The notes under the pieces were generated by a model. It made no database searches, had not been told where the DNA came from, and worked only from the letters and a program-made list of their open reading frames with translations. DNA of 64,000 bases, from assembly GCA_021802105.1 (NCBI GenBank), contig JAKAAW010000001.1, positions 8,150 through 72,149 on the forward strand. The letters are read 5' to 3'. Shown piece by piece: positions 1-64,000 of the stretch. This DNA is from Nanobdellota archaeon (GTDB lineage Archaea; Nanobdellota; Nanobdellia; Parvarchaeales; Parvarchaeaceae). Positions within the stretch are counted from its first letter, which is position 1, and every line of letters starts with the position of its first letter. Both the position numbers and the translations under genes were made by a program.

Positions 1-1
1 T

Positions 2-283
2 GAGGTACAGATACTGATGCTGGAGAGCGGAAGACAACCGAGAAGCTCACTCGGGAGACAGATACTGGAGCATATATCATCCGAATATAAAAGACTCCCT
101 TTCTCAAAGAGGTGGATAATTGAAAAGTTTGGACAAATAGCCGAGCTTGAATTAAGAAACCTGATCCGTGAAGGTATACTCTACGAATTCAACGCGCTTA
201 AAGAGAAAGATAACGGGCTTGTGTCTCAGTTCGAGCACACTATATTATTTGATGAAGGGAAAGCTATAGTTACCACTTTGTGA
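2..283 (+). CDS. map: methionine aminopeptidase (type 2, archaeal), C-terminal fragment; the 5' end lies outside the window
   Basis: The reading frame is open from the window edge, so the M at 17 is internal. The C-terminal motif '...VSQFEHTILFDEGKAIVTTL' matches the conserved 'AQFEHT(I/V)L...V(L/T)T' ending of archaeal/eukaryotic MetAP2. Confidence 0.5.
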   Translation, partial: EVQILMLESGRQPRSSLGRQILEHISSEYKRLPFSKRWIIEKFGQIAELELRNLIREGILYEFNALKEKDNGLVSQFEHTILFDEGKAIVTTL

Positions 284-284
284 T

Positions 285-1274
285 ATGGGCGTAAAACTTA
301 AGGATCTGGCGATAGGGAGGGAAATAAAGTTAAAGGACCTTTCGGGAAAGACCATTGCCGTCGACGCTTTTAATTGGATATACCAGTTTTTGACCACTAT
401 ACGCTTGGCAGACGGTTCGTACCTAACGGACAGGTCTGGAGATATAACATCCCACCTCAATGGGCTTTTTTATAGAACTATGAATCTACTGACGAATGAT
501 GTTACTCCCATATTTGTGTTTGACGGCTCCGCTCCAAAATTCAAAAAAGCGACCAACATAGAGAGGGCACGCATAAGGGAGGAGGCAAAGAAACGCGCAG
601 AGGAGGCTAAAACGGAGGAAGAAAGAGCGATGTACATGAAGCGCGCCGTTACCATAAATGATAAAATAATTTCTTCGTCAAAAGAACTGCTATCACTTAT
701 GGGTATAAACGTGATTCAAGCGCCGGCAGAAGGGGAAGCTGAGGCTGCGCACATAAACTCCAATGGCAGCGCGTATGGAGTTGCGTCTCAGGATTATGAC
801 GCACTTCTCTTTGGGGCGAATAAGTTGATCAGGAACCTAAATATAACAAATAGGAGAAAGCTTCCCAGCAAAGGAATTTCGACAGAGGTTCCCCCTGAAG
901 TGATAGATAAGAAGGCCTATGAGGATTTAGGCATAGACCGGGAGAAACTTGTACTGATAGCTCTGTTCATTGGTACAGATTACAACAGAGGCGTAAAGGG
1001 AATAGGCCCAAAGAAGGCTTTGGCCATAGTAAAAAAAGAGAAAAAGGAAGCGATTTTTAACTCCTATGATTTTGGCTGTGATTACAGCATAAATGAAGTC
1101 TTTGATTATTTCATGCATCCGAATGTCACTGATACGGAAACAGCGATTCCTCTACACATGGACAAAGGAAAGTTGATAGACTTTCTATGTGACAGGCATT
1201 CTTTTTCAAAAGAGAGAATGGAATCCTATCTTGACAAAATAAATAAGGAGGAATCCCTCCTAAAGTATGGATAA
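285..1274 (+). CDS. fen: flap endonuclease 1 (FEN-1)
   Basis: The N-terminus 'MGVKLKDL...IAVDAFNWIYQFL' and the internal 'GINVIQAPAEGEAEAA' and 'ALFIGTDYN...GVKGIGPKKA' are the XPG-N, XPG-I and H3TH signatures of archaeal FEN-1. The 329-aa length is typical. Confidence 0.9.
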   Translation: MGVKLKDLAIGREIKLKDLSGKTIAVDAFNWIYQFLTTIRLADGSYLTDRSGDITSHLNGLFYRTMNLLTNDVTPIFVFDGSAPKFKKATNIERARIREEAKKRAEEAKTEEERAMYMKRAVTINDKIISSSKELLSLMGINVIQAPAEGEAEAAHINSNGSAYGVASQDYDALLFGANKLIRNLNITNRRKLPSKGISTEVPPEVIDKKAYEDLGIDREKLVLIALFIGTDYNRGVKGIGPKKALAIVKKEKKEAIFNSYDFGCDYSINEVFDYFMHPNVTDTETAIPLHMDKGKLIDFLCDRHSFSKERMESYLDKINKEESLLKYG

Positions 1275-1548
1275 TAAAAGCGAGCCTCTCGAAGAGAGGG
1301 CCATTGCCGAAAGAATCAGGATGGAAGAAGTGTTCGGAAAACTTGTAAGAAAGGATAACGGCCATATCGCAGACGAATTCTTAAGTATGGCTGAAAACTA
1401 TTTCAAAGACTCAAAGTACTTCTTTGGAGAAGGCGATATAGTAAGAGCTTTTGAGGCAGTGGTTATAAGCTGGTCTTATATAGATGCAGGTATAAAGGCC
1501 GGTTTTTTCTCCGTACCTGAAGAACTTAGGGAATATTTTACCTCATAG
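1267..1548 (+). CDS. small conserved archaeal protein (DUF357-like) overlapping the fen stop
   Basis: A 93-aa ORF overlaps the end of fen by 8 nt (an operonic arrangement). Its sequence is hydrophilic. The family assignment is from memory of the conserved fen-adjacent archaeal small protein and is not verifiable here. Confidence 0.45.
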   Translation: MDNKSEPLEERAIAERIRMEEVFGKLVRKDNGHIADEFLSMAENYFKDSKYFFGEGDIVRAFEAVVISWSYIDAGIKAGFFSVPEELREYFTS

Positions 1549-1648
1549 TCTCCCCTACGCCATGTCATAGCGATAATTGTAAAACAATAATTTTCACTAC
1601 TTTATTGTTAAAGAAAGATTTATATATTATGGAGATAGTAAAAATAGA

Positions 1649-2860
1649 ATGGTCGAGGGAAGAGAGAGAGTATCAGCCGCGGTAATACTCATAATTTTCC
1701 TTATAGCAGCAGTATTCGTTTACCTTATACTTTTACCACCGCCAGTCGCTTATAGATTGGTATACGGGAACTTCAGTAACCAGACCTCTCCATCGCAGGT
1801 GCAGAATCAGACGCCAATACCTCAGTCATTTTACTATCCTATAAGCTCATATCTAGGCGGCAATCCAAATGCACAGAATTACAGTTATACTATGGGCACA
1901 TTCGGCGTGTCGTATAATGTTTATAATTCCACCCTCTCTAACAGTGCTCCGTTTGAGTTGACATCCTCCATATTCGGTTCGTCATCTTACAATATAGGTT
2001 TCAATGGCAGCTCTTCTGACAATTATTTCATAAAACTGGATATAGGGAAAGTGTCCGGTTCACCACGTCTTAAAGTATCCCTTAATGGAGTGTACTTCTA
2101 TACCTCAATCCCTATTAGCGGCGAGAATCTGATTTTGCGCGTTCCTAGAATCAATAATGGGAAAAATGTTATATCGGTATATAATTATCTTAACGGGTTT
2201 GCCTTCTCCCAGTCAATAGACTTTTCGAATGTCTCAATAACGCAGATGTACAGCGTATCAGTGGAACACTCTATCTCTACAACGATACCAACAATAGGTG
2301 GATTAGGAAACTTCTACATTCAGCTCACTCCGATAGGCCAAGGTAATCTGTCAGTGGACATAAACAATCAGAATTTAATAGACATGTTATCTGGCAACGA
2401 CACGCAAATGACTGTAAGAATGTCGCCAAATATAGTCAATGGTGCCGTTTCACCATCAGCGTCGCCTATAGTTCCTGCTAAATTCAACACCAGCTTTACC
2501 GTGATAGGTGCAAACAGCTCATACGTCCTAGCTAATGTAGGCATAGTATACGCTGCACTTGTAATCCCTCCTCACAGTCTTACTATCCCTTACATAATAC
2601 CAAAAACATCCGGTGAATACATGCTTACATTTTACCTGAACTCCATAATAAAACAAGGATCGGTAAGTTTCTATTTTTACCCCTCCGGACAGTCCTTCCA
2701 GATACCATTCTCAAACCTTACTGTGGGGGAGAACGTTCTGATACTTCCTATATCCGCTATCTCAGGCCAGACATCAAGCGGAAATTACACAGGTACACTT
2801 TCAGTATCATCTACAGGGCTTATGATACCACAGTATGTCGACATAAAACCGACTTCCTAA
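1649..2860 (+). CDS. secreted/membrane-anchored surface glycoprotein, first gene of the pilin-like cluster
   Basis: It has a single N-terminal hydrophobic segment (AAVILIIFLIAAVFVYLILL) after a short charged N-terminus. The remainder is S/T/N-rich with very many N-x-S/T sequons (NFSNQTS, NQT, NYS, NST, NGS...). Confidence 0.5.
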   Translation: MVEGRERVSAAVILIIFLIAAVFVYLILLPPPVAYRLVYGNFSNQTSPSQVQNQTPIPQSFYYPISSYLGGNPNAQNYSYTMGTFGVSYNVYNSTLSNSAPFELTSSIFGSSSYNIGFNGSSSDNYFIKLDIGKVSGSPRLKVSLNGVYFYTSIPISGENLILRVPRINNGKNVISVYNYLNGFAFSQSIDFSNVSITQMYSVSVEHSISTTIPTIGGLGNFYIQLTPIGQGNLSVDINNQNLIDMLSGNDTQMTVRMSPNIVNGAVSPSASPIVPAKFNTSFTVIGANSSYVLANVGIVYAALVIPPHSLTIPYIIPKTSGEYMLTFYLNSIIKQGSVSFYFYPSGQSFQIPFSNLTVGENVLILPISAISGQTSSGNYTGTLSVSSTGLMIPQYVDIKPTS

Positions 2861-2903
2861 GGCACTATCTAAAAAACTTTATAATTGCATGGAGATTTAT
2901 CAA

Positions 2904-3190
2904 TGTGAGCAGAAAACCCACACTCTTTAAAGGCAGGATAAAAGTGGACTGAAAGAATGGAAAACATAAATAGCAGGAGGGCAAAGTAACAATATGCTGA
3001 CGGCATACAAATTCAGGCTGTATCCAAACAAAGAGCAAATAGAGACATCCTCCAACTACTTCGGCTGCAGCAGATTCTTTGGATACCTAAAGTACAAGGT
3101 AGTAAAGCAGGGGCCATACACCCCCGGGAAGCTTAAGCTTTCGATATGAACTGGGATCTCATGGATGAATACATAGGAGGATGTCACGAT
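2904..3190 (+). mobile_element. degenerate IS200/IS605-family element remnant (MITE-like), copy A, homologous to copy B at 25509-25848
   Basis: It contains a 52-codon ORF (2994-3152) beginning MLTAYKFRLYPNKEQIE..., which is the hallmark N-terminus of IS605 OrfB/TnpB. It is ~80% identical at the DNA level to copy B over the first ~160 bp and over the last ~60 bp, with an internal deletion relative to B. A subterminal palindrome, agcttaagct, lies at 3128-3142. Confidence 0.55.
2994..3152 (+). pseudogene. tnpB: tnpB (IS605 OrfB) 5' fragment, truncated after ~50 codons
   Basis: It translates to MLTAYKFRLYPNKEQIETSSNYFGCSRFFGYLKYKVVKQGPYTPGKLKLSI*. The N-terminal 26 residues are almost identical to the copy-B ORF at 25598. 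The RuvC and zinc-finger regions are absent. Confidence 0.55.
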
Positions 3191-4557
3191 CACTTATGAG
3201 AGCGTTTGGGTTTAGAAAGACCCCCAAAAAGTCTGATAAGGACACATCCTTTGAAGATTTACAAAAGAAAACCGAAGAGCTGCAAGCTCGAAAATATGAA
3301 GCGGAGATAAAAGAAATACAGAGAGAGAGTCGGAATCGGACGCAAATATTCGATTTTGAAACTTTAAGAAGGAATACAAAACGCCGCGCCGCAGTAATAT
3401 TTATCGTACTTCTCGTTATATCACCTGTAATAGTTTTCTTCTTTTTATCATCGACATCGCATCAGGGACCGTTCGCTTACAATCTTGAAGCTTATTACAC
3501 CAGCGTTTTCGCCCCAGTGAGCTCTCTTATATCCCCTCTTTTTGGCATTGTAACAAGCCAGCTAGCCTGTATAGGCAACCCAGTAGTGTGCGTAGGGCAG
3601 CAGACTACGAATATAACGGTCGTTGTATACCCTACTTTCACGTCTTTTGTAACGGTTACACCTGCTTCAAGCATACAGACTGTTTTCCTCACTGGAAATG
3701 ACACGCCGGCTAACCTGTTTTATACGGTATCAAATAACGCAAACGTTCCACTAGGAGCATCTACGAACAACGCCTTATTCCTCAACGAATCATGCGGTAG
3801 CACTGACAATCCTGCTGAGGCACATATCTGTGTCGTGACGACATCACCAAAAGTGATCCTAAGCAACGCCTCTTTTTCTAGTGTTTTGCTGTCCAAACAG
3901 ACCCTAACAAATGAAACAAAGATGTCAGTATCCTGTCCATCGAAAAGTTCTAACATAGCACTGCCGACATTATCCTCGTTGATACTAAATTTCACAATAA
4001 AGAATTACAGCGCTGGTTCCATACTACCTGTGCAATTCGTCAGCCAGCAGTTCAGTCAGCAGCTTCTCGCTTCGTCACAACCGCTCGAGCCTAACTTACC
4101 ATCAGTCTCGTTTGTCAGTCCGGGTCCTCTACAGATAGTAATGAGTGTAGTAGAGCCCATGCCCATAATAACTGGCACTGGAAACATCCCTATCACCATA
4201 ACCGTTAAAAACAATGGTGTAGGGGCAAACGCTTACAAAGTGAACTCGTTGTCTATATTCTTACCAAAGAGCATGTGGCCTACCAGCCCTCAAGGTAGCG
4301 GGTGGAAATGTGTATCATCCACCAGTTCGATAAAGATGCAGTTCGCCATACCTGGAAGTTCTTACTGGGTCTGCACTAACACGGAAAGTACACAACAACT
4401 CCAGTCAGCAGGAACCCAGTTTGTTCTGCCTCAGATAACTTCTCTGAGTTCACTCCACTTCAACACAGTGCCGATATTTGCTTACATGAATTACAATTAC
4501 TATGAATATATGAACATGCCTTACAAGATAAGTGCATCTGGTTCGGTGTGTGGTTAG
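3181..4557 (+). CDS. bitopic membrane protein with a cytoplasmic charged/coiled N-terminus and a large S/T/N-rich extracellular domain
   Basis: A ~70-aa K/E/R-rich N-terminus is followed by one TM segment (AAVIFIVLLVISPVIVFFFL). The extracytoplasmic region is long, with many N-x-S/T sequons. The start codon lies inside the terminal 'ggaggATGtcacgat' of the IS remnant. Confidence 0.5.
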   Translation: MSRSLMRAFGFRKTPKKSDKDTSFEDLQKKTEELQARKYEAEIKEIQRESRNRTQIFDFETLRRNTKRRAAVIFIVLLVISPVIVFFFLSSTSHQGPFAYNLEAYYTSVFAPVSSLISPLFGIVTSQLACIGNPVVCVGQQTTNITVVVYPTFTSFVTVTPASSIQTVFLTGNDTPANLFYTVSNNANVPLGASTNNALFLNESCGSTDNPAEAHICVVTTSPKVILSNASFSSVLLSKQTLTNETKMSVSCPSKSSNIALPTLSSLILNFTIKNYSAGSILPVQFVSQQFSQQLLASSQPLEPNLPSVSFVSPGPLQIVMSVVEPMPIITGTGNIPITITVKNNGVGANAYKVNSLSIFLPKSMWPTSPQGSGWKCVSSTSSIKMQFAIPGSSYWVCTNTESTQQLQSAGTQFVLPQITSLSSLHFNTVPIFAYMNYNYYEYMNMPYKISASGSVCG

Positions 4558-4561
4558 ACAT

Positions 4562-5512
4562 ATGCACATTTACGATAAAAAAGGAGCTACGAGCCTTTCC
4601 TTGCTTATAGTTGTAGCTTTCATCGTCATAGTATTGATAGTGTTGTTATCACTTCCTTCGATAAGCATAGATCTGAATCTTTTTTCAACGGCTCCGAAGT
4701 TAAACATTACTCAGGGGGTAGCAGTTTCATCCATAAGCGCACCATCAAGCGTCTCTCCATCATCGTTTTTCAATATAAACATGTACGTATCAAATAATAT
4801 AAACGGCAAAGCAGCCTCCAACATAAACCTATGCCTTGATAACGTTGGTATATTTACCGTTACGTCCGCGCAATCATGCATAAGGATACCTAACATGTTC
4901 AGCGGCTCAAGGATTCCGGAGACCTTCTCACTTCATACACCACCTAACAACGCTTACGGTAATATACCATACACACAAATCATAGGCTATTATCTAAATT
5001 ACTCTTACAGTGCTAGTGCATCCCAGTCGTTTGAATTTATATCGCAGCAGGCGTATAACAACGGCAATTACCCCCCTCCTTCACTATCTTCCTTTGGTAA
5101 CACAGCAGGGCCAATCTCAATATTTACAAGCGCTCAGCAGCCTCAGATTTATGGGTCTACTGCGCAAGCAGAGCTAATCTTATCCAATGTTGGCGATGGA
5201 ATAGTCCTCGGGCCTGTCCACGTGTCTATATCTATGGACTCAAATCAGATAGAAGTCAGCCCAGATATCTTCGGTTTTACAACCCAGAAATATGCCAACG
5301 GCACAACCATTTTTACTGGCAGCTTACCAATAAGCACAACAACAGAAAACATAACTATACCGATAGTGCTTAACCCAACCAAAGAGTCCTCTCTGTCGTC
5401 ATCGGGAGTGCCTTACTTCTCTGCGAATATGCAAATCTCCATATCCTATTCGTACGAGGTGGATGGTTTCATGCCGGTCAAACTCAATGTCGTAAACTAT
5501 TTCGTAGGATAA
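4562..5512 (+). CDS. pilin-like (class III signal peptide) secreted glycoprotein
   Basis: Using the internal start MHIYDKKG|ATSLSLLIVVAFIVIVLIVLL gives a short basic N-terminus ending in KG followed by a hydrophobic stretch, which is the archaeal prepilin/class III signal architecture. The rest is S/N/T-rich with N-glycosylation sequons. The upstream M at 4532 would overlap the previous gene. Confidence 0.5.
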   Translation: MHIYDKKGATSLSLLIVVAFIVIVLIVLLSLPSISIDLNLFSTAPKLNITQGVAVSSISAPSSVSPSSFFNINMYVSNNINGKAASNINLCLDNVGIFTVTSAQSCIRIPNMFSGSRIPETFSLHTPPNNAYGNIPYTQIIGYYLNYSYSASASQSFEFISQQAYNNGNYPPPSLSSFGNTAGPISIFTSAQQPQIYGSTAQAELILSNVGDGIVLGPVHVSISMDSNQIEVSPDIFGFTTQKYANGTTIFTGSLPISTTTENITIPIVLNPTKESSLSSSGVPYFSANMQISISYSYEVDGFMPVKLNVVNYFVG

Positions 5513-5513
5513 T

Positions 5514-6383
5514 ATGACAAAAAGAGCCCAAGCGCCGAGTGTATTATTCGTTGCGATAGCCGTGATAATAGTACTTATCGCAGTGGCTTTTTTGTTTTAT
5601 TCTGGAGTGCTCGGGCAGTTACATGGTCCTAAGATTCTGGCACTTATACCAGTCTCTGTAAATGCTACTTCTTCCATACCTCTCACTAATATGTATGCAG
5701 ATACTCCTTTCAATGTTTCGTCTATAGTCTCCAACTCAGGAAACAAGACTCTCGACGTGTCAGTACTCGGCTACGGCTGTAATCTTGCATCGGGAATGCA
5801 GGATAAGATGAATTTGGCAGTGCCTCCTGGAAACAGCAGCTCCTTCAACTGGACTTTTGTATCCCCTGGCAGCGGTAGCTGTGAGATACAGTTCACCGCA
5901 TGTTTCAACGCAACATCTAATGCGTCTTACTCGCTGCTTCTGGCAAATCCGACATTCACAGGGACACTCCCGACTGCACTGTCGGAGTCATCGGCTTCCC
6001 CAGTAAGTCTTTATCTTGGTGGATTCTCCGGTAGTATAAGAGCACCAGAATACCCTCTTAATAAGACCTTCTTTGTTTATGCAGATGTACAGGGTACAGG
6101 TTTGCTTAAAAACTCGTCCCTAAACTGGTTAGCATTAAATGTGACTGGATCTGCTTACATTCAGCTTGCTAGATTATATAACATAAAAGATTCGTCTATT
6201 AACATAACCAACGCCATCGCCCTGGGGCAGCTGTACGATAGCGGCAGTATGGAACTCCCTATACAAATTGTATTGGACCCCGTTGCAAATCCGCCAGGCT
6301 ATTCTCAAGATACCAACATAACGATTACTTCAGGATATACATACTGCATGCTATCAAAATCTCTGACGGCTTCCATCGGTTAA
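5514..6383 (+). CDS. pilin-like (class III signal peptide) secreted glycoprotein
   Basis: MTKRA|QAPSVLFVAIAVIIVLIAVAFLF is a prepilin-like N-terminus. The downstream sequence is rich in N-x-S/T sequons. The gene starts 1 nt after the previous gene, which is operonic. Confidence 0.5.
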   Translation: MTKRAQAPSVLFVAIAVIIVLIAVAFLFYSGVLGQLHGPKILALIPVSVNATSSIPLTNMYADTPFNVSSIVSNSGNKTLDVSVLGYGCNLASGMQDKMNLAVPPGNSSSFNWTFVSPGSGSCEIQFTACFNATSNASYSLLLANPTFTGTLPTALSESSASPVSLYLGGFSGSIRAPEYPLNKTFFVYADVQGTGLLKNSSLNWLALNVTGSAYIQLARLYNIKDSSINITNAIALGQLYDSGSMELPIQIVLDPVANPPGYSQDTNITITSGYTYCMLSKSLTASIG

Positions 6384-7124
6384 CTAATGTTCTACAAAAC
6401 TTTCTAAGTTTTCTTTTTCTACAGGGCTAACCTCAGAGGGTATCACTATTGCAAGAGGGGGTTTGTCCACGTTCTTGCCGGAAGAAACAAAGAACATGCG
6501 CTGATTGGCGCTCCCCATGAGCGACATACAAACTACATTAGCCCAGTTTATTATTTTCGATCCTCGTTTCTTCTCTATCTCTTTTAAGACTTTCACAGCA
6601 GCCTGTAGATCAACGAACTCGTTTTCTGTCTTTGCCTCTAAAAGAATAAGGCTATGAAATCCAGATTTTAAGTTCTTTTCGATAGTATCAAAGAAGCTTT
6701 CAGGTTTAAAGGCGTCTGTATAGATGGGTATGCTGCAAACGGCACCGAATTTATACAGCGAGAGACCTGTTTCCGCTGCTGCGGTAAGTATGCTGCCGGC
6801 GTGAATAACCTCATATTTTATGTCTCTTCTTTTGCACTCGGCAAGGAGAGAGACATGCGTAGTAGCAAACAACGGGTCCCCTGGCACGAGAAGTGCCACG
6901 TTTGAATCCCTAGCCATAGAAACTATACTGTCGTTTTCTGCCTCGTCTCTGCCGATAACTTTTACCTGTTTTCCGACTAATTTTTCTATATCGTTTAGCG
7001 CACCTATGTCGTTTGTATTCGTGTATCTCTCAAGGAACACATGATCGCACTTACTTATAACAGATATCGCTCTCAGAGGCACGTCATTTAAGTAATATAA
7101 ACCAGTACCCAATAGATATAACAT
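6384..7124 (-). CDS. dph5: diphthine synthase (EF-2 diphthamide biosynthesis methyltransferase)
   Basis: MLYLLGTGLYYLNDVPLRAI...CDHVFLERYT is the characteristic Dph5 N-terminus, and the tetrapyrrole-methylase-fold motifs (LVPGDPLFATTH) are present. The length is 246 aa. Confidence 0.85.
   Translation of the reverse strand: MLYLLGTGLYYLNDVPLRAISVISKCDHVFLERYTNTNDIGALNDIEKLVGKQVKVIGRDEAENDSIVSMARDSNVALLVPGDPLFATTHVSLLAECKRRDIKYEVIHAGSILTAAAETGLSLYKFGAVCSIPIYTDAFKPESFFDTIEKNLKSGFHSLILLEAKTENEFVDLQAAVKVLKEIEKKRGSKIINWANVVCMSLMGSANQRMFFVSSGKNVDKPPLAIVIPSEVSPVEKENLESFVEH
7090..7102 (+). promoter_or_regulatory. TATA-like box (aagtaatataaac) ~25 nt upstream of the prepilin-peptidase ATG, embedded in the first codons of divergent dph5
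   Basis: An AT-rich 'taatataaa' lies at the expected -26/-27 position for a leaderless archaeal transcript starting at 7125. There is no intergenic space between the two start codons (cat|atg at 7122-7127). Confidence 0.3.
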
Positions 7125-7967
7125 ATGATATCATATTTAGTATCGCTTATATCTATATTCGCAATCGCAACAATGTCTCTTGCCGCTTATTTCGATATAA
7201 GAACGCGGGAAGTGCCTGATTTTATCAGCTACCTAATGGTAGCAGGAGGGTTGTCTATTAACTTAGCTATTTCAATTACTTCAGGATCGATACTAAACTT
7301 AGAATTTCTTCCTTTAGCTATTCTACTTCTTTTTGGATTCTCATACCTTATGTATAGGTCAGGCCAATGGGGAGGAGGGGACGTTAAGTTAATGTTAGGT
7401 CTGTCCATGATTTTTACCGCAGGGGACCTTTTTTCACACTTCTCATTTATAGCTCTTTTCATAAACATGCTTATCTTTGGGGGGCTCTATGGAATAGTTG
7501 GAACCGTCGTATACGGGCTCGCCAAAATTAAAAAACTTTATCGCTTTCTGAAGATTTATGATATTCTACTAGTTGGTGTTGGTGCAGCTGCCATAACACT
7601 TATAGTTCTGTATATCCCAGCCCCATTCAGCTTCCTTATAGCGTTCTCAGCGTTTCTTCTTGTATCTATGAGGTATATCTATATAGTGGCCCAGAACTTG
7701 ATGTTCATAGACACTAGCGTAAATAAGCTGACAGAGGGCGATTGGCTTGCAGATGATGTAAAGGACGGATCTGGGAAAATAATAGTAAAACGTAGGCAGA
7801 CAGGGCTTCTGTTGGAGGACATAAAGAAACTTAAAGATCATGGCGTGAAAACAGTCCTAATCAAGATAGGTCTACCTTTTGTGCCCGGTTTATTAGCAGG
7901 AGTGGTGATTACGGTTGTTATTGGAAATCCCCTACTCCATCTAGTAGTTTTAAACACAGGACTATAA
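7125..7967 (+). CDS. type IV prepilin/preflagellin peptidase (A24 family, PibD/FlaK-like) with a C-terminal extension
   Basis: It is a polytopic membrane protein with a first catalytic Asp motif 'YFDIRTREVPD' in the N-terminal TM region and a second Asp in the 'QWGGGDVKLM' (GxGD) motif. Both are diagnostic of A24 aspartic prepilin peptidases. Confidence 0.75.
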   Translation: MISYLVSLISIFAIATMSLAAYFDIRTREVPDFISYLMVAGGLSINLAISITSGSILNLEFLPLAILLLFGFSYLMYRSGQWGGGDVKLMLGLSMIFTAGDLFSHFSFIALFINMLIFGGLYGIVGTVVYGLAKIKKLYRFLKIYDILLVGVGAAAITLIVLYIPAPFSFLIAFSAFLLVSMRYIYIVAQNLMFIDTSVNKLTEGDWLADDVKDGSGKIIVKRRQTGLLLEDIKKLKDHGVKTVLIKIGLPFVPGLLAGVVITVVIGNPLLHLVVLNTGL

Positions 7968-8258
7968 TCAACAATAGTTTTAAGCTTGCTCCTCAAAAAG
8001 AGATCCATCTCTTTCTAGATCGTAATCCTCATCAGGGTCGTCGTAGCTGTCGTCCCTGAATGCCATGTTCTCCTTTCTTCTCATATTTTTATTCTCTGAA
8101 CAGATAAATAATCTAATCTTTACTATCTTTCTGTAACAATTATATATCACATCTTGTATTTAAATCTTCTTTGTAAAACCAATATTTTTACATTACATAT
8201 AAATAATCACTATCTAGTAAGAAAAGTATTTATATCTTATAATCTCTATACATGCATT

Positions 8259-8897
8259 ATGAGTAACTTAGAAAACAAGCTGTTTGAGAAAGGGGACAAA
8301 GTAAATAAAGACACCAGACAGTCTAATTACTCTATAAACAAGACATTTGCAAAGGTAGAACTGGAGTTGTATCTCGTAGGAGAGGGACTGAAACCAGCTT
8401 TCTTAGAAGGAGTTAGAAAAGACAGTTCCGAGATAGCGCTAATCAGAAAAAGAGCTAAGCAGTATAACATAAATTACATAACGGCAGAAAGGCCTTACTC
8501 TATTCTTTTAGTAGGTGGAAAGAATTCAAGTGCTGTCATGGACAGCGTATTAAATGGTGACACTGAAAAGATAGGACTGTCACTCGGTTATCCAGAGGAC
8601 GCAGTAAAATACTTCTCTAAGGAATTTGGTAAAAGGCGTGTAGCCGAAGAGAACTTCCAGTATCCCATATTAAAAGCCAAAAACGAAGGTAAAGAGATAC
8701 CCGATTGGCTGGCTTACATTAGCTATATCCCGGAGAAACTTGATATAATAAATGGAAACGTTTCTGATAGCAGCAGGTGTCTTGGGGAGAGATATATGAA
8801 TTACGTACGTAAAAACAACCCATATCTTGCAGAAGTTGTAGAGTCCTCTTTCAAGAGGTATATTGATACCCTTTATCGCTCGAAACATGTCCACTGA
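8259..8897 (+). CDS. hypothetical protein
   Basis: The ORF is taken from the internal Met (MSNLENKLF...) because the upstream ~100 nt of the 8154 ORF is extremely AT-rich and promoter-like. No recognisable motifs were found. Confidence 0.4.
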   Translation: MSNLENKLFEKGDKVNKDTRQSNYSINKTFAKVELELYLVGEGLKPAFLEGVRKDSSEIALIRKRAKQYNINYITAERPYSILLVGGKNSSAVMDSVLNGDTEKIGLSLGYPEDAVKYFSKEFGKRRVAEENFQYPILKAKNEGKEIPDWLAYISYIPEKLDIINGNVSDSSRCLGERYMNYVRKNNPYLAEVVESSFKRYIDTLYRSKHVH

Positions 8898-9042
8898 CAG
8901 CCTTTTTCAGGCAGCTTTCGGGCGTAAGCTACAAACAAAAAGTTTATAAAGCATATACTGCCTATTAGATATTTGTCAAACGCATGCACTTCATTATAAT
9001 TTATTATAAGGAAGCAAGAGTCGAAATGCTTATAGCATTTAT

Positions 9043-9062
9043 GTGACTGTACAATTGCAAAA
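9043..9062 (+). repeat. 5' strand of the 23S rRNA processing stem (tgtgactgtacaattgcaaa), perfectly complementary to 11918-11937
   Basis: A 20-nt perfect inverted repeat flanks the 23S gene, as expected for the archaeal pre-rRNA processing helix. Confidence 0.7.
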
Positions 9063-11917
9063 CACCAAACTATTAGATGGATGACTTGGTTCAGGTGCCG
9101 ATGAAGGACGCAGCAAGTTGCGATAAGGGCACGGGAGGCGCAGACGACCGTTGATCGTGCTGTTTTTGAATGCGTGATGCCTGCATGTAAATGCAGATTC
9201 CTTCATACGAAGGAAAGGGAACGCAGGGAACTAAAACATTTTAGTACCTGCAGGAAAAGAAATCAATCGAGATTCCCCCAGTAATGGCGAACGAAAAGGG
9301 AATAGGGCAAACCGAATCCGCAGCAATGCGGAAATGTGGTGCGAATCATGGCCGTATAGAAGGAGGCGAAGTCGACTGGAATGTCGCGTCATAGAGAGTG
9401 ACAACCTCGTAGTCTTCGGAAATGCGGTCATCGTATAGAGTAGCAGAGGTCGATACTCTTCTGTGAATACGGGTGTCAAAAACATCCAACCCTAAATACA
9501 ACCTGAAACCGATAGAGTATAGTAGCGTGAGCGAAAGTTGAAAAGCACTCTTGATGAGAGGGCGAAAAGAACCTGAAATCTAATAGTTATAGTTGTTGCG
9601 GCGCGTTGTGATTGCGTCAATAAATAAGCGTAATCAAGTGTTGCAACATCCTTTTAGCATAAAGGGGCAGGGAGTTTACGAGTACGGCAAGGCTAACGAA
9701 AGGGAGCCGAAGCGAAAGCGAGCACGCAAGTGCCGGTAGGAAACTGCCGTGAGTCGTATTTGTAAGACCCGAAGCCGTGCGATCTATACATGTGCAGGGT
9801 GAAGTGAGGATTACTCTTCATGGAGGCCCGAAAAGGTCGGGAACTATCTCGTCTTTTGACATGTGTATAGGGGCGAAAAACCAATCGTGCACGGCAATAG
9901 CTGGTTCCCATCGAAATATCCCATAGGATAGCTTTTGTCTCGTTGTGTTGAGGGTAAAGATACTGATCGTACAGATAGGGACCGAAAGGTCCCACTGCAC
10001 TGTCAAACTCAGAATATCAACATGGCAAGGGGCAAAAGTTGGGTGTATGGCGTAAAGTTTTACACCGAGAAGGAAAAAACCTAGCCGTGAGTTAAGGCCC
10101 TTAAATGTTGACTAAGTGCAAAAAAAGGAAATCATATCTAAAACAGTTGGGAGGTAGGCTCAGAAGCGGCCATCCTTTAAAAAGTGTGTTACAACTTACC
10201 AACCTAGGTATGACGACCTAAAAATGGACGGGGCTAAGTCAACTGCCGAAACTCACGATTGTCGTAAGACAATGGTAGATGGGCGTGCCTATGGACTAGA
10301 AGTCTGTTCGTAAGGGCAGATGGATCTGTAAGGCATTGAGAATCCTGCCAGGTGTAGCAAAGAAATAGGTGAGAATCCTATCCACCGCATGTGCAAGGGT
10401 TCCTTGTTTTAAGCTTATCTAACAAGGGTTAGTCGGTCCTAAGTGTCGTTTCGAAAGGAACGCCGCAAATGGGAACGCGTTTAATATTACGCGACCACAT
10501 GCGTTTTATCACGTACCACGCGTTGAGATATGCGGAGTGGTCCCGTCGGATCATCCACGGATACGTCGTGTTCGAGAGACGTAATGTCGAGAAGACATGG
10601 AAGTGTCTGTGATGCAGCGATGCATTCGCAGATTCCCAGCGCTAATAAAAACGTACGTGTCATGAACGCAGGTGACCGTACCGAAAACCGACACAGGTGC
10701 ACTGGCTGAGAAGGCTAAGGTGAGGGATTTAAACCGGGTAAGGGAAATCGGCAAATCAGTCCTGTAAGTTCGCAATAAAGGATCCCTGATCTGGTCTTAA
10801 AAGCGAGATCAGGGCGCAGTGACTAGGGGAGTCTAACTGTTTACTAAAAGCATAGCTGACTGCGAGAGAGCAATCTTTAGTACAGTCGGCGACATCTGCC
10901 CAGCACAGGTATCCGAAAGTTCGTTCCAACGGATATAAGGACCTGTTAGCGGCGGAGGTAACTGTGACCTTCTTAAGCAAGCATAATCCATTGCCAATTG
11001 ATTGTTGGCTTGTGAACGATGTAATGAGATTCCCACTGTCCCTACCTGGAAACCCGCGAAACCACCGTCCTGGTGCAAAGGCCAGGGACCTCCACAGGGT
11101 CAAAAAGACCCCAGGAACTTTACTGCAATCTCTTGTTGTAGTATTAAGATGATGGACATAGAGTAAGTAGGAGACGTTATTTCCAACGTTCCGGCGTTGG
11201 GATAGTCGAAAGTGTAACACTACTTCCATTGTCTTATACTGCTTACCTTCGGGGACAGCATGAGACGGGCAGTTTTGCTGGGGTGGCAATCCCACGAAAA
11301 GATAACATGGGAGCCCAAAGGTCATCTTAGGCGGTATAGAAATCCGCTGTTAAGTGCAATGGCAAAAGATGGCTTGACTGTGCGCTGCAATGCAAGGCGC
11401 GCAGAGGCGAAAGCCGGGCATAGCGAACACGAATGTGTGTGTTTTTGACTCCTTCGTATGACAGAAAAGCTACCCTGGGCGTAAGAGAGTTGTTGCGGAC
11501 GATAGTTCATATTGACTTCGCAGCTTGCTCCACAGTCTTTGGCTCTCCCCATCCTGGTTGTGCACAAGCAGCCAAGGGTATAGGTGTTCACTAGTTAAAG
11601 GGGACCGTGAGCTGAGTTTAGGCCGCCGCGAGGCAGGCCGGTAGTTAACTTGTGGAGGTGTTTTGATGCCTGAATGGAAGATTCGACTAGTACGAAAGGA
11701 ACAGCGAGTCGGCGCCTCTAGTTAGCGGTTATCCGACAGGGTAAGCCGCGTAGCCACGCGCTAAGGGCTAAGAGCTGAAAGCATCTAAGCTCGAAACCCC
11801 CCGTAAAAAGAGGCATCGTTGAGGTCGGGGAAAAAGACCCCGTTGATAGAATCGCCGTGTAAGAGCCGAGGCGAAAGCCGAGGTTTTCAGCGGACGATTA
11901 CTAATAAACCAAAATTC
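9063..11917 (+). rRNA. rrl: 23S ribosomal RNA (large subunit), not linked to a 16S or 5S gene in this window
   Basis: The 5' region 'GGATGACTTGG..CCGATGAAGGACG..GCGATAAGG' and 'GTACCTGCAGGAAAAGAAATCAATCGAGATTCCCCCAGTAATGGCGAACGAA' are homologous to the E. coli 23S 5' domain. The 3' region carries 'GCTGAAAGCATCTAAGCTCGAAAC' and 'GTTGATAGAATCGCCGTGTAAGAGC'. The length is ~2.85 kb, and boundaries are approximate (within about 15 nt). Confidence 0.9.
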
Positions 11918-11937
11918 TTTGCAATTGTACAGTCACA
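11918..11937 (+). repeat. 3' strand of the 23S rRNA processing stem (tttgcaattgtacagtcaca)
   Basis: It is the reverse complement of 9043-9062. Confidence 0.7.
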
Positions 11938-12010
11938 TGGCGTTTGATTTTCTTTTTTTTTAAAATAGCCTATTATTAAGTTATTTAAAAAGAGATAGAG
12001 TAATTCTACT

Positions 12011-13231
12011 ATGTTTGATACCATTACGCTTGAACTGCTAATGTTAGGCATAGCTGGCGTATTAATAATAGGTTTTTTAGGCAGGGCTCTAGCCAAAAAA
12101 ACATCAGTTTCCCATATAATATGGCTAATGGCCTTTGGGATCCTTATAGGGCCAATATTTGGCCTATTAAACAAGACGACTCTTATAAGTTTCTTGCCGA
12201 TGGCTGTTGGATTTGTCATACTTCTGGTCCTTTTTAATGCTGGACTGAATATAAGACTTAATAGGGTAGTTCACAATGCCTCAAGAGGTCTCGCTTTGTC
12301 GTTCGTTGTGTTTTTCGTGACTTTCGTGGCCGTTTCTGCAACAATGTATTTTATTTTCGGCCAGATTATACCCTCTGTACTGATGGGCCTTATAGTCGGC
12401 GGTATAAGCCTATCAGCAAACAGGAAACATAACGTTACATCTGAGAGAGTGAGCGTAACGATGAGTTTAGAATCCGCTATAGAAGAGCCGATGACTATAA
12501 TACTCGCGCTTGTTCTTATAAGCGCAGTCCTTATAACAGGGCCTTCGCTGACCGTCGGATACGTTTCAGGTGAGATAATCTCAAATTTCTCAATAGGAAT
12601 CGTTTTGGGGGCAGTAGTGGGCATGGCGTGGGTACCTATAATGAGTCATCTGCAGAGAAAGAAGTATGAGTATTCATATGTGGCTTCTCTGGCAATCGTT
12701 TTCCTACTATATATAGTAGTGCAAGTACTTGGTGGAAGCGGACCTATGTCTGCTTTAGTGTTCGGTATATTTATATCCAATGGTGAGGCGATATTTCGTT
12801 CGCTAAAATATAGGCATAGCACATCTTTCACTTTCACAAAGGAGTCCAAGAATTTCAATGACTTGGTCACTTTCCTTACTATATCTTTCTTTTTCGTGTA
12901 TTTCGGTGCACTGGTTGATATAACGAACTATCTCGCTTTTGCCATAGGTATAGCTATATCTTTAGTCATACTTCTAGCGAGGCAGGCAGGCACACGACTC
13001 GCTCTCTCAGGATCTGATTTTTCTGCTAAAGAAAAATCTATAATATCCTCTATGACGTCCAGGGGGATAGGCGCGGCAGTTATAGCAGCTCTCCCAATAA
13101 GCTATGCGATAAAAGGCACGTCCTATTTTATAGATGTAGTCTTCTCCGTGATAATATTTACACTGATCATAAACAGTGTACTTCTTCATATGTCTGCGCG
13201 CGTTAAAGAGGACTCAGCAAATGGCAGCTGA
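12011..13231 (+). CDS. Na+/H+ (cation/proton) antiporter, CPA1/NhaP-type, first of a tandem pair
   Basis: It is a ~12-TM polytopic protein with Na_H exchanger-like conserved segments (e.g. 'LLVLFNAGLNI', 'ISLSANRKHNV..', 'MSALVFGIFISN'). It is paralogous to the adjacent gene. Confidence 0.7.
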   Translation: MFDTITLELLMLGIAGVLIIGFLGRALAKKTSVSHIIWLMAFGILIGPIFGLLNKTTLISFLPMAVGFVILLVLFNAGLNIRLNRVVHNASRGLALSFVVFFVTFVAVSATMYFIFGQIIPSVLMGLIVGGISLSANRKHNVTSERVSVTMSLESAIEEPMTIILALVLISAVLITGPSLTVGYVSGEIISNFSIGIVLGAVVGMAWVPIMSHLQRKKYEYSYVASLAIVFLLYIVVQVLGGSGPMSALVFGIFISNGEAIFRSLKYRHSTSFTFTKESKNFNDLVTFLTISFFFVYFGALVDITNYLAFAIGIAISLVILLARQAGTRLALSGSDFSAKEKSIISSMTSRGIGAAVIAALPISYAIKGTSYFIDVVFSVIIFTLIINSVLLHMSARVKEDSANGS

Positions 13232-14510
13232 CCCAGTATCCTTCATTTTGTCGCTGGCCGCGCTTATAATATTGCTTGGCTTCATAGGAGAAGAGATATT
13301 CAAGAGAACTCATGTGCCCTCATTTCTTTTCCTCGTCTTTGCAGGTTTTATAATGGGGCCTGTTTTTGGTCTGATAAATGAGAGCCTTCTGGCGCCAGTA
13401 CTTAGCATTTTTGCCGAGTTGACACTTATTATGGTACTTTTCCACGGAGGGATAGACCTAAAGCTTAACACCGTGCTCAAGGAAGGCTGGAGAGTTTTCC
13501 TGCAGGTATTCCTGTACATATCCGTAAGCGCCGTGTTCATAGTAATTGTATCTTTCTTTGTACTGCACCTCAATATAATATTGTCCCTAATCTTGGCTTC
13601 GATAATTGGAGGGGAAACCACAGCGGTTGTCGTGATACCTCTTTCGAGAGAGTTAAAGATCAGAGACAGCAGCGTGGCCTTCTTGACATTCGAATCAGCG
13701 CTGAATTCCATAGTTCTGGTTATACTTTTCTTAACTTTCGTAAGCATTTACCAGGGAAGCGTTGGCACAGCAGGCCTGGCTGGCACAGGATTGGGTTTCA
13801 GCGAGTTATACACTACTGCTACTTCAGTAACGTCCTCTTTTTCAATAGGCATAGTCATAGGCTTAGTCTTGTCGGTTCTTTGGGTGTACCTGCTGAATTA
13901 CCTTAAAGGGAGGAATTACACGTACGTTCTTACCCTTGGCCTTTTGTTTCTCACTTTCTCTTTAACAAATTACGCCGGCGGCAGCGGGTTCCTTGCGGTT
14001 ATAATATTCGGAACCATCTTAGGAAATCATACTTTCATCAGCGGACTTCTGAAGAAAAAGGTAAGGATGGGCAACTTGGAAAAACAATTATTCCATCTTC
14101 AAGGGGAGATAACGTTCATGCTTAAGACGTTCTTTTTCGTATTTCTTGGTTTAATAATCAGCCTTTCCTTCTCCAACCTTATATTTGGCCTTTCAATCGG
14201 TGTTGCTTTTCTGATAGTCCTGCTAGCATCGCGTTACATGGCAGTGTCTATATCTACCTTTAAGTCCGACATGAAGAATGATAAGAAAGCTATGGTCATC
14301 TCACTAGCTCAAGGACTTACTCCAGCAACGCTTGCAACTCTGGCTGTAAGTTACAATATAGCTCACGCTGGTACATTCCTAGTGATAACTACATATGTGA
14401 TAATACTAACAAATGTAGTGACAACGGTAGGTTCATTCATGATACTGCGCAAGAACAAGAAATCGGGTGTAGGCACATCAGCAAAACAGATTAAGCCTAA
14501 AAATAAATAA
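13221..14510 (+). CDS. Na+/H+ (cation/proton) antiporter, CPA1/NhaP-type, second of the tandem pair
   Basis: It is paralogous to 12011-13231 with the same TM layout and similar motifs ('IMVLFHGGIDLKL', 'IIFGTILGNH'). The start is taken at MAADPVSF (13221), overlapping the upstream stop by 11 nt. Confidence 0.7.
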   Translation: MAADPVSFILSLAALIILLGFIGEEIFKRTHVPSFLFLVFAGFIMGPVFGLINESLLAPVLSIFAELTLIMVLFHGGIDLKLNTVLKEGWRVFLQVFLYISVSAVFIVIVSFFVLHLNIILSLILASIIGGETTAVVVIPLSRELKIRDSSVAFLTFESALNSIVLVILFLTFVSIYQGSVGTAGLAGTGLGFSELYTTATSVTSSFSIGIVIGLVLSVLWVYLLNYLKGRNYTYVLTLGLLFLTFSLTNYAGGSGFLAVIIFGTILGNHTFISGLLKKKVRMGNLEKQLFHLQGEITFMLKTFFFVFLGLIISLSFSNLIFGLSIGVAFLIVLLASRYMAVSISTFKSDMKNDKKAMVISLAQGLTPATLATLAVSYNIAHAGTFLVITTYVIILTNVVTTVGSFMILRKNKKSGVGTSAKQIKPKNK

Positions 14511-14590
14511 ATCAGAACTAAAACCGTATAATAGACTCAAAAACTAAGTCATCACTAAAAGTTGATAAAGCATAAATTACTATAAATTTA

Positions 14591-15991
14591 ATGCGCTATA
14601 GGGAAGAGCACGATTATTTAGGTGATGTGGCAGTGCCATACGATGCGTACTGGGGCGCGCAAACTCAGAGAGCGATTGATAATTTTCCCATATCTGGCAT
14701 AAAGCCCATAAAAGAATACACTTACGCGATAATTCTTATCAAAAAAGCAGCGGCCGAAGCAAACTATCAAGCAGGTCTAATAAGCCGAAAGATTTCTAGA
14801 GCTATAGTAAGGGCTGCTGATGAGGCTCTGGCCGGAAACTTAGACGATCAATTCGTGGTGGACATATACCAAGCAGGGGAGGGCACTTCCAACAACATGA
14901 ATGTCAACGAAGTTCTTGCAAATAGGGCAATAGAGCTGTTGGGGGGGAACAAAGGTGACTATTCTCTTGTCCATCCGAACGACCATGTAAACATGGGACA
15001 GTCCTCCAATGACGTTATCCCTACTGCAATAAAAATCGCAGCTATGAAGCTAGTACCCGATCTTTTATCTTCCATGTCCATGCTCTCGAAGGAGTTTGCT
15101 TTGAAGGGAAAACAGTTTGATAGTGTAATAAAAAGCGGAAGAACACATATGATGGATGCTGCGCCGATACGGCTTGGTCAAGAATTCATGGCATGGTCTG
15201 ATTTGCTCAATGAGTCGATAAAAAGAATAGATTCCGCAGCAAAGTCGCTTCTTGATATAAATTTAGGTGCCACTGCAGTTGGCACAGGCGTTAATGCCGA
15301 TCCTATCTATACAAAGACAGCTATAATCAAACTTTCATCTTATACAGGATTAAAACTGAGAAAAGCAACCGATCTACCGGCAGTTACAGAGTCTCCATCC
15401 GATCTGATGGCACTGTCAAGTGCACTTAGGATATTCAGTGCGGACATGACAAAGATATCAAATGACATACGGCTGATGAATTCTGGTCCAATAACTGGGC
15501 TTGCAGAGATTACCTTGCCTGCTGTGCAGCCAGGTTCATCGATAATGCCAGGTAAAGTGAACCCGAGTGTTATAGAGATGATGAACATGGTGTGCTTTAG
15601 GGTTATCGGTGATGATGATACAGTGACACTTGCGACTCAGGCAGGACAGTTGGAGCTTAATGTTATGGAACCTCTGATAGCGTACTGCTTGCTTCATGAC
15701 TTAAAGATATTAAGAAACGCGATAGACGTTTTCACTGAAAGAGCAATAAAAGGCTTGAAGGTGAATAAGAGAAAAATGGAAAGTATAGCCTACCATGACC
15801 CCGGCATGGCACTTCTACTGAACCCATATATAGGCTATGAAAAAGCAGCCAGATTGGTGAAAAAAGCTGTAGCCGAAAATAAGAGCATAAAAGAAGTTGC
15901 AAATGAGAGTGGCCTGCTGGATAAAAAACTTATAGATAAAATATTTGATCCATACAGTCTAACAACCCCTAAGAGGCTTAAACGCAGATGA
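14591..15991 (+). CDS. fumC: class II fumarate hydratase / aspartate ammonia-lyase family enzyme, probably fumarase C
   Basis: The fumarate-lyase signature 'GSSIMPGKVNP' is present and the length (466 aa) fits. The G (rather than A) in the signature and the neighbouring TCA genes favour fumarase over aspartase. Confidence 0.75.
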   Translation: MRYREEHDYLGDVAVPYDAYWGAQTQRAIDNFPISGIKPIKEYTYAIILIKKAAAEANYQAGLISRKISRAIVRAADEALAGNLDDQFVVDIYQAGEGTSNNMNVNEVLANRAIELLGGNKGDYSLVHPNDHVNMGQSSNDVIPTAIKIAAMKLVPDLLSSMSMLSKEFALKGKQFDSVIKSGRTHMMDAAPIRLGQEFMAWSDLLNESIKRIDSAAKSLLDINLGATAVGTGVNADPIYTKTAIIKLSSYTGLKLRKATDLPAVTESPSDLMALSSALRIFSADMTKISNDIRLMNSGPITGLAEITLPAVQPGSSIMPGKVNPSVIEMMNMVCFRVIGDDDTVTLATQAGQLELNVMEPLIAYCLLHDLKILRNAIDVFTERAIKGLKVNKRKMESIAYHDPGMALLLNPYIGYEKAARLVKKAVAENKSIKEVANESGLLDKKLIDKIFDPYSLTTPKRLKRR

Positions 15992-15994
15992 AAC

Positions 15995-16669
15995 CTATCT
16001 TAGAGGTTCAGCAAGTTCTAATATAACATTTTTGAAGTCTGTGGCTTCCATCACGCCAGAGGCCACAAGTATGCCTTCGCTCCCTAGCTCAACGCTCGTC
16101 TTTACGTCGTTTGCGGTCTTTATGCCTGCTCCAATAAGCGGTAAGACCCCCGATACGTTTTTGACTATGTCGCAGAATTCTTTGACCATCTCTGGTTTTG
16201 CTGTAGACACGGATATATCTCCCCCTATAAGTTCTGGTGGTTCATACGCTATCGCAGTAGGCCTTAATTTCAGGACTTCTCCAGCCTCTGATACATTTTG
16301 TACACATACGTATGTAAATAATCCGTTCTGTTTACATGCATCAATCGCTTTCCCAAGTCTTGCATAGTCTATATTTTCGCCCTCAGATACATACCTATAT
16401 TCCGAGTGGTTCAGAAGCGTCCCTGTACTCCCGCTTTTCTTTATCTCATACCATGATACGTGCGCAGTGAATGCTCCAGGACCTTTGTCGTCAATACTCT
16501 GCGCTATTGTCTTAACCATTTTTGAGCTCTCTCTAAGAAGAGTGAATGGCGGCGCTACAATCACATCAACACCAGTTTTCTCTGAGACCTCAGCTGCTGC
16601 TTTCGCTATGTCGAGTCCCAGATCCACGCCTTCCTTGTAGGCCTTGTAATTAATTATGAAGCTTTTCAT
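15995..16669 (-). CDS. tpiA: triosephosphate isomerase (archaeal short form)
   Basis: It is 224 aa, with MKSFIINYKAY..., 'EPPELIG' and 'GAGIKTANDV' matching archaeal TIM motifs. Confidence 0.8.
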   Translation of the reverse strand: MKSFIINYKAYKEGVDLGLDIAKAAAEVSEKTGVDVIVAPPFTLLRESSKMVKTIAQSIDDKGPGAFTAHVSWYEIKKSGSTGTLLNHSEYRYVSEGENIDYARLGKAIDACKQNGLFTYVCVQNVSEAGEVLKLRPTAIAYEPPELIGGDISVSTAKPEMVKEFCDIVKNVSGVLPLIGAGIKTANDVKTSVELGSEGILVASGVMEATDFKNVILELAEPLR

Positions 16670-17486
16670 ATTTGTCTAAGAAATAACAACCTTTTATAAC
16701 ATAAAACTTTCCCCTAACTACTTTTATGGGCAGTTTTCCACGTATCGTCTCTTTTTTAATAGTAGCTTTCACGGCGTCTTTCATGAATTTCCATGAGTTG
16801 CTAAAGCTGCCTCCAAGTATCACTATCTCTGGATCAAAGACGTACGATAAGGATGATAGATATCGCCCGAATATCTCCCCTATATCATAAAAAGCTTTTA
16901 TTGCATTTTTGTCTCCTGCTTCTGCCAGACGATGAAGGTCAATACCACTGTAGCCATATCTCTTTTTTATATATTCTCCCCCTATCAAGGACTCAATGTC
17001 TTCTTTAGGCGTTCTCATAGTCTTGATGTGTCCTATCTCAGAAGCAAGGCCAGCTCCATGGTATATCTCCCCGTCAGAGACCAAAGATCCCCCTACTCCA
17101 GTGCCCCAAACCACTATCAATCCGCACCTTTTCTCTCTTAAGATGCCTTTGAATATTTCATAAGCTGCAAAACAGTTTGCATCATTCTCTATGTTTATGT
17201 GCTTGAAATATTTTCTTGCCTGTTTTGACATCTGAAACCCCCTTAAAGGGAGATTAGGAGAGTATATTATCTTACCATTTTTATTAGCCCTGCCTGCTAT
17301 TGATATATTCACTGTATCAGAATATACCTTAAAGGTTTCAAAGTTCGTGTCAAGAAATTTTTTGAATTCTGCTGCAGTTTTTGGTGATTCCTCATAGACC
17401 TGTTTTACGACTTTAAGATCCCCATCCACCGCTGCGAATATCGTTTTTGTGCCGCCGATATCTACACAGACCTTAACTTCTTTCAT
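16650..17486 (-). CDS. ROK-family sugar kinase (probable glucokinase)
   Basis: The N-terminal 'VCVDIGGTKT' (phosphate-1 motif) and the conserved 'GTGVGGSLVSDGEIYHG' support this, as does the ROK-like Cys/His zinc motif region. Confidence 0.7.
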   Translation of the reverse strand: MKEVKVCVDIGGTKTIFAAVDGDLKVVKQVYEESPKTAAEFKKFLDTNFETFKVYSDTVNISIAGRANKNGKIIYSPNLPLRGFQMSKQARKYFKHINIENDANCFAAYEIFKGILREKRCGLIVVWGTGVGGSLVSDGEIYHGAGLASEIGHIKTMRTPKEDIESLIGGEYIKKRYGYSGIDLHRLAEAGDKNAIKAFYDIGEIFGRYLSSLSYVFDPEIVILGGSFSNSWKFMKDAVKATIKKETIRGKLPIKVVRGKFYVIKGCYFLDKYEKLHN

Positions 17487-17491
17487 AAATC

Positions 17492-18229
17492 TCAGACAGA
17501 CTTGATTATCTCCCTGATTTTCTTTATTCTAGTTATCGGGTCATTGCTTTGCCATACGTTCCTTCCGACGGCGACACCGCTGAAGCCAGAAGATATGACT
17601 TCCTCTACATGTTTTTCAAACTCTTCATCCGTTGTGGCTTTTCCACCCGCCATAAAGACCTTTGTTTTTCCTGCAGACTCCACTATCCATTTGAGTTTTG
17701 AATTGTCATTAGGATATTTCAGTTTTACTATATCTGCCCCCATCTCCATAGCTATTCTTGCCGCATAAGCTACAATTTCAGGCGCCTCATCATCAGCTAT
17801 TGCTTTTCCCCTTGGGTAAGACCACATTATAACCGGTAAACCGTATTTGTGCGCTTCTTCTTCTATCCTCCCGAACTCTTGCAACATAACTTGCTCATAC
17901 TCACTTCCAGCATACACAGTGTAACCGACAGCCGATGCTCCAATATCTATAGCTTCTTTGACATTGCATACCTGTGTTGATAATGGCTCCCCACTTCGCA
18001 GGTTAGTTTTCTGGTTTAATTTTACTATAAGAGGCACACCCATGCCCTTTTTGTAATAAGCCCTGGCAGTACCCTTCAGTAGAACGAGCGCATCGACCTC
18101 AGCTTTTTCCGCTATTTCGATTATACTCAAGGGGGAAACTGTCTTTTCGTCAAAATCTTTTGGTCCGTGCTCCATCCCATGGTCATACGCCAGATATATC
18201 CCTTCAGTCTTAAATTTATTGTTCACCAT
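17492..18229 (-). CDS. fba: class I fructose-bisphosphate aldolase (archaeal DhnA/FbaB type) or related DeoC/LacD-family aldolase
   Basis: It is ~245 aa with a TIM-barrel aldolase pattern and a 'DIVKLKYP' putative Schiff-base lysine region. Glycolytic neighbours (tpiA, ROK kinase, PfkB kinase) favour FBA over the aromatic-pathway paralogue (AroA'). Confidence 0.6.
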   Translation of the reverse strand: MVNNKFKTEGIYLAYDHGMEHGPKDFDEKTVSPLSIIEIAEKAEVDALVLLKGTARAYYKKGMGVPLIVKLNQKTNLRSGEPLSTQVCNVKEAIDIGASAVGYTVYAGSEYEQVMLQEFGRIEEEAHKYGLPVIMWSYPRGKAIADDEAPEIVAYAARIAMEMGADIVKLKYPNDNSKLKWIVESAGKTKVFMAGGKATTDEEFEKHVEEVISSGFSGVAVGRNVWQSNDPITRIKKIREIIKSV

Positions 18230-19178
18230 TTTCTAACCTCCTTATTCTAAGCTTTTGTTTTGGATACTCATTAGTAATCCCTTCCTTTGCACCGTAATGT
18301 TTTATAACATTGCTAGCATTGTAGCTCCCAAAAGACACAGCCTCGTTCACGTCCTTTTTATCCATTATGGAATTGATAAATCCGGAGAAGAAAGCGTCTC
18401 CTGCACCTACAAAGTTTATCTGTTTTGTCGAGTAGGCTCCAGCTTCATATGTGTCATCGCCGAAAGCTATTAGAGATCCCCTATCTCCTCTTGTTATTAT
18501 GGCAGCGCTTTTGACGGCTTTTCTCAGTCTAGCTAGGTTCTTAAGGTCGTTGCCGTATCCTATAAACCTTTTGGCTTCCTCATCGTTCATGTTTATGATG
18601 TCTATATCCGCGAGTATCGGTTCCATTTTCCTGAGTTTCATGCTCAGCTCAGTAGAACCGGGGTTCATGGCTATCTTTGCACCAGATTCCTTAGCCGTTT
18701 TTACGACTTCAGGGAGTATCTTATAACTGTCTCCCCCTAGCGGTCCTATATAAAGCCATCTTGTCTTGAAGTCAAATTTTATGTCGTCGAGTTTAATCGT
18801 GTTTTCAACGCCCCTATAAATCAAAAGGATCATATGTCCATTTTTCGATACTACTACGTTTGAAAAAGAGCTTTCCCCCTCCGTGCGCACCATATAATCC
18901 GTGCTTATACCTCTACTCTTAAGGTCTTTAAGAATGAATTCAGAGTTCTCATCATTGCCTATCTTAGCTATGCTCGCAACTTTCTTTCCGCATTTTGCCA
19001 TTGTAGCCGCCACGTTGGTTGCGCTACCACCGGTGAATTCTAGAACTTTATCAATCTCGATTTTTTTATCGAGAGGTATCTCCATAAAATTCTTGTTTAT
19101 GCCCGGCTTCAGGTTTCCCCGATTAACAAAAGAGAATATGTCTTTTGTTGCAGAGCCTAACGTAACTATGTCGAACAT
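18216..19178 (-). CDS. PfkB/ribokinase-family carbohydrate kinase (candidate 6-phosphofructokinase)
   Basis: The 'GGSATNVAATMAKCG' N-terminal motif and the C-terminal 'GAGDAFFSGF' anion-hole motif are both present. Confidence 0.7.
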   Translation of the reverse strand: MFDIVTLGSATKDIFSFVNRGNLKPGINKNFMEIPLDKKIEIDKVLEFTGGSATNVAATMAKCGKKVASIAKIGNDENSEFILKDLKSRGISTDYMVRTEGESSFSNVVVSKNGHMILLIYRGVENTIKLDDIKFDFKTRWLYIGPLGGDSYKILPEVVKTAKESGAKIAMNPGSTELSMKLRKMEPILADIDIINMNDEEAKRFIGYGNDLKNLARLRKAVKSAAIITRGDRGSLIAFGDDTYEAGAYSTKQINFVGAGDAFFSGFINSIMDKKDVNEAVSFGSYNASNVIKHYGAKEGITNEYPKQKLRIRRLENGEQ

Positions 19179-19257
19179 ATACTAACTTATTATTGCAGTG
19201 AAATAAAAGCGTTAGGAAAACTCTCCGCAATAAATACTTCAGGCAGCTAAAAGATAT

Positions 19258-19566
19258 TTACTTGTCTTTTTCTAACTCTTTCTGTGCCTCTTGTAGGTGT
19301 TTTGTCGTCTCCTCGACGGATTTGCTGACTTTCTTAAGCCTGAACTCTAAGATTTCAAGTTTTTCTTTCATAGCCGCTTCTATGTCCATCTTTCCCTTTT
19401 TGATTAAGACCTGCCCCACCATTTCGTATATTTGATCTGACTCAGACGATTTAGCCACTTCGTCGAGAGTTCTTTTTACCTCGTTGTATTGTAGCTGGAA
19501 AGTCTGTTTTTGGGTCATGTCAACCTGCAGCTGCTGTCTTAGATTCTCATATTCCGATTCATTCAT
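19258..19566 (-). CDS. pfdB: prefoldin beta subunit
   Basis: It is a 102-aa all-helical coiled-coil protein, and its position immediately downstream of pcc1/rpoP/L37Ae is the conserved archaeal arrangement. Confidence 0.7.
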   Translation of the reverse strand: MNESEYENLRQQLQVDMTQKQTFQLQYNEVKRTLDEVAKSSESDQIYEMVGQVLIKKGKMDIEAAMKEKLEILEFRLKKVSKSVEETTKHLQEAQKELEKDK

Positions 19567-19811
19567 AGTTCATCTATCTCCTCCATAGTCGATATGGCAT
19601 TAAGATATGTGCTTATTACCGACTGTAATAATTTAGTATTCTTAGTTTTTATGTCTATATACAGGTTGCCACCACTACTTTTTACATCAGCTGAAATCTT
19701 TTCCGTGCTTCTTACATTGTCTAATATGGCAGCACGCACGCTTTTTATAAAATCAGCCTTTCCTTTTAGGACTATTCTTGCACTGTTGTCCTTCTCATCT
19801 GGCTTTGACAT
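19563..19811 (-). CDS. pcc1: KEOPS complex subunit Pcc1-like
   Basis: It is an 82-aa protein in the conserved L37Ae-RpoP-Pcc1-prefoldin beta gene string. Identity is assigned mainly from synteny and size. Confidence 0.45.
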   Translation of the reverse strand: MSKPDEKDNSARIVLKGKADFIKSVRAAILDNVRSTEKISADVKSSGGNLYIDIKTKNTKLLQSVISTYLNAISTMEEIDEL

Positions 19812-19935
19812 GGTGTCCTGTCTCAGGCCGCTTTTTAACTAAGATTCTACCCCCACAGTATGGGCATCTTATTATGTCCTTTATCTCAGTGGAATCGACT
19901 GTTGCACCACACGAAAAACACGAATATCTTACCAT
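19795..19935 (-). CDS. rpoP: DNA-directed RNA polymerase subunit P (Rpb12/RpoP), missed by the ORF track
   Basis: It translates to MVRYSCFSCGATVDSTEIKDIIRCPYCGGRILVKKRPETGHHVKAR. The CxxC...CPYCG zinc ribbon and 46-aa size are typical of RpoP. It overlaps pcc1 by 17 nt and lies directly downstream of rpl37ae. Confidence 0.7.
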   Translation of the reverse strand: MVRYSCFSCGATVDSTEIKDIIRCPYCGGRILVKKRPETGHHVKAR

Positions 19936-19936
19936 A

Positions 19937-20134
19937 TCAGCTCAAAGATTTTACCGTCATTGTATATGCGCCGTCGGCTATCTCTAGTCCACAGCGTTTG
20001 CAGGTCCAGACACCGCTATACAGGCGTTTCATCGATAATTTCCTGCACTGAGGGCATTTGTATTTCTGTGAGCGCAACTGCTCTATCTTTTCAAGTCTCC
20101 TTCTCACACCCACACCGTATCTGGCGGTTCTCAT
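19937..20134 (-). CDS. rpl37ae: 50S ribosomal protein L37Ae
   Basis: It carries 'RTARYGVGVRRRL...KYKCPQCRK...WTCKRCG...AGGAYT', the C4 zinc ribbon of L37Ae. Confidence 0.85.
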   Translation of the reverse strand: MRTARYGVGVRRRLEKIEQLRSQKYKCPQCRKLSMKRLYSGVWTCKRCGLEIADGAYTMTVKSLS

Positions 20135-20230
20135 ATTCTTTTCTTTTGAAAGTTCAGCTATTTAAAGCTTAAAAAAGCGTAAATTTCACATTTTGAAACA
20201 GATTTATATTACGTAATTGGTTTAATAGCT

Positions 20231-21232
20231 ATGAAAAATTCAGCAGCTCTACCCCTATTGGTGATCGCATTGCTGGTTATAGGGGCGTCATACGGATTTT
20301 CACAGTCTTTGTCTGGGTTGCCGAGCGGAATAAGTGGCGCAGGCGTCGCCTACATAAATATAACCGATATGATAACACAGTCGTCTTCCACCTCTGCTTT
20401 GGTAGGCGTAACCTATACAGTAAGATACAACGGCTCAGGAAATCTTAATTTCACACTGATAAAGGCGAATGACATAAAGCTGCTGAAGAACGGCACGGCT
20501 TATAAATTTTCCAGGATTCTGTCCCCTACATGTACGGTATTTCTGCAGGAATCTGTAAACTGTACGACTATACTCATAAACAATGCAACTTACAACGACG
20601 TGTTTACGCTCTCCTATGATTATAGAATGGATTATCCCATAAACAACAAGGACATATTCAATTACACGTTTGTTTTCATACCGTCGACCCCGACGCAACT
20701 TAACATTAAAACTTTTCTTCCTCAAGGCGCATTCCTTCCTAATTCAACATACTATAGCCCATCCAACGCAGTCTTCACTTCAAATGGAAACACTATAGAA
20801 GTAGTATGGTCCCTTTTTCAGGTGACAGCGGCTCCTCTTCCTCTTCCATTCTCAGTTTCCTATGAGCTAAATTCTTTTAGTCCAAACGCCTCTGGCTTTC
20901 CAATAAACGCCGGTACTGTCATTATAATAATTATAGTAATAATCTTGGTACTAATGGGCATAGTTGTTTTAACCAAGAACAGGAAGGGAAAACCAGACAT
21001 CAAAGAAGCCAAACCAAAAAAGAGAACTAGCCCTCTCGTAAAGGTTCTAAACGACAATGAGAGAAGAATACTGGGAATGCTAAAGAGAGATGCATTTATA
21101 ACGCAGAAAGAACTTACATCAAAAACGGGTTTCTCCAAGGCCAAGATGAGTAAAATACTGTCAAAACTATCTAGGCTTAAATTGATAAAAGTAAAACCAG
21201 ATGGCAGACTTAACAAAATCAAGAGAGTCTAA
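20231..21232 (+). CDS. transmembrane one-component regulator: signal peptide, ~200-aa extracellular domain, one TM segment and a cytoplasmic winged-HTH
   Basis: Its N-terminus is signal-like (ALPLLVIALLVIGASYG), it has N-x-S/T sequons, and it has a TM segment 'VIIIIIVIILVLMGIVVL'. The C-terminus 'NERRILGMLKRDAFITQKELTSKTGFSKAKMSKILSKLSRLKLIKVKPDGR' has the pattern of a MarR/TrmB-like wHTH. Confidence 0.5.
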   Translation: MKNSAALPLLVIALLVIGASYGFSQSLSGLPSGISGAGVAYINITDMITQSSSTSALVGVTYTVRYNGSGNLNFTLIKANDIKLLKNGTAYKFSRILSPTCTVFLQESVNCTTILINNATYNDVFTLSYDYRMDYPINNKDIFNYTFVFIPSTPTQLNIKTFLPQGAFLPNSTYYSPSNAVFTSNGNTIEVVWSLFQVTAAPLPLPFSVSYELNSFSPNASGFPINAGTVIIIIIVIILVLMGIVVLTKNRKGKPDIKEAKPKKRTSPLVKVLNDNERRILGMLKRDAFITQKELTSKTGFSKAKMSKILSKLSRLKLIKVKPDGRLNKIKRV

Positions 21233-21234
21233 CC

Positions 21235-21564
21235 ATGCAAAACAAGGTCAAAGGTTACCGTGCCGAAAGAAAGATGAGATTAATCCTTGAGGGTTATGGC
21301 TGGAAAGTAGTCAGGGCTGGCGGTAGCTTGGGCGAATATGATATAATTGCCTTCAAAGAGGGAAAGTGCATCTTTTTTCAGGTAAAATCGACGGGGAGGG
21401 AAGTATTTTATTACTATGGTTATCCTGAAGACACATATGAGGGTTTTCCATTTAGATTGATAGTTGACTTTGGCAGAGGGTGCGTCAGGGTTTTAAAGCC
21501 GAAAAAGACAGTACGAAAGGACGATGGGGAAGATTTCAGCGAGTTTGTCCGTTCACAGTCATAA
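21235..21564 (+). CDS. hjc: Holliday-junction-resolvase-like (Hjc family, PD-(D/E)xK fold) nuclease with Q in place of the usual catalytic E
   Basis: 'YRAERKMRLILEGYGWKVVRAGGSLGEYDIIAFKEGKCIFFQVKST' parallels the Hjc 'RAxGS..DxxA...xxxIEVKS' core. However, the E-x-K position reads Q-V-K. Confidence 0.55.
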   Translation: MQNKVKGYRAERKMRLILEGYGWKVVRAGGSLGEYDIIAFKEGKCIFFQVKSTGREVFYYYGYPEDTYEGFPFRLIVDFGRGCVRVLKPKKTVRKDDGEDFSEFVRSQS

Positions 21565-21709
21565 ACTCGCAGTGAAACAGTTTCCAACAGTTTCATAGGA
21601 GTCTTTTAATAATAACATTTTGTAATGGAATTTATTAAAAGATGGTTTTTGTGTTTACTCGGGCACAAAAGCCGTCTTTTTTATTTTTCTTTGCGTTAAG
21701 TTTAAATTT

Positions 21710-21874
21710 TTACCCAAACACTGTAGACGCTACCAATACAACTGTTATAAGTGCTACACCCAGAACTATAACAACATACGGTTTAATGGTTATCTTACTT
21801 TTGTACTCTGAGTAATACTGTACCAGTCCTCCAAACGATGATGGCATCCTCGCTTGTCCTTTCTTCCCTAACAT
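21710..21874 (-). CDS. secG: preprotein translocase Sec61 beta / SecG (archaeal), missed by the ORF track
   Basis: It translates to MLGKKGQARMPSSFGGLVQYYSEYKSKITIKPYVVIVLGVALITVVLVASTVFG. The 'SSxGLxxY..E....I.I.P..V' pattern plus a C-terminal TM helix is the Sec61-beta signature. The internal Met (MPSS...) is an alternative start. Confidence 0.6.
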   Translation of the reverse strand: MLGKKGQARMPSSFGGLVQYYSEYKSKITIKPYVVIVLGVALITVVLVASTVFG

Positions 21875-21884
21875 AACTTATACT

Positions 21885-22427
21885 CTAAACAGCTTTGTTA
21901 TTAAAGCTTTCCACGTGCGTCATTTCTTTCAGAGCAGGGATAGATGTCTGCGCAGCACCCGTATGGACATCAAGTGGATAACCTATAGGTATAATCCCTC
22001 TAATAACGTACTTGTTAGGGATATTTAATAGCTTTTTAACAAGATCCTGCTGCACAGTCGCTATCCATGCGCTACCAAGCCCCTGTTCAGCAGCGTAAAG
22101 TAATATGTTCTCAATTGCCAGAGATGCGTTTTCTATGCAGAAAGTTCTTGTATCTTCCGCATCGAACGCAGCATTAAGTTTTGACGGGTCGCACATAACT
22201 ATTATTATGAATGGGGCGGAGTTTATATTAGGAGTCAGGCACAATTTGCTTATTTCATCCTTTTTCGGCTGTTCTGAAACAACAACAAATTCGTATTCAT
22301 GTATTCCACCTGCAGCAGGAGCCAAGCGTGCCGCATCTAATGCCTTTATTATGGTTTCCTCCTTAACGAGCTTTGATGAGAAAGAGTATACGGTGTTTCT
22401 GTTCTTTATTATATCATACAGGTCCAT
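21885..22427 (-). CDS. nitroreductase-family (FMN-dependent) protein
   Basis: It is 180 aa, with 'RNTVYSFSSKLV..E.I.KALDAARLAPAAGGIHEYEFVVV' and 'NASLAIENILLYAAEQGLGSAWI' typical of the nitroreductase fold. Confidence 0.7.
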   Translation of the reverse strand: MDLYDIIKNRNTVYSFSSKLVKEETIIKALDAARLAPAAGGIHEYEFVVVSEQPKKDEISKLCLTPNINSAPFIIIVMCDPSKLNAAFDAEDTRTFCIENASLAIENILLYAAEQGLGSAWIATVQQDLVKKLLNIPNKYVIRGIIPIGYPLDVHTGAAQTSIPALKEMTHVESFNNKAV

Positions 22428-22476
22428 ATACTATAGAATATGAAAATACATTAATTTATAGATGTTTAGGCTTGCC

Positions 22477-22668
22477 TTAAGAATAATTCTCGATAAGTTC
22501 TGCTAGGATGTTCGATTTGCCGCCGGTCGACTTGGCTAGCATTTCATCACATACCAGGCACTTCACATCTGAAGCTGCTTTTGTAAATATTATCTGCTCA
22601 TTCTTGCACTTAGGGCATCTCACTTTTGCAAAATGACTCTCCGTCGGTTTAAAAACTATCTCTTCCAT
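22477..22668 (-). CDS. rps27e: 30S ribosomal protein S27e
   Basis: 'VRCPKCKNEQIIFTKAASDVKCLVCDEMLAKSTGGK' is the C4 zinc finger of S27e. Confidence 0.85.
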   Translation of the reverse strand: MEEIVFKPTESHFAKVRCPKCKNEQIIFTKAASDVKCLVCDEMLAKSTGGKSNILAELIENYS

Positions 22669-22669
22669 A

Positions 22670-22963
22670 TCATTTGATTTCTATCTTCTTGGCTTTGTTG
22701 CCACGAGATTGTGTCGTCATTTTACCGCATTTCGTGCATTTATATCTTATATCATATCTTTTCGTCTGCTTTACACCCATTCGTTTGGCGTGCTCGAACA
22801 TCGGGTAAGGCGTTGATCCATATCCGTGCTCTATGTTGTAGAGCTTCCTACGACTGCCAGCAGTCATAGTACCTCTCTTTCCACCCTTTACCTGGACGAC
22901 CTTCTGCAGAGTGTGTTCTTTGCAGTGCGGGCAATATCTCTTTACTTGACTTGGGAACTTCAT
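22670..22963 (-). CDS. rpl44e: 50S ribosomal protein L44e
   Basis: 'MKFPSQVKRYCPHCKEHT...KGGKRG...YKCTKCGK' matches L44e. It forms the conserved L44e-S27e operon. Confidence 0.85.
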   Translation of the reverse strand: MKFPSQVKRYCPHCKEHTLQKVVQVKGGKRGTMTAGSRRKLYNIEHGYGSTPYPMFEHAKRMGVKQTKRYDIRYKCTKCGKMTTQSRGNKAKKIEIK

Positions 22964-23054
22964 TTCCTTTTATAAGAAACCACCTATTTAAATGTTTTCC
23001 TTTCTTGGAAAGCGCTAAAATTAGCGGTTATGTCATAAACGATATAAATGTGCG

Positions 23055-25493
23055 GTGCGTTCTACCTCTATGAGATTTTATGCAGCACCCTTGCTCATAA
23101 TTATATTAGTACTGTCTGTAGGCGCATCCCACGGCGCGCAGATATCACTAAACATTCATGAGATACCCTTTTCCGGTGTTTCGTGCACTGACCTTTCACC
23201 GTCACAGATCCAAAATGCGTACGGTTTTAACTCTCTATACAATATGGGCATCAATGGAAATGGCCAAAACGTAGCAATAGTTGTTGCTCAGGGCGATCCA
23301 ACTTTGTCCAGCGACTTGGCGGCTTTTGACTCACAATATGGTCTACCATCCCTCGTGAACGGGTCTAATCTTATACTATCTTACCCTTTCGGAGATCCAT
23401 CTTTTAATTCAAAGAACTGGACTGTCGAGACAGCCTTAGACGTTGAAGTTGTTCATTCTCTTGCGCCGCGTGCAAATATATATTTGGTAATAGCGCCAAA
23501 CGACAGCTGGCTGTTCAATGCGGTTAACTATACTATACAAAATTTGCCAGTACAAGTTATCTCACTTAGCTGGGGTGCCTCTGAGCAGTATTATTCCGCT
23601 TCTCAGGTAAACCAGATTAATAATATACTCTCTGCTGCACAAGAGAGGCACATAAGCATATTTGCGGCAAGTGGAGACAGTGGCGCGTACAATGGGTTAT
23701 CTACTTTAAATGTGAATTTCCCAGCATCCAGTCAGTATGTCATTGGGGTTGGAGGAACATCTCTATCTGCTACCTCTTCAGGCTCTTACCTAAGCGAAAC
23801 CGCTTGGAGTGGAAGCGGTGGTGGCTACAGTGCGTTCTTTCCAAAACCAGCACCTCAGCCGAATATAAGTTCTTACAGAATGGTACCTGATGTGTCTTTT
23901 AACGCAGGTACTCCCATATGTGCTTATATAAGTTCTGCTTGGGGAGGGTATTATGGTACTAGCGTAGCCGCCCCATCATGGGCAGCCATCAGTGCTCTTG
24001 TAGATCAGAGAGGAGGCGGCAGCGGAGTGGTGTCACTGAAAAGTCTTTATAGCGCGTTCTATTCCGAAGGAGGCATTGCGTATAATCTGATAAGCAGCGG
24101 CAACAACGGCTATTACTCTGCGAACGGCGGATACAGTCTGGTAACCGGGATAGGTAGTCCTAAAGTATATGCTCTAGCGCAGATACTAACAAAGGCATCA
24201 TACAAAATATCCTTTTCTGCGCTGGGTGCTGGCGCAGTTTTCGATATAAACGGAATAAACTACTCTGCACCATTTTCTCTAAATTTCAGTTACGGCCAGA
24301 AGGTATCCATGGGTGTATATGCACCATCCCATAATATGAGTAAGCGCTACGCTTTCGTTTCATACAGAGGTTTTTACAACTCAACGAATAGGACCGCAGA
24401 GTTTTATGTTGATAGCTCTGGAAACGTGACAGCTAATTTCAAAACACAGTTCGCAATAAATGAGGTTAATATAGGTGGTAACGTTAACACCACTGTATAT
24501 GCAGATAATGGAACATACTTTACCGCTTCCAGCCAGCTAAACTACATCCTATCAGGGAAAAGCTTTTCCCTTGTCGGGATAAAAATAGGTGAAAATAGCT
24601 TGGTGTACAATTCGTCTCTCCGCTTCTTTGTCAGCTCGCCTACAAGGGTCAATTTTTTGTGGAGAATAGGCAGCGTGTCAAAATTCATAATATCTGGTGT
24701 ACCACAGGGTGCCAGAGCCACCGTAAACTATACTAATTACGTTCCGCTCTCCAACAGAACAAGTACATACACAGCACTGGTCGGAAACGGAGAATCTATA
24801 CCCGTTATAGTAGGATCGAAACTGAATTACAGTGGACAGATATACCTCTCTGGATATAGATATTTTCTCCAGCCATCCAGTATCTTATCTGCGCCGGGCA
24901 TACAACTGAGTTTTGTAAAAGAATTCAGATATGTACTAACTTTCGTGTCAGCGGATAATTCAACGCTTTCTCCCACGGAAATATCCGTACTAAGTGCGTC
25001 TGCAAATAGTACCTTTTCCAACGATACAATATGGGTCCCTATCAGTGAGAATTTTAAGGTAAGTTCCGTGGAGCTTAACAATAACGGCTTCAACGCTTTA
25101 AACCACAACATAACCCTGTCTCAATACAACTATAGCTCTCCGATAAAACTACCGGTGTCCGATGTTAGCGTTCTAGTCAAGTTATATTTAGGTATACCAG
25201 TTATAGGCGCAGCCGTAAAGTTCAGTTATGACAACCTGTCGATAGAGAACTCTACAAGCAATCTTGGATCGGCACAGTTCAGCGATGTACCGAATTCTGG
25301 GTACAGTATAACAATAATGGCGTATGGGAGCAACTATACATTCTCAAATGTTTATGGTAAGAACCCGTCGTTCCAGATAAATCCTTTTATGTACCAATTA
25401 TATGTCGCGATAGCAGCGATAAGTCTTGTAATACTAATCTTTTCCGTGTGGGAAGAGCTTATGCACAGGAAAAAGAAGAGAAGCGCACAATAG
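23055..25493 (+). CDS. sedolisin-type (S53 family) serine-carboxyl peptidase, secreted, with a long C-terminal extension and a C-terminal membrane anchor
   Basis: It has a signal peptide (LLIIILVLSVGASHG) and a pro-region. Catalytic-domain motifs are 'SLSWGASE', 'FAASGDSGAY', 'GGTSLSAT' and 'YGTSVAAPSWAAISALV' (the S53 catalytic Ser in GTSxAAP). A ~450-aa S/N-rich extension follows, ending in a TM helix (LYVAIAAISLVILIFSVW) and a KKKR tail. Confidence 0.75.
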   Translation: MRSTSMRFYAAPLLIIILVLSVGASHGAQISLNIHEIPFSGVSCTDLSPSQIQNAYGFNSLYNMGINGNGQNVAIVVAQGDPTLSSDLAAFDSQYGLPSLVNGSNLILSYPFGDPSFNSKNWTVETALDVEVVHSLAPRANIYLVIAPNDSWLFNAVNYTIQNLPVQVISLSWGASEQYYSASQVNQINNILSAAQERHISIFAASGDSGAYNGLSTLNVNFPASSQYVIGVGGTSLSATSSGSYLSETAWSGSGGGYSAFFPKPAPQPNISSYRMVPDVSFNAGTPICAYISSAWGGYYGTSVAAPSWAAISALVDQRGGGSGVVSLKSLYSAFYSEGGIAYNLISSGNNGYYSANGGYSLVTGIGSPKVYALAQILTKASYKISFSALGAGAVFDINGINYSAPFSLNFSYGQKVSMGVYAPSHNMSKRYAFVSYRGFYNSTNRTAEFYVDSSGNVTANFKTQFAINEVNIGGNVNTTVYADNGTYFTASSQLNYILSGKSFSLVGIKIGENSLVYNSSLRFFVSSPTRVNFLWRIGSVSKFIISGVPQGARATVNYTNYVPLSNRTSTYTALVGNGESIPVIVGSKLNYSGQIYLSGYRYFLQPSSILSAPGIQLSFVKEFRYVLTFVSADNSTLSPTEISVLSASANSTFSNDTIWVPISENFKVSSVELNNNGFNALNHNITLSQYNYSSPIKLPVSDVSVLVKLYLGIPVIGAAVKFSYDNLSIENSTSNLGSAQFSDVPNSGYSITIMAYGSNYTFSNVYGKNPSFQINPFMYQLYVAIAAISLVILIFSVWEELMHRKKKRSAQ

Positions 25494-25508
25494 CTATTAT
25501 TTATAAAG

Positions 25509-25848
25509 TATGAGCGGAAAACTCACGATTTGAATCGTGGGATGAAAGCGGACTCAGAAATGGAAAACATAAATAGCGAAAGAGGTAGAATAACGATATG
25601 TTGACAGCATACAGGTTCAGATTGTATCCAAACAAAGAGCAAATAGAGACATTCTCCAAGTACTTCGGTTGCAGCAGAGTGGTATGGAACAAAGCCCTAG
25701 AGTTGAGAGAAAGCTATCACAAAGAGCATAAAAATGATAGGGTCTACGAGCCACGGTCTAGAGAAACAGGAACTATACGCCATGAGAAAGCTCAAGCTTT
25801 CAACAGGGGCTGGAATATCATGAATTCATTTGTGGGAGGATGTCACAA
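25509..25848 (+). mobile_element. degenerate IS200/IS605-family element remnant (MITE-like), copy B, with left and right subterminal hairpins
   Basis: It carries an LE-like hairpin ctcacgat-ttga-atcgtggg at 25522-25541. The tnpB 5' ORF (25598-25852) starts MLTAYRFRLYPNKEQIETFSKYFGCSRVVWNKALELRE, a typical TnpB N-terminus. A RE-like hairpin gaaagc-tcaa-gctttc lies at 25786-25801. The element ends 'gggaggatgtcacaat', the same terminus as copy A. Confidence 0.6.
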
Positions 25849-25852
25849 TTAA
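25598..25852 (+). pseudogene. tnpB: tnpB (IS605 OrfB) 5' fragment (84 codons), lacking the RuvC and zinc-finger regions
   Basis: The N-terminal motif MLTAYRFRLYPNKEQ is present. The ORF terminates after 84 aa, whereas intact TnpB is ~400 aa. Confidence 0.55.
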
Positions 25853-25888
25853 GGAGGTAAATCATTATATGGACAGACTCAGCATCTT

Positions 25889-28138
25889 ATGGAAGCAAAA
25901 AACAAAGATTATACAATAAATAGGGAAGAAGGTGAGATAGCACTCACTTACAAGGTACCACTGAGCGTCCTGTATCCAAACCCGGAGGACAACGAGAATA
26001 TATTCAGCAAAATAGTCAGTGCTATAATCGAATCTGGAAGCATAACATCCCTTATAATCATAAGCGACAGAAACTATGTTTACGTAAAAGATTCCGTTGA
26101 GCTTCTCAACGACCTAGCTGAACAATACAAGAACATCCTGCAATCGGACATATCAAAACCTTTCGACGCAGAGACTCAGCGCGCCCTTCCAGACGAAATG
26201 TCTATGTTCAATTATATTCTGTTCGATCGCCTGAAGATGGACCCAGTAGGCGCTTACGTTACAGGAGTCCGTGCCTTGAGAGAACTTAAGGTTAAAGCTA
26301 GAGCGTCTCCATCGTCGTCACTTGACCTCTTTGTGGAGAGGATGGACTCTCTAATGAGCCGCATAAGCGCTCTTAAGATTGTTCAGAAAAGCATGGCGTT
26401 TGTACTCGGTTACAAAATAGGAGACAGGACTCCATATAAGGCGCTCTTTAAGCCGCTTATACGACCTAATTTCACTTACACACGAATAATGTCTGAGCCA
26501 CCCATGTCCGCCATAGAAGTTGAGACGTACAAACTTAAGAATTCGGAAGGCACCGACGTTACCATATATAGGTTGCCAGGTATGTCACAATATCTCTATC
26601 ATATGTCCCCTCCAGAGCTGCTTTTGAATGTCGATGAATACAACATTCTTGACCAGGTAAGAACCGCTCTTATAGACTACAAACCGCAGGAGACGGAATT
26701 CACGGACCCTCTTAGGATGCGTGAGGTATTCTATAACATAGCAATAGACATGATAAGTGATATAAGCGAAAAAGAAGGTTATAGGCTTGCGTTCAGGGAC
26801 ATAGAGAAGTTAGCCAGCATATTAGTGAGACTGACCGTCGGATTTGGAATGACGGAGGTTATCCTTTCTGATGACAGGGTAGAGGACGTGTATATAAACG
26901 CTCCGATAAGTAAATCACCACTGTTTGTAAAACACGCAACGTATGGTGAATGCTCGACAAATATAATACCTAATGCAAAAGAAGTAGATGCTTGGGCCTC
27001 CAGGTTTAGGTTACTGTCTGGGAGACCTCTCGATGAGGGTCACCCTGTACTTGATACAGAGTTGATAACACAAAAGATACGTTCAAGGGTCGCAATAACT
27101 CAGCGTCCGCTGTCACCGAATGGTCTAAGCATAGCTTTCAGGCGGCACAGGGAAGCCCCATGGACTCTGCCGCTGTTCGTAAATAATAAGATGATATCGC
27201 CTATTGCAGCAGGTCTCCTATGGTTCTGTGTTGAAGGGGCACGTTCAGTTTTAATCAATGGTACAAGAGGCGCCGGTAAGACGTCACTTCTTACAGCACT
27301 TATGCTTATGATGATGAAGAAATACAGGATAATAACTGTAGAGGATACTCTTGAGATACCGACGGATGTGTTCAACGACATAGGTTATGATATTCTATCC
27401 ATGAAAGTACAGAGTGCGATAGTCGGCGAGAAAGCAGAGATGTCTGCAGAAGAAGGGATAAGGACGACCCTAAGGTTAGGTGACAGTGCGCTTATAGTCG
27501 GAGAGGTTAGAAGCACAGAAGCCAGGGCTCTTTATGAAGCCATGAGAGTTGGCGCGCTTTCCAATGTGGTTATGGGTACAATACATGGAGAGAGCCCTTA
27601 CGGAGTATTTGACAGAGTAGTCAATGATCTCGGTGTTCCGAAGACAAGTTTTAAGGCCACTGACCTCATAGTCTCAGTTAATAAAATAAAGAGCGTGGAC
27701 AGATTGACTGAGAGAAGAAGAGTGCTTGCAATAACAGAAGTAAGAAAGGACTGGTCGGACGACCCCAAGTATGAAAACGGGTTCGTCGATCTAGTCAAGT
27801 ACGATATAGAGAATGATATGCTAGTCCCTACAAATGATCTTCTTGAGGGCAACAGTTACATAGTCAAGGAAATCGCTTCAAAAGTAGAGGGATGGGCTGG
27901 TGATTGGGACGCAGTACTTGATAACATACAGGCAAGGGGGGAAATTTTAAAGATGATATCTGACTATGCAGATAAGACTGGTGATAGAGATATCTTGGAA
28001 GCCAAAGCCTCGACGGAAGCAGTCGATCAATATTATGAAATAGTAAACAAACTAAATGAAGAATTGGGGAGACCGCCGGACGGCAAAAGAATAGTGAGGG
28101 CGTTTGAATTATGGATAAAGGGAAGAAAACAAAGGTAA
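25889..28138 (+). CDS. type II/IV secretion-system ATPase of the FlaI/ArlI-PilB-VirB11 superfamily with an extended (~450-aa) N-terminal region
   Basis: It has a Walker A 'GTRGAGKTSLLTAL' followed by the 'ITVEDTLEI' Asp box, a 'LIVGEVRSTEA' Walker B / His-box region and 'GTIHGESP'. Its 749-aa length is ~200 aa longer than canonical FlaI. Confidence 0.8.
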   Translation: MEAKNKDYTINREEGEIALTYKVPLSVLYPNPEDNENIFSKIVSAIIESGSITSLIIISDRNYVYVKDSVELLNDLAEQYKNILQSDISKPFDAETQRALPDEMSMFNYILFDRLKMDPVGAYVTGVRALRELKVKARASPSSSLDLFVERMDSLMSRISALKIVQKSMAFVLGYKIGDRTPYKALFKPLIRPNFTYTRIMSEPPMSAIEVETYKLKNSEGTDVTIYRLPGMSQYLYHMSPPELLLNVDEYNILDQVRTALIDYKPQETEFTDPLRMREVFYNIAIDMISDISEKEGYRLAFRDIEKLASILVRLTVGFGMTEVILSDDRVEDVYINAPISKSPLFVKHATYGECSTNIIPNAKEVDAWASRFRLLSGRPLDEGHPVLDTELITQKIRSRVAITQRPLSPNGLSIAFRRHREAPWTLPLFVNNKMISPIAAGLLWFCVEGARSVLINGTRGAGKTSLLTALMLMMMKKYRIITVEDTLEIPTDVFNDIGYDILSMKVQSAIVGEKAEMSAEEGIRTTLRLGDSALIVGEVRSTEARALYEAMRVGALSNVVMGTIHGESPYGVFDRVVNDLGVPKTSFKATDLIVSVNKIKSVDRLTERRRVLAITEVRKDWSDDPKYENGFVDLVKYDIENDMLVPTNDLLEGNSYIVKEIASKVEGWAGDWDAVLDNIQARGEILKMISDYADKTGDRDILEAKASTEAVDQYYEIVNKLNEELGRPPDGKRIVRAFELWIKGRKQR

Positions 28139-30222
28139 CTCCCTTAAAGGATAGCGACATTGTAGACAACTACCTGTCATCAGGGATCGTGCCGTCTGAT
28201 CTTTATAATAAGGATCAGTCCGTGAGAGAAGAGCTTAGGTCAGTTGAATACAAAGTCTTCAAGAGGGAGAACCCCTCTTTCCTATCGAAAATTATAATTT
28301 TTGGTGCGTCAACTGTAGGAAAAGTCATCCAGTTCAGGATAAATGAAAAAGAGGAAAAGAAACTTAATACTACTCTCTACCTACTCGGCTACGATTTTGA
28401 TGCAAAGCAACTCTACGGCTTCTCTCTTTTTGTTCTAGTTCTTGGAATAGTATTAAGTATAGCCCTTTTTGCGATTTCGCAGGTATTAGTAGGACTTTTC
28501 TTTATGGCATTTGGAGTAGGAGGTTATTTCTTAGTGCAAAATTACCCAAAACAACAGCTCTCTATAAGGCTAAGCAAATCGTCTAGCGATCTCGTTACTT
28601 TTATCCTCTATCTAGTGATATTCATGCGACAGACGCCAAACCTGGAAGCAGCTGTCCAGTTTGCATCTGAAAACTTAACTAGCTATCTCGCTTTCGATCT
28701 CAAGAAACTAATGTGGGACACTGCCGCAAGAAAATACGTAAACATAAAGGAGGCACTTGACGATTTTTCAAAAAGATGGATGAAAACAAGTCCTGCATTC
28801 ACAGATGCGCTTTTCCTTGTGGAGAGTTCAACCTCTCAGGAAGATGAGGCCGGCAGACTCGCACTTCTAGACGAGGCCTCACAGAGGATATTGAGCGGAA
28901 CGTTTGAAGCAATGACGGATTATGCGTCTACTTTAAAGGAGCCCCTAAACACAGTGTATATGTTGGGTATGGTTCTGCCTGTTTTAGGTCTGGTCCTGGC
29001 TCCGATGATGATGGCGTTCGTAGCTATACCAGATTTTGGTGTTCTTCTAGCAGTAATGTATGATATAGCTCTGCCTTTATTAGTGTATTTCTTGCTTAGG
29101 GGAAGACTTTTGGTCAGACCTGCAGGGTTTGCAGCGCCGGATTTGAATGAGGTGCCTGGGCTGCCAAAAATTGGCAGCTTCTTTGTCAAGATAGGATCAA
29201 AAAAGATAAAGGTAAATGCCATGCTTCCCGCGATAGGAGTGTTTGCAATTTTTGCAGTTGTAGTAGCGTTTTTGTTCCCGTACATGCTCGTATTTGGGCC
29301 GACTCAGATATACGTTTCTGTTCTTGTAACAGCCGGCATAGGTTTTGCCCTTTTCACCTACTTCAAACTTTCAATAATACAGTTAAAATCCACGGAGGAC
29401 GAATTGATAAGAACACAGAATTCCTTCGGTGATTCACTGTTCCAGATGGGGTCTCTGCTTGCTCAAGGTTTTCCCCCTGAAACTACTATAGTAAAGGTTA
29501 GTGAGACCATGAAAAATACCCCGATGGCGGATTTCTTCAACATCACTGTCAACAATGTCCAAAATTTAGGCATGTCTATAAAGGAAGCATTTTTCAATAA
29601 AGTAAACGGATCAACCAGGTTCTTTCCATCATCAATGATAATTGCTGGCATACGAATATTCATAGAAGCATCAAGGAAAAGTGTAGCCAATGCCTCTGCT
29701 GCAACACTTTATGTCTCAAAGCATCTCGCGAACCTGCGCAGGATAAATCAGGAGGTAAAGAACCTTTTAGAGGAAGTTACTTCTGGTATGCGTGTTGAAG
29801 TCGGATTGCTGAGCCCGGTCATGGCAGGTATAGTAGTGGGATTGACGACACTAATTGGGGTGGTCTTAAGATCTCTCGCTGGGAGCATCAATAATATACA
29901 ATCGAGCGTCTCTACATCCAGCGGTGCCGGTGGAGTTGGTTCTGTAGTACCCTTCGCGTTTAGCCTATTTAATCTGAGCGGAGGGCAGATACCACTCTAC
30001 ACTTTTCAGATAATAATAGGTCTATACCTGATAAGTCTAAGTGTAATAATAGGTTACGCAATAGCTACCATTTCCCAACCTGGAGATAGGATAGTTATGA
30101 GAGACACAATCGCATCAGTCCTGCTCACATCGATGGCACTTTATATAATTATAACATTCATAGTCACGCTTGTGTTCTCTTCAGTAGGCGGACTCGTACT
30201 CGGCGCGACGCACTTAGCGTAA
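28111..30222 (+). CDS. FlaJ/ArlJ-TadC-like polytopic membrane platform protein (type IV pilus/archaellum assembly)
   Basis: It is a 703-aa integral membrane protein that immediately follows, and overlaps by 28 nt, the secretion ATPase, which is the canonical FlaI-FlaJ pairing. It has multiple TM helices with large cytoplasmic loops. The assignment is by context and topology and was not checked against the family profile. Confidence 0.55.
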   Translation: MDKGKKTKVTPLKDSDIVDNYLSSGIVPSDLYNKDQSVREELRSVEYKVFKRENPSFLSKIIIFGASTVGKVIQFRINEKEEKKLNTTLYLLGYDFDAKQLYGFSLFVLVLGIVLSIALFAISQVLVGLFFMAFGVGGYFLVQNYPKQQLSIRLSKSSSDLVTFILYLVIFMRQTPNLEAAVQFASENLTSYLAFDLKKLMWDTAARKYVNIKEALDDFSKRWMKTSPAFTDALFLVESSTSQEDEAGRLALLDEASQRILSGTFEAMTDYASTLKEPLNTVYMLGMVLPVLGLVLAPMMMAFVAIPDFGVLLAVMYDIALPLLVYFLLRGRLLVRPAGFAAPDLNEVPGLPKIGSFFVKIGSKKIKVNAMLPAIGVFAIFAVVVAFLFPYMLVFGPTQIYVSVLVTAGIGFALFTYFKLSIIQLKSTEDELIRTQNSFGDSLFQMGSLLAQGFPPETTIVKVSETMKNTPMADFFNITVNNVQNLGMSIKEAFFNKVNGSTRFFPSSMIIAGIRIFIEASRKSVANASAATLYVSKHLANLRRINQEVKNLLEEVTSGMRVEVGLLSPVMAGIVVGLTTLIGVVLRSLAGSINNIQSSVSTSSGAGGVGSVVPFAFSLFNLSGGQIPLYTFQIIIGLYLISLSVIIGYAIATISQPGDRIVMRDTIASVLLTSMALYIIITFIVTLVFSSVGGLVLGATHLA

Positions 30223-30320
30223 CTTAAATAATAAAAAAGCTCAAAAAAATGACTAATTTTGCGGTAACCTTATATATGATTAATTCCAAATATACCTATA
30301 AACAATGGAGGTAGTGTAAA

Positions 30321-30563
30321 ATGACAGCAAAATTTGCCTGTAAGGACATAGGTTTGGAGTGCGACTTCACAGCGGAGGCGCCTACAAAAGAAGAGCTCAT
30401 GCCAAAGATCGCGGAGCACGCGAAGGTGGCTCACAGCATGGAAAACATAACAGATGATGTCAAAGCGAAGATTGACGCCGCAATAAAGGTTGAGGAATCA
30501 CCAGTTGAAGCACCTCAAACGGAAGCAGCTCCTCAGACCGAAGAGCAGAAGCCTGAAGCTTAA
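30321..30563 (+). CDS. DUF1059-like small metal-binding protein
   Basis: 'MTAKFACKDIGLECDFTAEAPTKEELMPKIAEHAKVAHSM' matches the DUF1059 pattern (F.C.D.G..CDF.....EEL...VAEHA...H). A SD-like GGAGGT lies 8 nt upstream. Confidence 0.6.
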   Translation: MTAKFACKDIGLECDFTAEAPTKEELMPKIAEHAKVAHSMENITDDVKAKIDAAIKVEESPVEAPQTEAAPQTEEQKPEA

Positions 30564-30583
30564 TTGCGACGGTTTAATTGTAG

Positions 30584-30617
30584 GGAGAAGACTTAAGTCT
30601 TCCCCTTCTTTTTTTTA
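30584..30617 (+). terminator. intrinsic-terminator-like hairpin (gggagaagac-ttaa-gtcttcccc) followed by ttcttttttttt, between convergent genes
   Basis: A GC-rich 9-bp stem with one bulge is followed by a 12-nt T-run, sitting between the DUF1059 gene (+) and sucD (-) 3' ends. Confidence 0.4.
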
Positions 30618-30662
30618 CAAGCACTCACTCGTTAAGGTCTAAGCACTTTGGCTGTCAAACTC

Positions 30663-31532
30663 TCAAAGTAATTCTTTTTTAAGAATAAGGGGTATTTCGT
30701 CTATGCTGTTGGCCACATGAACGCCAGCTTTCCTAAAAGCGTCTATCTTGCTCTTAGCAGTCCCTTTGTTACCGGATATTATTGCGCCTGCATGCCCCAT
30801 CTTTTTTCCATGAGGGGCGTATACTCCTGCTATAAATGCCACTACAGGTTTTGAATAACCTCTTTTTATAATTTCTGCAGCCTCTTCTTCAGCGGTTCCG
30901 CCTATCTCTCCAACCATAACCACTGCACCAGTATCATCGTCCTTTTCAAACATTTTTAAAACATCCGAGAACGTTGTTCCAGGTATTTTGTCCCCGCCTA
31001 TGCCTACAACTGTGCTCTCCCCAAATCCAGCTCTGCTTATAGCATCGACAACTTCATATGTGAGGGTGCCGCTGCGTGATATAACCCCTATTTTGCCTCT
31101 TTTCAAAACCATATTTGGTATTATACCTATCTTTCCTACTCCAGGGGTTGCTATACCAGGACAATTGGGTCCTATTATCCGCGCCTGGTTTTCTCTCGCA
31201 TAAAGAAGCAGATCCAGCATATCATGTGAGGGGATGTGTTCAGTTATCACTACAACAAGCTTTATACCTCCATCTATCGCTTCTATGACTGCATCCTTGG
31301 CAAATTGCGCCGGAACAAATACAGCGGACGCATTAGCGCCAGTTGCCTTTACAGCACTATTTACGTCGTCGTACACACTAACTCCACAAATTTTAGAACC
31401 GCCTTTGCCAGGAGTCACTCCAGCTACTATTTTCGTACCGATATCTACCATAGCTTTCGTATGGAATTTGCCCTGATGCCCAGTTATTCCCTGCACTATT
31501 ATCTTACTGTTTCTGTCAAGTAGCACACCCAT
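30663..31532 (-). CDS. sucD: succinyl-CoA synthetase (ADP-forming) alpha subunit
   Basis: '[35 protein letters not shown]' and the phosphohistidine loop 'GHAGAIISG' support this. The start is taken at MGVLLDRN, 1 nt after the sucC stop; the ORF-track N-extension MMRCGLRW... would overlap sucC. Confidence 0.85.
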
Positions 31533-31533
31533 A

Positions 31534-32631
31534 TTACAAAGAAGCCTCCACCGCAGCCCGCACCGCATCACTCATAGACTCAAAAGCGTTTATCCCTTTT
31601 TTAATCAAGATTTTTTTCCCGCGTTCTGTATTGAATCCGCTAAGCCTTACAAATATTTTGAAATTAGGTTTTATTTTTTTAACAGCGTTGGCTATACCTT
31701 CTGCAACAGTATCTGCCTTCGTGACGCCCCCGAATACGTTTATTAAAAGCACAGAGGGGTGTTCTCTTGACACCAGGGCTATAGCTTTCTCAACTTTTGA
31801 AGGTTCATCAGTGCCTCCTAAATCAAGAAAATCCCCTGCTTTTCCCCCCAGTCTCTCTATCATATCTATTGTAGCCATTGTTAACCCCGCACCATTTGCT
31901 ATCAACCCGATATTACCAGACAATCTAACAAAAGAGATATTATCTTTAGCTGCCTCTCTCTCAAGCAAATCAGAACTTTCAGGTACGCAGATATGCTTGT
32001 GTCTGAACATAGCGTCGTCATCTATGCTAATCTTTGAGTCTAACGCTATCAGACCTCTTTTTGTTACACCTAGCGGATTTATCTCGACTAATTCCGCATC
32101 TTCCTTTGTATACAGGTTCCATACGGAATCTAGTAAGTTGTAGAGGTCATTTTTTAGTAGTTTTGTTACTCCCAGTCTGAAGGCAATGTCCTCTTTTACA
32201 TAATCAGGTATTCCGATAAAATTATTAAGAGTATATGAACTGATGTATTTTTTGTCTACATTCTCTATGTCTACGCCGCCTTTTTTGGACACTATAAGAA
32301 CCGGTGATCGAACGCTCCTGTCTATGGAGATACTTAAGTAAAACTGTCTAGTGGTCTTCTCCGGCTTTTCCAAGAGAAAAGCCTTTCCTTTGTATCCTAA
32401 AAAATTCGAAGAAGCCATCCGTAGGATGTTCTTCCTTAAGTCTGAATATTTTGATACTCTCACTACACCACCTAGTTTATACCTGTGCCCAGTCGGTACC
32501 TGTACTTTTACATACACAGGTAATTTTACATCCTTTGGCTTGGGAACCCCTTTGACAAGTTTTCCATTTGGGGTCTTTATACCATATCTTTTAAAAAGTA
32601 ATTTTCCTTGGTATTCTAGAAGATTTACCAT
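31534..32631 (-). CDS. sucC: succinyl-CoA synthetase beta subunit
   Basis: It has an ATP-grasp N-terminus [21 protein letters not shown] and a C-terminal CoA-ligase domain, and it lies immediately upstream of sucD. Confidence 0.8.
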
Positions 32632-32682
32632 TATAGATTATGATTCTGCCAATTAAAATTATTACTTTTTAAGAGGATGTTG

Positions 32683-33996
32683 CTATCTGCCGGATATTTG
32701 TGCTTTGTCGACCAGTATAGCCGGTGAAAAAACGCCCCCGAGACCAACGACCTTCGAACCAACTCCTACAACATTTTTCATAAGATCTATCATATTTATT
32801 CCAATCATCGTTTCTTTTACTGGGTATTTTTTCTCACCAGATTCTATATAATATCCCTCAGATACCATGGCTGAGAGATCTCCAGTCGACATATTTGGCC
32901 GATCGCCCGTGTCTAAAAGATAAATCCCCCTCTTTATCCTAGAGATAAGTTTCTCTTCGGAGGTTCTACCCGGCTTTAGCATCAGATTAGTTGTACCTAT
33001 AAAATCTCCTGGCCAACCAAATCCATTCCCTGTAGGTTCCTGATGCAATTTTTCTGAACTATATATATTGTGTAAATATGTCCTCAGAACACCGTTTTTT
33101 ATCAAGCTTTTCTCGAATGTTGGCATTATCTCATCATCGAAGGATCTGTTAAATGGACTTCCTTGAACATAGGGTTTCTCGGATAAATCAATCAGTTTTG
33201 ATGCGACTGTTTTTCCTAACTTCCCCGTCAAGAAGCTAACCTTCTTTAATATCTCTTCTCCACTCATCGCATCGACGAATGCGCTTATGATAGAGGCCGT
33301 AGTTTCTGGTGCGATAAGCACCATCCCTTTGAATGTAGGTGCACGCTGTGCGTTCAGCATGCTTACAGCGATATCCGCCGATTCATCAAAAACTTTATTA
33401 AAATGTAGTCCATAAGGATCAAGCGCCTCTTCTTGTCGTGAATCCGAAGCTTGTTCAGTTCCATCTTTTGCTATCACATTGGAAGATACAATCGAATAGC
33501 TCCCTTCCCAGTCCCCTCTTATCCCAGAACTGTTAGCGGCATGTAGTGACGAACTCGAATATGAGAGCCACGCGTTTATGGAATACATCTTATCAATCGA
33601 AGCTATACCATTTACTGAAGACAAAAGTCGAGTCTTCATTTCACTCACCTCAACATCGCCTATATTCTTGCTTATCGGATTACTTATATTCTCGTGTGGC
33701 TTCCATGAGAACCTGCCTTGCGTGTCTTCGGAACCATTCTTTGCTAGCTCATAAGCCTTCTTCAACAGATTTTGAATTTCGTTGTAAGACGCAATATGAG
33801 CGATTACGGATGAAGATTTTCCCTTGTACATAGAACGTATAATAATCGACTTGCTGTTTATCGTATCCGAGCTTTTAAAAGAGCCTCTCTCTACCCTGAG
33901 ATTGCACTCTTCGCTCTCAACAACTCTTACTTCGAACTGTGCCTCCAAACCAGAGGAGTTTATTATAGAGTATAATTTATCACTGTCCACCGACAA
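32683..33996 (-). CDS. pmbA: PmbA/TldE-like peptidase U62 family protein
   Basis: It is paralogous to the adjacent tldD but lacks the HExxxH motif. The size (437 aa) and the tandem pairing with tldD are typical. Confidence 0.65.
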   Translation of the reverse strand: MSVDSDKLYSIINSSGLEAQFEVRVVESEECNLRVERGSFKSSDTINSKSIIIRSMYKGKSSSVIAHIASYNEIQNLLKKAYELAKNGSEDTQGRFSWKPHENISNPISKNIGDVEVSEMKTRLLSSVNGIASIDKMYSINAWLSYSSSSLHAANSSGIRGDWEGSYSIVSSNVIAKDGTEQASDSRQEEALDPYGLHFNKVFDESADIAVSMLNAQRAPTFKGMVLIAPETTASIISAFVDAMSGEEILKKVSFLTGKLGKTVASKLIDLSEKPYVQGSPFNRSFDDEIMPTFEKSLIKNGVLRTYLHNIYSSEKLHQEPTGNGFGWPGDFIGTTNLMLKPGRTSEEKLISRIKRGIYLLDTGDRPNMSTGDLSAMVSEGYYIESGEKKYPVKETMIGINMIDLMKNVVGVGSKVVGLGGVFSPAILVDKAQISGR

Positions 33997-35356
33997 CCAC
34001 TCCCTTTATCCTTATGTTTGGGCCTCCCGTGCCCACTGAGACCCATTGCCCCTCTTTCCCGCACGTTCCATCATCTAGGTCGAACTCATATTTGCTTATC
34101 GCATCTATACGATTAAGTATATCCAGTGTGCTCCCCGTCAGAGCCGCATCTCTAACAAACTCTGCCAGTTTCCCATGTCTTATCATCCTTCCATACTGTG
34201 CTTTGAACATAAATTTTCCACTACCAGGATCAACATAACCGTATTGGAATCCATAGAACATAACACCCTTCTCTATTCCCTCAAATATGTCCTCTTCGAA
34301 ATCTCCTTGCGCTATAAGGGTATTTGACATACGCGCTATTGGTTTTACCTTGTAATTCATAGCTCTTGCCGCCCCGTTTGGGGCTGCGTTGAGTCTGCTG
34401 GCAGTTTCTAGAGTGTGCAGGTAATTCTTGAGGACACCATTTTCTACTATGATTCTTCTTTCGGCCCTTGTGCCTTCCTGATCGAATGAGAAAGACCCTC
34501 TTCTATCCTTCAGTGTCGGATCATCTATTATATTTACTATCTCATTTCCGACTTTCTTTTCGAGTTTCCCCTCAAGAACTGATGCCCCTTCAAGTATCCC
34601 ATCCGCTTCAGAAGCATGTCCAAACGCCTCATGCGTATAGGTACCTGTCATAGAATAATCAAGAACCACATCGTATTTGCCGCCTTTGACTTGTTTTGCG
34701 TTTCTTATCATATTTGATTCCTTTTTTGCATCACTGCCCAATTTTTCAGGCACGTTTCCGTCAAAGAGTTCAAACCCAGTGTTTGCTCCTATGGATTTTC
34801 TCACGTATTGCACAGAGGAGCCGTCCTTCACAAAAGAGAATGTTAGAAGTCTAGGGGCAGAATCGGAAAATGAAACAATATTCCCTATATTGCTTCCTAC
34901 CATCCAAGATGACACTCCATCCCCGTATATTGTCCTAGTCGATACTGTGTATCTTCCCATCGCCGCTTTGTCGGCTCGTTTGACCACATCAAGCTTGTCT
35001 TTTATCCCTACACCTCTTGTATCCAGCCTCCAGTTCGGCTTTACGACCGCGTTGTTCTCTTGAGGAGTTATCTTAAATCCTTTCCCATTGTTTGGCTTGC
35101 TTCTTAGTACTTTGTATGCGTAATCAACAGATTTCTTTATTGCAGCTTTTGTCATATCATCTGATGATGAGAAAGCCCAGACCCCTCCTTTAAGAAGTCT
35201 TAGACCAAACCCGCCGCTTTTTGTCTCGGAGACGCTTCTGACGATTCCATTCTCCATGATTATGGAGGTCCCATCAGTTTCATTTAGTCTTATATCCCCA
35301 TAAAATCCTCCCTTAACGAGGTTAGAGAAATATTTTATCAGATCCTCATCTAGCAT
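33980..35356 (-). CDS. tldD: TldD metallopeptidase (U62 family)
   Basis: It carries 'GTYTHEAFGHASEADG' (the HExxxH zinc motif of TldD) and is 458 aa. Confidence 0.75.
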   Translation of the reverse strand: MLDEDLIKYFSNLVKGGFYGDIRLNETDGTSIIMENGIVRSVSETKSGGFGLRLLKGGVWAFSSSDDMTKAAIKKSVDYAYKVLRSKPNNGKGFKITPQENNAVVKPNWRLDTRGVGIKDKLDVVKRADKAAMGRYTVSTRTIYGDGVSSWMVGSNIGNIVSFSDSAPRLLTFSFVKDGSSVQYVRKSIGANTGFELFDGNVPEKLGSDAKKESNMIRNAKQVKGGKYDVVLDYSMTGTYTHEAFGHASEADGILEGASVLEGKLEKKVGNEIVNIIDDPTLKDRRGSFSFDQEGTRAERRIIVENGVLKNYLHTLETASRLNAAPNGAARAMNYKVKPIARMSNTLIAQGDFEEDIFEGIEKGVMFYGFQYGYVDPGSGKFMFKAQYGRMIRHGKLAEFVRDAALTGSTLDILNRIDAISKYEFDLDDGTCGKEGQWVSVGTGGPNIRIKGVVVGGQ

Positions 35357-35456
35357 AATTTAATCCGAATGATTTATTTTGTCCCACAATGGTTAAATAA
35401 GTATGTCGTATAATTAATATTATAAGTCTTTACAGCTAGATTATCAGCTATCTACA

Positions 35457-37205
35457 ATGAAAACAGAAAACAGCAAGGTGAACGGCATTCAAAAGAAATA
35501 TGAAACCGTTTCTTCCGACGTATTGATAATAGGCGCAGGTGGTGCTGGTCTTAGGGCCGCTATAGAAGCCTTTGATAATGAGGCTAGCGTCGTAGTTGTG
35601 TCAAAGTCGCTTCTCGGTAAAGCACACACCGTCATGGCAGAAGGAGGAATAGCTGCGTCCGTTGCGAATGTTGACTCAAAAGACAACTGGAAAGTCCACT
35701 TCTCGGATACGATAGTAGAAGGAGTCTACATCGGCAACTGGAGAATGGCAGAGATAATGACAAAAGAAGCCCCTGATAGGGTGTATGAGCTAGAGAGATA
35801 CGGCGCACTGTTTGACCGCACACCTGATGGAAAGATAATGCAGAGAGCCTTTGGAGCGCACACCTACAGAAGACTGTGTCATGTCGGAGATAAGACAGGA
35901 CTGGAACTTATAAGGACTCTGGAAGATCAGATCTTGCACAGGGACGTAAATGTTATGGATGAGGTGTTCATAACAAAGCTGTTCATAAAAAACAATTCCG
36001 TAAGCGGTGCCCTAGGGATACGATTGAGAACAGGCGAGATAATACTGTTTAGGACCAAGACCGTGATACTATGTACCGGCGGCGCAGGCAGATTATACAA
36101 AGTGACGTCCAACTCATGGGAATCAACGGGGGATGGTATAGCACTAGCCTACAATGCAGGTGCCGAGCTGATGGATATGGAGATGATACAGTTCCATCCA
36201 ACTGGGATGGTTTATCCGCCTGGTGTCAAGGGGTTACTTGTTACAGAGGGAATTAGGGGGGAAGGAGGCATCCTTCTAAATGCAAAAGGAGAACGATTCA
36301 TGCTGAGGTATTCTCCTGAGAAAAAAGAGCTTGACGCAAGAGACGTTGTCGCAAGAGCCATACACTCTGAGATAGAAGCAGGCAGAGGCACAGAACATAA
36401 TGCAGTGTACCTAGATATCTCCCAGAAAGGAGCTAAGTTCATACACCAAAAATTACCAGGTATGTATTCTCAATTTATGGATTTTGCAGGAGTTGATATT
36501 ACTAAACAACCTATGGAAGTAGCCCCCACCGTCCATTACCAGATGGGTGGCATAAGAGTTGATCCCGAGACATGTAGGACTAATATTAAGGGTCTTTTTG
36601 CGGCAGGCGAAGTCGCTAGCGGTCTGCATGGTGCAAATAGGTTGGGTGGTAACTCCCTTGCAGATATTCTTGTATTCGGTAAGAGGGCGGGTCTGGCAGC
36701 AGCAATTTACTCCAGCAAAACAGCATTGTCGTCTATAAGCACAGAGGAAATATCAAAGGAAATCGCACGTATAAACTCTTTTGCAAACAAAAAGAAAGGG
36801 CTCAACCCTCAAACTATAATTAAAGTAATCGGAGAAACTATGTCAGAAAAAGTTGGCATAGTTAGGGATGGCAAGGATCTTGGACTTGCTTTAACGAAGA
36901 TACAGGCGCTTAGGAAGAAAGCCAAAAACGTAGGTGTTTCAGGTTCTTTGAAATTTAACCCAGGTCTTCTTTCATGTCTTGAGGTAGAAGGTATGTTAAC
37001 CACGGCAGAGGCTATAATTAGAAGCGCGATAGCAAGAAAAGAAAGCCGTGGCGCGCACACTAGAAAAGATTTTCCAAAGAAAGACCCTAAGTTTAAGAAA
37101 AATATATTATCCTACAAAAATGGAAACAGCATGAAACTAAAGATGGTCAGTGTTCCCAGCATGCCAGACCGTCTAAAACAATTAGTAAAATTAGAGGTTT
37201 ACTGA
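35457..37205 (+). CDS. sdhA: succinate dehydrogenase / fumarate reductase flavoprotein subunit
   Basis: It has the FAD-binding 'DVLIIGAGGAGLRAA', 'HTVMAEGG' (covalent FAD His) and 'RLGGNSLADILVFG', and is 582 aa. Confidence 0.9.
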   Translation: MKTENSKVNGIQKKYETVSSDVLIIGAGGAGLRAAIEAFDNEASVVVVSKSLLGKAHTVMAEGGIAASVANVDSKDNWKVHFSDTIVEGVYIGNWRMAEIMTKEAPDRVYELERYGALFDRTPDGKIMQRAFGAHTYRRLCHVGDKTGLELIRTLEDQILHRDVNVMDEVFITKLFIKNNSVSGALGIRLRTGEIILFRTKTVILCTGGAGRLYKVTSNSWESTGDGIALAYNAGAELMDMEMIQFHPTGMVYPPGVKGLLVTEGIRGEGGILLNAKGERFMLRYSPEKKELDARDVVARAIHSEIEAGRGTEHNAVYLDISQKGAKFIHQKLPGMYSQFMDFAGVDITKQPMEVAPTVHYQMGGIRVDPETCRTNIKGLFAAGEVASGLHGANRLGGNSLADILVFGKRAGLAAAIYSSKTALSSISTEEISKEIARINSFANKKKGLNPQTIIKVIGETMSEKVGIVRDGKDLGLALTKIQALRKKAKNVGVSGSLKFNPGLLSCLEVEGMLTTAEAIIRSAIARKESRGAHTRKDFPKKDPKFKKNILSYKNGNSMKLKMVSVPSMPDRLKQLVKLEVY

Positions 37206-37206
37206 T

Positions 37207-37953
37207 ATGAAAGAACTTACTATAAATATATTCAGGATGGACCCCGCTGTTGACAACGCAGGTAAATACAAGAAGTTCAATGTACCTGTGCAGGAAGGAA
37301 TGGTCGTGCTTGACGCTGTTAGGTATGTTCAGGAGAACATAGACCCTTCGCTTGCGCTAAGATGGAACTGTAAAGCCGCGAGATGCGGTTCATGCTCTGC
37401 TGAGATTAACGGTAGGCCGAGGTTAATGTGCAAGACTAGAGTAGATATGCTGGAGGAAGAGATAACCGTGTCGCCAATCCGAGCTTATCCTCTTATCAAG
37501 GACCTGGTAACAGATGTCTCCAATAACTATGAGATAGAGCGTAGGATACCTGCTTTCAGGCCTAAGAAGGGAGCAGCCCAACCATTTCTAATTAATCAGA
37601 TAGACGTAACAAGATCGCAGGAGTTTAGAAGGTGCATAGAGTGCTTCTTATGTCAGGATGTATGCCATGTCATAAGGGAGCACAATACAAATTATATAGG
37701 CCCTCGTCATGCGATTAAAGTCGCGTCCCTGGACATGCACCCGATGGATGGCATAGACAGATCACCAATGCTCAACGGTGATCTTGGTCTCGGTTTCTGC
37801 AATATAACCAAGTGCTGCCAAGAAGTTTGCCCTGAGGGCATAAAAATAACCGATAACGCAATAATCCCAGAAAAGGAGCGTGCCGTAGACTACAAATACG
37901 ATCCTATATTAAGGTTGGCGAGAAGACTAAGGAGGGGTTCAAGTGCAAAATAA
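37207..37953 (+). CDS. sdhB: succinate dehydrogenase iron-sulfur subunit
   Basis: The 2Fe-2S motif 'CKAARCGSCSAEINGRPRLMC' plus the 'CIECFLCQDVC' and 'C...CCQEVCP' cluster motifs are present. Confidence 0.85.
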   Translation: MKELTINIFRMDPAVDNAGKYKKFNVPVQEGMVVLDAVRYVQENIDPSLALRWNCKAARCGSCSAEINGRPRLMCKTRVDMLEEEITVSPIRAYPLIKDLVTDVSNNYEIERRIPAFRPKKGAAQPFLINQIDVTRSQEFRRCIECFLCQDVCHVIREHNTNYIGPRHAIKVASLDMHPMDGIDRSPMLNGDLGLGFCNITKCCQEVCPEGIKITDNAIIPEKERAVDYKYDPILRLARRLRRGSSAK

Positions 37954-38665
37954 CATGGCGATAAAGACATTATTGAACAGCATGATACCATCGGAGCTTT
38001 TGGAACCAAACTGGAGATTATTGTCGTTTATAGTTCTGCTGATATCAGGGATAGGAGTCCTGATGTTATATCCAATGTCTGAATTTCATGGATATGTTGA
38101 TCCATTCTATGCCCCCACTGTGTTAGTGGTGCCGATAGCTGGGCTGTTTAGATTAACATGCTACGCGTATAGAAAGGACTACCACAGGCATGTTTTCAAT
38201 CACCCCAATGCGTGTGGCATAAACATAAGAGGAGACAGTATGACAAGAGATTACTCTGGCGAGACGAAATTTTTCAGAGTAGAGAACCTGCACAGGTATT
38301 TTTTATATGCAGGTATACTGATACTCCCTTTTTTCTACTATGATTTTTATATATCGTTAATTTATTCAGGAAGCTTTGTCTTGAGGCTCGGCAGCCTGTT
38401 GTTACTGCTAAATGCAGTGGCATTAACTTTATGGGCTGCTTCATGCCATGCCCTTAGACATCTTATAGGAGGCAGAACAGATTGTTACGGCTGCGCTTTT
38501 GCAGGATCGCAAAGAAAATCGCTTTTCAATTGGCAATCTATATTGAACGGGCATCATGAATTCTTTGCATGGTTTAGTCTTTTGACTATAATATTTGTGG
38601 ACTTATACTTAAGGGGACTGGCAGCAGGAATGCCGATAGACCTTAACCTATCTAAATTATTATGA
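37943..38665 (+). CDS. putative succinate dehydrogenase membrane-anchor subunit (atypical, Cys/His-rich)
   Basis: It is a 240-aa hydrophobic protein with several TM helices and multiple Cys/His (CYAY, NACG, SCHALRH, CYGCAF). It overlaps the sdhB stop, so it is operonic. Confidence 0.4.
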   Translation: MQNNMAIKTLLNSMIPSELLEPNWRLLSFIVLLISGIGVLMLYPMSEFHGYVDPFYAPTVLVVPIAGLFRLTCYAYRKDYHRHVFNHPNACGINIRGDSMTRDYSGETKFFRVENLHRYFLYAGILILPFFYYDFYISLIYSGSFVLRLGSLLLLLNAVALTLWAASCHALRHLIGGRTDCYGCAFAGSQRKSLFNWQSILNGHHEFFAWFSLLTIIFVDLYLRGLAAGMPIDLNLSKLL

Positions 38666-38829
38666 AACAATACATACCTCCAAAATACAGATACCCTTTG
38701 TTTTTTATTGGTCTAATGACTATGATAATAACTGCAATTGCTTACAAGTTCGTATTTATACCAGAGGTAATAATCGAAGTGGTTGTTATCGTCGGGTTTG
38801 TGCTGTTTGTATCTTCATTTACTTTTTGA
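38662..38829 (+). CDS. small two-helix membrane protein (possible second SDH anchor subunit), missed by the ORF track
   Basis: It is a 55-aa ORF, MKQYIPPKYRYPLFFIGLMTMIITAIAYKFVFIPEVIIEVVVIVGFVLFVSSFTF, with an ATGA overlap with the preceding gene. Confidence 0.3.
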   Translation: MKQYIPPKYRYPLFFIGLMTMIITAIAYKFVFIPEVIIEVVVIVGFVLFVSSFTF

Positions 38830-38923
38830 CATATAAGATGCAACCCTTAGTCTTCTTAAAGTCCTTTATCATGCTTTTTTCTTATGTTTCTAAAAATAAA
38901 TAAGGATAAAAACATATTATGTT

Positions 38924-41900
38924 ATGCCAAAGTACAGCTTGACCATAAATAAAAAATCGCAATCAGCCCTAGAATACCTTTTGACATACGGTTGGGCCAT
39001 AACGATAATCGTGCTAGTTATGGCCGCCATATATTATATGGGAATACTTAACATACCTCCTTCAGGTCCTGCAATAAGCGGTTTTTCAGGTATAGAAGTC
39101 ACCGCAGTTCAGGCAAACACATCCGTTTTTGAGTTTAGCATAAAGAACAACTTGGGTATAACCGCAAATCTGTCCACATTATCGGTTTCTTTCGATGGAA
39201 ATATGTACAAATTATGGCAATGCACGGCTACAATCCTCGACCCCGGTGAAAGTGCGATATGTGCGATATTAGGAAACTTTTCAGCATCACGGATATCCGC
39301 ACAGGTATCAATGGCGTATTCTGTGTCTAATATTTTAGGAGGGGTCTCCAATGGAACCATCTCAATAACACCGCAGGTACAGTTTATCTCCAGCCCATTC
39401 TCCCCATATTCTGTAAGGATAGCGGTATACAATAATCAGTCATCAGCTACCCCAACTCCGTTTCAGCAGGCGATAAAGTTTAATCCCACTCTTTTTTCCG
39501 GTTATGAACTATCTAATCTAGGAAACATAAGGCTCTATTACAACGGGCAGGAGCTATACAGCTGGTGCGAATATGGCTGTTCAAACAACGCGAACAGTTC
39601 GCTTATATGGGTAAAACTTACGAACTCCATCGCCGCAAATTCGACTATTAATCTTACGATGACATTCGAGCCACTAACCAACTATAATTCTGTGTATTCT
39701 GGTGAAGCCCCGCAGCTCTCTCCCGTGTACGGAGAATATGACAATGGAGCTAATGTATTCAATTTTTATGATAATTTTAAAGGGACTACTCTTGATACAA
39801 GCAAATGGTCCGGAGGTTCATGCCAGGTAATTTCAAATGGGTTATTAATCCCATCAAGTTGTAGTACACAACTAAATTCAAATACTGAATTTTCTAATCC
39901 TCTAATTTTAGAGGCAGACATGAATTTCGTAGATGTGTTTAATAATGTAGGTGGGATAGACGGAATTGGGATTTTTAATGCATCAAACGGTGCAGGTACT
40001 TATTATATTGGATGGTATAGGTACTCCGGAGGATTTTTCAGCGGTGGTGAATGGAACCCATCACAAAGCTGGCCGCAGTTCCCAGTCTCTCCTTTAACTA
40101 ATCATTTTTACGTTTGGAGTATATATTGGCAACCGTCATATTCATCCGTAATGTATTTAAACTATACAGATAGCGTTTCTCCCACAACTTACCCAGGCGA
40201 TTATCCTATAAAAATTGGAATTAACGCTCAAGGGGCGGCCGAATATCTAATGAATTGGATTCGTGTGCGTTCCTATCCCCCAAATGGAAAAATGCCTTCC
40301 ACATCAATAAGCTCTATAGGAAACCAGCCAATATATACGAGAGCCATAACGTTCTACAACGGACAGAATATAGCTACTTCAAATCCCTTCCAGCAGATGT
40401 TTACAACGGATTCCGCAGTCTATTCTGCTTATGAAGCGCCAAACCTTGATAACATACAGTTCGTTTATCAGAATGGATCAATAATACCATCATGGTTGGA
40501 GTCAGGAAACAGCAGTAAATCAACAGAGACAACATACTGGCTGAAAATAGGGAGCATTCCTGCTGACGCCGGAGTGACCATCTATGAAGTGTTCTACTCT
40601 ATAGCGGATAACGTTTTCAACAACATCAACACTGGGGAGGCTCCTCAATTTTCTCCGGTGTTTGGGGAATACAATAATATAGCAAATGTCATGGATCAAG
40701 GTTTGGCATATCAGGTGTATTACGACAGTGGTGGAACATGCGACTCGACGAATTACCAGACACAGCTTTACAATTCTTCTTTGGGCAACGGCACAACAGT
40801 ACTAGGATGCGCTTCGTTTGTCTCTAATACGGCACCATTTTCAGCAATCTCTCCCGGGACGTCTCAAAACGTCGATGGAACCACGGAACCGAACGTAGTT
40901 ATAAATTATCAATCTGGGTACAGTGGCGGTGCTCCTTATCCAAATCCACCCATTGCAAACACTGCGAACTCATGGTTGGTTAAGGCGATAGGGTGGGTGA
41001 ACATCGCTTCGTCCTCTACATCGACATTTAGTGAGATAGCAGATGACGGCATCACCCTAAGCTACTCTAAGAACGGTGGAAGTAGCAGCGGCATAAATTG
41101 GCTCGGTGGCTCATCGAGCCCCAATAATTTGATATCCCAATGGCATACGACCGGCGCGGCAGCATATACAAGTAGCAGCATTTCTGCGGGGACTTATAGG
41201 ATCGAATTGGATTATTTTGAAGATGGGGGAGGCTCGTATACTGGACTTTGGTCAAGCGCTTCAGTGGATTACTATCATGCCGCTTATCCTCCCGATGGAG
41301 TCATGCCTACTGTCATAGCAGGAACAAACATCCCTCTACATACGCAACCGATAACGTTCTACAACGGACAGAATATAGCTACTTCAAATCCCTTCCAGCA
41401 GATGTTTACAACGGATTCCGCAGTCTATTCTGCTTATGAAGCGCCAAACCTTGATAACATACAGTTCGTTTATCAGAATGGATCAATAATACCATCATGG
41501 TTGGAGTCCGGTGCAAGTAACGCCGCTACTTCAACGATATACTGGCTGAAGATTGGAAGCATTCCTGCGAACGGCAAACTAACGATATATGAGGTATTTT
41601 ATCCTACTTCTATAAACATGTTCAATACCATAAATACAGGTGAGGCCCCGCAATTATCTCCGATATATGCGGAATACGACGATGGAGCAAACGTATTCAA
41701 CAATTATTGGAATTTTGCAGGGACAACCTTACCAAACGGATGGACATCAAGTATAGGTTCAAGTAGTGGTTCAGTTACAGTAAATAACGGAGTAACACTT
41801 GCTTCTGGAACGGGAGGTAATAACGGTTGGGGAACAATTAATTACCCTTTTACAATGCCAGCATCAGATCAAACGATTGTAGAAGTATATGGTAAAACAG

Positions 41901-43084
41901 CAAGCACAGGCAGGCAGAGGATGTATCTGACAGATACAGCTACTTCTATTTTTGGAGGATATTATTCTGATTTAGGATTTGATTATGGTATTTATGGAAG
42001 TTCTGAAATAACTAGTGGAGACCTGCAGTATTATTGGAATGGATATAATTCTCCTTCTAATTCTGCTTTTGCAATAAATATCCCTTATATTATACAATAC
42101 ATTTTATCAGGTTCTACTTTTTATTGGAATATTTTAAATCAAACCGAATCAACAGTAGCATCACAATCTACAACGCAACCTTCTTCAACAACTGTCTTGT
42201 CCTTGATAGATGATGACGATAGTGGAGTAACTCAATCAACATACTATTGGATTCGTATGCGTGCCTATCCTCCAAATGGACTTATGCCAGGTACAACAAT
42301 AACAGTATTCACGGAATCCGGTCTTCCAAGCGGATACAAATGGAATGTCACATATAACAGCGTGCTGCAGAGCTCTACAACGTCATCGATTACATTCTTA
42401 AATACCCAAGGCACGTATTCTTACACCGTCCCCACGCTTTCCAACTCTAGTGCAGGTTGCACAACAACATACACTCCTTCATCTTCATCAGGAACATTGC
42501 TAGCAGGCTCAACACAGTCCATATCATTCAGCGGCTCCACCACATGTACTACAGTATTCACGGAATCCGGTCTTCCAAGCGGATACAAATGGAATGTCAC
42601 ATATAACAGCGTGCTGAAGAGCTCCACTTCCAGCACCATAACCTACTCTACTACATATACAGGAACGCAGCCGAGTTACTCTTACACCGTCCCCACGCTT
42701 TCCAACTCTAGTGCAGGTTGCACAACAACATACACTCCTTCGTCTTCACCTTCTAGCCCTGTTGCTGTTGGGTCTTTAGTATCTGTTACTTTTACCCCCC
42801 TGACAACGTGTACTACGACATTCACAGAATCTGGTTTACCAGGAGGGTACACCTGGTCAGTCGACTATGGCGGCACAACGTATTCCGCATCTAGTGGATC
42901 CCAAATACAATTCACGACGGCGCCTGGTACTTATTCATTTTCAGTAAGTCCAGTTGACGAGTCACCACTTACATCATGTGCAGCTACAATAGTAGAGTAT
43001 TATGTTTATTCTCCTTCCCCTTCTTCGGGGTCATTAGTAGCAGGTTCGCCGCAATCAATAACCTATTCATTGGTTTGTCCGTGA
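38924..43084 (+). CDS. giant (1386 aa) secreted protein with a class III (prepilin-like) signal peptide, three tandem ~330-aa modules and three C-terminal ~85-aa repeats; putative pilus-tip or adhesin-like surface protein
   Basis: The N-terminus 'MPKYSLTINKKSQSALEYLLTYGWAITIIVLVMAAIYYMG' resembles the archaeal class III signal motif (Q-S-x-x-E-Y-L-L). Modules repeat '...FYNGQNIATSNPFQQ...NL.NIQFVYQNG..IPSWLESG...YWLK.GSIPA...YEVFY...INTGEAPQ.SP.YGEYD.GANVFN'. The C-terminal repeats read 'TVFTESGLPSGYKWNVTYNSVL.SST'. It is heavily sequon-rich. Confidence 0.7.
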   Translation: MPKYSLTINKKSQSALEYLLTYGWAITIIVLVMAAIYYMGILNIPPSGPAISGFSGIEVTAVQANTSVFEFSIKNNLGITANLSTLSVSFDGNMYKLWQCTATILDPGESAICAILGNFSASRISAQVSMAYSVSNILGGVSNGTISITPQVQFISSPFSPYSVRIAVYNNQSSATPTPFQQAIKFNPTLFSGYELSNLGNIRLYYNGQELYSWCEYGCSNNANSSLIWVKLTNSIAANSTINLTMTFEPLTNYNSVYSGEAPQLSPVYGEYDNGANVFNFYDNFKGTTLDTSKWSGGSCQVISNGLLIPSSCSTQLNSNTEFSNPLILEADMNFVDVFNNVGGIDGIGIFNASNGAGTYYIGWYRYSGGFFSGGEWNPSQSWPQFPVSPLTNHFYVWSIYWQPSYSSVMYLNYTDSVSPTTYPGDYPIKIGINAQGAAEYLMNWIRVRSYPPNGKMPSTSISSIGNQPIYTRAITFYNGQNIATSNPFQQMFTTDSAVYSAYEAPNLDNIQFVYQNGSIIPSWLESGNSSKSTETTYWLKIGSIPADAGVTIYEVFYSIADNVFNNINTGEAPQFSPVFGEYNNIANVMDQGLAYQVYYDSGGTCDSTNYQTQLYNSSLGNGTTVLGCASFVSNTAPFSAISPGTSQNVDGTTEPNVVINYQSGYSGGAPYPNPPIANTANSWLVKAIGWVNIASSSTSTFSEIADDGITLSYSKNGGSSSGINWLGGSSSPNNLISQWHTTGAAAYTSSSISAGTYRIELDYFEDGGGSYTGLWSSASVDYYHAAYPPDGVMPTVIAGTNIPLHTQPITFYNGQNIATSNPFQQMFTTDSAVYSAYEAPNLDNIQFVYQNGSIIPSWLESGASNAATSTIYWLKIGSIPANGKLTIYEVFYPTSINMFNTINTGEAPQLSPIYAEYDDGANVFNNYWNFAGTTLPNGWTSSIGSSSGSVTVNNGVTLASGTGGNNGWGTINYPFTMPASDQTIVEVYGKTASTGRQRMYLTDTATSIFGGYYSDLGFDYGIYGSSEITSGDLQYYWNGYNSPSNSAFAINIPYIIQYILSGSTFYWNILNQTESTVASQSTTQPSSTTVLSLIDDDDSGVTQSTYYWIRMRAYPPNGLMPGTTITVFTESGLPSGYKWNVTYNSVLQSSTTSSITFLNTQGTYSYTVPTLSNSSAGCTTTYTPSSSSGTLLAGSTQSISFSGSTTCTTVFTESGLPSGYKWNVTYNSVLKSSTSSTITYSTTYTGTQPSYSYTVPTLSNSSAGCTTTYTPSSSPSSPVAVGSLVSVTFTPLTTCTTTFTESGLPGGYTWSVDYGGTTYSASSGSQIQFTTAPGTYSFSVSPVDESPLTSCAATIVEYYVYSPSPSSGSLVAGSPQSITYSLVCP

Positions 43085-43099
43085 GGTGAAATAACGGAA

Positions 43100-43276
43100 A
43101 TGAACAATGATAAAATTAGGATTATAAAGAGAAAATGGGTGTACATAGTCCTTATAGTGGTAGTGGTAATAACGGCGGCATCTGTGCATATCTTTTATCA
43201 ACACAGCGCTTCTTCTCCCGCTGCCCCTGATAATACACGTTGGCAGTCACCTATATGCATAGCCAATCTGTCCTAA
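43100..43276 (+). CDS. small single-TM membrane protein downstream of the giant gene (uncertain)
   Basis: It is a 58-aa ORF, MNNDKIRIIKRKWVYIVLIVVVVITAASVHIFYQHSASSPAAPDNTRWQSPICIANLS, starting 16 nt after the giant gene's stop. Confidence 0.3.
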   Translation: MNNDKIRIIKRKWVYIVLIVVVVITAASVHIFYQHSASSPAAPDNTRWQSPICIANLS

Positions 43277-43374
43277 TATGCGTTCACAGTTTAGCAGCAA
43301 GATTTCCAAATGCACAGCTCTACAGGTCTAATATATCAAACCAGTGAACATATCAAGTTATTGGTGGAAAAGCA

Positions 43375-44412
43375 TCAGTTTTTAATCAAACCTATCAGGA
43401 CTGAGTCTAATTCCTTTGCTATGTCTGTATCAACGCTTTTAATTGCGTTTGTAGATAATTCTTTTTTAAATGGCAGCTTTGCAAGTAGCGGTATGTCTTT
43501 TATGCCGCTATCAGTTGGCATGTCCATTTTTTCGCCGCAATGATCACATATTATATAACTCATATTTTCTATGATCCCTGCCACAGGTATCTTTAACGCA
43601 TCCGCAATCACGGTAGTCTTTTTGCCAACGAGTTGCGACAGATTCTGTGGTGTTGTGACAAGTAATATCTTATCAACAGGTATTGACTGAAAAACTGTAA
43701 GTGGTCCGTCGCTTGTACCTGGAGGCAAGTCAAGAAACATGAAATCTAGCTCCCCCCAGTCCGTGTCAGAATACATCTGCTTTATTGCGTTGGACACTAA
43801 TGGTCCTCTCCATATAAGTGCTTCAGTATCTGTAAGCATGCTTATCGACATTATCTTTATTCCGAATAGACTCAGCGGTTCAAATTTTTTGTCTTTTGTC
43901 AGGTACGAATGGTATTGTGAGCCAACTATTGCCTGTATAGACGGCCCTGATATATCACAATCAAGTATGGCTGTTTTGTAGCCCAGCCTGCTGGCTTCTA
44001 GAGCCAGCATAGCTACTATACTGCTTTTTCCAACGCCTCCTTTAGCAGAGTAAACCGCTATTATGTTTTTAACGTTCTTTTTGTCGTACTTTTCTATAGG
44101 TGGGGGGAGGCTTTTACTGTTGCCGTACAGTTCTTTCTTTACCACAGCTAATTCCTCCCTTGTCATGTATCCAAAAGTAAGTTCTATCTTACTGTAGCCA
44201 GAATTCTTAAGAGCTTCATTAACGTCCTTTTCTATTGTAGACGCAAGAGGGCAGCCCGGAACAGTCAGTTTTATCCATATAAGCAAAGTATCGTCTTTCT
44301 TCTCTATGTTGCTGATCATATTCAGCTTTACTATACTTATTCCTATTTCCGGGTCTTTTACAGTGTCAAGCAAGGAATAGAGTCTAGTTAGCTCTGCTTT
44401 GTCAATACTCAT
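43375..44412 (-). CDS. apbC: Mrp/NBP35 (ApbC) family iron-sulfur cluster carrier ATPase with an N-terminal DUF59/MIP18-like domain
   Basis: It has a P-loop 'AVYSAKGGVGKSSIVAMLA' (a deviant Walker A of the MinD/Mrp family), a 'CDHCG' C-terminal Cys motif, and N-terminal 'DPEIGISIVKLNMI' (DUF59). Confidence 0.8.
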   Translation of the reverse strand: MSIDKAELTRLYSLLDTVKDPEIGISIVKLNMISNIEKKDDTLLIWIKLTVPGCPLASTIEKDVNEALKNSGYSKIELTFGYMTREELAVVKKELYGNSKSLPPPIEKYDKKNVKNIIAVYSAKGGVGKSSIVAMLALEASRLGYKTAILDCDISGPSIQAIVGSQYHSYLTKDKKFEPLSLFGIKIMSISMLTDTEALIWRGPLVSNAIKQMYSDTDWGELDFMFLDLPPGTSDGPLTVFQSIPVDKILLVTTPQNLSQLVGKKTTVIADALKIPVAGIIENMSYIICDHCGEKMDMPTDSGIKDIPLLAKLPFKKELSTNAIKSVDTDIAKELDSVLIGLIKN

Positions 44413-45494
44413 TTTCTTTTTCCTTCTTCTTCGACGTCCTTTATACCCTCTGCGGTAATCTGGAATGTTACTTCTCCTTCAGGGAGACTAGGAGAATCTA
44501 CAAGTTTTGCAACTCTGGCCCCCTTTTTCCCTTTTCTTAAGTATATTCTGTAAGTAGCTACGTGACCTATTATGTGGCCGCCTACTGCGACTGTAGGATC
44601 TCCGAAAAGAACGTCAGGTCTAGCCATTACTTGATTTGTCATGTACACCGCCACGTTGAATCTGTCAGCTATCCTTTGCAGATTGTGTAGTATTACATTA
44701 AGCTTCTGCTGTCTGTCCGCAAGAGTACCTCTACCGATATATTCAGCTCTGAACAGTGCCATCATGCTGTCTACGACAACAAGCTTTATCTTAGAATCTT
44801 TGTTTATCAGATCAGGTACCTTGTCTATAAGAAGCATCTGGTGATCGGACGAATAAGCCCTACCTATTTTTATGTTTTGAAGCGCCTCTTTCGGATCCAG
44901 ACCCTTAGCTACCGCAAGTTGCTCTATACGTGCAGGTCTGAAGGTTCCTTCAGTGTCTATCCAGATAGCGTGACCTTCAAGTCCGCCTTTCTCCCTAGGC
45001 AGCTGCACGTTAACTGCCAGTTCAAAAGCAAGCTGACTTTTTCCAGAACCATACTCTCCATAGCATTCGGTTATTGACTGTGACTCTACACCACCTCCTA
45101 AAAGTATGTCAAAAGCCTGACTACCTGTCGAGATTCTCTGTACACTTTTCCTCTTATCCTCAAATTCAAGTCCTGATAGAAAGTTCATCTTAGCCGCTTC
45201 TCTGGCCTCAGCTATTATCTTTCTAGAGGTTGGCTCCCCTATCTCGCATACCTCAGAAACCACAAGGGGATTTGCAGTAGCTAGAGCTATGACATCAAGA
45301 TACCCCGCGCTCTTTAATCTTGAAGCAACAGCAGAGCCTACTCCCGGCAGGTCCTTTATATCAACGTATTCATCCGGAGTAATGCTTACGCTGTTTGTGC
45401 TTATCTCTTCCTGAGTTTCCTCTTGGACATCCTCCTGAATCTCTTCATCTTCTTTAGAGTCTTTTTTTGCCATAATACCTCCGCTTGTAGACAC
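44409..45494 (-). CDS. radA: DNA repair and recombination protein RadA with an acidic N-terminal extension
   Basis: It has an HhH 'LPGVGSAVASRLKSAGY', a Walker A 'GEYGSGKSQLAF' and 'VVVDSMMALFRAEY'. It is 361 aa, and an N-terminal ~40-aa E/D/Q-rich leader is unusual. Confidence 0.9.
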   Translation of the reverse strand: MSTSGGIMAKKDSKEDEEIQEDVQEETQEEISTNSVSITPDEYVDIKDLPGVGSAVASRLKSAGYLDVIALATANPLVVSEVCEIGEPTSRKIIAEAREAAKMNFLSGLEFEDKRKSVQRISTGSQAFDILLGGGVESQSITECYGEYGSGKSQLAFELAVNVQLPREKGGLEGHAIWIDTEGTFRPARIEQLAVAKGLDPKEALQNIKIGRAYSSDHQMLLIDKVPDLINKDSKIKLVVVDSMMALFRAEYIGRGTLADRQQKLNVILHNLQRIADRFNVAVYMTNQVMARPDVLFGDPTVAVGGHIIGHVATYRIYLRKGKKGARVAKLVDSPSLPEGEVTFQITAEGIKDVEEEGKRK

Positions 45495-45504
45495 GTCTTT
45501 TTAT

Positions 45505-45756
45505 TTATTGTTTAAGCTGTTCCAGGATTATAGTCGTGTCAGTTTTCCCTACTCCTTTTATAGCCCTCAACTGAGAGACAACAAAATCCGAAAGTTCCTG
45601 CATTCTATTATAGCTGAACTTTATCATCAGATCCCATTCTCCGCTTATAAGCATCACTTCCTTTACTCCTGATTTGTCAATTATCTCTTTTCCTATAGTA
45701 ACAGGGGATGCGCCTTCTACAACACTAACAAATATAAGAGCACCTAGTTCCTCCAT
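45505..45756 (-). CDS. stand-alone RAM (Lrp/AsnC C-terminal ligand-binding) domain protein
   Basis: It is 83 aa with an alpha/beta sandwich pattern 'ALIFVSV...VKEVMLISGEWDLMIKF' like the AsnC C-terminal domain, and it has no HTH. Confidence 0.5.
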   Translation of the reverse strand: MEELGALIFVSVVEGASPVTIGKEIIDKSGVKEVMLISGEWDLMIKFSYNRMQELSDFVVSQLRAIKGVGKTDTTIILEQLKQ

Positions 45757-45877
45757 AATGAGATATTTTGTACCGCAGGATATTTATATCTTAAGTGGTT
45801 CGTCTGCGGCGTAAAATACGGAAAATAGGTGAAGTATAAGCTTTAAAAACATAAGATTTCTTAATATCCCAATAGTT

Positions 45878-46522
45878 ATGGATACAGTTGACATCGAGAG
45901 AGCAGTCGTTGGAGTAAAGCAGGAGATAGATAAAGCTAAGAAGAAATTCAAGCAATCTATAGACCTAGTCATAGTTACTAAACCAAGAAGGTCCAAATCA
46001 GAGGAGCCTGTGAATACCATAGCGTTTCTGCCGAACATAGTCAGTGACGTTAAGACCTGTGCTTTTGTTGACAAGGATATGATAACGCAGTCAACAGGAA
46101 CATTCACAAAGGTAATAGCAAAGGACGAATTCGCAAGCTATGAGAAGAAGTCCATAAGGAAGCTAGTGAAAGGATATGATTATTTCTTCGCAGAGGCATC
46201 TATAATGGCACCAGTGGCCGCCAAATTCGGTAAACAACTTACTGCTCTTGATAAGATGCCTAACCCTAAGACAGGTACTGTCATCTCACCTTCTTCGAAT
46301 CTCAAAGCCGCTGAGCAGAAAGTACATTTTGCAGCCAAAGTAAATACGAAGAAAAACAATGCGGTTATAATAAAAGTCGGAGATGAGAAGACGGAAGATT
46401 CTAAGATAGTAGCTAACGTTAACATTGTGTATACGACTTTGAAATCATCATTAATCAACGGTGACGCTTCTATAAAACACATATATCTAAAGCCCACTAT
46501 GGGTAAACCGGTGAAAATATGA
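45878..46522 (+). CDS. rpl1: 50S ribosomal protein L1
   Basis: It is 214 aa with L1 family features ('VDLVIVTKP', 'KMPNPKTGTV'). It is the first gene of the L1-L10-L12 operon. Confidence 0.85.
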   Translation: MDTVDIERAVVGVKQEIDKAKKKFKQSIDLVIVTKPRRSKSEEPVNTIAFLPNIVSDVKTCAFVDKDMITQSTGTFTKVIAKDEFASYEKKSIRKLVKGYDYFFAEASIMAPVAAKFGKQLTALDKMPNPKTGTVISPSSNLKAAEQKVHFAAKVNTKKNNAVIIKVGDEKTEDSKIVANVNIVYTTLKSSLINGDASIKHIYLKPTMGKPVKI

Positions 46523-47364
46523 ACAAGTCGAAAGGGTCTGTTAAGAAAACTAGGGCAGCAGAGGATTTAAGCAAGAAATTGGGAGAATATAAGACGCTCG
46601 CATTAGTAGAGGTATCTGGATTTCCTTCAAGCAATTTTGAGAAGATCAAAAAAGTACTCAGAGGAGAGGCGAATTTCGTATACACAAACAAGGTTATAAT
46701 ATACAACGCGTTAAAGGATGCGAATTCGCCTTTGGCAGATAAGGTAGAAAACATAAGACTACCAGTTCTACTGGTTTCGAATCTTAACCCATTTGACATA
46801 GTCAGAAAAGCGGTAGGTAACAAGGCGTACGCAAAGATAAAAGCAGGAGAGACAGCTAACGAGGACATAACGCTTCATAGCGGCCCGACTCCTTTCCCTC
46901 CAGGACCTATGCTCTCGCAGTTTTCGTCCATAGGTGTGAAAACGAAGAATGAGGGTGGAAAGATATCGATAACATCAGATACGATAGTGGTCAAGAAAGG
47001 AGAGGTGGTTAACGAAAAAGTCGCTTCTATACTATCCAGCATGGACATAAAGCCAAAAGAGCTGGTTCTATCGGTTCTTTACGCCTTCAATGATAAACTG
47101 GTCTTTGGCAGAGAAACTCTATATAAGGATCCTGCTGAGTACATCTCAGATATAAAGAACGCCTTCTCTAAATCTCTTTCATTATCCATCGGAGCAGGCA
47201 TATTGAACAAATATTCTGTTAAACCTATCATTAAAAAGATTTATATAGGAGTAAGATTTTTATCTGTAGATAGAAACATAGTGTCAAAGTCAACAATAAA
47301 GGATATATTGGCTAAAGCATCGGTTCAAGCCGGTGCCGTTGATAAAATTATAGGAGGGAAATAA
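46519..47364 (+). CDS. rpl10: 50S ribosomal protein L10 (acidic ribosomal protein P0)
   Basis: It is 281 aa. The N-terminal '[31 protein letters not shown]' matches archaeal P0. It overlaps the L1 stop. Confidence 0.85.
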
Positions 47365-47369
47365 CGAAT

Positions 47370-47666
47370 ATGGAGTACGTATACGCAGCGATGTTGTTAC
47401 ACAGTTTAGGCAAAGAAATAAACGATGAGACATTGAAGAGTGTCATATCAGCGACTGGAGCCCAGCCTGACGAAGCGCAGATAAAGTCTGTTGTTTCTGC
47501 TCTCAAAGATGTTGATATTGAAAAAGTAATAAGCGAAGCTCAAATTTCTGCAGTAGCCGCGCCAGCGCCAGCTGCTGCTCCTCAACATGAATCTAAGAAA
47601 GAGGAGAAGAAAGAAGAGCCTAAAGCTGAAGAAGCAGCCGCCGGTCTAAGCAGTCTTTTCGGTTGA
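47370..47666 (+). CDS. rpl12: 50S ribosomal protein L12 (P1 stalk protein)
   Basis: '[17 protein letters not shown]' matches L12, and the C-terminus has an Ala/Pro-rich hinge plus the acidic '[23 protein letters not shown]' tail. Confidence 0.85.
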
Positions 47667-47724
47667 ATCGAAGACGCATTTATACGATCGCGTTGTTAGA
47701 ACTAATAGGTGAATAGAGATACAT

Positions 47725-48501
47725 ATGACTATACTTGTCACGAATGATGACGGATATAAGAGCTGGGGGATCAACACTTTATATAAGGCAGCCGTTGAGG
47801 TCTTCGGCGATGACGTCGTGGCAGTGGCACCGGAAAAACTTCAGAGCTCTGCCGGCATGAGTTTCACATTCCACAAACCTCTTAGAGTGGAAAAACTTGA
47901 CTATGAAGGAATGCCATGTCTCGTAGTATCGGGCAAGCCAGCCGACTGCACTTTCATGGCTCTGAATCATTTTTATTCGGGCAGAATTGATATGGTTCTC
48001 TCTGGAGTGAATTATGGCATGAATGTAGGTCTAAGTCCGATATACTCATCAGGTACGATATCCGCTGCGCTTTACGCTGCTATCTCTAAGGTACCGAGCG
48101 TTGCCTTCTCCAAGCATCTTTCAAATTCAAAATCTCAGGATGAGATAAAAAAAGAGATGGATTCTGTGTATTCAAGATTGGTAGATATACTAGAAAAAAT
48201 CAAAAAGTCGTCATTCCCGCCGGACATAGAATTGCTGAACATTAACTTTCCTAAATCGCTTGAAAAGGACACATCTATAAAGGTGGTCAAGGCAGACAGG
48301 AAAGTTTTCCAGGATGTCGTGCAGCAGAGAGAGGACCCGCTTAAGAGACCTTATTACTGGCTTTACGGGACGCTTAGAAAAGATCTGGATCCGAATGCCG
48401 ACGTCGCAAATCTTCTTAACGGAAATATAACGGTAACACCGATAGAACTCCACACATCTGATGAGGAGAAACTGTCATCTATAAGAAGGATGTTCCTATG
48501 A
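47725..48501 (+). CDS. surE: 5'/3'-nucleotidase SurE
   Basis: The N-terminal 'ILVTNDDGY' is the SurE metal-binding motif. The 258-aa length fits. Confidence 0.85.
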   Translation: MTILVTNDDGYKSWGINTLYKAAVEVFGDDVVAVAPEKLQSSAGMSFTFHKPLRVEKLDYEGMPCLVVSGKPADCTFMALNHFYSGRIDMVLSGVNYGMNVGLSPIYSSGTISAALYAAISKVPSVAFSKHLSNSKSQDEIKKEMDSVYSRLVDILEKIKKSSFPPDIELLNINFPKSLEKDTSIKVVKADRKVFQDVVQQREDPLKRPYYWLYGTLRKDLDPNADVANLLNGNITVTPIELHTSDEEKLSSIRRMFL

Positions 48502-49634
48502 ACATTAAGATAGGAATGCTAGTACCTGCTATCGTAGCCGCCGCTTTTATAATCTATTTTGTCCTGTTCTACTCAAACGGATATCTGCAGCAGCCATCAA
48601 TAAACTCGTCATTTTTATCGATAGGCGTTTCGGCCTGTCAACAGTGTTCTTACAACGTTCCTTCATTCGTATATGGTCTACTCAGCGGTCAGGGTTACAC
48701 TAACTCACGTGTTTCCCTGGATTTTGGTAGCCAGCAGGCCAATAAAGTCATATCAAATTCTTTGATAACCTCACTGCCGTCTGTAGTGGTACCTGCCACA
48801 TCGTCAGCGGCTAACATACTAGACGCATTAGTATACCTTAACGTCTTTAATCTAGGAGGAAACGATTTCGTATTGAATACTCCTTTTTTGTCAGGTCTCA
48901 CTAAAAACGTCACTTTCTATTCTGTTATCCAGAACAGGACTATAACCTCGTATGATATCTACAACGTCTCCGCAGTGTACGGTGTACACTCTTCTTCACC
49001 GTTTCTAAATCTTCTTAACCCCAGCGAATTCTTATTGCAGGTGAATGCGTCAAACATGTCATCAGCTAACAAGACGGTAGTACAGTTCATATATGACAAC
49101 TCTCCTTTCAGCGCAGTGCAGAGTCTGGTGCTGAAAAGTGCACTAGACAATTTTGGAAATTTCACTTCGGTGTATACTATCAAGTCTAAGACAATCAACG
49201 TGTCTTCATCACAGTACCTTGGCCCTGATACCCTTTATAATTTTGGTAAAATGCAGTTTCAGAGCGATTATTTTGACTTTCAGGCTTATAATATCAGTCT
49301 GCTTAACAGCCAGACAGCACAGAGAAATCTTTTTCAGTACGATCAGAATGCCGCCGCCAGCATAAATTCCGTTTATGGGTCATTTACTCCGTTCCTTGAC
49401 ATAGGCGGCAAGTTTATAGAGGTGTCCTCTATGCTTAGGCCGTCGGTTTTTAACGGTATGAACTTGACTCAGGTACATAGCTTAATAGTTTCTAATTCGA
49501 CCGTAAACAAGATGTTCAGTGACAGCGTAGCGTTTGTCGACGCGGCTCTTTGCTCTTTCTCTAACGTTAAAGCAAATGTATGTGATACTAACGCTGTAAA
49601 ACAGCAGGAACTAAACATTCTGCAGCAGATTTAA
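48498..49634 (+). CDS. membrane-anchored extracytoplasmic protein with a CxxC motif (function unknown)
   Basis: It has an N-terminal TM (LVPAIVAAAFIIYFVLFY) followed by a large non-cytoplasmic domain containing 'ACQQCSYN' and many sequons. It overlaps the surE stop. Confidence 0.45.
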   Translation: MNIKIGMLVPAIVAAAFIIYFVLFYSNGYLQQPSINSSFLSIGVSACQQCSYNVPSFVYGLLSGQGYTNSRVSLDFGSQQANKVISNSLITSLPSVVVPATSSAANILDALVYLNVFNLGGNDFVLNTPFLSGLTKNVTFYSVIQNRTITSYDIYNVSAVYGVHSSSPFLNLLNPSEFLLQVNASNMSSANKTVVQFIYDNSPFSAVQSLVLKSALDNFGNFTSVYTIKSKTINVSSSQYLGPDTLYNFGKMQFQSDYFDFQAYNISLLNSQTAQRNLFQYDQNAAASINSVYGSFTPFLDIGGKFIEVSSMLRPSVFNGMNLTQVHSLIVSNSTVNKMFSDSVAFVDAALCSFSNVKANVCDTNAVKQQELNILQQI

Positions 49635-49675
49635 CGCGTCGGTAGTTTTATATTTTACCATTTAATAGATATTGT

Positions 49676-50533
49676 ATGGAAAATATACCTTCTAAACAAA
49701 AGCCGTTTGATTTTGTAACAACTGAAAAACCGTCTCCTAAACCTAGGAACAGCGGAGTGATAGAGATAAGGGGCCCCTACTATTCCGCAGTAACCGCAGG
49801 ATACGTTAATAATCTGCTGGATGACTGGGGAGAGTACATAGACGGTCTTAAATTCGCAGGAGGCTCATTTAGCCTACTCCAGGAAGATAAACTAAAAGAG
49901 TATGTAAAAATCTGCCATGATCACGGCGTGTTCGTTGATACGGGTGGATGGATAGAGAGGGTATTAGTAGATGGGAAGGAAGCCGTTGACAAATACATAA
50001 CAAAGTGCAAAGATATAGGATTCGACGTAATAGAAGTATCAAGTGGGATGGCGCCGGAAGTTATGAAAATGCCGCTAGAGGATAAAATCGCTATAGTCAA
50101 AAAGATAAGCAGCATGGGTATGAAGCCAAAACCAGAAGTGTCTCTCATGATAGGCGCCGGTGGCGGAACTCACATAAGCGGCTATGAAGAAGAGATAAAA
50201 TACAGAGATATTGAAGATTTTATAAAAGAAACTAGAGCATATCTCGATGCAGGCGCAAAACTTATAATGGTCGAGTCTGAGGGAATAACAGAAGACCTGC
50301 CTCCTGAGAGATGGAGAAAGGACGTCATAAAAAGACTATTAAATGAATTCGGATATGAGAAATTAATGTTCGAATCATCAGACCCCGAAGTCTTTAAGTG
50401 GTATTTGAAGAACGTGAGCAAAGATGTTAACCTGTTTATAGACCATTCTCAGATAGTGGAGTTCACGGCTTGGAAGTACGGTCTATGGGGAGACCGAGAC
50501 ATCTGGAAAGATAAAACCATAGGGTATAAATAA
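49676..50533 (+). CDS. comA: (2R)-phospho-3-sulfolactate synthase (ComA) family protein
   Basis: The segments 'GLKFAGGSFSLL', 'DTGGWIE', 'IGFDVIEVSSG' and 'DAGAKLIMVESEG' line up with ComA 'VKFGWGTSAV', 'PGGTLFE', 'LGFEAVEISDGS' and 'DAGADYVIIEGRESG', as recalled from M. jannaschii ComA. Confidence 0.55.
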   Translation: MENIPSKQKPFDFVTTEKPSPKPRNSGVIEIRGPYYSAVTAGYVNNLLDDWGEYIDGLKFAGGSFSLLQEDKLKEYVKICHDHGVFVDTGGWIERVLVDGKEAVDKYITKCKDIGFDVIEVSSGMAPEVMKMPLEDKIAIVKKISSMGMKPKPEVSLMIGAGGGTHISGYEEEIKYRDIEDFIKETRAYLDAGAKLIMVESEGITEDLPPERWRKDVIKRLLNEFGYEKLMFESSDPEVFKWYLKNVSKDVNLFIDHSQIVEFTAWKYGLWGDRDIWKDKTIGYK

Positions 50534-50536
50534 GTT

Positions 50537-51916
50537 TTATCTAACAACCAGCATTTTGAACAAATCTCGTAAATTTTTAACCTCGTCTATCTTCCATAAA
50601 AAGTCTAGCACTTTTCTTGTCCTTTTTTCACCGAGATTATGTGATGCTAGATGTATGAACTTGTTTTCTATCTCCTCATCGCTCATCGGATTCTTGGGGT
50701 GCCCACGCTGAAAATATTCCTCTTTAGAGATAGTTTTCCCATTCTTCAGCTTTATCGTTATTCTGTTCGCTATCCCTCTGTAAGGGTATGCGTCAGTGAA
50801 TTCGGAATCCTCAACCACTTTCACCTTCTTCAGGAATTCCAGAGTTCTCTTATCTCTAAATCTATCGCGTGCGAACTGTTTCTCCGTGACTTCTCCATCC
50901 ATAAGAGCAACCGTTGCTATGTATGCTATACTGTGGTCTGCTGTTTCTTTAGTCATAGGGTTCCATTTCTGCGGTTCTTTATCTCTGTCTCCGATTATTG
51001 TGAAACCAGCTTCCTGCGTGTCTATTCTCATCGATTCGATATCATTTATACTTCTTATCTCCTTTCTTAACTCGAGAGCTATGTCTATTGCGCTTTGCGA
51101 GTGTATCTCCCCATCATTTTTCTTTATGTAACTCTTTTCCAGCATGAATTCCGACCCATTTTTGCCGAAAATCGATGTATCTATGCTGAATTTTCCAGAT
51201 ACTTGGTTTTGAAAACCCCATTTTCCTTCTACCATCTCTGAAGGACCTGTAAAACCAACACCAGCCAACATCGCGGAGAAGACTGCGTTTCTCACCGTGT
51301 TTGAAGCTGCAGCCGCTTTCCAGTTCGACAGCTCGCCGACTCTATTCTGTCTTGTAGAAAGGTTATTCAACGCTATATTAACTGACTGTGTGGATTTCTC
51401 TGTAGAGAGACCCATAAGTTTGGAAGCTGCCAGGGCATTTCCTATAAGCAGATAATTTACGTGGTCCCATCCTCTGCTTCTAAGGCTAGCAGCATCACAT
51501 AATCTACACTGTATTTCATAACCTATTAGTGTTGATAGAATTATGTCTTTGCCGTTTTTTCCGAAAGCCTCTGCTATAGAGAGAATGCCAGCTATATTAT
51601 CACTCGGATGTGCTGGCTCTTTAGACAGATAAGTGTCGTTCCAATCTAGATACCTCATTGCATAGCCATTACTGAAAGCCGCATAATCTGGCGGACACCT
51701 AATATTTGTGCCGATTAGAGTGGAAGTAGGTCCAGTTTTAGGTTGCCACGAGGAGATCTTCCTTACGGATCTCACCGAATCAACTCTAAAAGTGTTTATG
51801 CCACATGCAAGCGTGTCTATAAATCTTCTTTTTGTTTCATGTATAGCACTGTCAGATATATCTGAATAGTCAAGACCGTTAGAATATTCTGCCAATTTTC
51901 GCGCTATTTCGGTCAT
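50537..51916 (-). CDS. prpD: MmgE/PrpD family protein (2-methylcitrate dehydratase-like)
   Basis: It is 459 aa with a PrpD-like N-terminal domain ('ETKRRFIDTLACGI', 'AAFSNGYAMRYLDWNDTY'). Confidence 0.75.
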   Translation of the reverse strand: MTEIARKLAEYSNGLDYSDISDSAIHETKRRFIDTLACGINTFRVDSVRSVRKISSWQPKTGPTSTLIGTNIRCPPDYAAFSNGYAMRYLDWNDTYLSKEPAHPSDNIAGILSIAEAFGKNGKDIILSTLIGYEIQCRLCDAASLRSRGWDHVNYLLIGNALAASKLMGLSTEKSTQSVNIALNNLSTRQNRVGELSNWKAAAASNTVRNAVFSAMLAGVGFTGPSEMVEGKWGFQNQVSGKFSIDTSIFGKNGSEFMLEKSYIKKNDGEIHSQSAIDIALELRKEIRSINDIESMRIDTQEAGFTIIGDRDKEPQKWNPMTKETADHSIAYIATVALMDGEVTEKQFARDRFRDKRTLEFLKKVKVVEDSEFTDAYPYRGIANRITIKLKNGKTISKEEYFQRGHPKNPMSDEEIENKFIHLASHNLGEKRTRKVLDFLWKIDEVKNLRDLFKMLVVR

Positions 51917-52040
51917 ACAATAACAAATTATCCGATAAATATAAGTGCTTCAATAGCCTGCTAAAAGGAGTGTATTACACTCAAAATCAGGCTCAGTAAA
52001 GTTTTCTGGTTATTTATACAGGATATATTCTTATTATTTT

Positions 52041-52901
52041 ATGAAATACGCTGATTATACAGTGGGTGTAATAAGCATGAACTCCGTGTTCAGTGGATCT
52101 GGAAATCCATATATAATCAGAAGAAGCATAAAAAAGGCCAAAGAGATGGATCTTGACCTATTGATAGCTCCAGAATGGGGACTAATGTCAAGATACAGTG
52201 AGAAGTTTAGAATGGCCCCTAGAGACGCCAAAAAGCTAATCCCGAGCGATGAGCAGAAATTAATTAACCCAGCGTACATCAGACTTCCATATTCCCCTAG
52301 AGAGGCAAGGTCTCTTATAAGCATACTAGAAAAAGACTCAAAAGGCAGCGATATGATTATAATGCCAGGGTCAATGATGATATACACAGACAGCAAGCAC
52401 ATGTACAATACTATGCCAGTTATAAGTAACGGTAACATCGTGTACTCGGTAATAAAAAACTATGATGGAGGTAGTAAATCTTTTTCTCCTGATAAGTATA
52501 TCGGACGTAAAAAGGCTATGTTCAAGCTGTGGCCTGATTCCAGGAATTTTAATGATTTTAAAAAAGTGTCTGTTTTCACGCAAAATGGAATAAATTTCGG
52601 TGTAGAAGTGTGCGCAGATGCTGGTGTATTGGGAAAATCTACTGGTAAAGATTCTCTTGATATACAGGTTCTTATTTCGGCGGGTAGTAGATGGACAGAC
52701 TTAACCGCACTGAAGAAAAGCGGCTACGTAATATTCTGTGATGGAGACCCTTATAAGAGGACATACGGACATGTCACTGTTGAGGAATGTATATATTCAC
52801 CTGGACCAGTTTCTGTGGGATTAAAAGAATCAAAGACGTTTTTAGATCATGAGATTGTGAACAACAACTTATATGTGTACCACCTTGATATAAAACGTTA
52901 A
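52041..52901 (+). CDS. hypothetical protein, possibly a divergent carbon-nitrogen hydrolase-fold enzyme
   Basis: There is a weak E...K...C pattern ('LLIAPEW', 'VEVCADAG'). It is 286 aa. The assignment is very tentative. Confidence 0.35.
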   Translation: MKYADYTVGVISMNSVFSGSGNPYIIRRSIKKAKEMDLDLLIAPEWGLMSRYSEKFRMAPRDAKKLIPSDEQKLINPAYIRLPYSPREARSLISILEKDSKGSDMIIMPGSMMIYTDSKHMYNTMPVISNGNIVYSVIKNYDGGSKSFSPDKYIGRKKAMFKLWPDSRNFNDFKKVSVFTQNGINFGVEVCADAGVLGKSTGKDSLDIQVLISAGSRWTDLTALKKSGYVIFCDGDPYKRTYGHVTVEECIYSPGPVSVGLKESKTFLDHEIVNNNLYVYHLDIKR

Positions 52902-52910
52902 GCCTCTAAA

Positions 52911-53915
52911 TTAATACGCGGAATTATACGGCTCTTTTCCTTTTCCAAATATTCTTTCAATTTCCTTAATACTGTTATTATCTACATTTTCTGGTAACAT
53001 TATCCTTGGTTCTATAACTAGGTCTCCTCTATTCCTACTATCTATAAACAATCCCTTACCTTTCAAGACAATTGGGTTTGAATGACTATCTACAAGGATA
53101 TATTCCTTTCCATCTGGTGTAGCAACCTCAACCTTCTTTCCGGATAATACATCGAATAAACTGATGTGCAGCACCGTTCTTATATTATGCCCATCTACTG
53201 CGAACCTGTCATCTCCTTTTATATGGAAGACCACATACAGGTCTCCTTTACGTCCACGGGCGTCTGCCTCTCCTTTACCTTCTAAGACAACATAGTCTCC
53301 TTCAACTATCCCTCTTTTTATAGGTACAATTATAGTATCTGTCTTATGGGTTGTCCCTCTACCACGACACTCCACGCACACTTTAACTGGTATGTACCCT
53401 TTCCCCCTGCAAGTGCCGCACGGCGCCATCATGACGAATGTAGATGAGAACTGTTTAGTAGTACGCCTTACTCTTCCAGTTCCTCTGCAATCCCTGCACG
53501 TTTTCTTTTCTTCGGCGCCAGTACCGTCGCATCTCTCACAGGCAACATTATGTTCTATCGTTAAGGATTTCTCGTTCTTCTGGAACAGCTCTGATACAGT
53601 AATCTCCGTGTCTAGTCTAGTGTTAACTTTCTGAGGACCGAAACCGAAGCTGCTAAATATATCTTCGAATCCTCCTAAATCGAAATTGAATATATCTTGG
53701 AATCCTCTTCCACTAACTTCGTTATCCTCGGAGTTTCCTCTGTTAGTCAAGATTCTATAGGCTTCGTTTATCTCCTTGAACTTTTCTTCTGCTTCTTTGC
53801 TTCCTTTATTCAGGTCTGGATGATGTTTCTTTGCGAGGATCTTATATGCTTTTTTTATCTCTTCCTCTGTGGCTCCTGGTTTTAAATTTAGTACTTTATA
53901 GGGGTCTTTATCCAT
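52911..53915 (-). CDS. dnaJ: molecular chaperone DnaJ (Hsp40), bacterial type
   Basis: It has a J-domain '[33 protein letters not shown]' with HPD, and four CxxCxGxG zinc-finger repeats. Confidence 0.9.
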
Positions 53916-53949
53916 AACTTAGTAGATAAATATGCACCTGTTAAAATAC

Positions 53950-55764
53950 CTATTGTGAAGCGTCGTTGTCGTCTTTTTTGACATTATCTTGCTCATTTCC
54001 ACTAGGTTGTTCAGAAGGTTTATACATTTGCGTGCCTATTTTTCTCATGACTTCATCCATCTTTTTTCTATTTTCTCTTAGCTTGTCTATATCGCCTTTT
54101 TCTATGTTTTCTTTTGTTTCTTTTATTATATTTTCCGCGTCTTTTCTGTCCTCTTCGCTTATTTTATCCTTAAAATCAGTCAATGTTTTTTCAAGCGCAA
54201 AAGTTAGCGCAGACGACTCATTTTTGAACTCTATCTCCTCTTTTTTCTTTTTATCTTCCTCTTCGAATTTCTTTGCGTTTTCAACCATTTCATCTATCTT
54301 CTCTTTTGATAGTTTGTTTGGGGCGGTTATCGTTATTTTCTGGGACTTATTTGTAGCCTTGTCCATCGCGGTAACACTGAGTATCCCATTCGCGTCTATA
54401 TCGAAAGTAACCTCTATCTGTGGTACCCCTCTAGGTGCCGTTGGTATTCCCTCTAAGTTGAACATTCCAAGGCTTATATTATCCTTAGCCAAAGGTCTTT
54501 CTCCCTGTAAAACATGTATCGTTACAGACGTCTGATAATCATCGGCTGTGGAGAATACCTTGCTAGTTTTTATCGGTATGGTTGTATTTCTTTCTATAAG
54601 CGGTGTAGCTACCCCTCCGAGAGTTTCTATGCTGAGAGTCAAAGGAGTTACATCCAACAATACTATATCTTTTATGTCACCTGCCAGCACTGCGCCTTGT
54701 ATTGCCGCCCCCAGCGCTACAGCTTCCATAGGGTCAACGCCTCTCTCTATTTTATTACCGAACAGGTCTGTTAAGAATTTCTGCACCACAGGCATTCTGG
54801 TTGGTCCCCCTACTAGAATTATCTTTGCTATGTCATTCTTTGATAGTTTTGCGTCTTTAAGGACATTCTCTATCGGGTCTCTCGATCTTTCTATGATAGG
54901 TCTAACTAGGCTCTCGAGCGTAGCCCTGGTAATCTTCATGTCTATACTTTTCGGCGCATTGTCCTTGATAGTTATATAAGGCAATGTTATATCGGTCTCA
55001 AGGACTGTCGATAGCTCTATCTTAGCTTTTTCTGCTGCGTCTCTTACTCTTTGGTATGCCGTCTTGTCATCTTTTAAATCTACACCTTCTTTTGCTTTGA
55101 AATCTTTAATTATATAATCTACAAGAGTCTGGTCCATATCCACGCCGCCTAGCTGCACGTCTCCAGACGTCGCAAGCACTTCAAAAGTACCGTTGCTTAT
55201 CTCCATAAGAGTTACATCTAGCGTTCCTCCCCCCAAATCGTAAACCATTACCTTGATATCATTTGATTTGTCTAGGCCGTAGGCCATCGCCGCAGCTGTC
55301 GGTTCATTTATTATCCTGACTACTTCTAATCCGGCTATCTGCCCTGCGTCCTTTGTCGCCTGCCTCTGATTGTCGTTGAAATAGGCTGGAACTGTTATAA
55401 CTGCTTTCGAAACCTTTGATCCAAGAAAAGATTCAGCATCCCTTTTTATTTTCTGCAATACAAAGGCAGATATCTGCTGCGGCGTATACACCTTACCACT
55501 GATAGAATAGGTGTAGTCTGTTCCTATCTTCCTCTTGGCTGCGAATATGGTGTTTTCCGGATTCGATACAGCCTGTCGTCTTGCAGGCTCTCCAACGATA
55601 ACTTCCCCTGTTTTTGCGAAAGCGACAACCGATGGGAACATTTTACCTGCCACTGTCGCACCCTCAGCACTAGGTATTATAACAGGCTTCCCGCCCATGA
55701 CTGCAGCAGCCTGGCTGTTTGATGTACCTAAATCTATACCTATTATCCTCTCTTTTTCCGTCAT
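53950..55764 (-). CDS. dnaK: molecular chaperone DnaK (Hsp70)
   Basis: '[10 protein letters not shown]', 'DLGGGTLDV' and '[10 protein letters not shown]' are Hsp70 signatures. It is 604 aa. Confidence 0.95.
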
Positions 55765-56219
55765 ATTGCTATTTTCACCTTCGGATAACGTATTATCCTG
55801 TCATTTAACTTGTATCCTGTTTGTATCTCTTCAATTATTTTACCCGCCTCTTCTTTTATACTTTCTGTAGCTATGGCTTCTGCTATATCTGGCGAGTAGT
55901 CTTTGCCTACAATGTCCATCTTTGTCAGACCATATGATTTCAATACACTGTAAATAGATTTCATAAGCGCCTCTATATCTTTGTCTTTGTTGTTTTTCAT
56001 AACGTTATCAAAATCGTCGAGGACCTTTATCATATCAAAAATTATCTTTTCTCTGATTAGTCTCTCGGACTCTATAAGTTGTTTGTCAAGCGTTTTTCTG
56101 TAGTTATCAAACTCAGCGAGGAGATATAGATATTTTTCCCTATACTCATTGTCACCGTCAGTAACATTTTTCTCTTGCTCAGCGGCGTTGCTGTCATGAT
56201 TCAGGTTTTCCTCCTCCAT
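55761..56219 (-). CDS. grpE: nucleotide exchange factor GrpE
   Basis: 'LYLLAEFDNYRKTLDKQ' corresponds to the GrpE AEFENYRKR motif. It lies upstream of and overlaps dnaK. Confidence 0.75.
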   Translation of the reverse strand: MEEENLNHDSNAAEQEKNVTDGDNEYREKYLYLLAEFDNYRKTLDKQLIESERLIREKIIFDMIKVLDDFDNVMKNNKDKDIEALMKSIYSVLKSYGLTKMDIVGKDYSPDIAEAIATESIKEEAGKIIEEIQTGYKLNDRIIRYPKVKIAI

Positions 56220-56244
56220 AGAAATTTATTCTGGTATTATCTTT

Positions 56245-56715
56245 TTATAAATCTTTCCTACGTTCATAAATGAGCAGTAAGGAGATTATAAGTATAGAAA
56301 ATATCGCTATGTGCCCGAGTGTGCACAGCAGACAGATAGCATCCAGTACAAACAGTTCTAAATAAATCAAGTATACTGACAGGATTGCACCGAATGCAGC
56401 GAATACCAGAACTACGTACGTAAACGAGTCGTTAAGTCTTCTTTTATCTGGACTTATCACCATTATTGATGATAACACCAAAAGAACGGCGAAGAACACT
56501 ATTCCTAGATAATAGTTGCCTATACCTAAGAAAAGTTCAGAGTATTGACTGGTAACCACTTTACCGCAGTCTATCACAGTACTAGCTATAGAACATGAAT
56601 TTTGTGGTATTATACTAGCACCAAAAGATAAAGCCAGATAGGTCATAGCAAAAAGGCCGATTATACTGAACGCAACAAGCAGATATTTAGATACGCTAAG
56701 GGATCTATCTTTCAT
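56245..56715 (-). CDS. vitamin K epoxide reductase (VKOR) family membrane protein
   Basis: It is a four/five-TM protein with a loop Cys pair (CSIASTVIDC) and a TM 'CLLCTLGH' CxxC, which is the VKOR active-site arrangement. Confidence 0.6.
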   Translation of the reverse strand: MKDRSLSVSKYLLVAFSIIGLFAMTYLALSFGASIIPQNSCSIASTVIDCGKVVTSQYSELFLGIGNYYLGIVFFAVLLVLSSIMVISPDKRRLNDSFTYVVLVFAAFGAILSVYLIYLELFVLDAICLLCTLGHIAIFSILIISLLLIYERRKDL

Positions 56716-56725
56716 AGAATTAACT

Positions 56726-57259
56726 TTAGAGCTTCTTATTTATTGAAGATAACAGTACTTTTATGGCAGTTTCTATCTCTGATATGTTTTTTGCCCCTGT
56801 GCACACTATCTTTCCAGTCCCGAATAACAGGAAAGTTATCTTTGAATTCCTCAGTTTGTATACTAGCCCAGGGAACTGTTCAGGGTTATACTCCGTTTCT
56901 TCGATTCCATATGCTATCTTGTTGAGATCGAGAGGCCTATTTAGATTGCCGCTAGCCACAATGTTCTGAATGTCCACCCTCCAAGTGCTCTTAACATTTA
57001 CACCTATCTTTCTAAGGTCTTTTAGAAGTTTTGACATCGCATTCATTATATCATCTTTTGAACGGCCTCCTGTGCAAACAAGCTTACCGCTCCCGAATAT
57101 CAGGAAAGTTACATGAATATCTGGCAGTCTGAAAACTAACCCAGGAAATTGATCAGGATTGTATTGCGTGTTTGGCAGCTTGTTAAGCTTTTTTAGAGGA
57201 ATCTGCGTCTTAAGTGAGATGCTCGCGACTATATTTTCGACTTTATAAATCTTTGCCAT
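56726..57259 (-). CDS. tbp: TATA-box binding protein
   Basis: It has the direct repeat 'ENIVASISL...QFPGLVFRL...LIFGSGKLVCTG' and 'QNIVASGNL...QFPGLVYKL...LLFGTGKIVCTG'. It is 177 aa. Confidence 0.9.
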   Translation of the reverse strand: MAKIYKVENIVASISLKTQIPLKKLNKLPNTQYNPDQFPGLVFRLPDIHVTFLIFGSGKLVCTGGRSKDDIMNAMSKLLKDLRKIGVNVKSTWRVDIQNIVASGNLNRPLDLNKIAYGIEETEYNPEQFPGLVYKLRNSKITFLLFGTGKIVCTGAKNISEIETAIKVLLSSINKKL

Positions 57260-57320
57260 ATATAAACTTATTCTCCGCGTATTTAAATACAGTTTTTAGT
57301 AGCGCCTACTATATATATGC

Positions 57321-60300
57321 TTATCTAAACACAGAAACTACAAGGTTGTCTTTGTCTACAGATAAGTTCTCTATCTTGAGCAGTTTGCCTTCCTTTTGGA
57401 GTGTCGCGTTCGTTTTTCCTGCCACATAATTTAGCACTTCACTGACTAGAACTGATCTGATATCCCCATCTATGCTAAGGGTTATACGTATTATGTCCTC
57501 TCTATTCATCCCAAATTCCTTCCTTATCGACTGCACCGTTCTCACTACCTCTCTCTTTATCCATAATACCCTTACTTCTTCGTTCAGTGCTTTGTCCAGG
57601 ACTATTTTTCTACTTTGGCCATCAAAAACACTAATGTCGGCAGTTTTTGGTATGAGTTTTATATCATCATCTGTTAGCTCATAAGTTTTAGAGTCTATCA
57701 GGACATCCATCTTTTTGCCTAGATGCCTTATTACCATTCCTTTTGTAAGTTCTATAAATTTAGCAGTTATACCCGTAACTTGCTCCTGTGAGTATCTTTT
57801 CTTGAGAGAGTCAAAGTTCAACGATATCTCAAAATCAGATTCATTCAATTCATATCTTACGTGGAGAGCGTTGGTCAGCATTTTAAGTATGTCCTCCAAT
57901 ATCTGGTCACCGGAAACGCCCGGCAGAAGTATAGAATTAAGTGGTCTTCTCAGAGGAGTCTTTATCTTCTCCCTAGCTGCCAGCACATCCTGCACTACAG
58001 AAAGGGTAAAACTCATTCTATTCTCTATGATAGGATCTATCAGTGACTCTTCAACCGCAGGAAATTTCGAAAGTAGCACGCTGCCTTTTTCTCCGAGAGC
58101 TTTGTGGGTATACTCTGATATATACGGCACGAATATTGACATTATAGATGACGACTCTTTAAGCACCAACGAAAATACGTAAAACGCCGCAGCGTCCTCC
58201 TCGTCGAATATCCTAGGTTTAGCTAGTTTCATATAAGTCCTGCTGAAATCGTTTACCACGAAGTCCACCAGGCTATTTATGGCGTGGTCAGGCCTGAATT
58301 TTTCCATTTCTTCGTCTACGGTTTTCTTTGTCTCGTTCCATTTCGAGAGTATCCACCTGTCTTCCATATCGAAATGCTTCTCCGACTTTTTGCTTTCGAA
58401 ACCTTTGTTGACTGATGTGTACAGATTTCTTAAGTTGTATATTATGTTTATGACCTTTTTAGCGTCAGACAGGTCGTTTGTCGAGAAAACAACTATGTCC
58501 TCCAGTCCGTGTTTGAGCAGTGCCAACCTCAGGGCATCTCTCCCATACCCTTCTTTTTGCAGTTCCAATAAAGATTTATAATTGCCTTCGCTCTTCGAAA
58601 GTTTCCTGCCGTCATCTCCGATGACGAACTTGTGCATAACAGCGTTTTTAAACGACAATTTTGATGTAGCCAGGTATCCCATTACCAAAGATGAATAGAA
58701 CCATCCTCGAACCTGGTCATTTCCCTCGCATATGAAATCTGCTGGGAACCACTTTTCATAGTCCTTCTTCTTGGCAGGATAGCCAAGATCCGCAAAGGAT
58801 GCCGACCCAGAATCCAACCACACGTCTACAACATGGGTAACCCTCTTCATGGGTTCGCTGCACTTGGGGCACTTTATAGTTACACTGTCCAAATCATTCT
58901 TGTGCAGGCTCTTTATGCTTTTCTCCCCGCTGAGTGAAAGAAGTTCCTTTTTGCTTCCGACTACTGCCTTGCCATCGCATTTGGAACACTCCCAGACTGG
59001 TAAAGGTGTGTTCCAGTATCTTTGTCTGGATATCACCCAGTCCTGGGCGTTTGACAGCCATGTCTCAAACATATCCATGGACAAAGGCGGTATCCAGGTT
59101 ATACTCTTAGATATCTCTATAAGTCTTCCTTTTATTTTCTTTACGTTCATGAACCACTGGTCACTGGCTCTTTGTACTAGTGGCGTCTTGCATCTCCAGC
59201 AATGCGGATACTTGTGTAGTACCTTTTTAACGGCGAGTACAGCACCCTGTTCCTGCAGGGTTTTTATTATAATTTCATTTGCCTTTAGTACGCTCTCGCC
59301 TTCGAGCCATCCAGCTTTGTACGTGAACTTTCCCTCATCATCAACTGGAGATAACATAGGCAAGTCATTGTCGAGACCTATCTTGTAATCAGATTCTCCG
59401 TGTCCAGGGGCACTGTGCACCAATCCAGTACCTGCATCAGATTCGACGAATGGAGTACCTTCCTCTGATACGAAATCAGATCCGTCTATGACCTTTCCTA
59501 TCCGTTCTGCGTTCTCTTTGATCTGTGGGATGTCAGGAAATAATGGCCTGTACCTGAGACCTATAAGCTCACTGCCGCTATATTCCCTTTTGACAGCGTA
59601 TTTAATCCCTAGTTCGTCGAGAACGCTCAGTCTGTCCTTTGCAATTATTGCAGTCTTCCCATCAATTTCTGCGTCTACATAGATAAAATCGCTGTTAACA
59701 GCTATGGCCGCGTTTGAAGGCAGCGTCCAAGGTGTCGTTGTCCATACTATGAGGTATCTGTCATCATCTGCTTTGAAAAGAACATATAAGGAGGGATCTT
59801 CTTTGTCGTAGTATTTATCGCGTACCTCATAGTTAGACATCGGCGTTCCGCAGCGCACGCAGAACCACGTCGTTTTGAATCCTTTGTAAAGAAGACCCAT
59901 ACCGTCCGCGTTCTTTAGAGCTGCCCAAACAGCCTCTATGTATTTGTCTTCGTATGTCTTGTATGGCTTGTTATTGTACCATAATAGCCCGTAATCCAGC
60001 ATTATAGAAGTGTTTAGTCTTATGTATTCCTCTGCGAATTTCTTGCACTCGTTTATGAATCTCTCCTCTCCATACTCTTTTATCTCTTTCTTGTTCTTTA
60101 TTCCTAGCCGCTTCTCCACTGCCACTTCAATAGGTAGACCCTGCGTATCCCATCCTGGCTGCATCCTAACATCAAATCCCTTCATCTGTTTGTAGCGGAT
60201 GATGGAATCCTTCATGAATATTCCAAGCATGGTGCCCGGGTGTACTTCATTTGTTACAAAAGGCGGTCCGTCAAGGAAATAGAACTTAGGTTTACCCTCA

Positions 60301-60410
60301 GAAGTCTTTTTTATCCTCTCAAAAACTTTCTTTTTCTTCCAATCTAAGTTGATAATTTTTTCTTCATCTACACCATTATAAAAATCAGCCATAACCAATA
60401 AGCTATACAA
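57321..60410 (-). CDS. ileS: isoleucine--tRNA ligase
   Basis: It has a class I HIGH-like 'PPFVTNEVHPGT', the CP1 editing motif 'WTTTPWTLPSNAA', 'KLSKSEGN' (KMSKS), and zinc-binding CxxC pairs. The length is 1029 aa. Confidence 0.85.
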   Translation of the reverse strand: MYSLLVMADFYNGVDEEKIINLDWKKKKVFERIKKTSEGKPKFYFLDGPPFVTNEVHPGTMLGIFMKDSIIRYKQMKGFDVRMQPGWDTQGLPIEVAVEKRLGIKNKKEIKEYGEERFINECKKFAEEYIRLNTSIMLDYGLLWYNNKPYKTYEDKYIEAVWAALKNADGMGLLYKGFKTTWFCVRCGTPMSNYEVRDKYYDKEDPSLYVLFKADDDRYLIVWTTTPWTLPSNAAIAVNSDFIYVDAEIDGKTAIIAKDRLSVLDELGIKYAVKREYSGSELIGLRYRPLFPDIPQIKENAERIGKVIDGSDFVSEEGTPFVESDAGTGLVHSAPGHGESDYKIGLDNDLPMLSPVDDEGKFTYKAGWLEGESVLKANEIIIKTLQEQGAVLAVKKVLHKYPHCWRCKTPLVQRASDQWFMNVKKIKGRLIEISKSITWIPPLSMDMFETWLSNAQDWVISRQRYWNTPLPVWECSKCDGKAVVGSKKELLSLSGEKSIKSLHKNDLDSVTIKCPKCSEPMKRVTHVVDVWLDSGSASFADLGYPAKKKDYEKWFPADFICEGNDQVRGWFYSSLVMGYLATSKLSFKNAVMHKFVIGDDGRKLSKSEGNYKSLLELQKEGYGRDALRLALLKHGLEDIVVFSTNDLSDAKKVINIIYNLRNLYTSVNKGFESKKSEKHFDMEDRWILSKWNETKKTVDEEMEKFRPDHAINSLVDFVVNDFSRTYMKLAKPRIFDEEDAAAFYVFSLVLKESSSIMSIFVPYISEYTHKALGEKGSVLLSKFPAVEESLIDPIIENRMSFTLSVVQDVLAAREKIKTPLRRPLNSILLPGVSGDQILEDILKMLTNALHVRYELNESDFEISLNFDSLKKRYSQEQVTGITAKFIELTKGMVIRHLGKKMDVLIDSKTYELTDDDIKLIPKTADISVFDGQSRKIVLDKALNEEVRVLWIKREVVRTVQSIRKEFGMNREDIIRITLSIDGDIRSVLVSEVLNYVAGKTNATLQKEGKLLKIENLSVDKDNLVVSVFR

Positions 60411-60488
60411 GATAATTTAACTCTTTCTACTGCATGTAGACCTATCCAGCTTCCAAATAGTCAATGGTTTGACTGATATAACAGTTTA

Positions 60489-63080
60489 TTAATTATGCGC
60501 TATCCAGAACTTTTCTTTGTCTATAACCGCGAGGTATACCTTTGATAACTCGTTCTTTGCTTCATCGTTTTTAGGCACTCCTATACCAAAATCCTTTGAT
60601 TGTATAACTATAGTCTTTCCATCATGCGGCAAGGATAATAGTTCTTTTATAAGCTGGCCTGCGTTTTCTAAAGATGTCTTTATAACTATCTTGCTCTCTT
60701 TTGCCCCCTTTATATCAGAAATGACTCTTGCAGATTCAGAATTTTCATAAGCCTCTTTGTAGTGCTTAGCTTCTAGGAAAAATCTCTTTGCAGTGTTATA
60801 TACCTCGGTAGTATTGACCCCCCACATCGCCGAGATGTCCTTTAACTGCTTATCTAGAACTTCTATATATCTCATAGCCGCTTTGTAAGCCACATAATTC
60901 AGCCTCACTATGCCGTCCTGTATGCGTTCAGTTTTTGTTATTTTTATCAATCCAACTTCACCTGTCCTGTTACAGTGAAGCCCTCCACACGCTTCTACAT
61001 CATATCCGTCTATGCTTACAACGCGTATCTCTGCGCTTGGTATAGCGCCTCCCTGATAAATCTCCATTCCATACCTCTTCTCTGCTTCTGTCCTGCCCAT
61101 CTTTTTCGCTTTTATGGTGAGATCTTTGGCGACCACATCATTTGCCATGGATTCGATTTCTATAACTTGTAAATCGGTGAGTTTATCGAAGTATGTTATA
61201 TCAAGGTGTGCCTTGTCAACGTCTTTTTCCGCTCCGTTCTGGTAAACGAATTTGCCTAAAATTCTTCTAGCAGCCTGATTTATTATGTGAGTAGCAGTAT
61301 GGTGCTTTTTTAGAAGCTCTCTTCTCTCAGCGTCAACCTCAAGGGAGACTAACTCTCCTGCATCTTTCTTAAGCGGCTTTTCCAGAGTATGTATTATAAC
61401 CCCTTCTGTTATTCTTACGTCTATAACTTTTATATCGTCTATGTTGCCCCCATCCGGCTTTTGTCCACCCATCTCAGGGTAGAATATTGTCTTATCCAGT
61501 ACTATCTTGTTGCCATCTATCTTCTTTACTATCTTTGATCTGATTTTAAGCAGGTCCTCTCTATAAAAAAGTTTCTCCGTCGGTTTAAGTCTGCTGAGAT
61601 CGTATGTCTTTGCAGCCTCCCTGTTTTCTTTTCTTTTATTTGCGTTGCTGTAAATTCTTTCCGGAAGGTCCACTCTCTTGCCTTCTCTATCTGCTATGTA
61701 CTTTATATCTTCAGGAGTTATACCCTTTGATTCATACAACTCTGACATTACCTCACTGCTTATTCTCCTCTTATCTATCAGCCCTAAGATTGTCTTTGCA
61801 TTCCTGCTCTTGAACTCAGCGTATCTGTCCTTTTCTTTGTTTATTATCGAAGATATATCGAAATCATTCAGCTCTTTGAACCATGAACCGAACTCTTTTT
61901 TATGCTCTTCTATCACGTCGTTCAGATCCAGATCCCAGCCTTTAGATTCTATGAAGTTAAGGCACCTTCTGAGTATGTTTCTTAGGTTATATCCCCCCCC
62001 TACGTTGCTCGGAAGTACTCCATCGTGCACGCTCACAAGAAGTGTCCTTGTGTGGTCTGCTATAGAATAAACAGCCTGCATATCTGTCAGTATCTTTGTC
62101 AATTCCCTTGTGTCAAGTCCGCTTTTTTCGGACAGGATCTTTACGGCTTCATCAAATGGGGTGTTCTCATAGTCTATCTTTCCTGCAAACTTATAGACCT
62201 TCCTTAGGACATCATCGCTGTAATTAACCCCTGTTTTTCTTTTTATGAAATCTATAACCTTTGGGAATACCGCTTCGTACACCGTTGGGGTCCCCATACT
62301 AACCCACGCCCATCTTTCCAGGCCGGCGCCCATATCTATCGTTTTCGTGTCCATATCCTCCAGTCCTTTTGAAGTGATGGAGTAACGCATGTAAACTTGG
62401 TTTCCTAGTTCTAGCCCACCAGCAAAGAACTCTAGGCAGCTTCCGGCGTACCCCGCTCCCGCCCATGAGTCTTCCACGAAAGTGAGTTTATTTGTGTCTA
62501 TCTTAAGCCCGTCTTTTAGCCAGCGATATATATATTTTATAGCCTCCTTATCGAAGTAAGTCTTCTTCTTTTTAGAATTGAACGCCGCCTCCTCTGCCAT
62601 TATGAAACTGGTTAAGTGCCTGCCCGTCAGACCTACGTTCCCTACGTCGTTGAATCTCAAGCATATCTGTGGTACTACAAGAGGATTTGCTGGCGGTTCG
62701 GCCATGCCGTTTATAACATAAGGTGCAAAATCGTCTATTGCAGCCTCCACAAAGTATATATCATCTCTCCATCTAGCTGCAACGGGATATCTCTTTATCT
62801 CTTTATGTCCAAAGTCCCTGAACATGGCGGAGAACCTATCCCACATAATCCTGTATGGCACCTTCATAGGCGTCAATCTCTCATCAAGAAACGTGTAATC
62901 TCCGATGCAGTCCACATCACCGCACGTGTCTATATCAACAGTACTCCAGAAATGTTTACCGCACACACGGCAAACATGCCTTGAGAACCCCAACTCTTTC
63001 AGTGATTTTGCAGGTATTAAAGAGCCAGGATCTTTCTCTATCCGTTTGTGTATTGTTTTTTCTACCTCAGCTTTCTCCAT
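60489..63080 (-). CDS. alaS: alanine--tRNA ligase
   Basis: It has an archaeal AlaRS N-terminus 'FSRHVCRVCGKHFWS', an editing-domain 'HHTATHII' and 'EACGGLHC' (HxxxH...CxxxH). It is 863 aa. Confidence 0.9.
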   Translation of the reverse strand: MEKAEVEKTIHKRIEKDPGSLIPAKSLKELGFSRHVCRVCGKHFWSTVDIDTCGDVDCIGDYTFLDERLTPMKVPYRIMWDRFSAMFRDFGHKEIKRYPVAARWRDDIYFVEAAIDDFAPYVINGMAEPPANPLVVPQICLRFNDVGNVGLTGRHLTSFIMAEEAAFNSKKKKTYFDKEAIKYIYRWLKDGLKIDTNKLTFVEDSWAGAGYAGSCLEFFAGGLELGNQVYMRYSITSKGLEDMDTKTIDMGAGLERWAWVSMGTPTVYEAVFPKVIDFIKRKTGVNYSDDVLRKVYKFAGKIDYENTPFDEAVKILSEKSGLDTRELTKILTDMQAVYSIADHTRTLLVSVHDGVLPSNVGGGYNLRNILRRCLNFIESKGWDLDLNDVIEEHKKEFGSWFKELNDFDISSIINKEKDRYAEFKSRNAKTILGLIDKRRISSEVMSELYESKGITPEDIKYIADREGKRVDLPERIYSNANKRKENREAAKTYDLSRLKPTEKLFYREDLLKIRSKIVKKIDGNKIVLDKTIFYPEMGGQKPDGGNIDDIKVIDVRITEGVIIHTLEKPLKKDAGELVSLEVDAERRELLKKHHTATHIINQAARRILGKFVYQNGAEKDVDKAHLDITYFDKLTDLQVIEIESMANDVVAKDLTIKAKKMGRTEAEKRYGMEIYQGGAIPSAEIRVVSIDGYDVEACGGLHCNRTGEVGLIKITKTERIQDGIVRLNYVAYKAAMRYIEVLDKQLKDISAMWGVNTTEVYNTAKRFFLEAKHYKEAYENSESARVISDIKGAKESKIVIKTSLENAGQLIKELLSLPHDGKTIVIQSKDFGIGVPKNDEAKNELSKVYLAVIDKEKFWIAHN

Positions 63081-63153
63081 AACCCACTTTATATTGGTGC
63101 ATTTTTATACATAAAACACTTATTTATGCACTTATTATCATAGATTATTCTGT

Positions 63154-63227
63154 GGCCGCAGTAGTTTAACTAGGTAGAATATTGGGTTGTGGTCCCATCG
63201 ATCCGAGTTCAAATCTCGGCTGCGGCC
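63154..63227 (+). tRNA. tRNA-His (anticodon GTG) with a genomically encoded G-1, with no encoded CCA
   Basis: The manual fold gives an acceptor GCCGCAG/CTGCGGC and a G-1 (63154) opposite discriminator C73 (63227). The D-stem is GTTT/GAAT. The anticodon stem TTGGG/CCCAT has loop TTGTGGT, giving GTG at 34-36. The T-arm is CCGAG-TTCAAAT-CTCGG. A T9 run follows. Confidence 0.8.
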
Positions 63228-63233
63228 TTTTTT

Positions 63234-63758
63234 TTACTCAGAAGGTTCCCAATTTACAGCACAAGCTTTGCCCGTCTGAAGTCCTTTCAAGGCCCGGTAA
63301 GTCTCATCCGTGCTCCTACCTAAATAGTTGTCAGTGACAAGGAAATATTTCATAACATTGTCTGGATCTAGAATTACCAAGCTTCTCCTGATCTTCCCTT
63401 TCTCATCATCAAAGACGTCGAATAGCTTTGCTATTTCTCCATTAATATCAGACATCAGACTTAACCTTAGAGGTGTGAGCGCTCTATTTTTATTTACCAG
63501 CTTTTCGTGATTCTCTATATTATCGGCACTTATACCTATTATCTCTGCATCAGCGTTCGTGAACCTTTCGTATTCGCCGTTAAACTGCGCTATTTCAGTA
63601 GGACAGACCTCCGAGAAATCAGCTACATAAAAGAGAAGTATCTTCCATTTTCCAGAAAACTGAGAAATGTCTAGCCTTCTCCTACCTTCTGATGTATATG
63701 CCTCTCCTGAGAAAGAAGGGGCTTTATTTCCTATGGTTATCATAACTTCGTTGTACAC
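63234..63758 (-). CDS. peroxiredoxin (AhpC/TSA-Prx family)
   Basis: 'FYVADFSEVCPTE' contains the peroxidatic Cys in the F..(T/S)xxCP.E context. It is 174 aa. Confidence 0.8.
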   Translation of the reverse strand: MYNEVMITIGNKAPSFSGEAYTSEGRRRLDISQFSGKWKILLFYVADFSEVCPTEIAQFNGEYERFTNADAEIIGISADNIENHEKLVNKNRALTPLRLSLMSDINGEIAKLFDVFDDEKGKIRRSLVILDPDNVMKYFLVTDNYLGRSTDETYRALKGLQTGKACAVNWEPSE

Positions 63759-64000
63759 TACCCTGACAGTCCCCCACTAATAAATTGGTAGGGTTCTTCT
63801 GATTTGATATCGCAGAGCGTCCTTGCGTTGCATCTTTAGAGATATCAGCGTCCCTTTGCACGAATCTCGGTCTGCATGCAATCGGAGTATACTCTTTTTC
63901 TCCTTCTTTAAACGGAAGGCGATAGCATTCTCCACTATGAATTTTGTGTCATGGCGACACCAGCCTGTCATACCTTGCACTTGACCTCAGATACTCCCTC

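Follow-up and report, generated by a model that had tools for sequence, protein, structure and literature searches.

A conserved module of putative surface proteins with class III signals next to an A24 peptidase in a Parvarchaeales archaeon

Results

Gene content of the locus

We analyzed a 64-kb stretch of DNA, referred to as the window, from a member of the Parvarchaeales, a tiny, acid-loving and symbiotic DPANN archaeon of the ARMAN-4/5-like type. The locus under study consists of four genes, A to D, and their immediate neighbors (arrows mark predicted cleavage sites):

1649–2860, forward strand: gene A, 403 aa; short N-terminus (MVEGRERVS) followed by TM helix, linker and beta ectodomain
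2905–3190, forward strand: miniature element from an IS200/IS605 TnpB gene, between A and B; remnant ORF of 51 codons at 2994–3149
3196–4557, forward strand: gene B, 453 aa (458 from an alternative ATG at 3181); bitopic membrane protein
4562–5512, forward strand: gene C, 316 aa (326 from 4532); class III signal, N-terminal helix, two Ig-like domains
5514–6383, forward strand: gene D, 289 aa; class III signal, most sequon-dense ORF of the window
6384–7124, reverse strand: dph5 (diphthine synthase), Pfam TP_methylase 1.3e-18
7125–7967, forward strand: A24 prepilin-type aspartic peptidase, PibD/FlaK/EppA-like, 280 aa, Pfam PF01478

As the initial annotation had described, the four ORFs are consecutive and co-oriented between 1649 and 6383 and are flanked by fen (285–1274) on one side and dph5 on the other. 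Only 4 nt separate B from C and 1 nt separates C from D, and A has its own TATA-like box, TTTATATATT, at 1619–1628. The 320-nt gap between A and B houses the miniature element, whose remnant ORF matches Pfam HTH_OrfB_IS605 and within which the alternative start of B falls; the closest relatives, L010 and L011, lack the element and have 47–53 nt between A and B. The housekeeping gene dph5, which is outside the system, abuts D on one side and the peptidase gene on the other without any intergenic space, a position kept in all related loci.

Two of four products carry canonical class III signals

We examined the N-termini of the four products, which had been proposed to be pilin-like throughout, each with a single N-terminal hydrophobic segment. 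C (MHIYDKKG↓ATSLSLLIVV) and D (MTKRA↓QAPSVLFVAI) begin with canonical class III (prepilin) signals, which bears out the expectation that at least two products have KG↓A or RA↓Q prepilin-type N-termini, and these sites are conserved across about 27 species. Orthologues of C show an invariant G8 and a K7 conserved in at least 90%; at the cleavage site of 27 orthologues, −1 is G in 25/27, −2 is K/R in 24/27 and +1 is A/Q/S in 24/27. For D the corresponding figures are G/A/S at −1 and Q at +1 in all 27, K/R at −2 in 24/27 and G at +3 in 21/27. A fifth module gene, X, is a paralogue of D that is present in most relatives and lost here, and its site has G/A at −1 and A at +1 in 19/19 sequences. C, X and D are mutually related (hhalign 91–98%; D to X 97.9% over 258 columns, D to C 91% over 121 columns) and share a common N-terminal design. 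In the three families, the class III motif is conserved to a degree that far exceeds the requirements of a plain signal anchor.

The other two products differ. The N-terminus of A, ERER-[IV]-[PS]-A-[AV]-V, is kept in about 28 orthologues and is non-canonical, without a K/R-G/A site. In B, the only hydrophobic segment (62–89) is preceded by about 61 aa of charged, cytoplasmic sequence and is therefore not an N-terminal signal; a cytoplasmic region of 41–187 aa precedes the single TM segment in 29/29 orthologues, and in the ARMAN-4/5-like clade it contains a CxxC zinc-finger-like motif. We accordingly rejected B as a prepilin, and hhalign found no relatedness of B to A, C or D. Since A lacks the site and B is not a prepilin, half of the cluster falls outside the class III paradigm: the single N-terminal segment stands for the others but not for B, and the pilin-like assignment of all four does not survive. 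Searches with pilin, class III, DUF361 and PF04021 models from Pfam and NCBIfam likewise gave no match to A, B, C or D.

The adjacent gene encodes an A24 peptidase with a conserved neighborhood

The peptidase matches Pfam Peptidase_A24 (PF01478) at 5.4e-12 and 46.5 bits (cut-off 26.5), shows weak matches to the archaeal C-terminal domains Arc_PepC and Arc_PepC_II, and aligns to FlaK (PDB 3s0x) across both Asp motifs. Its catalytic residues, D24 (FDIRTREVPD) and D86 (GGGDVK), are invariant in 25/25 orthologues, so that the two-Asp A24 assignment was upheld; against the NCBIfam FlaK model it scores 2.6e-7 and 30.5 bits, under the equivalog cut-off of 330. Its proximity to the cluster was confirmed as well. 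The order fen-DUF357-A-B-C-(X)-D-dph5-peptidase is kept in 26 related genomes, and the part from A to the peptidase in 24/24 Parvarchaeales loci extending that far. Synteny in Parvarchaeales covers the whole 20-kb region with its housekeeping genes (fen, dph5, polB and map), and peptidase adjacency within the clade thus counts effectively as one observation.

Independent support for a link between peptidase and cluster comes from two observations only. In the sister lineage L040, where C is TM-anchored, A-B-C is immediately followed by an A24-like gene whose orientation differs. The second involves a further class III protein in the window:

38924–43084, forward strand: giant surface protein, 1386 aa, with three DUF2341 domains and a class III N-terminus

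Its N-terminus, MPKYSLTINKKS↓QSALEYLLTYGWAITIIV, is canonical, with Q at +1 and E at +5. In 16/24 related loci, the A24 peptidase gene is followed some 200 nt later by a co-oriented homologue (at most 49% identity), and the N-termini of these proteins, e.g. KKG↓QTVVESLMTYGW, are of the same G↓Q...E+5 type. The peptidase probably processes the giant protein as well. D shares its [K][GAS]↓Q site with the giant protein encoded beside the peptidase in relatives.

These data bear on the possibility that the cluster encodes uncleaved signal-anchor (type II) envelope glycoproteins, with basic residues that follow the positive-inside rule and a peptidase held nearby by frozen synteny in a tiny genome, its real substrates being others such as the giant G↓Q protein. 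That A and B plainly fall outside class III, that class III HMMs match none of A–D, that the entire region is syntenic and that an opposite-strand dph5 intervenes before the peptidase are all in its favor, as are lipoprotein homologues (see below) showing that the ectodomains function as simple membrane-tethered proteins. However, a plain anchor needs no invariant G/A/S at −1, Q at +1 of D (27/27), A at +1 of X (19/19) or G at +3, the D site recurs in the giant protein beside the peptidase in relatives, and in L040 the A24-like gene still adjoins A-B-C despite rearrangement. We consider this explanation improbable.

Predicted folds and sequon content of the ectodomains

AlphaFold models of A and C share a design of N-terminal helix, linker and large tandem beta-sandwich/jelly-roll ectodomain. 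The model of A (pLDDT 82.4) has a helix at 10–39 and beta structure at 61–403, with a disordered, sequon-rich linker at residues 40–58; that of C (pLDDT 76.8) has a helix at 11–37 and beta domains at 53–160 and 178–308. The underlying alignments were shallow (13 and 15 sequences) and inter-domain geometry is uncertain (pTM 0.46–0.63). Foldseek returned only Ig-like, CBM-like and adhesin-like folds: for A, CBM/jelly-roll-type matches, all with TM <0.25, and for C, generic tandem Ig-like matches, the PDB search giving no pilin match. The models thus suggest a tandem jelly-roll/CBM-like beta ectodomain for A, and neither A nor C, as modeled, resembles a small major pilin.

We compared sequon counts with shuffled sequences, all four products having been described as packed with sequons. 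This applies to A (13 vs 6.8 ± 2.2 in shuffles) and D (12 vs 4.2 ± 1.8) but not to B (8 vs 6.3) or C (4 vs 5.5), which are not enriched beyond composition. D and A rank first and second of 47 window ORFs in density (4.15 and 3.23 per 100 aa, median 0.56); further secreted proteins of the window are about as sequon-rich. Sequon columns are kept in every family of the module. Invariant cysteines occur in B (five, in its Cys-rich ectodomain), C (two), D (four) and X, and A has none; charged residues are very scarce (7–12%). These features point to an extracellular location. The surface proteins are probably N-glycosylated and disulfide-bonded.

Could the module instead encode an S-layer or its anchors, so that its products would belong to a structural cell-wall lattice and not to an assembly for adhesion or related to pili? 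All products are predicted to be extracellular, probably glycosylated, low-charge beta-sandwich proteins, relatives give weak CARDB and DUF11 matches, and the module is conserved across many DPANN lineages. Known S-layers are one- or two-component, unlike five different mid-sized membrane-anchored proteins of which one has a cytoplasmic domain, and no S-layer family match was found. D and B diverge fast (34% and 41% identity where fen has 70%), which fits interaction surfaces and lattices equally, so divergence does not decide the question. Overall, we regard an S-layer role as very unlikely.

Distant homologues of C carry lipobox signals

The C profile matched 93 sequences, comprising orthologues with class III-like N-termini and about 80 distant relatives, nearly all of which carry lipoboxes. 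These distant homologues, found in other DPANN archaea with E-values down to 1e-22, lie in five-gene modules of the same gene sizes and order, in which position 1 corresponds to A (hhalign 96%) and position 3 to C (98%); positions 2, 4 and 5 match B, X and D weakly (3–51% hhalign probability). The homologues of A in two such modules (L037 and L041; HMM E 6e-14) begin MEKTQKG↓Q and MRG↓Q. The distant modules adjoin PAC2-Nop10-eIF2alpha, and there was no A24 peptidase within 8–9 kb of the lipoprotein-type loci L037, L038, L039 and L041. In the window, none of 49 ORFs has a lipobox, compared with 2–5 per lipoprotein-type locus of 12–17 kb. Lipoproteins and AliA are common in DPANN archaea "with some gaps" (PMC12462473). 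Taken at face value, the N-termini would indicate an anchor swap, with a class III signal on C in Parvarchaeales and a lipobox on its distant homologues.

A candidate assembly machinery lies 20 kb away

The initial annotation had joined the cluster to an ATPase/membrane pair at 25.9–30.2 kb as a dispersed type IV pilus-like system with heavily glycosylated subunits. The following features lie there:

~25505–25860, forward strand: another copy of the miniature element from a TnpB gene, immediately 5' of the ATPase gene
25889–28138, forward strand: FlaI/PilB/TadA-type secretion ATPase, 749 aa; Pfam T2SSE 4.6e-18, Walker A GTRGAGKTS
28111–30222, forward strand: 703-aa polytopic membrane protein with a weak, sub-threshold match to Pfam T2SSF (E 0.0039)

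The T2SSE ATPase and an overlapping polytopic protein do exist, but the T2SSF match is weak and, with no match in NCBIfam, is the sole one. The ATPase, which has an N-terminal extension of about 290 aa, scores 1e-38 against FlaI, 2.8e-34 against TadA and 9e-22 against BasE, all under the equivalog cut-offs, and is a candidate assembly motor; the polytopic protein is a candidate TadC/FlaJ-like platform. Their genes overlap by 28 nt, which suggests one operon. The two miniature elements are 77% identical with both ends conserved, and the same CTTATG at the 3' element boundary holds the start codons of B (3196) and the ATPase (25889). The pair was never within 10 kb of the cluster in any genome examined (at least 26), and we found neither a small pilin gene beside the pair in the window nor BasABC-like small pilins there. 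We infer a tie between the cluster and the pair about 20 kb away, and a dispersed type IV pilus-like system is a reasonable inference.

In a true-pilus reading, a type IV pilus with heavy glycosylation would be built from C and D, together with X and possibly A, which the peptidase would process and the FlaI/TadC-like pair would polymerize. The conserved class III signals, the genuine peptidase and the shared miniature element 5' of both the B-C-D and ATPase operons favor it, and with no small pilin gene by the ATPase/platform pair, the class III candidates of the 64 kb come down to C, D and the giant protein. Pili-like fibers have also been reported at ARMAN-Thermoplasmatales contacts (PMC4110969). 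The products argue otherwise: their size of 289–403 aa, the two or more domains modeled in A and C, the absence of ATPase linkage and the lipoprotein homologues of C, which could not polymerize via an N-terminal helix, make the pilus-subunit reading doubtful. Archaeal major pilins known so far are small and single-domain. Several different genes in one operon-like block also suit a hetero-complex better than an abundant shaft subunit, and Foldseek gave no pilin among PDB entries. We therefore judge a true pilus unlikely.

Discussion

Our best explanation is that A–D form a conserved module of membrane-anchored beta-sandwich surface proteins, ancestrally of five genes including X. Its products would make up a glycoprotein surface complex that is specific to the lineage, anchored in the manner of pilins ("bindosome-like" or minor-pilin-like) and matured by the neighboring peptidase. 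We assign this reading as a whole a probability of roughly 0.55.

Four kinds of known system offer points of comparison. In the Sulfolobales bindosome, the sugar-binding proteins GlcS, AraS and TreS are processed by PibD and assembled with BasEF/BasABC. Class III signals and a dependence on BasEF have been reported for Sulfolobales sugar-binding proteins (bioRxiv 10.64898/2026.04.22.720090). As in the bindosome, an acidophile equips surface proteins with class III signals where other archaea have lipobox counterparts, the genes for these proteins are remote from those for the ATPase and platform, a PibD-type A24 peptidase of putatively broad specificity is present, and the ATPase also scores against the BasE model. 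Unlike the bindosome, the A and C ectodomains are modeled as Ig-like or jelly-roll beta-sandwiches rather than substrate-binding-protein folds, no ABC transporter lies near the cluster, small pilins of the BasABC type are missing from the window, and the genes form a fixed four-/five-gene module, with a bitopic protein and one with a non-canonical anchor among its products.

Minor-pilin and tip operons (bacterial FimU-PilVWXE and GspHIJK; archaeal EpdA-D with EppA in Methanococcus maripaludis) similarly encode several pilin-like proteins side by side, larger than the major pilin and near a dedicated prepilin peptidase. EppA-type substrates reportedly have Q at +1, matching D. Here, in contrast, A–D resemble neither DUF361 nor PF04021 in sequence or profile, half of the four genes are not pilin-like, the cluster is unlinked to the ATPase/platform pair and no major pilin was found in the window. 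The peptidase resembles the PibD/FlaK/EppA family in its PF01478 score and Asp motifs, and differs in its low FlaK score and in abutting dph5 divergently. Finally, the lipobox (AliA/AliB-dependent) CARDB/DUF11-type DPANN lipoproteins share a homologous C-family ectodomain, a homologous A-family first gene, and module size and order, whereas their anchor is a lipobox Cys in place of a class III signal and helix, and their genomic context differs, without an adjacent A24 peptidase.

Because the counterparts in other small archaea have lipid anchors, the module looks less like an ordinary pilus shaft than like a complex for the surface or for adhesion that is anchored by pilin-type helices. We propose that C and D (and X where present) would be made with class III signal peptides and that, after Sec insertion, the adjacent A24 peptidase (D24/D86) would cut the short basic leader at [K/R]-[G/A/S]↓[A/Q], leaving the hydrophobic helix as the mature N-terminus and as a pilin-type anchor or assembly handle. 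Mature C and D, signal-anchored A and bitopic B may then associate into a hetero-oligomeric surface complex, minor-pilin/pseudopilus-like or "bindosome-like" and possibly assembled on the FlaI/TadC-like pair, rather than the shaft of a long pilus. The likely role of such a complex would be adhesion or recognition at host-cell contact.

A conserved surface-protein locus beside a prepilin-type peptidase

The archaeal window (GC ~0.41) carries a compact block in which four co-oriented surface-protein genes, A to D, lie next to dph5 and an A24 prepilin-type peptidase gene.

Genes of the locus (window coordinates, strand, product)
285-1274, + strand: fen, 329 aa
1267-1548, + strand: DUF357 protein, 93 aa
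1649-2860, + strand: A, 403 aa
3181/3196-4557, + strand: B, 458/453 aa
4562-5512 (ORF opening at 4532), + strand: C, 316 aa
5514-6383, + strand: D, 289 aa
6384-7124, − strand: dph5, 246 aa
7125-7967, + strand: A24 peptidase, 280 aa

An exact-match look-up found the same locus in metagenomes, on contigs as long as 94 kb, whose gene callers picked the starts that give 453 aa for B and 316 aa for C; those homologues of C that carry names are assigned to 'Candidatus Parvarchaeota'. Scanning species-representative genomes yielded 26 loci, all from Parvarchaeales-type MAGs, with ARMAN-4 and ARMAN-5 among them. A Thermoplasmatales origin, which the unlinked 23S rRNA gene and the GC content had suggested, was rejected because these homologues and the 26 loci belong to Parvarchaeales. 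The order fen-DUF357-A-B-C-X-D-dph5(−)-peptidase is held in essentially all related loci, where X is a paralogue of D (~305 aa) that is absent from the window and from two of the related loci, L011 and L019. Because the entire region is syntenic across Parvarchaeales, the adjacency of peptidase and cluster in that order is worth little more than one observation. A literature search with ARMAN locus tags gave no match.

The genes at the 3′ end of the block are tightly packed: D and dph5 are convergent (6383/6384) and dph5 and the peptidase gene divergent (7124/7125), with zero intergenic nucleotides at both junctions and a 2-nt overlap of dph5 and peptidase genes in some relatives. With no space between these two, the promoter of each must sit within the coding sequence of the other. 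Directly downstream of the peptidase locus is a complete 23S rRNA gene (9053-11926, + strand) that has no adjoining 16S or 5S gene; the rRNA genes are thus unlinked.

C, D and X carry conserved class III signatures

We took class III design to mean a short, basic leader peptide with [K/R]-[G/A/S] as its last residues, followed by ~20 hydrophobic residues at the extreme N-terminus. This design is present in C (MHIYDKKG↓ATSLSLLIVVAFIVIVLIVLL; ↓, cleavage position) and in D (MTKRA↓QAPSVLFVAIAVIIVLIAV), and absent from A, which reads ERERVS-AAV without K/R-G/A, and from B, whose transmembrane (TM) segment lies at 62-89. The initial annotation, which had proposed at least two prepilin-like N-termini, was therefore correct on this point, and the cleavage-site residues of C and D are conserved among orthologues. 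Its description of a single N-terminal hydrophobic segment in all four proteins holds for A, C and D but not for B, where the segment sits behind a charged cytoplasmic stretch.

N-terminal patterns among orthologues
C: xNKKG↓[A/S/Q]; −1 G in 25/27, −2 K/R in 24/27
X: KKA↓A or xxG↓ASG; −1 G/A in 19/19, +1 A in 19/19
D: K[G/A/S]↓Q; −1 G/A/S in 27/27, +1 Q in 27/27, −2 K/R in 24/27, +3 G in 21/27
A: M-x-E-R-E-R-[IV]-[PS]-A-[AV]-V; strongly conserved, without a K/R-G/A site
B: 41-187 variable charged cytoplasmic residues, then one TM segment

A plain signal anchor would have no reason to fix such positions, and the C, X and D patterns are class III signatures, which makes class III proteins of two of the four window genes and three of the five ancestral genes. 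Searches of Pfam and NCBIfam with A, B, C, D and one X orthologue gave no match at E ≤ 1, including to PF04021 (Class_IIIsignal), DUF361 and the archaellin/pilin models; the HMMER check for PF04021 and DUF361 suggested earlier thus returned zero matches among the four proteins. As curated N-terminal models are short and family-specific, this null weakens membership of those families rather than the class III design itself.

The possibility that A-D are mutual paralogues was rejected, given that BLAST and hhalign relate C, X and D only (hhalign: X-D 97.9% over 258 columns, C-X 94%, C-D 91%), leaving A and B unrelated. A word-index homology search with D found nothing beyond D itself, and a D plus X profile search recovered X-type proteins alone. 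In the ARMAN-4/5 clade, the cytoplasmic region of B bears a C2H2 zinc-finger-like motif (CDICGLHFKTKAQLYQHQIAEH; e.g. L008:8518-9999, a related locus); this CxxC motif is a feature of that clade and is missing from window B.

The adjacent peptidase is the probable processing enzyme

The peptidase scored 46.5 bits against PF01478 (cut-off 26.5) and aligned to FlaK (3s0x) across FDIRTREVPD and GGGDVK, confirming its reading as an A24 enzyme with two-Asp motifs. Lack of the catalytic Asp pair on alignment had been named as grounds for abandoning the proposed pilin-like cluster with its peptidase; both residues, D24 and D86, are present and invariant in 25/25 peptidase orthologues.

Further evidence for the association comes from a sister lineage (L040, GC 35%) with the order fen, A, B, TM-anchored C, A24-like gene (opposite strand), dph5. 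Its A24-like peptidase shows sub-threshold Pfam matches and D...GD motifs, and that the module is re-arranged yet still beside such a gene gives the association extra weight. The peptidase neighbourhood gains weight as well from a giant class III protein, encoded ~200 nt after the peptidase in the same orientation in 16/24 Parvarchaeales loci (L008:14635-19950, L017:14609-18112, L018:14781-19091, L033:14777-18928 and others). The giant proteins of these relatives have a canonical N-terminus (e.g. KKG↓QTVVESLMTYGW, with Q+1 and E+5) and have the [GAS]↓Q site in common with D. The window homologue (38924-43084, + strand, 1386 aa) contains three DUF2341 domains and begins KKS↓QSALEYLLTYGW, with the same Q+1/E+5; its gene is shifted ~31 kb from the peptidase. 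C and D (and X) are most probably substrates of this neighbouring enzyme, cut at [K/R][G/A/S]↓[A/Q].

Ectodomain composition and predicted folds

We compared N-x-S/T sequon counts with those of shuffled sequences. The earlier description of all four proteins as sequon-packed stands for A (13 vs 6.8 ± 2.2) and D (12 vs 4.2 ± 1.8) and fails for B (8 vs 6.3) and C (4 vs 5.5), which are not enriched. In sequon density D comes first and A second of the 47 ORFs in the window; further secreted proteins encoded there, an S8-like protease among them, are similar, so that the property is a trait of the organism's exoproteome. This S8-type (subtilase-like) surface protease (23055-25493, + strand, 812 aa) combines a Sec signal with a C-terminal TM anchor and bears 25 N-x-S/T sequons. 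Charged residues are unusually scarce in A-D (7-12%), and invariant cysteines occur in B, C and D, with none in A. A homologue of VKOR, a disulfide-bond-formation enzyme, is encoded at 56245-56715 (− strand) in the window and 5-6 kb from the peptidase in relatives (L007:20046-20513, L008:19952-20482, L009:19274-19726). Its proximity in relatives is consistent with the invariant ectodomain cysteines of B, C, X and D.

The AlphaFold2 model of C (13-sequence alignment, pLDDT 76.8) has a helix (residues 11-37) that a flexible linker joins to two beta-sandwich domains; in that of A (15 sequences, pLDDT 82.4) the helix spans residues 10-39 and is followed by a disordered linker rich in sequons and by a jelly-roll ectodomain of several domains. 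Foldseek searches of the PDB returned matches with low TM-scores throughout: for C these were all generic folds of the tandem Ig-like type (integrin calf/thigh, complement MG and AglB C-terminal domains), and for A all were CBM/jelly-roll-type folds (Cry protoxin, BcsB, PNGase F, Vip3); neither model resembles a compact major pilin. Profile searches of PDB sequences with A, C and D/X found nothing significant, and a match of the D/X profile to the FimH mannose-binding lectin domain (positions 162-268, E = 0.011) was non-significant and taken as noise. Major type IV pilins and archaellins were considered to be proteins of ~100-250 aa with an N-terminal helix and a single globular or beta-sandwich domain. 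C, at 316 aa with two beta-sandwich domains, and A, at 403 aa with a multi-domain beta ectodomain, fall outside this range of size and fold, and D (289 aa, related to C and X) likewise exceeds the size.

The secretion ATPase is unlinked to the cluster

The initial annotation had tied the cluster to a distant ATPase/membrane-protein pair as parts of a dispersed type IV pilus-like system. The ATPase (25889-28138) is indeed T2SSE/FlaI/TadA-type, matching Pfam T2SSE above its cut-off (4.6e-18) and the NCBIfam models FlaI (1e-38) and TadA (2.8e-34), both under equivalog cut-offs. For the 703-aa polytopic protein encoded by the overlapping gene (28111-30222), the sole match was T2SSF at a sub-threshold score (E = 0.0039; 17.6 vs 25.2 bits), and NCBIfam gave none; its topology and the gene overlap are suggestive of a TadC/FlaJ/PilC-type platform. 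By genomic position the ATPase is not tied to the cluster. The distance between the two is 20 kb in the window, the ±10 kb around the cluster contain no homologue of the ATPase, TadC or S8 in at least 26 related loci, and no small pilin gene accompanies the window ATPase. A metagenome scan with the ATPase as query, for its neighbours in relatives, gave no match.

A TnpB-derived (IS200/IS605) miniature element occurs in two copies (2905-3190 and 25505-25860; 77% identical, same orientation), directly upstream of B and of the secretion ATPase, with the S8-type protease gene just upstream of the latter copy and the ATPase. Its 5′ coding remnant matches HTH_OrfB_IS605, the start codons of B (3196) and of the ATPase (25889) both lie in CTTATG at its 3′ boundary, and it is absent at the B site in the closest relatives. 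The element might be a common promoter or 5′ UTR source for both operons, or the arrangement might be coincidence.

Nearly all distant homologues of C carry a lipobox

We scanned 1.84 billion representative proteins with a C profile in HMMER and obtained 93 matches. The 13 strongest are orthologues, mostly with class III-like N-termini, and nearly all of the ~80 weaker matches (E 1e-22 to 1e-3) start with a Sec signal ending in a lipobox (...[G/A]C). Two such lipoprotein-type loci, L037 and L041, contain five consecutive unannotated genes whose sizes and order match the module (405-554-477-291-310 aa in L037). The protein at position 1 is a homologue of A (HMM E = 6e-14; hhalign 96%) with a class III-like start (MEKTQKG↓Q or MRG↓Q), and the one at position 3 is a homologue of C (98%); those at positions 2, 4 and 5 have the topology and size of B, X and D, with weak sequence similarity (3-51%). 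Related runs of lipoprotein genes occur in L039 (seven genes in a row) and in an Aenigmatarchaeota locus, L038 (four), with no A homologue detected in either. No A24 peptidase was found within 8-9 kb of these four loci, and lipobox ORFs number 0/49 in the window. In the Aenigmatarchaeota MAG, the four consecutive lipobox proteins (L038:2426-7987), one of them a C homologue, adjoin a gene with the AliA_AliB domain (PF01889), which marks a family of archaeal enzymes, described only recently, that lipidate lipoproteins. According to published work, DPANN archaea commonly have lipoproteins and AliA, 'with some gaps' (PMC12462473).

Discussion

In our reading, an older surface module of DPANN archaea gave rise to this cluster, a version specific to the lineage, when its lipoprotein subunits became class III-signal proteins. 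The helix freed by cleavage would anchor or assemble C, D (and X), which together with signal-anchored A and bitopic B would form a putative glycosylated, disulfide-stabilised hetero-complex. The large multi-domain subunits, the single operon-like block, the lipoprotein homologues and the unlinked ATPase all favor a minor-pilin, pseudopilus or bindosome-like complex over a pilus shaft; we infer that the ATPase/TadC pair may drive its assembly. In Sulfolobales, class III-signal binding proteins are displayed by a BasEF-dependent bindosome (bioRxiv 10.64898/2026.04.22.720090). The likeness is that C is class III-like here while nearly all of its ~80 distant homologues are lipobox-anchored; the systems differ in that A and C have Ig-like or jelly-roll folds rather than the substrate-binding-protein fold, and in that no ABC transporter gene lies around A-D.

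The complex may plausibly serve adhesion or recognition where ARMAN cells touch their hosts, which would be consistent with the Ig/CBM-like folds, with D and B diverging faster (34% and 41% identity; fen 70%) and with the reported pili-like and 'Velcro-like' ARMAN contacts (PMC4110969). The alternative that A-D are S-layer components ranks low in our assessment.

Systems that pair class III-signal surface proteins with a PibD-type peptidase are of a kind already known, and DPANN pilins have been described as undetectable 'dark matter' (Makarova et al., PMC6393860). New here are five hitherto unannotated families (A, B, C, X and D), now defined together with their signal types, a conserved 'class III island' surrounding the peptidase and a lipobox-to-class III anchor swap on homologous ectodomains. 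For annotation, the five families can now carry topology and signal-type labels.

DPANN archaea rely on physical host contact, and the contact molecules are almost entirely 'dark matter'. The four or five surface proteins, their cognate prepilin peptidase and the giant pilin-headed protein provide well-defined, conserved and testable contact candidates in ARMAN-type Parvarchaeales. The clean evolutionary switch between lipobox and class III anchoring bears on surface display in archaea without a lipoprotein pathway, and on the extent to which structures other than pili have co-opted type IV filament machinery. A broader joint reading, to which we give roughly one chance in four, is that A-B-C-X-D is an ancient DPANN-wide surface module with a pilin-like A and otherwise lipoprotein subunits. 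In acidophilic Parvarchaeales, perhaps after loss of the AliA/AliB pathway, these lipoprotein subunits would have gained class III signals, and the locus would have captured the prepilin peptidase and the giant pilin-headed adhesin, giving an organelle that depends on type IV filament machinery and docks onto wall-less Thermoplasmatales hosts. If true, pilin anchoring would have been recruited in 'bindosome-style' fashion for a second time, independently, and the ARMAN-host contacts seen by cryo-ET would have a candidate molecular basis.

Follow-up and report, generated by a model that had tools for sequence, protein, structure and literature searches.

Probable deletion remnants of a tnpB-only IS200/IS605 element at two loci of an acidophilic DPANN archaeon

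In Haloquadratum walsbyi, PATEs and core-deleted IS605-type elements are deletion derivatives of IS1341-type elements that have kept the near-terminal palindromes; their deletions are flanked by short direct repeats and have been described as 'repeat-mediated deletion', and terminal-only copies as short as 52 bp occur (PMC3119063). PATE-like minimal elements of Geobacillus stearothermophilus encode omega-RNAs (Meers et al., PMC10055086). Cleavage of IS608 takes place 19 nt 5' of the palindrome at its left end and 10 nt 3' of the one at its right end (PMC3597680). Here we analyzed two related stretches, copy A and copy B, within a 64-kb window, this term denoting the whole stretch of DNA that was analyzed. 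We hold with good confidence that both stretches are non-coding deletion remnants of a tnpB-only IS200/IS605 (IS1341-type) element of ~1.4 kb. The phenomenon itself is already known (PMC3119063; PMC10055086); what is new is the host lineage, acidophilic DPANN archaea, and a series of deletions that can be followed in place.

An earlier sequence-only reading of this DNA had proposed that the two stretches are internally deleted IS200/IS605-family elements with ~80% DNA identity, and both parts of this proposal held. A full-length pairwise alignment gave a mean column identity of 79% between copy A and copy B, with a single 51-nt block found in copy B only. A shared 30-mer, 19-mer and 15-mer each occurred exactly 2 times in the window against a chance expectation of 0–0.2, which argues against a resemblance no greater than that of random AT-rich DNA. 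Mapping was performed by blastn, with the intact element at locus L022 (1410 nt) serving as the reference for all retained positions, and placed both stretches on a parent of the L022 type with the interior missing. The spans originally proposed, 2904–3190 and 25509–25848, marked real stretches, but the true bounds start further left. The copies and two associated fragments are as follows.

2901..3187, + strand: copy A, a doubly deleted relic of 287 nt, with a later loss of 84 nt more
3064..3112, + strand: RuvC-region piece in copy A, reference 984–1032, 75.5% identity over 49 nt by blastn, read as FFGYLKYKVVKQG
25505..25846, + strand: copy B, a relic of 342 nt corresponding to reference 1–237 plus 1305–1410
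63764..63811, − strand: third probable relic, more decayed, located at the edge of the window, in which a tnpB 'ISNQKN' fragment adjoins a right-end-like hairpin and tip

By blastn, copy A matched L022 at 5–175, 984–1032 and 1352–1410; in L006, a fuller orthologue of copy A, the 3' part reaches 1323–1410 of the reference. About 75–80% of the element, including the nuclease domains, has been lost from the window copies. The 5' end of tnpB, which had been taken as the sole coding remnant, is not all that is left: both copies keep a frame-shifted 3' coding tail, the retained 3' tnpB segment amounting to ~88 nt in A and 106 nt in B with the right-end tip included, and A adds the 49-nt RuvC-region piece. 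The motif tggaaaacataaatagc, formerly regarded as flanking DNA, sits inside the left end of the element. At the other side, ...GATGTCAC is indeed the element end, but the (g/a)at that trails it belongs to the host flank. The count for the window is two clear copies, A and B; pattern searches, a repeat scan, blastn and tblastn revealed no further clear copy in the window, only the one weak remnant at its edge. This remnant consists of two adjacent and colinear blastn matches, to reference 844–862 (95% over 19 nt) and 1377–1409 (79% over 33 nt), and its score with the R1 RNA model was just 10.5 bits (E = 0.13).

Two large protein-collection searches with short peptides returned only truncated proteins of 47–183 aa, all carrying PF12323, with or without other domains. 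The impression gained from these searches, that no parent exists, was overturned by a DNA-pattern genome scan and a third protein search. The scan, which covered one genome per species, found 16 loci; these lie in 'Nanoarchaeota archaeon' and 'Candidatus Parvarchaeota archaeon' MAGs from acid-mine-drainage-type samples, the exception being one Woesearchaeota MAG. L022 carries a 439-aa TnpB ORF, L028 a 427-aa ORF, and L026 a 391-aa ORF followed by a frameshift. The L022 protein contains PF12323 (N-terminal), PF01385 (RuvC-containing) and PF07282 (Zn-ribbon), and the RuvC acidic motifs can be read in its sequence as GIDVG, VIETLN and RDLNAS. Its best natural solved match is the TnpB of ISDra2, an RNA-guided nuclease (8bf8, 8ex9, 8h1j; E = 9e-63). 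The third protein search supplied ~35 more distinct proteins of 427–439 aa with at least 67% identity, from Parvarchaeota wherever a source was named. Given L022, L028 and these ~35 further full-length proteins, the supposition that no intact IS200/IS605 relative exists anywhere is disproved. Relatives had been expected in Thermoplasmata; every close relative is instead labelled DPANN ('Parvarchaeota' or 'Nanoarchaeota'), and on these labels Thermoplasmata was rejected as the host lineage in favor of DPANN archaea.

The intact elements have a length of 1397–1410 nt. Those closest to the window copies share 72–87% identity over the retained N-terminus and 75–87% at the DNA level, and the 'KEQIET' signature of the window copies was present in no intact copy found. 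A metagenome scan with the full-length TnpB yielded relatives of 48% identity or less and three partial ones at ~78%, which are too distant for fine comparison. No tnpA lies inside any intact copy, and a tblastn search of ~650 kb with an IS608 TnpA query detected no tnpA either in the window or at any close-family locus. The same query detected tnpA beside distant TnpBs in eight metagenome loci, indicating that it works. The full-length parent had been envisaged as carrying both tnpA and tnpB; the intact tnpB element was found, but tnpA was not, and the parent is a ~1.4-kb tnpB-only (IS1341-type) member of IS200/IS605. The intact elements exhibit the TnpB domain set, asymmetric subterminal palindromes and a putative 4–5-nt target without duplication, as defines the IS200/IS605 family. 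With respect to the domains, the window copies hold PF12323 fragments only, plus remnants of the RuvC region and tail at the DNA level.

The exact ends and a target tetranucleotide had been named as points to be settled; the ends were set by alignment of the loci, and we infer a TTTAT/TTAT target. At 19 independent loci the left end reads TTAT(C/A)AA(A/G)-TGTGAGCGGGAAAA, followed by a hairpin (CCCAC...GTGGG), ATGAAAGCGAAC, AATGGAAAACATAAATA, ~20 nt and the tnpB ATG, and the sequence 5' of TTAT is unrelated between loci. The left-flank motif is TTTAT at 13/19 independent loci and TTAT at 18/19, which points to TTTAT as the target/TAM. The exact cleavage position is likewise a probable one, because an empty site was not recovered; such a site was sought by synteny with L101, where the flanks are just 69% identical and the comparison was uninformative. 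In empty sites, TTTAT would run straight into GATCACTTATG or AATTAAGGAGG. The right end consists of a second hairpin, then exactly 10 nt, AGGATGTCAC, and then unrelated flank. The stem of the right hairpin varies by copy and always pairs (CCCATCAAT/ATTGGTGGG, CCCATGAA/TTCATGGG, CCCACGCTCT/AGAGGTGGG). In the intact copies the left hairpin, CCCAC(G)CTCT-TT-AGAGGTGGG, is ~18 nt from TTTAT/TTAT and the right hairpin 10 nt from the end; neither terminal inverted repeats nor a target-site duplication is present in the element family. The corresponding features of the window copies are listed here.

2896..2900, + strand: TTTAT in the host flank at the left end of copy A, putative target/TAM
2917..2937, + strand: left-end subterminal hairpin of copy A, degenerate (CCCACACTCTTTAAAGGCAGG), the stem broken by three substitutions
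3127..3142, + strand: internal hairpin of copy A, GGAAGC-TTAA-GCTTTC; as RNA it would include one G·U pair
3158..3177, within 3158..3187, + strand: right-end subterminal hairpin of copy A, degraded, followed by the 10-nt tip AGGATGTCAC
25500..25504, + strand: TTTAT in the host flank at the left end of copy B, putative target/TAM
25522..25541, + strand: left-end subterminal hairpin of copy B, intact (CTCACGAT-TTGA-ATCGTGGG)
25786..25801, + strand: internal hairpin of copy B, GAAAGC-TCAA-GCTTTC, counterpart of 3127–3142 in copy A
25817..25836, within 25817..25846, + strand: right-end subterminal hairpin of copy B, weakened, followed by the tip AGGATGTCAC

The left-end hairpin of copy B at 25522–25541 is present and intact, as had been described, and is also detected by the R1 RNA model (16 bits) through its similarity to the right-end hairpin. 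The gaaagc/gctttc palindrome at 25786–25801 had been assigned to the right end; it is internal. The actual right-end hairpin is separated from the end of the element by the 10-nt tip, and neither copy has it in undegraded form, that of copy B pairing only by way of three G·U/G·T pairs plus one mismatch. Set against a reading of the relics as inert, the left hairpin of copy B is intact and its right hairpin does pair if G·U/G·T is allowed. The palindrome reported for copy A is also present, at 3127–3142, but the change in it is not compensatory: the sole stem difference between A and B is an A-to-G change that gives a G·U pair, accompanied by one loop change. True compensatory changes of the internal hairpin were found in the intact copies (GAAAGC/GCUUUC, AGAAGU/ACUUUU, GGAAGC/GCUUCC), and in a second right-end type it is replaced by GCAGC-RGAUA-GCUGC. 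Both window copies keep the inner stem of the internal hairpin, but their outer stem, CUAU/AUAG, is disrupted; L006, an orthologue, has a disrupted inner stem as well.

Longer versions of both relics were found at the same two loci in sister assemblies, the assemblies originating from acid-mine-drainage communities (ERZ27237xxx samples and JGI 3300039716). In L001 (GCA_027370155.1) the neighbours are those of copy B, a peptidase S8 and a T2SSE ATPase, and the DNA is nearly identical but contains 171 nt more interior, the longer interior giving rise to a 141-aa ORF; L003–L005 match copy B of the window. L006 and L007 have the flanks of copy A, with one difference in ~250 nt, and 84 nt more interior. 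Despite these nearly identical flanks, the interior of copy A diverges from its orthologue by ~10%, for which gene conversion and chimeric assembly are candidate explanations. These longer versions indicate that deletion continued in place at short repeats. Both in-place deletions (171 and 84 nt) are multiples of three. The direct repeats at the junctions are TAG in copy B, GCAGA in copy A, GAGAAGCAGG at an older A-type junction, where it lies between the AEKQG and PEKQE codons, and GAGGATG in L015. The copy B junction and the parts retained at other loci are as follows.

25738..25743, + strand: deletion junction of copy B, reference 237 joined to 1305, with TAG microhomology
L015/L021: reference 2–606 plus only the last ~11 nt
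L025: reference 1–258 plus 1344–1410
L019: reference 6–256 plus 1226 onward
L017 and L031: left end only

There are thus at least 5 independent deletion forms, with the left-end-only relics (L017, L031) being additional to these. The window copies had been taken for two copies of one MITE-like form. Their deletions differ in endpoints, each having shrunk on at its own locus, and they are independent deletion products and not one amplified MITE.

A related question is whether the deleted forms are mobilisable non-autonomous (PATE/MITE-like) elements, the ends being kept so that a Y1 TnpA from elsewhere excises and re-inserts them. PATEs derived from IS1341-type elements provide a precedent (PMC3119063; PMC10055086), and copy B combines the intact left hairpin with a correct 10-nt right-end tip. 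Furthermore, two unrelated loci (window/L006 and L008–L010) share the doubly deleted A-type architecture down to both junctions, the locus of L008–L010 being downstream of a tRNA-like sequence and unrelated to that of the window. This indicates that the deleted form moved, by transposition or transfer, on at least one occasion. Identity between the two A-type copies is, however, only ~80%, an estimate made by eye and not a computed value, so any movement is old, and conserved residues have been replaced in L008–L010 (MLTACKSRLY, FGRS). The B-type form occupies one locus only across assemblies. Each window copy lies at a fixed locus common to sister assemblies and the two differ in deletion form, while left-end-only and tip-only relics indicate that ends are not systematically preserved. 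The intact ends of a MITE or PATE are also missing: both hairpins of copy A are disrupted, and the right hairpin of copy B has three non-Watson–Crick (G·T) pairs plus one mismatch. Finally, the TnpA query that succeeded beside distant TnpBs found no tnpA in the window or the close-family loci. We therefore regard mobilisation of the window copies as improbable, and favor their interpretation as deletion remnants decaying in place.

The remnants contain two ORFs, and these were compared with the intact TnpB proteins.

2994..3149, + strand: 51-aa ORF remnant of copy A; codons 1–27 are the TnpB N-terminus, FFGYLKYKVVKQG derives from the RuvC region, and the rest is frame-shifted tail
25598..25852, + strand: 84-aa ORF remnant of copy B; codons 1–47 are the TnpB N-terminus, the rest is C-terminal tail in a shifted frame, with the stop in the host flank

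Both ORFs start MLTAY(K/R)FRLYPNKEQIET, and both matched Pfam PF12323 (HTH_OrfB_IS605), with E = 1.8e-10 for the 51-aa ORF and 5.1e-20 for the 84-aa ORF, confirming by profile search the TnpB-like N-terminus that had been reported. Gene callers annotate the ORFs (P0001), and the frame was preserved by both in-place deletions, as might be expected if they were small functional proteins with a TnpB N-terminal 'HTH' domain. We give this explanation almost no credence. Conserved TnpB residues have been replaced in orthologues and paralogues (YFGC is YLGR in L006, and L009 reads MLTACKSRLY), the C-terminal halves are the native tail (...ARSTSHDPEKQELYAMRKLKLSIGAG...WEDVT) translated in a shifted frame, and the length of the ORF differs widely among relics, from 47 to 183 aa. 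For annotation, the implication is that short 'helix-turn-helix domain' ORFs of this kind in Parvarchaeota-type MAGs are probably transposon debris, not genes.

The potential of the relics to encode a guide RNA was assessed against the intact elements. Among five intact copies, nucleotide identity peaks at reference 1228–1317 (0.87–0.93) and drops to 0.55–0.72 over the final 90 nt, which contain the covarying hairpins. For the intact copies, RNAalifold gives a predicted multi-stem structure of ~183 nt, of which only the two 3' hairpins have support from covariation, the remainder being invariant. The window copies had been said to retain an omega-RNA-proximal segment. The 3' 88–106 nt are indeed kept, but the best-conserved part, 1228–1304, is missing in both. 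Copy B begins at column 80 of the 185-column alignment of the presumed omega-RNA region and is missing half of the central stem as well as the 5' strand of a predicted CCUGU/GCAGG helix; still less is left in copy A. Scored with a covariance model of the intact copies, copy B reached 63.9 bits and copy A 41 bits, with many forced non-canonical pairs in the 5' half, and the relic transcripts folded no better than shuffles (z = −1.2 and −0.6). The folding and covariance analysis that had been suggested did not yield a complete omega-RNA-like scaffold in either copy. Rfam scans, at gathering thresholds for the whole window and permissive for the parent and copy B, found neither an omega-RNA nor any other family. 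A candidate long-range helix, a 10-bp complementarity between 3044–3053 and 3176–3185 that appears in the MFE folds, was set aside, these folds not being above shuffles; by a rough estimate, chance alone would produce such a match, with G·U allowed, ~0.2 times per 1.4 kb, and in L015 a helix of this type has 7 contiguous pairs left.

From these models we conclude that neither copy is likely to be a complete omega-RNA gene. Omega-RNAs of the ISDra2 type tolerate 5' truncation, and by analogy the 106-nt remnant of copy B might still bind TnpB. This bears on the proposal that the relics are stand-alone omega-RNA genes, the 3' segment being transcribed and used in trans by the TnpB of intact copies. 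Such a role would fit with the retained 3' 88–106 nt, whose tip would precede the guide, with the retained promoter-like box described below, with the inner stem of the internal hairpin, which is intact in both copies, and with the finding that PATEs often encode omega-RNAs (PMC10055086). On the other hand, both copies have lost reference 1228–1304 and with it the 5' strand of the predicted long-range CCUGU/GCAGG helix, decay has reached the outer stem and the right-end hairpin, and the folding z-scores are just those given above. There is no intact TnpB in the window, and the retained 3' length ranges from ~11 to ~185 nt among relics, indicating that no scaffold length is protected. Based on this balance, we consider stand-alone omega-RNA genes very unlikely, and return to the interpretation of the copies as non-coding remnants.

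Both remnants retain a promoter-like box upstream of the tnpB start.

2956..2974, + strand: promoter-like box of copy A, AATGGAAAACATAAATAGC, ~20 nt upstream of the tnpB ATG
25559..25577, + strand: promoter-like box of copy B, identical to that of copy A

The box, also given as AATGGAAAACATAAATA and AAACATAAATAGC, is identical at 16–17/17 positions in loci L009, L015, L101 and L105 from the protein searches. From its sequence and position it is probably the archaeal BRE/TATA promoter of a leaderless tnpB mRNA, although a short upstream ORF might begin there instead. At 8/9 loci with a readable downstream flank, copies A and B included, the start of a co-oriented host gene follows no more than 45 nt past the right-end tip, and the window relics lie 8–42 nt upstream of host genes. 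At L101 the next gene is convergent and not co-oriented, and a convergent gene also follows L093, a related element with different ends. No T-run that might act as a terminator is visible inside either relic. Given the co-oriented genes, the box and the lack of a T-run, it is plausible that transcription proceeds through the relic into the host gene, either from the box or from a host promoter upstream of TTTAT. At L017, the left end plus 3 codons is fused directly to a cytidylyltransferase-like gene. The conservation of the box and its position 8–42 nt upstream of host genes fit selective retention, an observation that also runs against a reading of the relics as inert. An ATG at the right end in frame with the host gene was seen at four loci and was discarded, not being beyond chance.

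These observations raise the possibility that the relics are kept because they serve the host gene downstream as its promoter or 5' leader, a form of exaptation that would be compatible with an origin by decay. The co-orientation at 8/9 loci, the nearly invariant 17-mer, the fusion at L017 and the absence of a terminator-like T-run in either relic would all be expected under such a role. Survival bias explains the co-orientation equally well, however, since only insertions that permit read-through would be tolerated, and intact elements (L022, L105) have the same placement. In addition, a host promoter upstream of TTTAT may still drive transcription, and the lack of a following co-oriented gene at L101 and the convergent gene at L093 are exceptions to the pattern. 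We thus consider retention for this purpose unlikely. A more elaborate version, which we regard as speculative and doubtful, holds that the relics and left-end-only fusions such as L017 are kept since the tnpB box drives host genes: the TTTAT target, resembling a TATA core, would repeatedly place TnpB elements inside DPANN promoters, where the left end is domesticated as a portable promoter/leader and the rest deleted. Promoter donation of this sort, if true, would represent a modest case in which a reduced genome has exapted a transposon.

For the deletion remnants, the following course of events can be proposed. Judging from its anatomy, the parent would have entered by single-strand 'peel-and-paste' transposition just 3' of TTTAT, the insertion sites apparently being short intergenic spacers directly upstream of co-oriented host genes. 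With the insertion fixed at its locus, the interior was lost stepwise between direct repeats of 3–10 nt, as the orthologous loci show, a process that left the left end with the presumed tnpB promoter, 27 (A) or 47 (B) codons, and the last ~88 or 106 nt. The present copies are probably immobile relics and not complete guide-RNA genes, because the nuclease gene is gone, the end hairpins on which a TnpA would depend are broken (A) or weakened (B, right end), and the best-conserved 5' part of the presumed omega-RNA is missing. Transcription would probably start at the promoter-like box and read across the relic into the neighbouring host gene. The loci offer a clean stepwise record of how TnpB elements are eroded by microhomology-mediated deletion in archaea with very small genomes. 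For a TnpB family that is abundant and intact among acidophilic DPANN archaea, they also establish the ends, a likely TTTAT target and the probable region of the guide RNA.

The parent elements closely resemble described members of IS200/IS605. Their end geometry of ~18/10 nt matches the 19/10 nt of IS608 (PMC3597680). The parent TnpB has the domains PF12323, PF01385 and PF07282, with ISDra2 TnpB as its best natural solved match, and in common with ISDra2 and IS608 these IS1341-type elements have subterminal hairpins at both ends and appear to insert beside a conserved short motif with no target duplication. The parent ORF differs from that of ISDra2 TnpB in being ~50 codons longer, extending across the presumed omega-RNA region through the right-end tip. 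The window copies differ from IS200/IS605 elements in lacking ~75–80% of the element, with no tnpA found. Like the minimal elements of G. stearothermophilus, they are non-coding members of the IS605 family that retain left and right ends; the omega-RNA is reported to be kept there, whereas the presumed omega-RNA region here lacks its conserved 5' part and the end hairpins are decaying. The closest parallel in origin is with the elements of H. walsbyi, the window copies likewise being IS1341-type derivatives with deletions at short direct repeats. In contrast to the situation in H. walsbyi, there has been no amplification in this window, the deletions are less complete, leaving 287–342 nt in which coding remnants are still recognisable, and the host belongs to the acidophilic DPANN archaea and not to the haloarchaea.

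The conserved box, a promoter-like sequence about 20 nt upstream of the tnpB ATG, opens an upstream ORF; the regions concerned in the two relics, copies A and B, and in the intact reference element L022 are as follows.

2958-2990, conserved box and upstream ORF region of copy A
25561-25606, conserved box and upstream ORF region of copy B
57-101 in L022, conserved box and upstream ORF region of the reference element

The box opens with ATGGAAAACATAAATAGC (MENINS...), which in the intact copies and in copy B starts an upstream ORF of 14 codons. The TGA stop codon of this ORF and the tnpB start overlap, as ATGCTGA in the intact copies and as ATGTTGA in copy B, and a 1-nt deletion in copy A makes the ORF end earlier. 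As judged from sequence, the conserved box could be a coupling upstream ORF, instead of or besides a promoter.

We also considered the placement of the elements relative to host genes. A co-oriented host start codon lies 8-45 nt downstream of most family members, and at four loci the ATG within the tip, the last 10 nt of the element (GGATGTCAC), shares the reading frame of the host ORF. The right-end flanks considered are those of copy A, the A-type relic L009, and the deletion relics L015 and L025 (and also L022); three flanks read N6-TTATG. The inferred target, TTTAT, is similar to the core of the archaeal TATA box, and this likeness hints at insertion of the elements into promoters. L017 (3128-3260) has an intact left end with three tnpB codons and no more, joined directly to a cytidylyltransferase-like gene (PF01467); by its sequence this is a left-end-only relic, which places the promoter-like box ahead of a host gene.

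Besides copies A and B, the window contains a further candidate relic close to its edge.

63764-63811, possibly on to the window end at 64000, minus strand, probable third relic, more decayed, with a tnpB fragment and a right-end-like hairpin

Here a tnpB 'ISNQKN' fragment (19 nt, 95% identity to the reference) adjoins a right-end-like hairpin, CCCTACCAAT-TT-ATTAGTGGGG, followed by GACTGTCAG, and the match to the covariance model built from the intact copies is weak (E = 0.13). This is probably a third relic of the tnpB element, more decayed than copies A and B. A co-oriented AhpC/TSA-family gene (63758-63237) lies approximately 6 nt downstream.

An rRNA gene and a tRNA gene also lie in the window.

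9053-11926, archaeal 23S rRNA gene
63155-63227, tRNA gene

The 23S rRNA gene is solitary, with no adjacent 16S rRNA gene within the window. Approximately 1 kb between the pfkB-like and MarR-like genes (19179-20230) contains no ORF of at least 120 aa. In the distant relative L101, a full-length element adjoins the same ROK/DeoC/PfkB cluster; the flanks share only 69% identity, and we sought a remnant of the element at 19179-20230 and detected none. A 1386-aa ORF (38924-43084) carries internal direct repeats (40321-42748) of 72-186 nt with 71-97% identity, indicating a large repeat-containing protein.

Codons 17-20 of tnpB can pair with the right-end tip over 10 bp, this involving 3044-3053 with 3176-3185 in copy A, where the helix is perfect, and 25648-25657 with 25835-25844 in copy B, where it includes one G·U. 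The complementarity in L009 covers 8 bp, one of them changed from C-G to U-A, and in L022 it covers 9 bp, three of them G·U. This helix closes the relic in minimum free energy folds, and these folds showed no improvement over shuffles.

The interior of copy A (2901-3187) differs from its orthologues L006 and L007 at about 10% of positions, with transitions predominating; the flanks show 1 difference across approximately 250 nt. The interior divergence may have arisen by gene conversion among the copies or from short contigs that are chimeric.

The tnpB ORF of some intact copies crosses the right-end tip and ends at a stop codon that host flanking DNA supplies (1407-1414 in L022). Intact tnpB extends approximately 50 codons past the part homologous to ISDra2, and these extra codons overlap the presumed omega-RNA region.

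Follow-up and report, generated by a model that had tools for sequence, protein, structure and literature searches.

Genes and features of the locus

In the 64-kb window (the whole stretch of DNA that was analysed), positions 20231..21232 (+) are occupied by a single long open reading frame (ORF), which begins with ATG and encodes 333 amino acids according to the ORF listing. An initial annotation had described its product as a signal peptide followed by an ectodomain, one transmembrane (TM) segment, a basic linker and a C-terminal module of the winged helix-turn-helix (wHTH) type. The ORF proves to be real and its anatomy to be as described. The neighbours also lie where that annotation had placed them, with a block of L37ae, RpoP and Pcc1-like genes on one side and an Hjc-like gene on the other. 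The features are as follows.

19563-19811, minus strand: Pcc1-like gene
19795-19935, minus strand: RpoP gene
19937-20134, minus strand: L37ae gene
20194..20211, plus strand: promoter of the gene, with a TGAAACA half-site (20194-20200) abutting a TATA-like box, ATTTATATTA (20202-20211)
20231..20305, plus strand: signal peptide or N-terminal membrane anchor, aa 1-25, MKNSAALPLLVIALLVIGASYGFSQ, KD hydropathy 1.7-2.2
20306..20914, plus strand: predicted extracellular all-beta ectodomain, aa 26-228, with 9 N-glycosylation sequons
20915..20983, plus strand: single transmembrane helix, aa 229-251, KD hydropathy up to 3.64, AlphaFold2 helix 227-250
20984..21031, plus strand: short basic cytoplasmic linker, aa 252-267, pLDDT <50, mean conservation 0.12
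21032..21229, plus strand: cytoplasmic wHTH (DUF7343/HTH_24, Pfam), aa 268-333
21235..21564, plus strand: Hjc-like PD-(D/E)XK protein of 109 aa, starting 2 nt after the stop codon and predicted to be co-transcribed
21574..21594, no strand assigned: candidate operator, an exact palindrome GAAACAGTTTC (21574-21584) and a third half-site GTTTC (21590-21594)
21604..21611, plus strand: TATA-like box TTTTAATA, 9 nt past the last half-site and ~26 nt before the hairpin
21637..21690, plus strand: conserved hairpin with a 17-20 bp stem, an apical loop CUCGG(A/G)C and a U-run
at 23055: S8/S53-type protein of 812 aa

The proximity to the S53/FlaI genes, to which attention had been drawn, is present and is conserved in the Parvarchaeota-type synteny block only, but it carries no demonstrated functional weight. 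Because the TATA box of the gene lies ~25 nt before the ATG, the mRNA is expected to be leaderless or nearly so. Among Parvarchaeota-type loci, the TATA-like ACATTTATA element is retained. The adjoining TGAAACA half-site is not conserved in these sister loci and may therefore be a chance occurrence. A scan for sigma-70 promoters was uninformative for this archaeal host.

A predicted type-I membrane protein with a cytoplasmic winged helix

Hydropathy analysis (KD) reveals two hydrophobic segments in the 333-aa protein, at aa 1-25 and aa 229-251, and the N-terminal segment is seen in most relatives. Between the two lie 9 N-x-S/T sequons, compared with 4.4 +/- 1.8 in shuffled sequences, which bears out the description of a sequon-rich ectodomain of ~200 aa; the C-terminal 82 aa carry none. 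The linker region at aa 252-275 has 8 K/R residues, and the whole tail after the TM segment counts 26 K/R versus 7 D/E, in line with the basic linker noted earlier.

The same asymmetry is found throughout a set of 145 relatives. The 15 aa that follow the TM segment hold 4.4 K+R versus 1.1 before it, and a positive-inside bias is observed in 97% of the proteins. Sequons per 100 aa number 1.7 outside versus 0.28 inside, and at least two cysteines are present outside in 79% of the proteins, with almost none inside. The charge, sequon and cysteine distributions over these relatives therefore place the wHTH in the cytoplasm rather than outside the cell, the location that the initial annotation had named as speaking against its own reading.

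AlphaFold2 modelling of the full-length protein (pLDDT 76) yields beta-strands at residues 39-213, a helix at 227-250 and an H-H-H-wing fold at 268-332, and the isolated ectodomain is modelled with pLDDT 80 and pTM 0.79 over ~175 structured residues. Ectodomain residues C101 and C111 are invariant among close relatives, and P164, P177, G186 and W193 are kept across the wider family. Overall conservation is highest in the wHTH (0.52 versus 0.29 for the ectodomain). Its recognition helix starts S302-K303-A304-K305-x-S307, wing residues G325 and N328 are conserved, and conservation of the recognition-helix and wing residues reaches 84-99% over 146 relatives. From these sequence features, the protein is predicted to be a single-pass, type-I membrane protein with a putative sensor outside and a winged helix inside.

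A large family with a C-terminal DUF7343 domain

As the initial annotation had expected, the C-terminal region matches HTH profiles, and its wHTH belongs to the MarR/TrmB/ArsR type. At aa 273-331, Pfam DUF7343 (PF24034) scores 35.0 bits (cut-off 27.6) and HTH_24 scores 28.9 bits (cut-off 21.9), and both thus pass their thresholds. MarR_2 falls just below its cut-off over the same residues (26.4 bits versus 27), and Pfam MarR reaches 13.0 bits versus 24.6, such that the threshold for the MarR family (PF01047 / PF12802) is missed. DUF7343 is matched in all 36 of 36 diverse relatives. The solved sequences nearest to the wHTH are Lrs14-like, MarR and RPC34 wHTH domains, and a PDB sequence search with the family profile returned nothing besides wHTH proteins. 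For the ectodomain, a comparison with Pfam at lenient E-values matched no family in any of the 36 members. Our literature search found no paper mentioning DUF7343, and the matches to COG2512 were irrelevant.

The initial annotation had considered this architecture uncommon in archaea, which does not hold. A profile search yields 1646 representative clusters with the same layout at E<=1e-3 (313 at E<=1e-10), mainly in DPANN archaea, Hydrothermarchaeota and Methanobacteriota, and the layout is present in 220 confirmed genome loci from several phyla. Transmembrane transcription regulators (TTRs) have been reported in 367 of 404 archaeal species, at ~4 per genome, and 56% of them are single-pass (Demey et al. 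2023, PMC10269533). The ORF is thus a member of a large, uncharacterised archaeal family with a C-terminal DUF7343 wHTH, and for this window alone the gene is an ordinary member of a widespread family. A set of 80 genome loci was gathered by a peptide pattern from the recognition helix; the identity of this helix among the 80 loci is therefore by construction.

A palindrome is associated with family genes

K-mer enrichment across the loci uncovered the palindrome GAAAC-N-GTTTC, given as a pattern by GAAACNGTTTC. A generic repeat scan of 19900-23100 missed it and returned short, chance-level pairs alone. The exact palindrome occurs 36 times in 769 kb of loci where ~0.7 copies are expected, and copies number 0.242 per kb next to the family gene versus 0.014 per kb in other parts of the loci (~17-fold). 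It is found just upstream of a TATA box, either that of the adjacent S-layer gene (Aenigmatarchaeota) or that of the family gene itself, and its distance from the TATA box is fixed in both kinds of promoter. Among the family genes, 9 of 30 have at least two half-sites upstream, as do 10 of 23 S-layer genes, whereas the count for all others is 14 of 322 (Fisher test, p = 2.5e-5 and 2.3e-7, respectively); most of these 14 cases are the same spacers viewed from the divergent neighbour. No palindrome was found near the family gene in Hydrothermarchaeota, Methanobacteriota and many other loci.

The recurrence of a conserved palindrome beside the gene in many lineages suggests that the protein is a real transcription regulator, and this cis linkage lends independent support to the reading of the initial annotation, that of a membrane-tethered one-component regulator. 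The link between protein and palindrome is purely correlative, and another factor could bind the palindrome. Likewise, wHTH domains can also bind RNA or proteins, a fact that counts against a DNA-binding interpretation.

Linkage to S-layer genes

An S-layer gene (PF05124) lies at most 5 kb away in 28 of 67 non-Parvarchaeota loci and is the next gene downstream in 16-19 of the 67. At least three different arrangements of the two genes are observed, and the family proteins of S-layer-linked loci are merely ~30% identical. Because most of the linked loci come from one phylum (Aenigmatarchaeota), however, part of this signal could be inherited synteny. An upstream partner of 145 aa, termed c2, is also conserved in Aenigmatarchaeota-type loci and absent from the window; it has no Pfam or credible PDB match and is unrelated to the Hjc-like protein.

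The grouping near the family gene of an S-layer gene, GT2 genes and genes for a secreted and a membrane protein, observed in 33 of the 67 loci, together with a predicted glycosylated beta-sandwich that adjoins the membrane, would also fit a structural envelope protein. Its ectodomain would anchor or assemble the S-layer in a manner functionally like SlaB, its wHTH would be a protein-interaction module, and the palindrome would belong to an unrelated regulator acting on the S-layer promoter. We judge this to be improbable. The wHTH is better conserved than the ectodomain, and its basic recognition-helix and wing residues are typical of nucleic-acid binders. Moreover, the palindrome also precedes family genes that have no S-layer neighbour and follows the operon in Parvarchaeota, and no S_layer-type gene is found within the 64-kb window.

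A two-gene unit followed by a promoter-like module and a hairpin

In the Parvarchaeota-type loci, the family gene and the small Hjc-like gene form a two-gene unit. The Hjc-like gene is located 1-6 nt downstream (called coordinates) in 18 of 21 such loci, and for the remaining three it comes next among the called genes, with coordinates distorted by ORF calling. This unit is conserved though the family protein is only 29-66% identical among these loci. The downstream protein matches Pfam Hjc with 33.4 bits over its N-terminal half alone, and it reaches 17 bits against the NCBIfam Hjc model (cut-off 70), which is short of the equivalog level. When the protein is aligned with P. furiosus Hjc (1GEF), E-D-Q-K stands in place of the catalytic E-D-E-K signature, and the Q at the third catalytic position is invariant across loci.

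The exact palindrome of this window begins 10 nt past the end of the operon and is the sole intergenic copy in the 64 kb. (A second exact copy at 35502 is located inside an SdhA-like coding sequence and was taken as chance.) The third half-site follows 11 nt in register. Half-sites by themselves are not enriched in the intergenic DNA of the window, where 3.4 kb contain three such 6-mers. In an alignment of 15 Parvarchaeota-type loci, both GTTTC repeats are invariant, and the downstream TATA-like box occupies nearly invariant columns of the Parvarchaeota-type alignment.

The hairpin that follows has an MFE of -23.7 kcal/mol (z = -7.4), and its stems vary between lineages while the loop is invariant. 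Its covariance model scores 70.8 bits on the plus strand versus 34.9 on the minus strand, and its variable pairs are G-U on the plus strand only. A search of 21400-21900 against Rfam gave nothing near threshold. The hairpin either is a small RNA driven by the upstream module or serves the operon as a conserved 3′ element or terminator. In this window the candidate operator sits between convergent genes, at the operon's 3′ end; its target there is uncertain, and the hairpin could simply act as a terminator.

This arrangement raises the alternative of a membrane-DNA tether with no regulatory role, wherein the wHTH would anchor a GTTTC-repeat site to the membrane and, in Parvarchaeota, would work alongside the Hjc-like nuclease-fold protein in positioning or segregating the chromosome or in processing DNA. 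Pairing with the Hjc-like gene in one operon is strictly kept in Parvarchaeota-type loci, the repeats of this lineage sit between convergent genes rather than ahead of an annotated gene, and the very short linker would hold bound DNA at the membrane. However, the fixed spacing to TATA boxes of S-layer and family genes in other lineages follows promoter logic, and even in Parvarchaeota the repeats are followed by a conserved TATA box and a transcript-like hairpin. The Hjc-like partner is also lineage-specific and carries Q at a catalytic position. We therefore attach little probability to a tether of this kind.

Resemblance of the ectodomain to ribophorin I

Foldseek searches with the ectodomain model match lpg2210, ITIH1, ribophorin I and the N-domains of M1 aminopeptidases at TM ~0.5. 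The modelled ectodomain fold thus resembles ribophorin I and the M1-aminopeptidase N-domains, a likeness that may not reflect homology. The match to human OST chain E, verified to be ribophorin I, has TM 0.50-0.54 and E = 4e-5, equal to the best match, and with the full-length model the alignment continues through the TM helix for 294 columns. With hhalign, the family profile pairs aa 137-212 of the window protein with RPN1 344-429, just before the TM segment in both proteins; the score is 29.8, whereas 30 block shuffles peak at 22.8 and the reversed sequence gives 15.3.

These matches could indicate a Ribophorin-I/Ost1-like accessory of secretion and N-glycosylation, whose ectodomain would handle nascent glycoproteins (e.g. 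S-layer protein) at the translocon and whose wHTH would bind rRNA or the ribosome, not DNA. The cytosolic domain of Ost1 is known to bind ribosomes (PMC11417166), and S-layer, GT2, Sec61beta and ribosomal protein genes are among the neighbours of the family gene. This gene context is weak evidence, since DPANN genomes are dense in housekeeping genes. The hhalign probability is just 11-13% (P about 0.003) with an RPN1 profile that is shallow, because the ribophorin I database search gave vertebrates alone. Pfam Ribophorin_I (PF04597) is unmatched at E<=5 in all 36 members, and lpg2210, ITIH1 and M1 aminopeptidases, which have this sandwich but are unrelated, match just as closely. Furthermore, Ost1 has two luminal domains and a four-helix cytosolic bundle with no wHTH, the STT3/AglB motif (WWDYG-type) is absent from the 64-kb window, and the cis-linked DNA palindrome is left unexplained. 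Such a role is therefore doubtful. Our literature search found no paper joining ribophorin, archaea and winged helix.

Comparison with known membrane-bound regulators

TTRs are defined by a DNA-binding domain together with one or more TM segments (Demey et al. 2023, PMC10269533), and both parts are predicted here, with the DNA-binding domain in the cytoplasm and the sensor outside. The present protein differs from that census in carrying its DNA-binding domain at the C terminus, behind a signal peptide and an ectodomain (type-I topology), and the census does not characterise any protein of this family. The bacterial regulators ToxR, CadC and TcpP are likewise single-pass proteins with outside sensing and tethered promoter binding, as predicted here; their targets often adjoin the regulator gene, and dimerisation is driven from outside the cytoplasm. 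In contrast, the wHTH of ToxR-like proteins is N-terminal and of the OmpR type (Trans_reg_C), a signal peptide is absent, and the periplasmic sensor is at the C terminus. In the present protein this order is reversed, the wHTH is DUF7343/MarR-like, the ectodomain is unrelated, and Trans_reg_C gives no match.

Characterised examples from archaea are the membrane-bound one-component regulators ArnR and ArnR1 of Sulfolobus acidocaldarius, which act on a gene for a cell-surface structure, at the archaellin promoter (PMC6396743; described in PMC13286277). In ArnR the HTH is cytoplasmic and N-terminal and the TM segments lie at the C terminus (PMC13286277), with no large glycosylated ectodomain, whereas the HTH is C-terminal here, and no sequence relationship to ArnR/ArnR1 was detected. 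The membrane-bound regulators (arCOG00381/PF11748) in papers on archaeal dark matter and type IV pili also differ from the present family.

Haloarchaeal-type DUF7345-TM-DUF7343 proteins (e.g. P0171) share the order of parts and a GFSKAK motif in the C-terminal wHTH, and these are uncharacterised too. Kinship with the DUF7345 ectodomain was considered and rejected, as hhalign matches the wHTH only. Ribophorin I/Ost1 (PF04597) resembles the present protein in having a signal peptide, a beta-sandwich directly before a single TM segment, and a basic cytosolic nucleic-acid-binding domain, whose counterpart here is the predicted wHTH. It differs in having two luminal domains versus one ectodomain, and a ribosome-binding four-helix bundle versus a wHTH. 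Ost1 homologues have been reported only in eukaryotes and in Asgard and TACK archaea (PMC11417166).

MarR, TrmB and Lrs14 proteins, which provide the nearest profile and PDB sequence matches, share this type of wHTH. They are soluble and form dimers by means of additional dimerisation helices, whereas the present protein has a membrane-tethered core wHTH of ~65 aa alone. The MarR dimer-interface helices are absent, as the cytoplasmic aa 252-333 are modelled as three helices and a wing only.

A candidate envelope-responsive regulator

We propose that the ORF product regulates transcription as a type-I, single-pass transmembrane protein that acts via GTTTC sites beside its own gene, a reading to which we assign a probability of about 0.6. 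The signal peptide or anchor sends the predicted disulfide-bonded, N-glycosylated beta-sandwich domain outside the cell, and the one TM segment and ~16-aa basic linker keep the minimal wHTH at the inner membrane face. There, the wHTH would recognise GTTTC half-sites, either paired in the palindrome or repeated in tandem at a spacing of one helical turn. Since the cytoplasmic part carries no dimerisation helices, pairing would be supplied by the ectodomain and TM segment, and the wHTH probably binds as a dimer. The sites appear to adjoin the regulator's own gene, a location that would suit a factor unable to leave the membrane.

A position 5-9 nt upstream of the TATA box, as occupied by these sites, is that used by archaeal activators that recruit TBP/TFB. 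The controlled promoter would be that of the adjacent S-layer gene in Aenigmatarchaeota-type genomes and that of the family gene itself in some lineages. In Parvarchaeota, including this window, it would correspond to the promoter-like module at 21574-21611 after the operon, followed by the hairpin RNA. The most likely role of the ectodomain is to sense the condition of the cell envelope or an extracellular ligand.

A bolder version of this proposal, which we regard as an outside chance, holds that the ectodomain and the membrane-proximal domain of ribophorin I/Ost1 are truly homologous, which would make the family a DPANN and euryarchaeal counterpart whose glycoprotein-handling module is joined to a DNA-binding domain. 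The protein would then be a tethered feedback sensor that couples S-layer export, glycosylation or assembly to transcription via GAAAC-N-GTTTC, and it would have been rewired to the hairpin RNA in Parvarchaeota.

Gene-poor DPANN archaea keep few transcription factors, and this family is conserved in them. To our knowledge, the regulators of archaeal S-layer genes are largely unknown, as are the means of envelope sensing in cells with tiny genomes. The family offers a testable set consisting of one protein, an 11-bp operator and defined promoters (those of the S-layer gene, the family gene itself and the hairpin RNA). If the proposed function is correct, this system would serve as a tractable model of an archaeal type-I membrane-tethered transcription factor, would provide a handle on S-layer control, and might bear on how the ribophorin-type sandwich evolved.

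Membrane topology of the predicted regulator

A single long ORF at 20231-21232 (+) in the ORF listing encodes 333 amino acids, and in the hydropathy profile the N-terminal segment aa 1-25 is hydrophobic and a helix at aa 229-251 strongly so. Nine N-x-S/T sequons lie between these segments (4.4 ± 1.8 in shuffles), and the chain C-terminal of the transmembrane (TM) helix carries 26 K/R versus 7 D/E residues. The winged helix at aa 273-331 matches the Pfam models DUF7343 (35.0 bits, cut-off 27.6) and HTH_24 (28.9 bits, cut-off 21.9); MarR_2 reaches 26.4 bits, slightly under its cut-off of 27, and the NCBIfam matches (ArsR, Lrs14 and MarR-type) are all sub-threshold. The full-length AlphaFold2 model (pLDDT 76) contains beta-strands at 39-213, a helix at 227-250 and a three-helix-plus-wing fold at 268-332, with a disordered basic linker that joins the TM helix to the winged helix-turn-helix (wHTH), and the ectodomain-only model yields pLDDT 80 and pTM 0.79. 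Both are consistent with the Pfam and hydropathy layout. The signal, ectodomain, TM and wHTH anatomy proposed by the initial annotation is therefore confirmed by ORF, hydropathy, sequons, Pfam and AlphaFold2, as are the gene neighbours it named, by ORF and Pfam analysis.

Topology was judged from family statistics over 145 relatives. The 15 residues flanking the TM helix contain on average 4.4 K/R after it versus 1.1 before it, a bias seen in 97% of relatives, and sequon density is six times higher in the N-terminal part than in the tail. At least two cysteines occur in the N-terminal part of 79% of relatives, and the tail is almost cysteine-free; two cysteines are invariant in close relatives and present again in the consensus of distant ones. 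A type-I protein oriented N-out/C-in and bearing an extracellular disulfide would be expected to show this pattern, which places the HTH inside the cell, as had been claimed. The best-conserved wHTH residues are those of the recognition helix and wing (S302, K303, A304, K305, S307, G325 and N328, 84-99% conserved over 146 relatives).

Family size and distribution

A word-indexed search recovers only 11 close homologues, one cluster of which is labelled Candidatus Parvarchaeota by NCBI; JGI lists these proteins as "uncharacterized membrane protein". In an exhaustive profile search 1646 representative clusters pass E<=1e-3, of which 313 also pass E<=1e-10; among the best 150, nearly all are 280-340 aa with both hydrophobic segments, and all diverse members examined match DUF7343. 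With each species represented by a single genome, scanning confirmed 220 loci, retrieved with a peptide pattern from the recognition helix, such that constancy of this helix among them is built in. The best 80 of these 220 represent Parvarchaeota and other DPANN archaea (Aenigmatarchaeota above all, also Woesearchaeota, Micrarchaeota and Nanohalarchaeota), together with Hydrothermarchaeota, Methanobacteriota, Methanosarcinales and Thermoplasmatales. Transmembrane transcription regulators have been reported in 367 of 404 archaeal species, at ~4 per genome and 56% single-pass (PMC10269533). Given these clusters, loci and census, the architecture is not rare, contrary to the earlier description of it as uncommon in archaea. 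This gene adds an uncharacterised member to a known, common class, and our literature search found no paper that mentions DUF7343. Two loci from Methanobacteriota MAGs (L027 and L028) carry family genes as a tandem pair, showing that the membrane wHTH gene has been duplicated locally.

Ectodomain relationships

The ectodomains of diverse family members match no Pfam sequence family. Kinship with the DUF7345 ectodomain found in proteins of like architecture was considered and rejected, as the ectodomains are not detectably related. Foldseek searches with the ectodomain model return beta-sandwiches (TM-score 0.4-0.54), including Legionella lpg2210, the ITIH1 N-terminal region, BDI_1141, M1-aminopeptidase N-domains and human OST chain E, verified to be ribophorin I. 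When the family profile is compared with RPN1 by hhalign, the last strands before the TM helix are aligned in both proteins (score 29.8, P ~0.003, probability 11-13%), versus a maximum of 22.8 in 30 block shuffles and 15.3 for the reversed sequence. This likeness is a lead and no demonstration. It raises the alternative that the protein is an Ost1-like machinery component. In Ost1, two luminal domains are combined with a cytosolic 4-helix bundle through which ribosomes are bound (PMC11417166), whereas our protein is modelled with a three-helix-plus-wing cytoplasmic fold. No STT3 motif is present within the 64-kb window.

Gene neighbourhoods

Neighbours were clustered over 88 loci, comprising 21 Parvarchaeota-type loci and 67 others. 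In each of the 21 Parvarchaeota-type loci the called gene that comes next downstream encodes the same partner, which in the window is:

21235-21564 (+), Hjc-like PD-(D/E)XK protein, 109 aa, next gene after the family gene

Called coordinates put its start 1-6 nt past the family gene in 18 of the 21; in the remaining three, ORF calling distorted the family-gene coordinates. Alignment to P. furiosus Hjc (1GEF) shows E, D and K kept and the third catalytic residue (E46) replaced by an invariant Q (FQVK), and the score is far under the NCBIfam Hjc cut-off. The partner may be a resolvase-fold protein that is non-canonical or has no activity. This pairing invites a second alternative, in which the family protein is a non-regulatory DNA tether acting with the Hjc-like protein.

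Block order in Parvarchaeota-type loci is L37ae, RpoP, Pcc1, prefoldin-beta, the family/Hjc-like pair, Sec61beta, nitroreductase, S27e, L44e, an S8-type surface protein and FlaI. The proximity to a subtilase/FlaI locus pointed out in the initial annotation holds for these loci, and the other 67 are differently arranged. The window subtilase-like protein (23055-25493, +, 812 aa, S8/S53-type, Peptidase_S8 38.7 bits) is secreted, abounds in sequons and is anchored by a C-terminal TM segment; a FlaI/T2SSE ATPase gene comes after it. This block is kept across Parvarchaeota-type contigs, and in some sister contigs (L001-L003) an IS605-type HTH ORF lies between the two genes.

Of the 67 other loci, 28 have an S-layer gene within 5 kb (Pfam S_layer_C, 73.9 bits), directly downstream on the same strand in 16-19 of these; alternatively, it stands two genes upstream of the family gene. 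Many such clusters also hold a GT2 glycosyltransferase, a secreted protein and a membrane protein. The linkage appears old because the family proteins involved share only ~30% identity, and it is found mostly within one phylum. A third alternative is that the family protein is a structural S-layer partner.

In 22 loci of the Aenigmatarchaeota type and from other DPANN archaea, a cytoplasmic protein of no known family (145 aa; 137-162 aa across loci; consensus ...YGPSAIEILEP...HxFAxAGxGG) precedes the family gene. It is without a Pfam or credible PDB match and is not present in the window:

L029-L088 (e.g. L076 48-485, L048 4256-4696), upstream partner, stop abutting or overlapping the family-gene start

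A palindrome beside family genes

AAACAGT-type k-mers occur upstream of S-layer genes in 18 of 23 regions versus 12 of 335 other spacers, and resolve to the palindrome GAAAC-N-GTTTC, 6-9 nt 5' of the TATA box in S-layer promoters. The exact palindrome occurs 36 times in 769 kb of loci (~0.7 expected), with a density of 0.242 per kb flanking family genes versus 0.014 per kb elsewhere. Three configurations are observed: in the spacer separating family and S-layer genes; 5' of the family gene, as palindrome or tandem TGTTTCA repeats with a TATA box coming after (L053, L056, L060, L066, L022, L026, L037 and L077); and immediately 3' of the Hjc-like gene in Parvarchaeota-type loci. At least two half-sites are found upstream of 9/30 family genes (Fisher p = 2.5e-5) and 10/23 S-layer genes (p = 2.3e-7) versus 14/322 other genes, most of these 14 being the same spacers viewed from the divergent neighbour.

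With 5-bp arms and a 1-nt spacer the palindrome is unable to form a hairpin, and we therefore read it as a candidate dimer protein-binding site. The family protein is the one always encoded beside it, and would be the candidate binder through its wHTH. The promoter-like motif geometry is left unexplained by an Ost1-like component, by a non-regulatory DNA tether and by a structural S-layer partner alike.

Six S-layer genes (L035, L048, L063, L068, L081 and L088) have leaders of 75-240 nt from the palindrome/TATA promoter to the start codon, with common GC-rich blocks TTTTGGCGCG...TTTGGCGCCAAA...CACCGCGCA in an otherwise AT-rich spacer, which suggests a conserved structured 5' UTR.

A promoter-like module and hairpin after the operon

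The third configuration is represented in the window by the following elements:

21574-21584, exact palindrome GAAACAGTTTC, 10 nt past the Hjc-like stop codon
21590-21594, third GTTTC half-site, after the palindrome
21604-21611, TATA-like box TTTTAATA, after the third GTTTC
21574-21690, module of half-sites, TATA-like box and hairpin; also in L005-L021, immediately 3' of the Hjc-like gene

GAAACAGTTTC is the only intergenic exact palindrome in the 64 kb; the other exact copy, GAAACCGTTTC (35502-35512), lies in an SdhA/FrdA-like flavoprotein gene (35457-37205), within the part coding for the N-terminus, and is attributed to chance. Parvarchaeota-type modules carry two or three half-sites. Alignment of 15 of these loci shows no variation in the two GTTTC repeats and very little in the TATA box or in a hairpin loop CUCGG(A/G)C ~26 nt past it. 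A hairpin of 15-20 bp with a U-run behind it forms at each locus (z-scores down to -8.7), and its stem sequences vary, and covary, from lineage to lineage; in the module of 21574-21690 and L005-L021 the hairpin has 17-20 bp. The covariance model scores 70.8 bits on the + strand versus 34.9 bits on the - strand and variable stem pairs are G-U on the + strand only, which together assign the hairpin to the + strand. The region is without an Rfam match, and the window holds no second copy. Two readings fit this element: a small RNA gene for which the GTTTC/TATA module is the promoter, or a conserved 3' structure belonging to the operon. In the hairpin, Parvarchaeota may have a ~50-nt RNA not yet described, or else a terminator that has been conserved.

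A TGAAACA half-site abutting the family gene's own TATA box (20194-20211) is not kept in sister loci and may be due to chance. Elsewhere in the window, a 1386-aa protein (38924-43084, +) has DUF2341 domains and a signal sequence KKSQSALEYLLTYGWAI like that of type IV pilins (class III), and is presumably a very large adhesin or surface protein; a lone TGTTTC beside a TATA-like box at 38885, ahead of its gene, could be chance.

Proposed function

The best-supported reading of these sequence comparisons is that the family protein would be a type-I transmembrane transcription regulator recognising GTTTC half-sites beside its own gene. The cis palindrome strengthens the original proposal of a membrane-tethered regulator, and the claim of rarity is rejected. 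The position of the half-sites just 5' of the TATA box points to activation. In other lineages the regulator would act on its own gene or on the S-layer gene, and in the window its target would probably be the promoter-like module and hairpin RNA 3' of the operon. A membrane-bound factor would gain from sites near its own co-translationally inserted gene, which fits the strict cis arrangement. Judged from context in other phyla, a reasonable guess is that the sensed cue is envelope or S-layer-related. The worth of the finding lies in a family-wide operator prediction and a link to the S-layer, both of which are directly testable.
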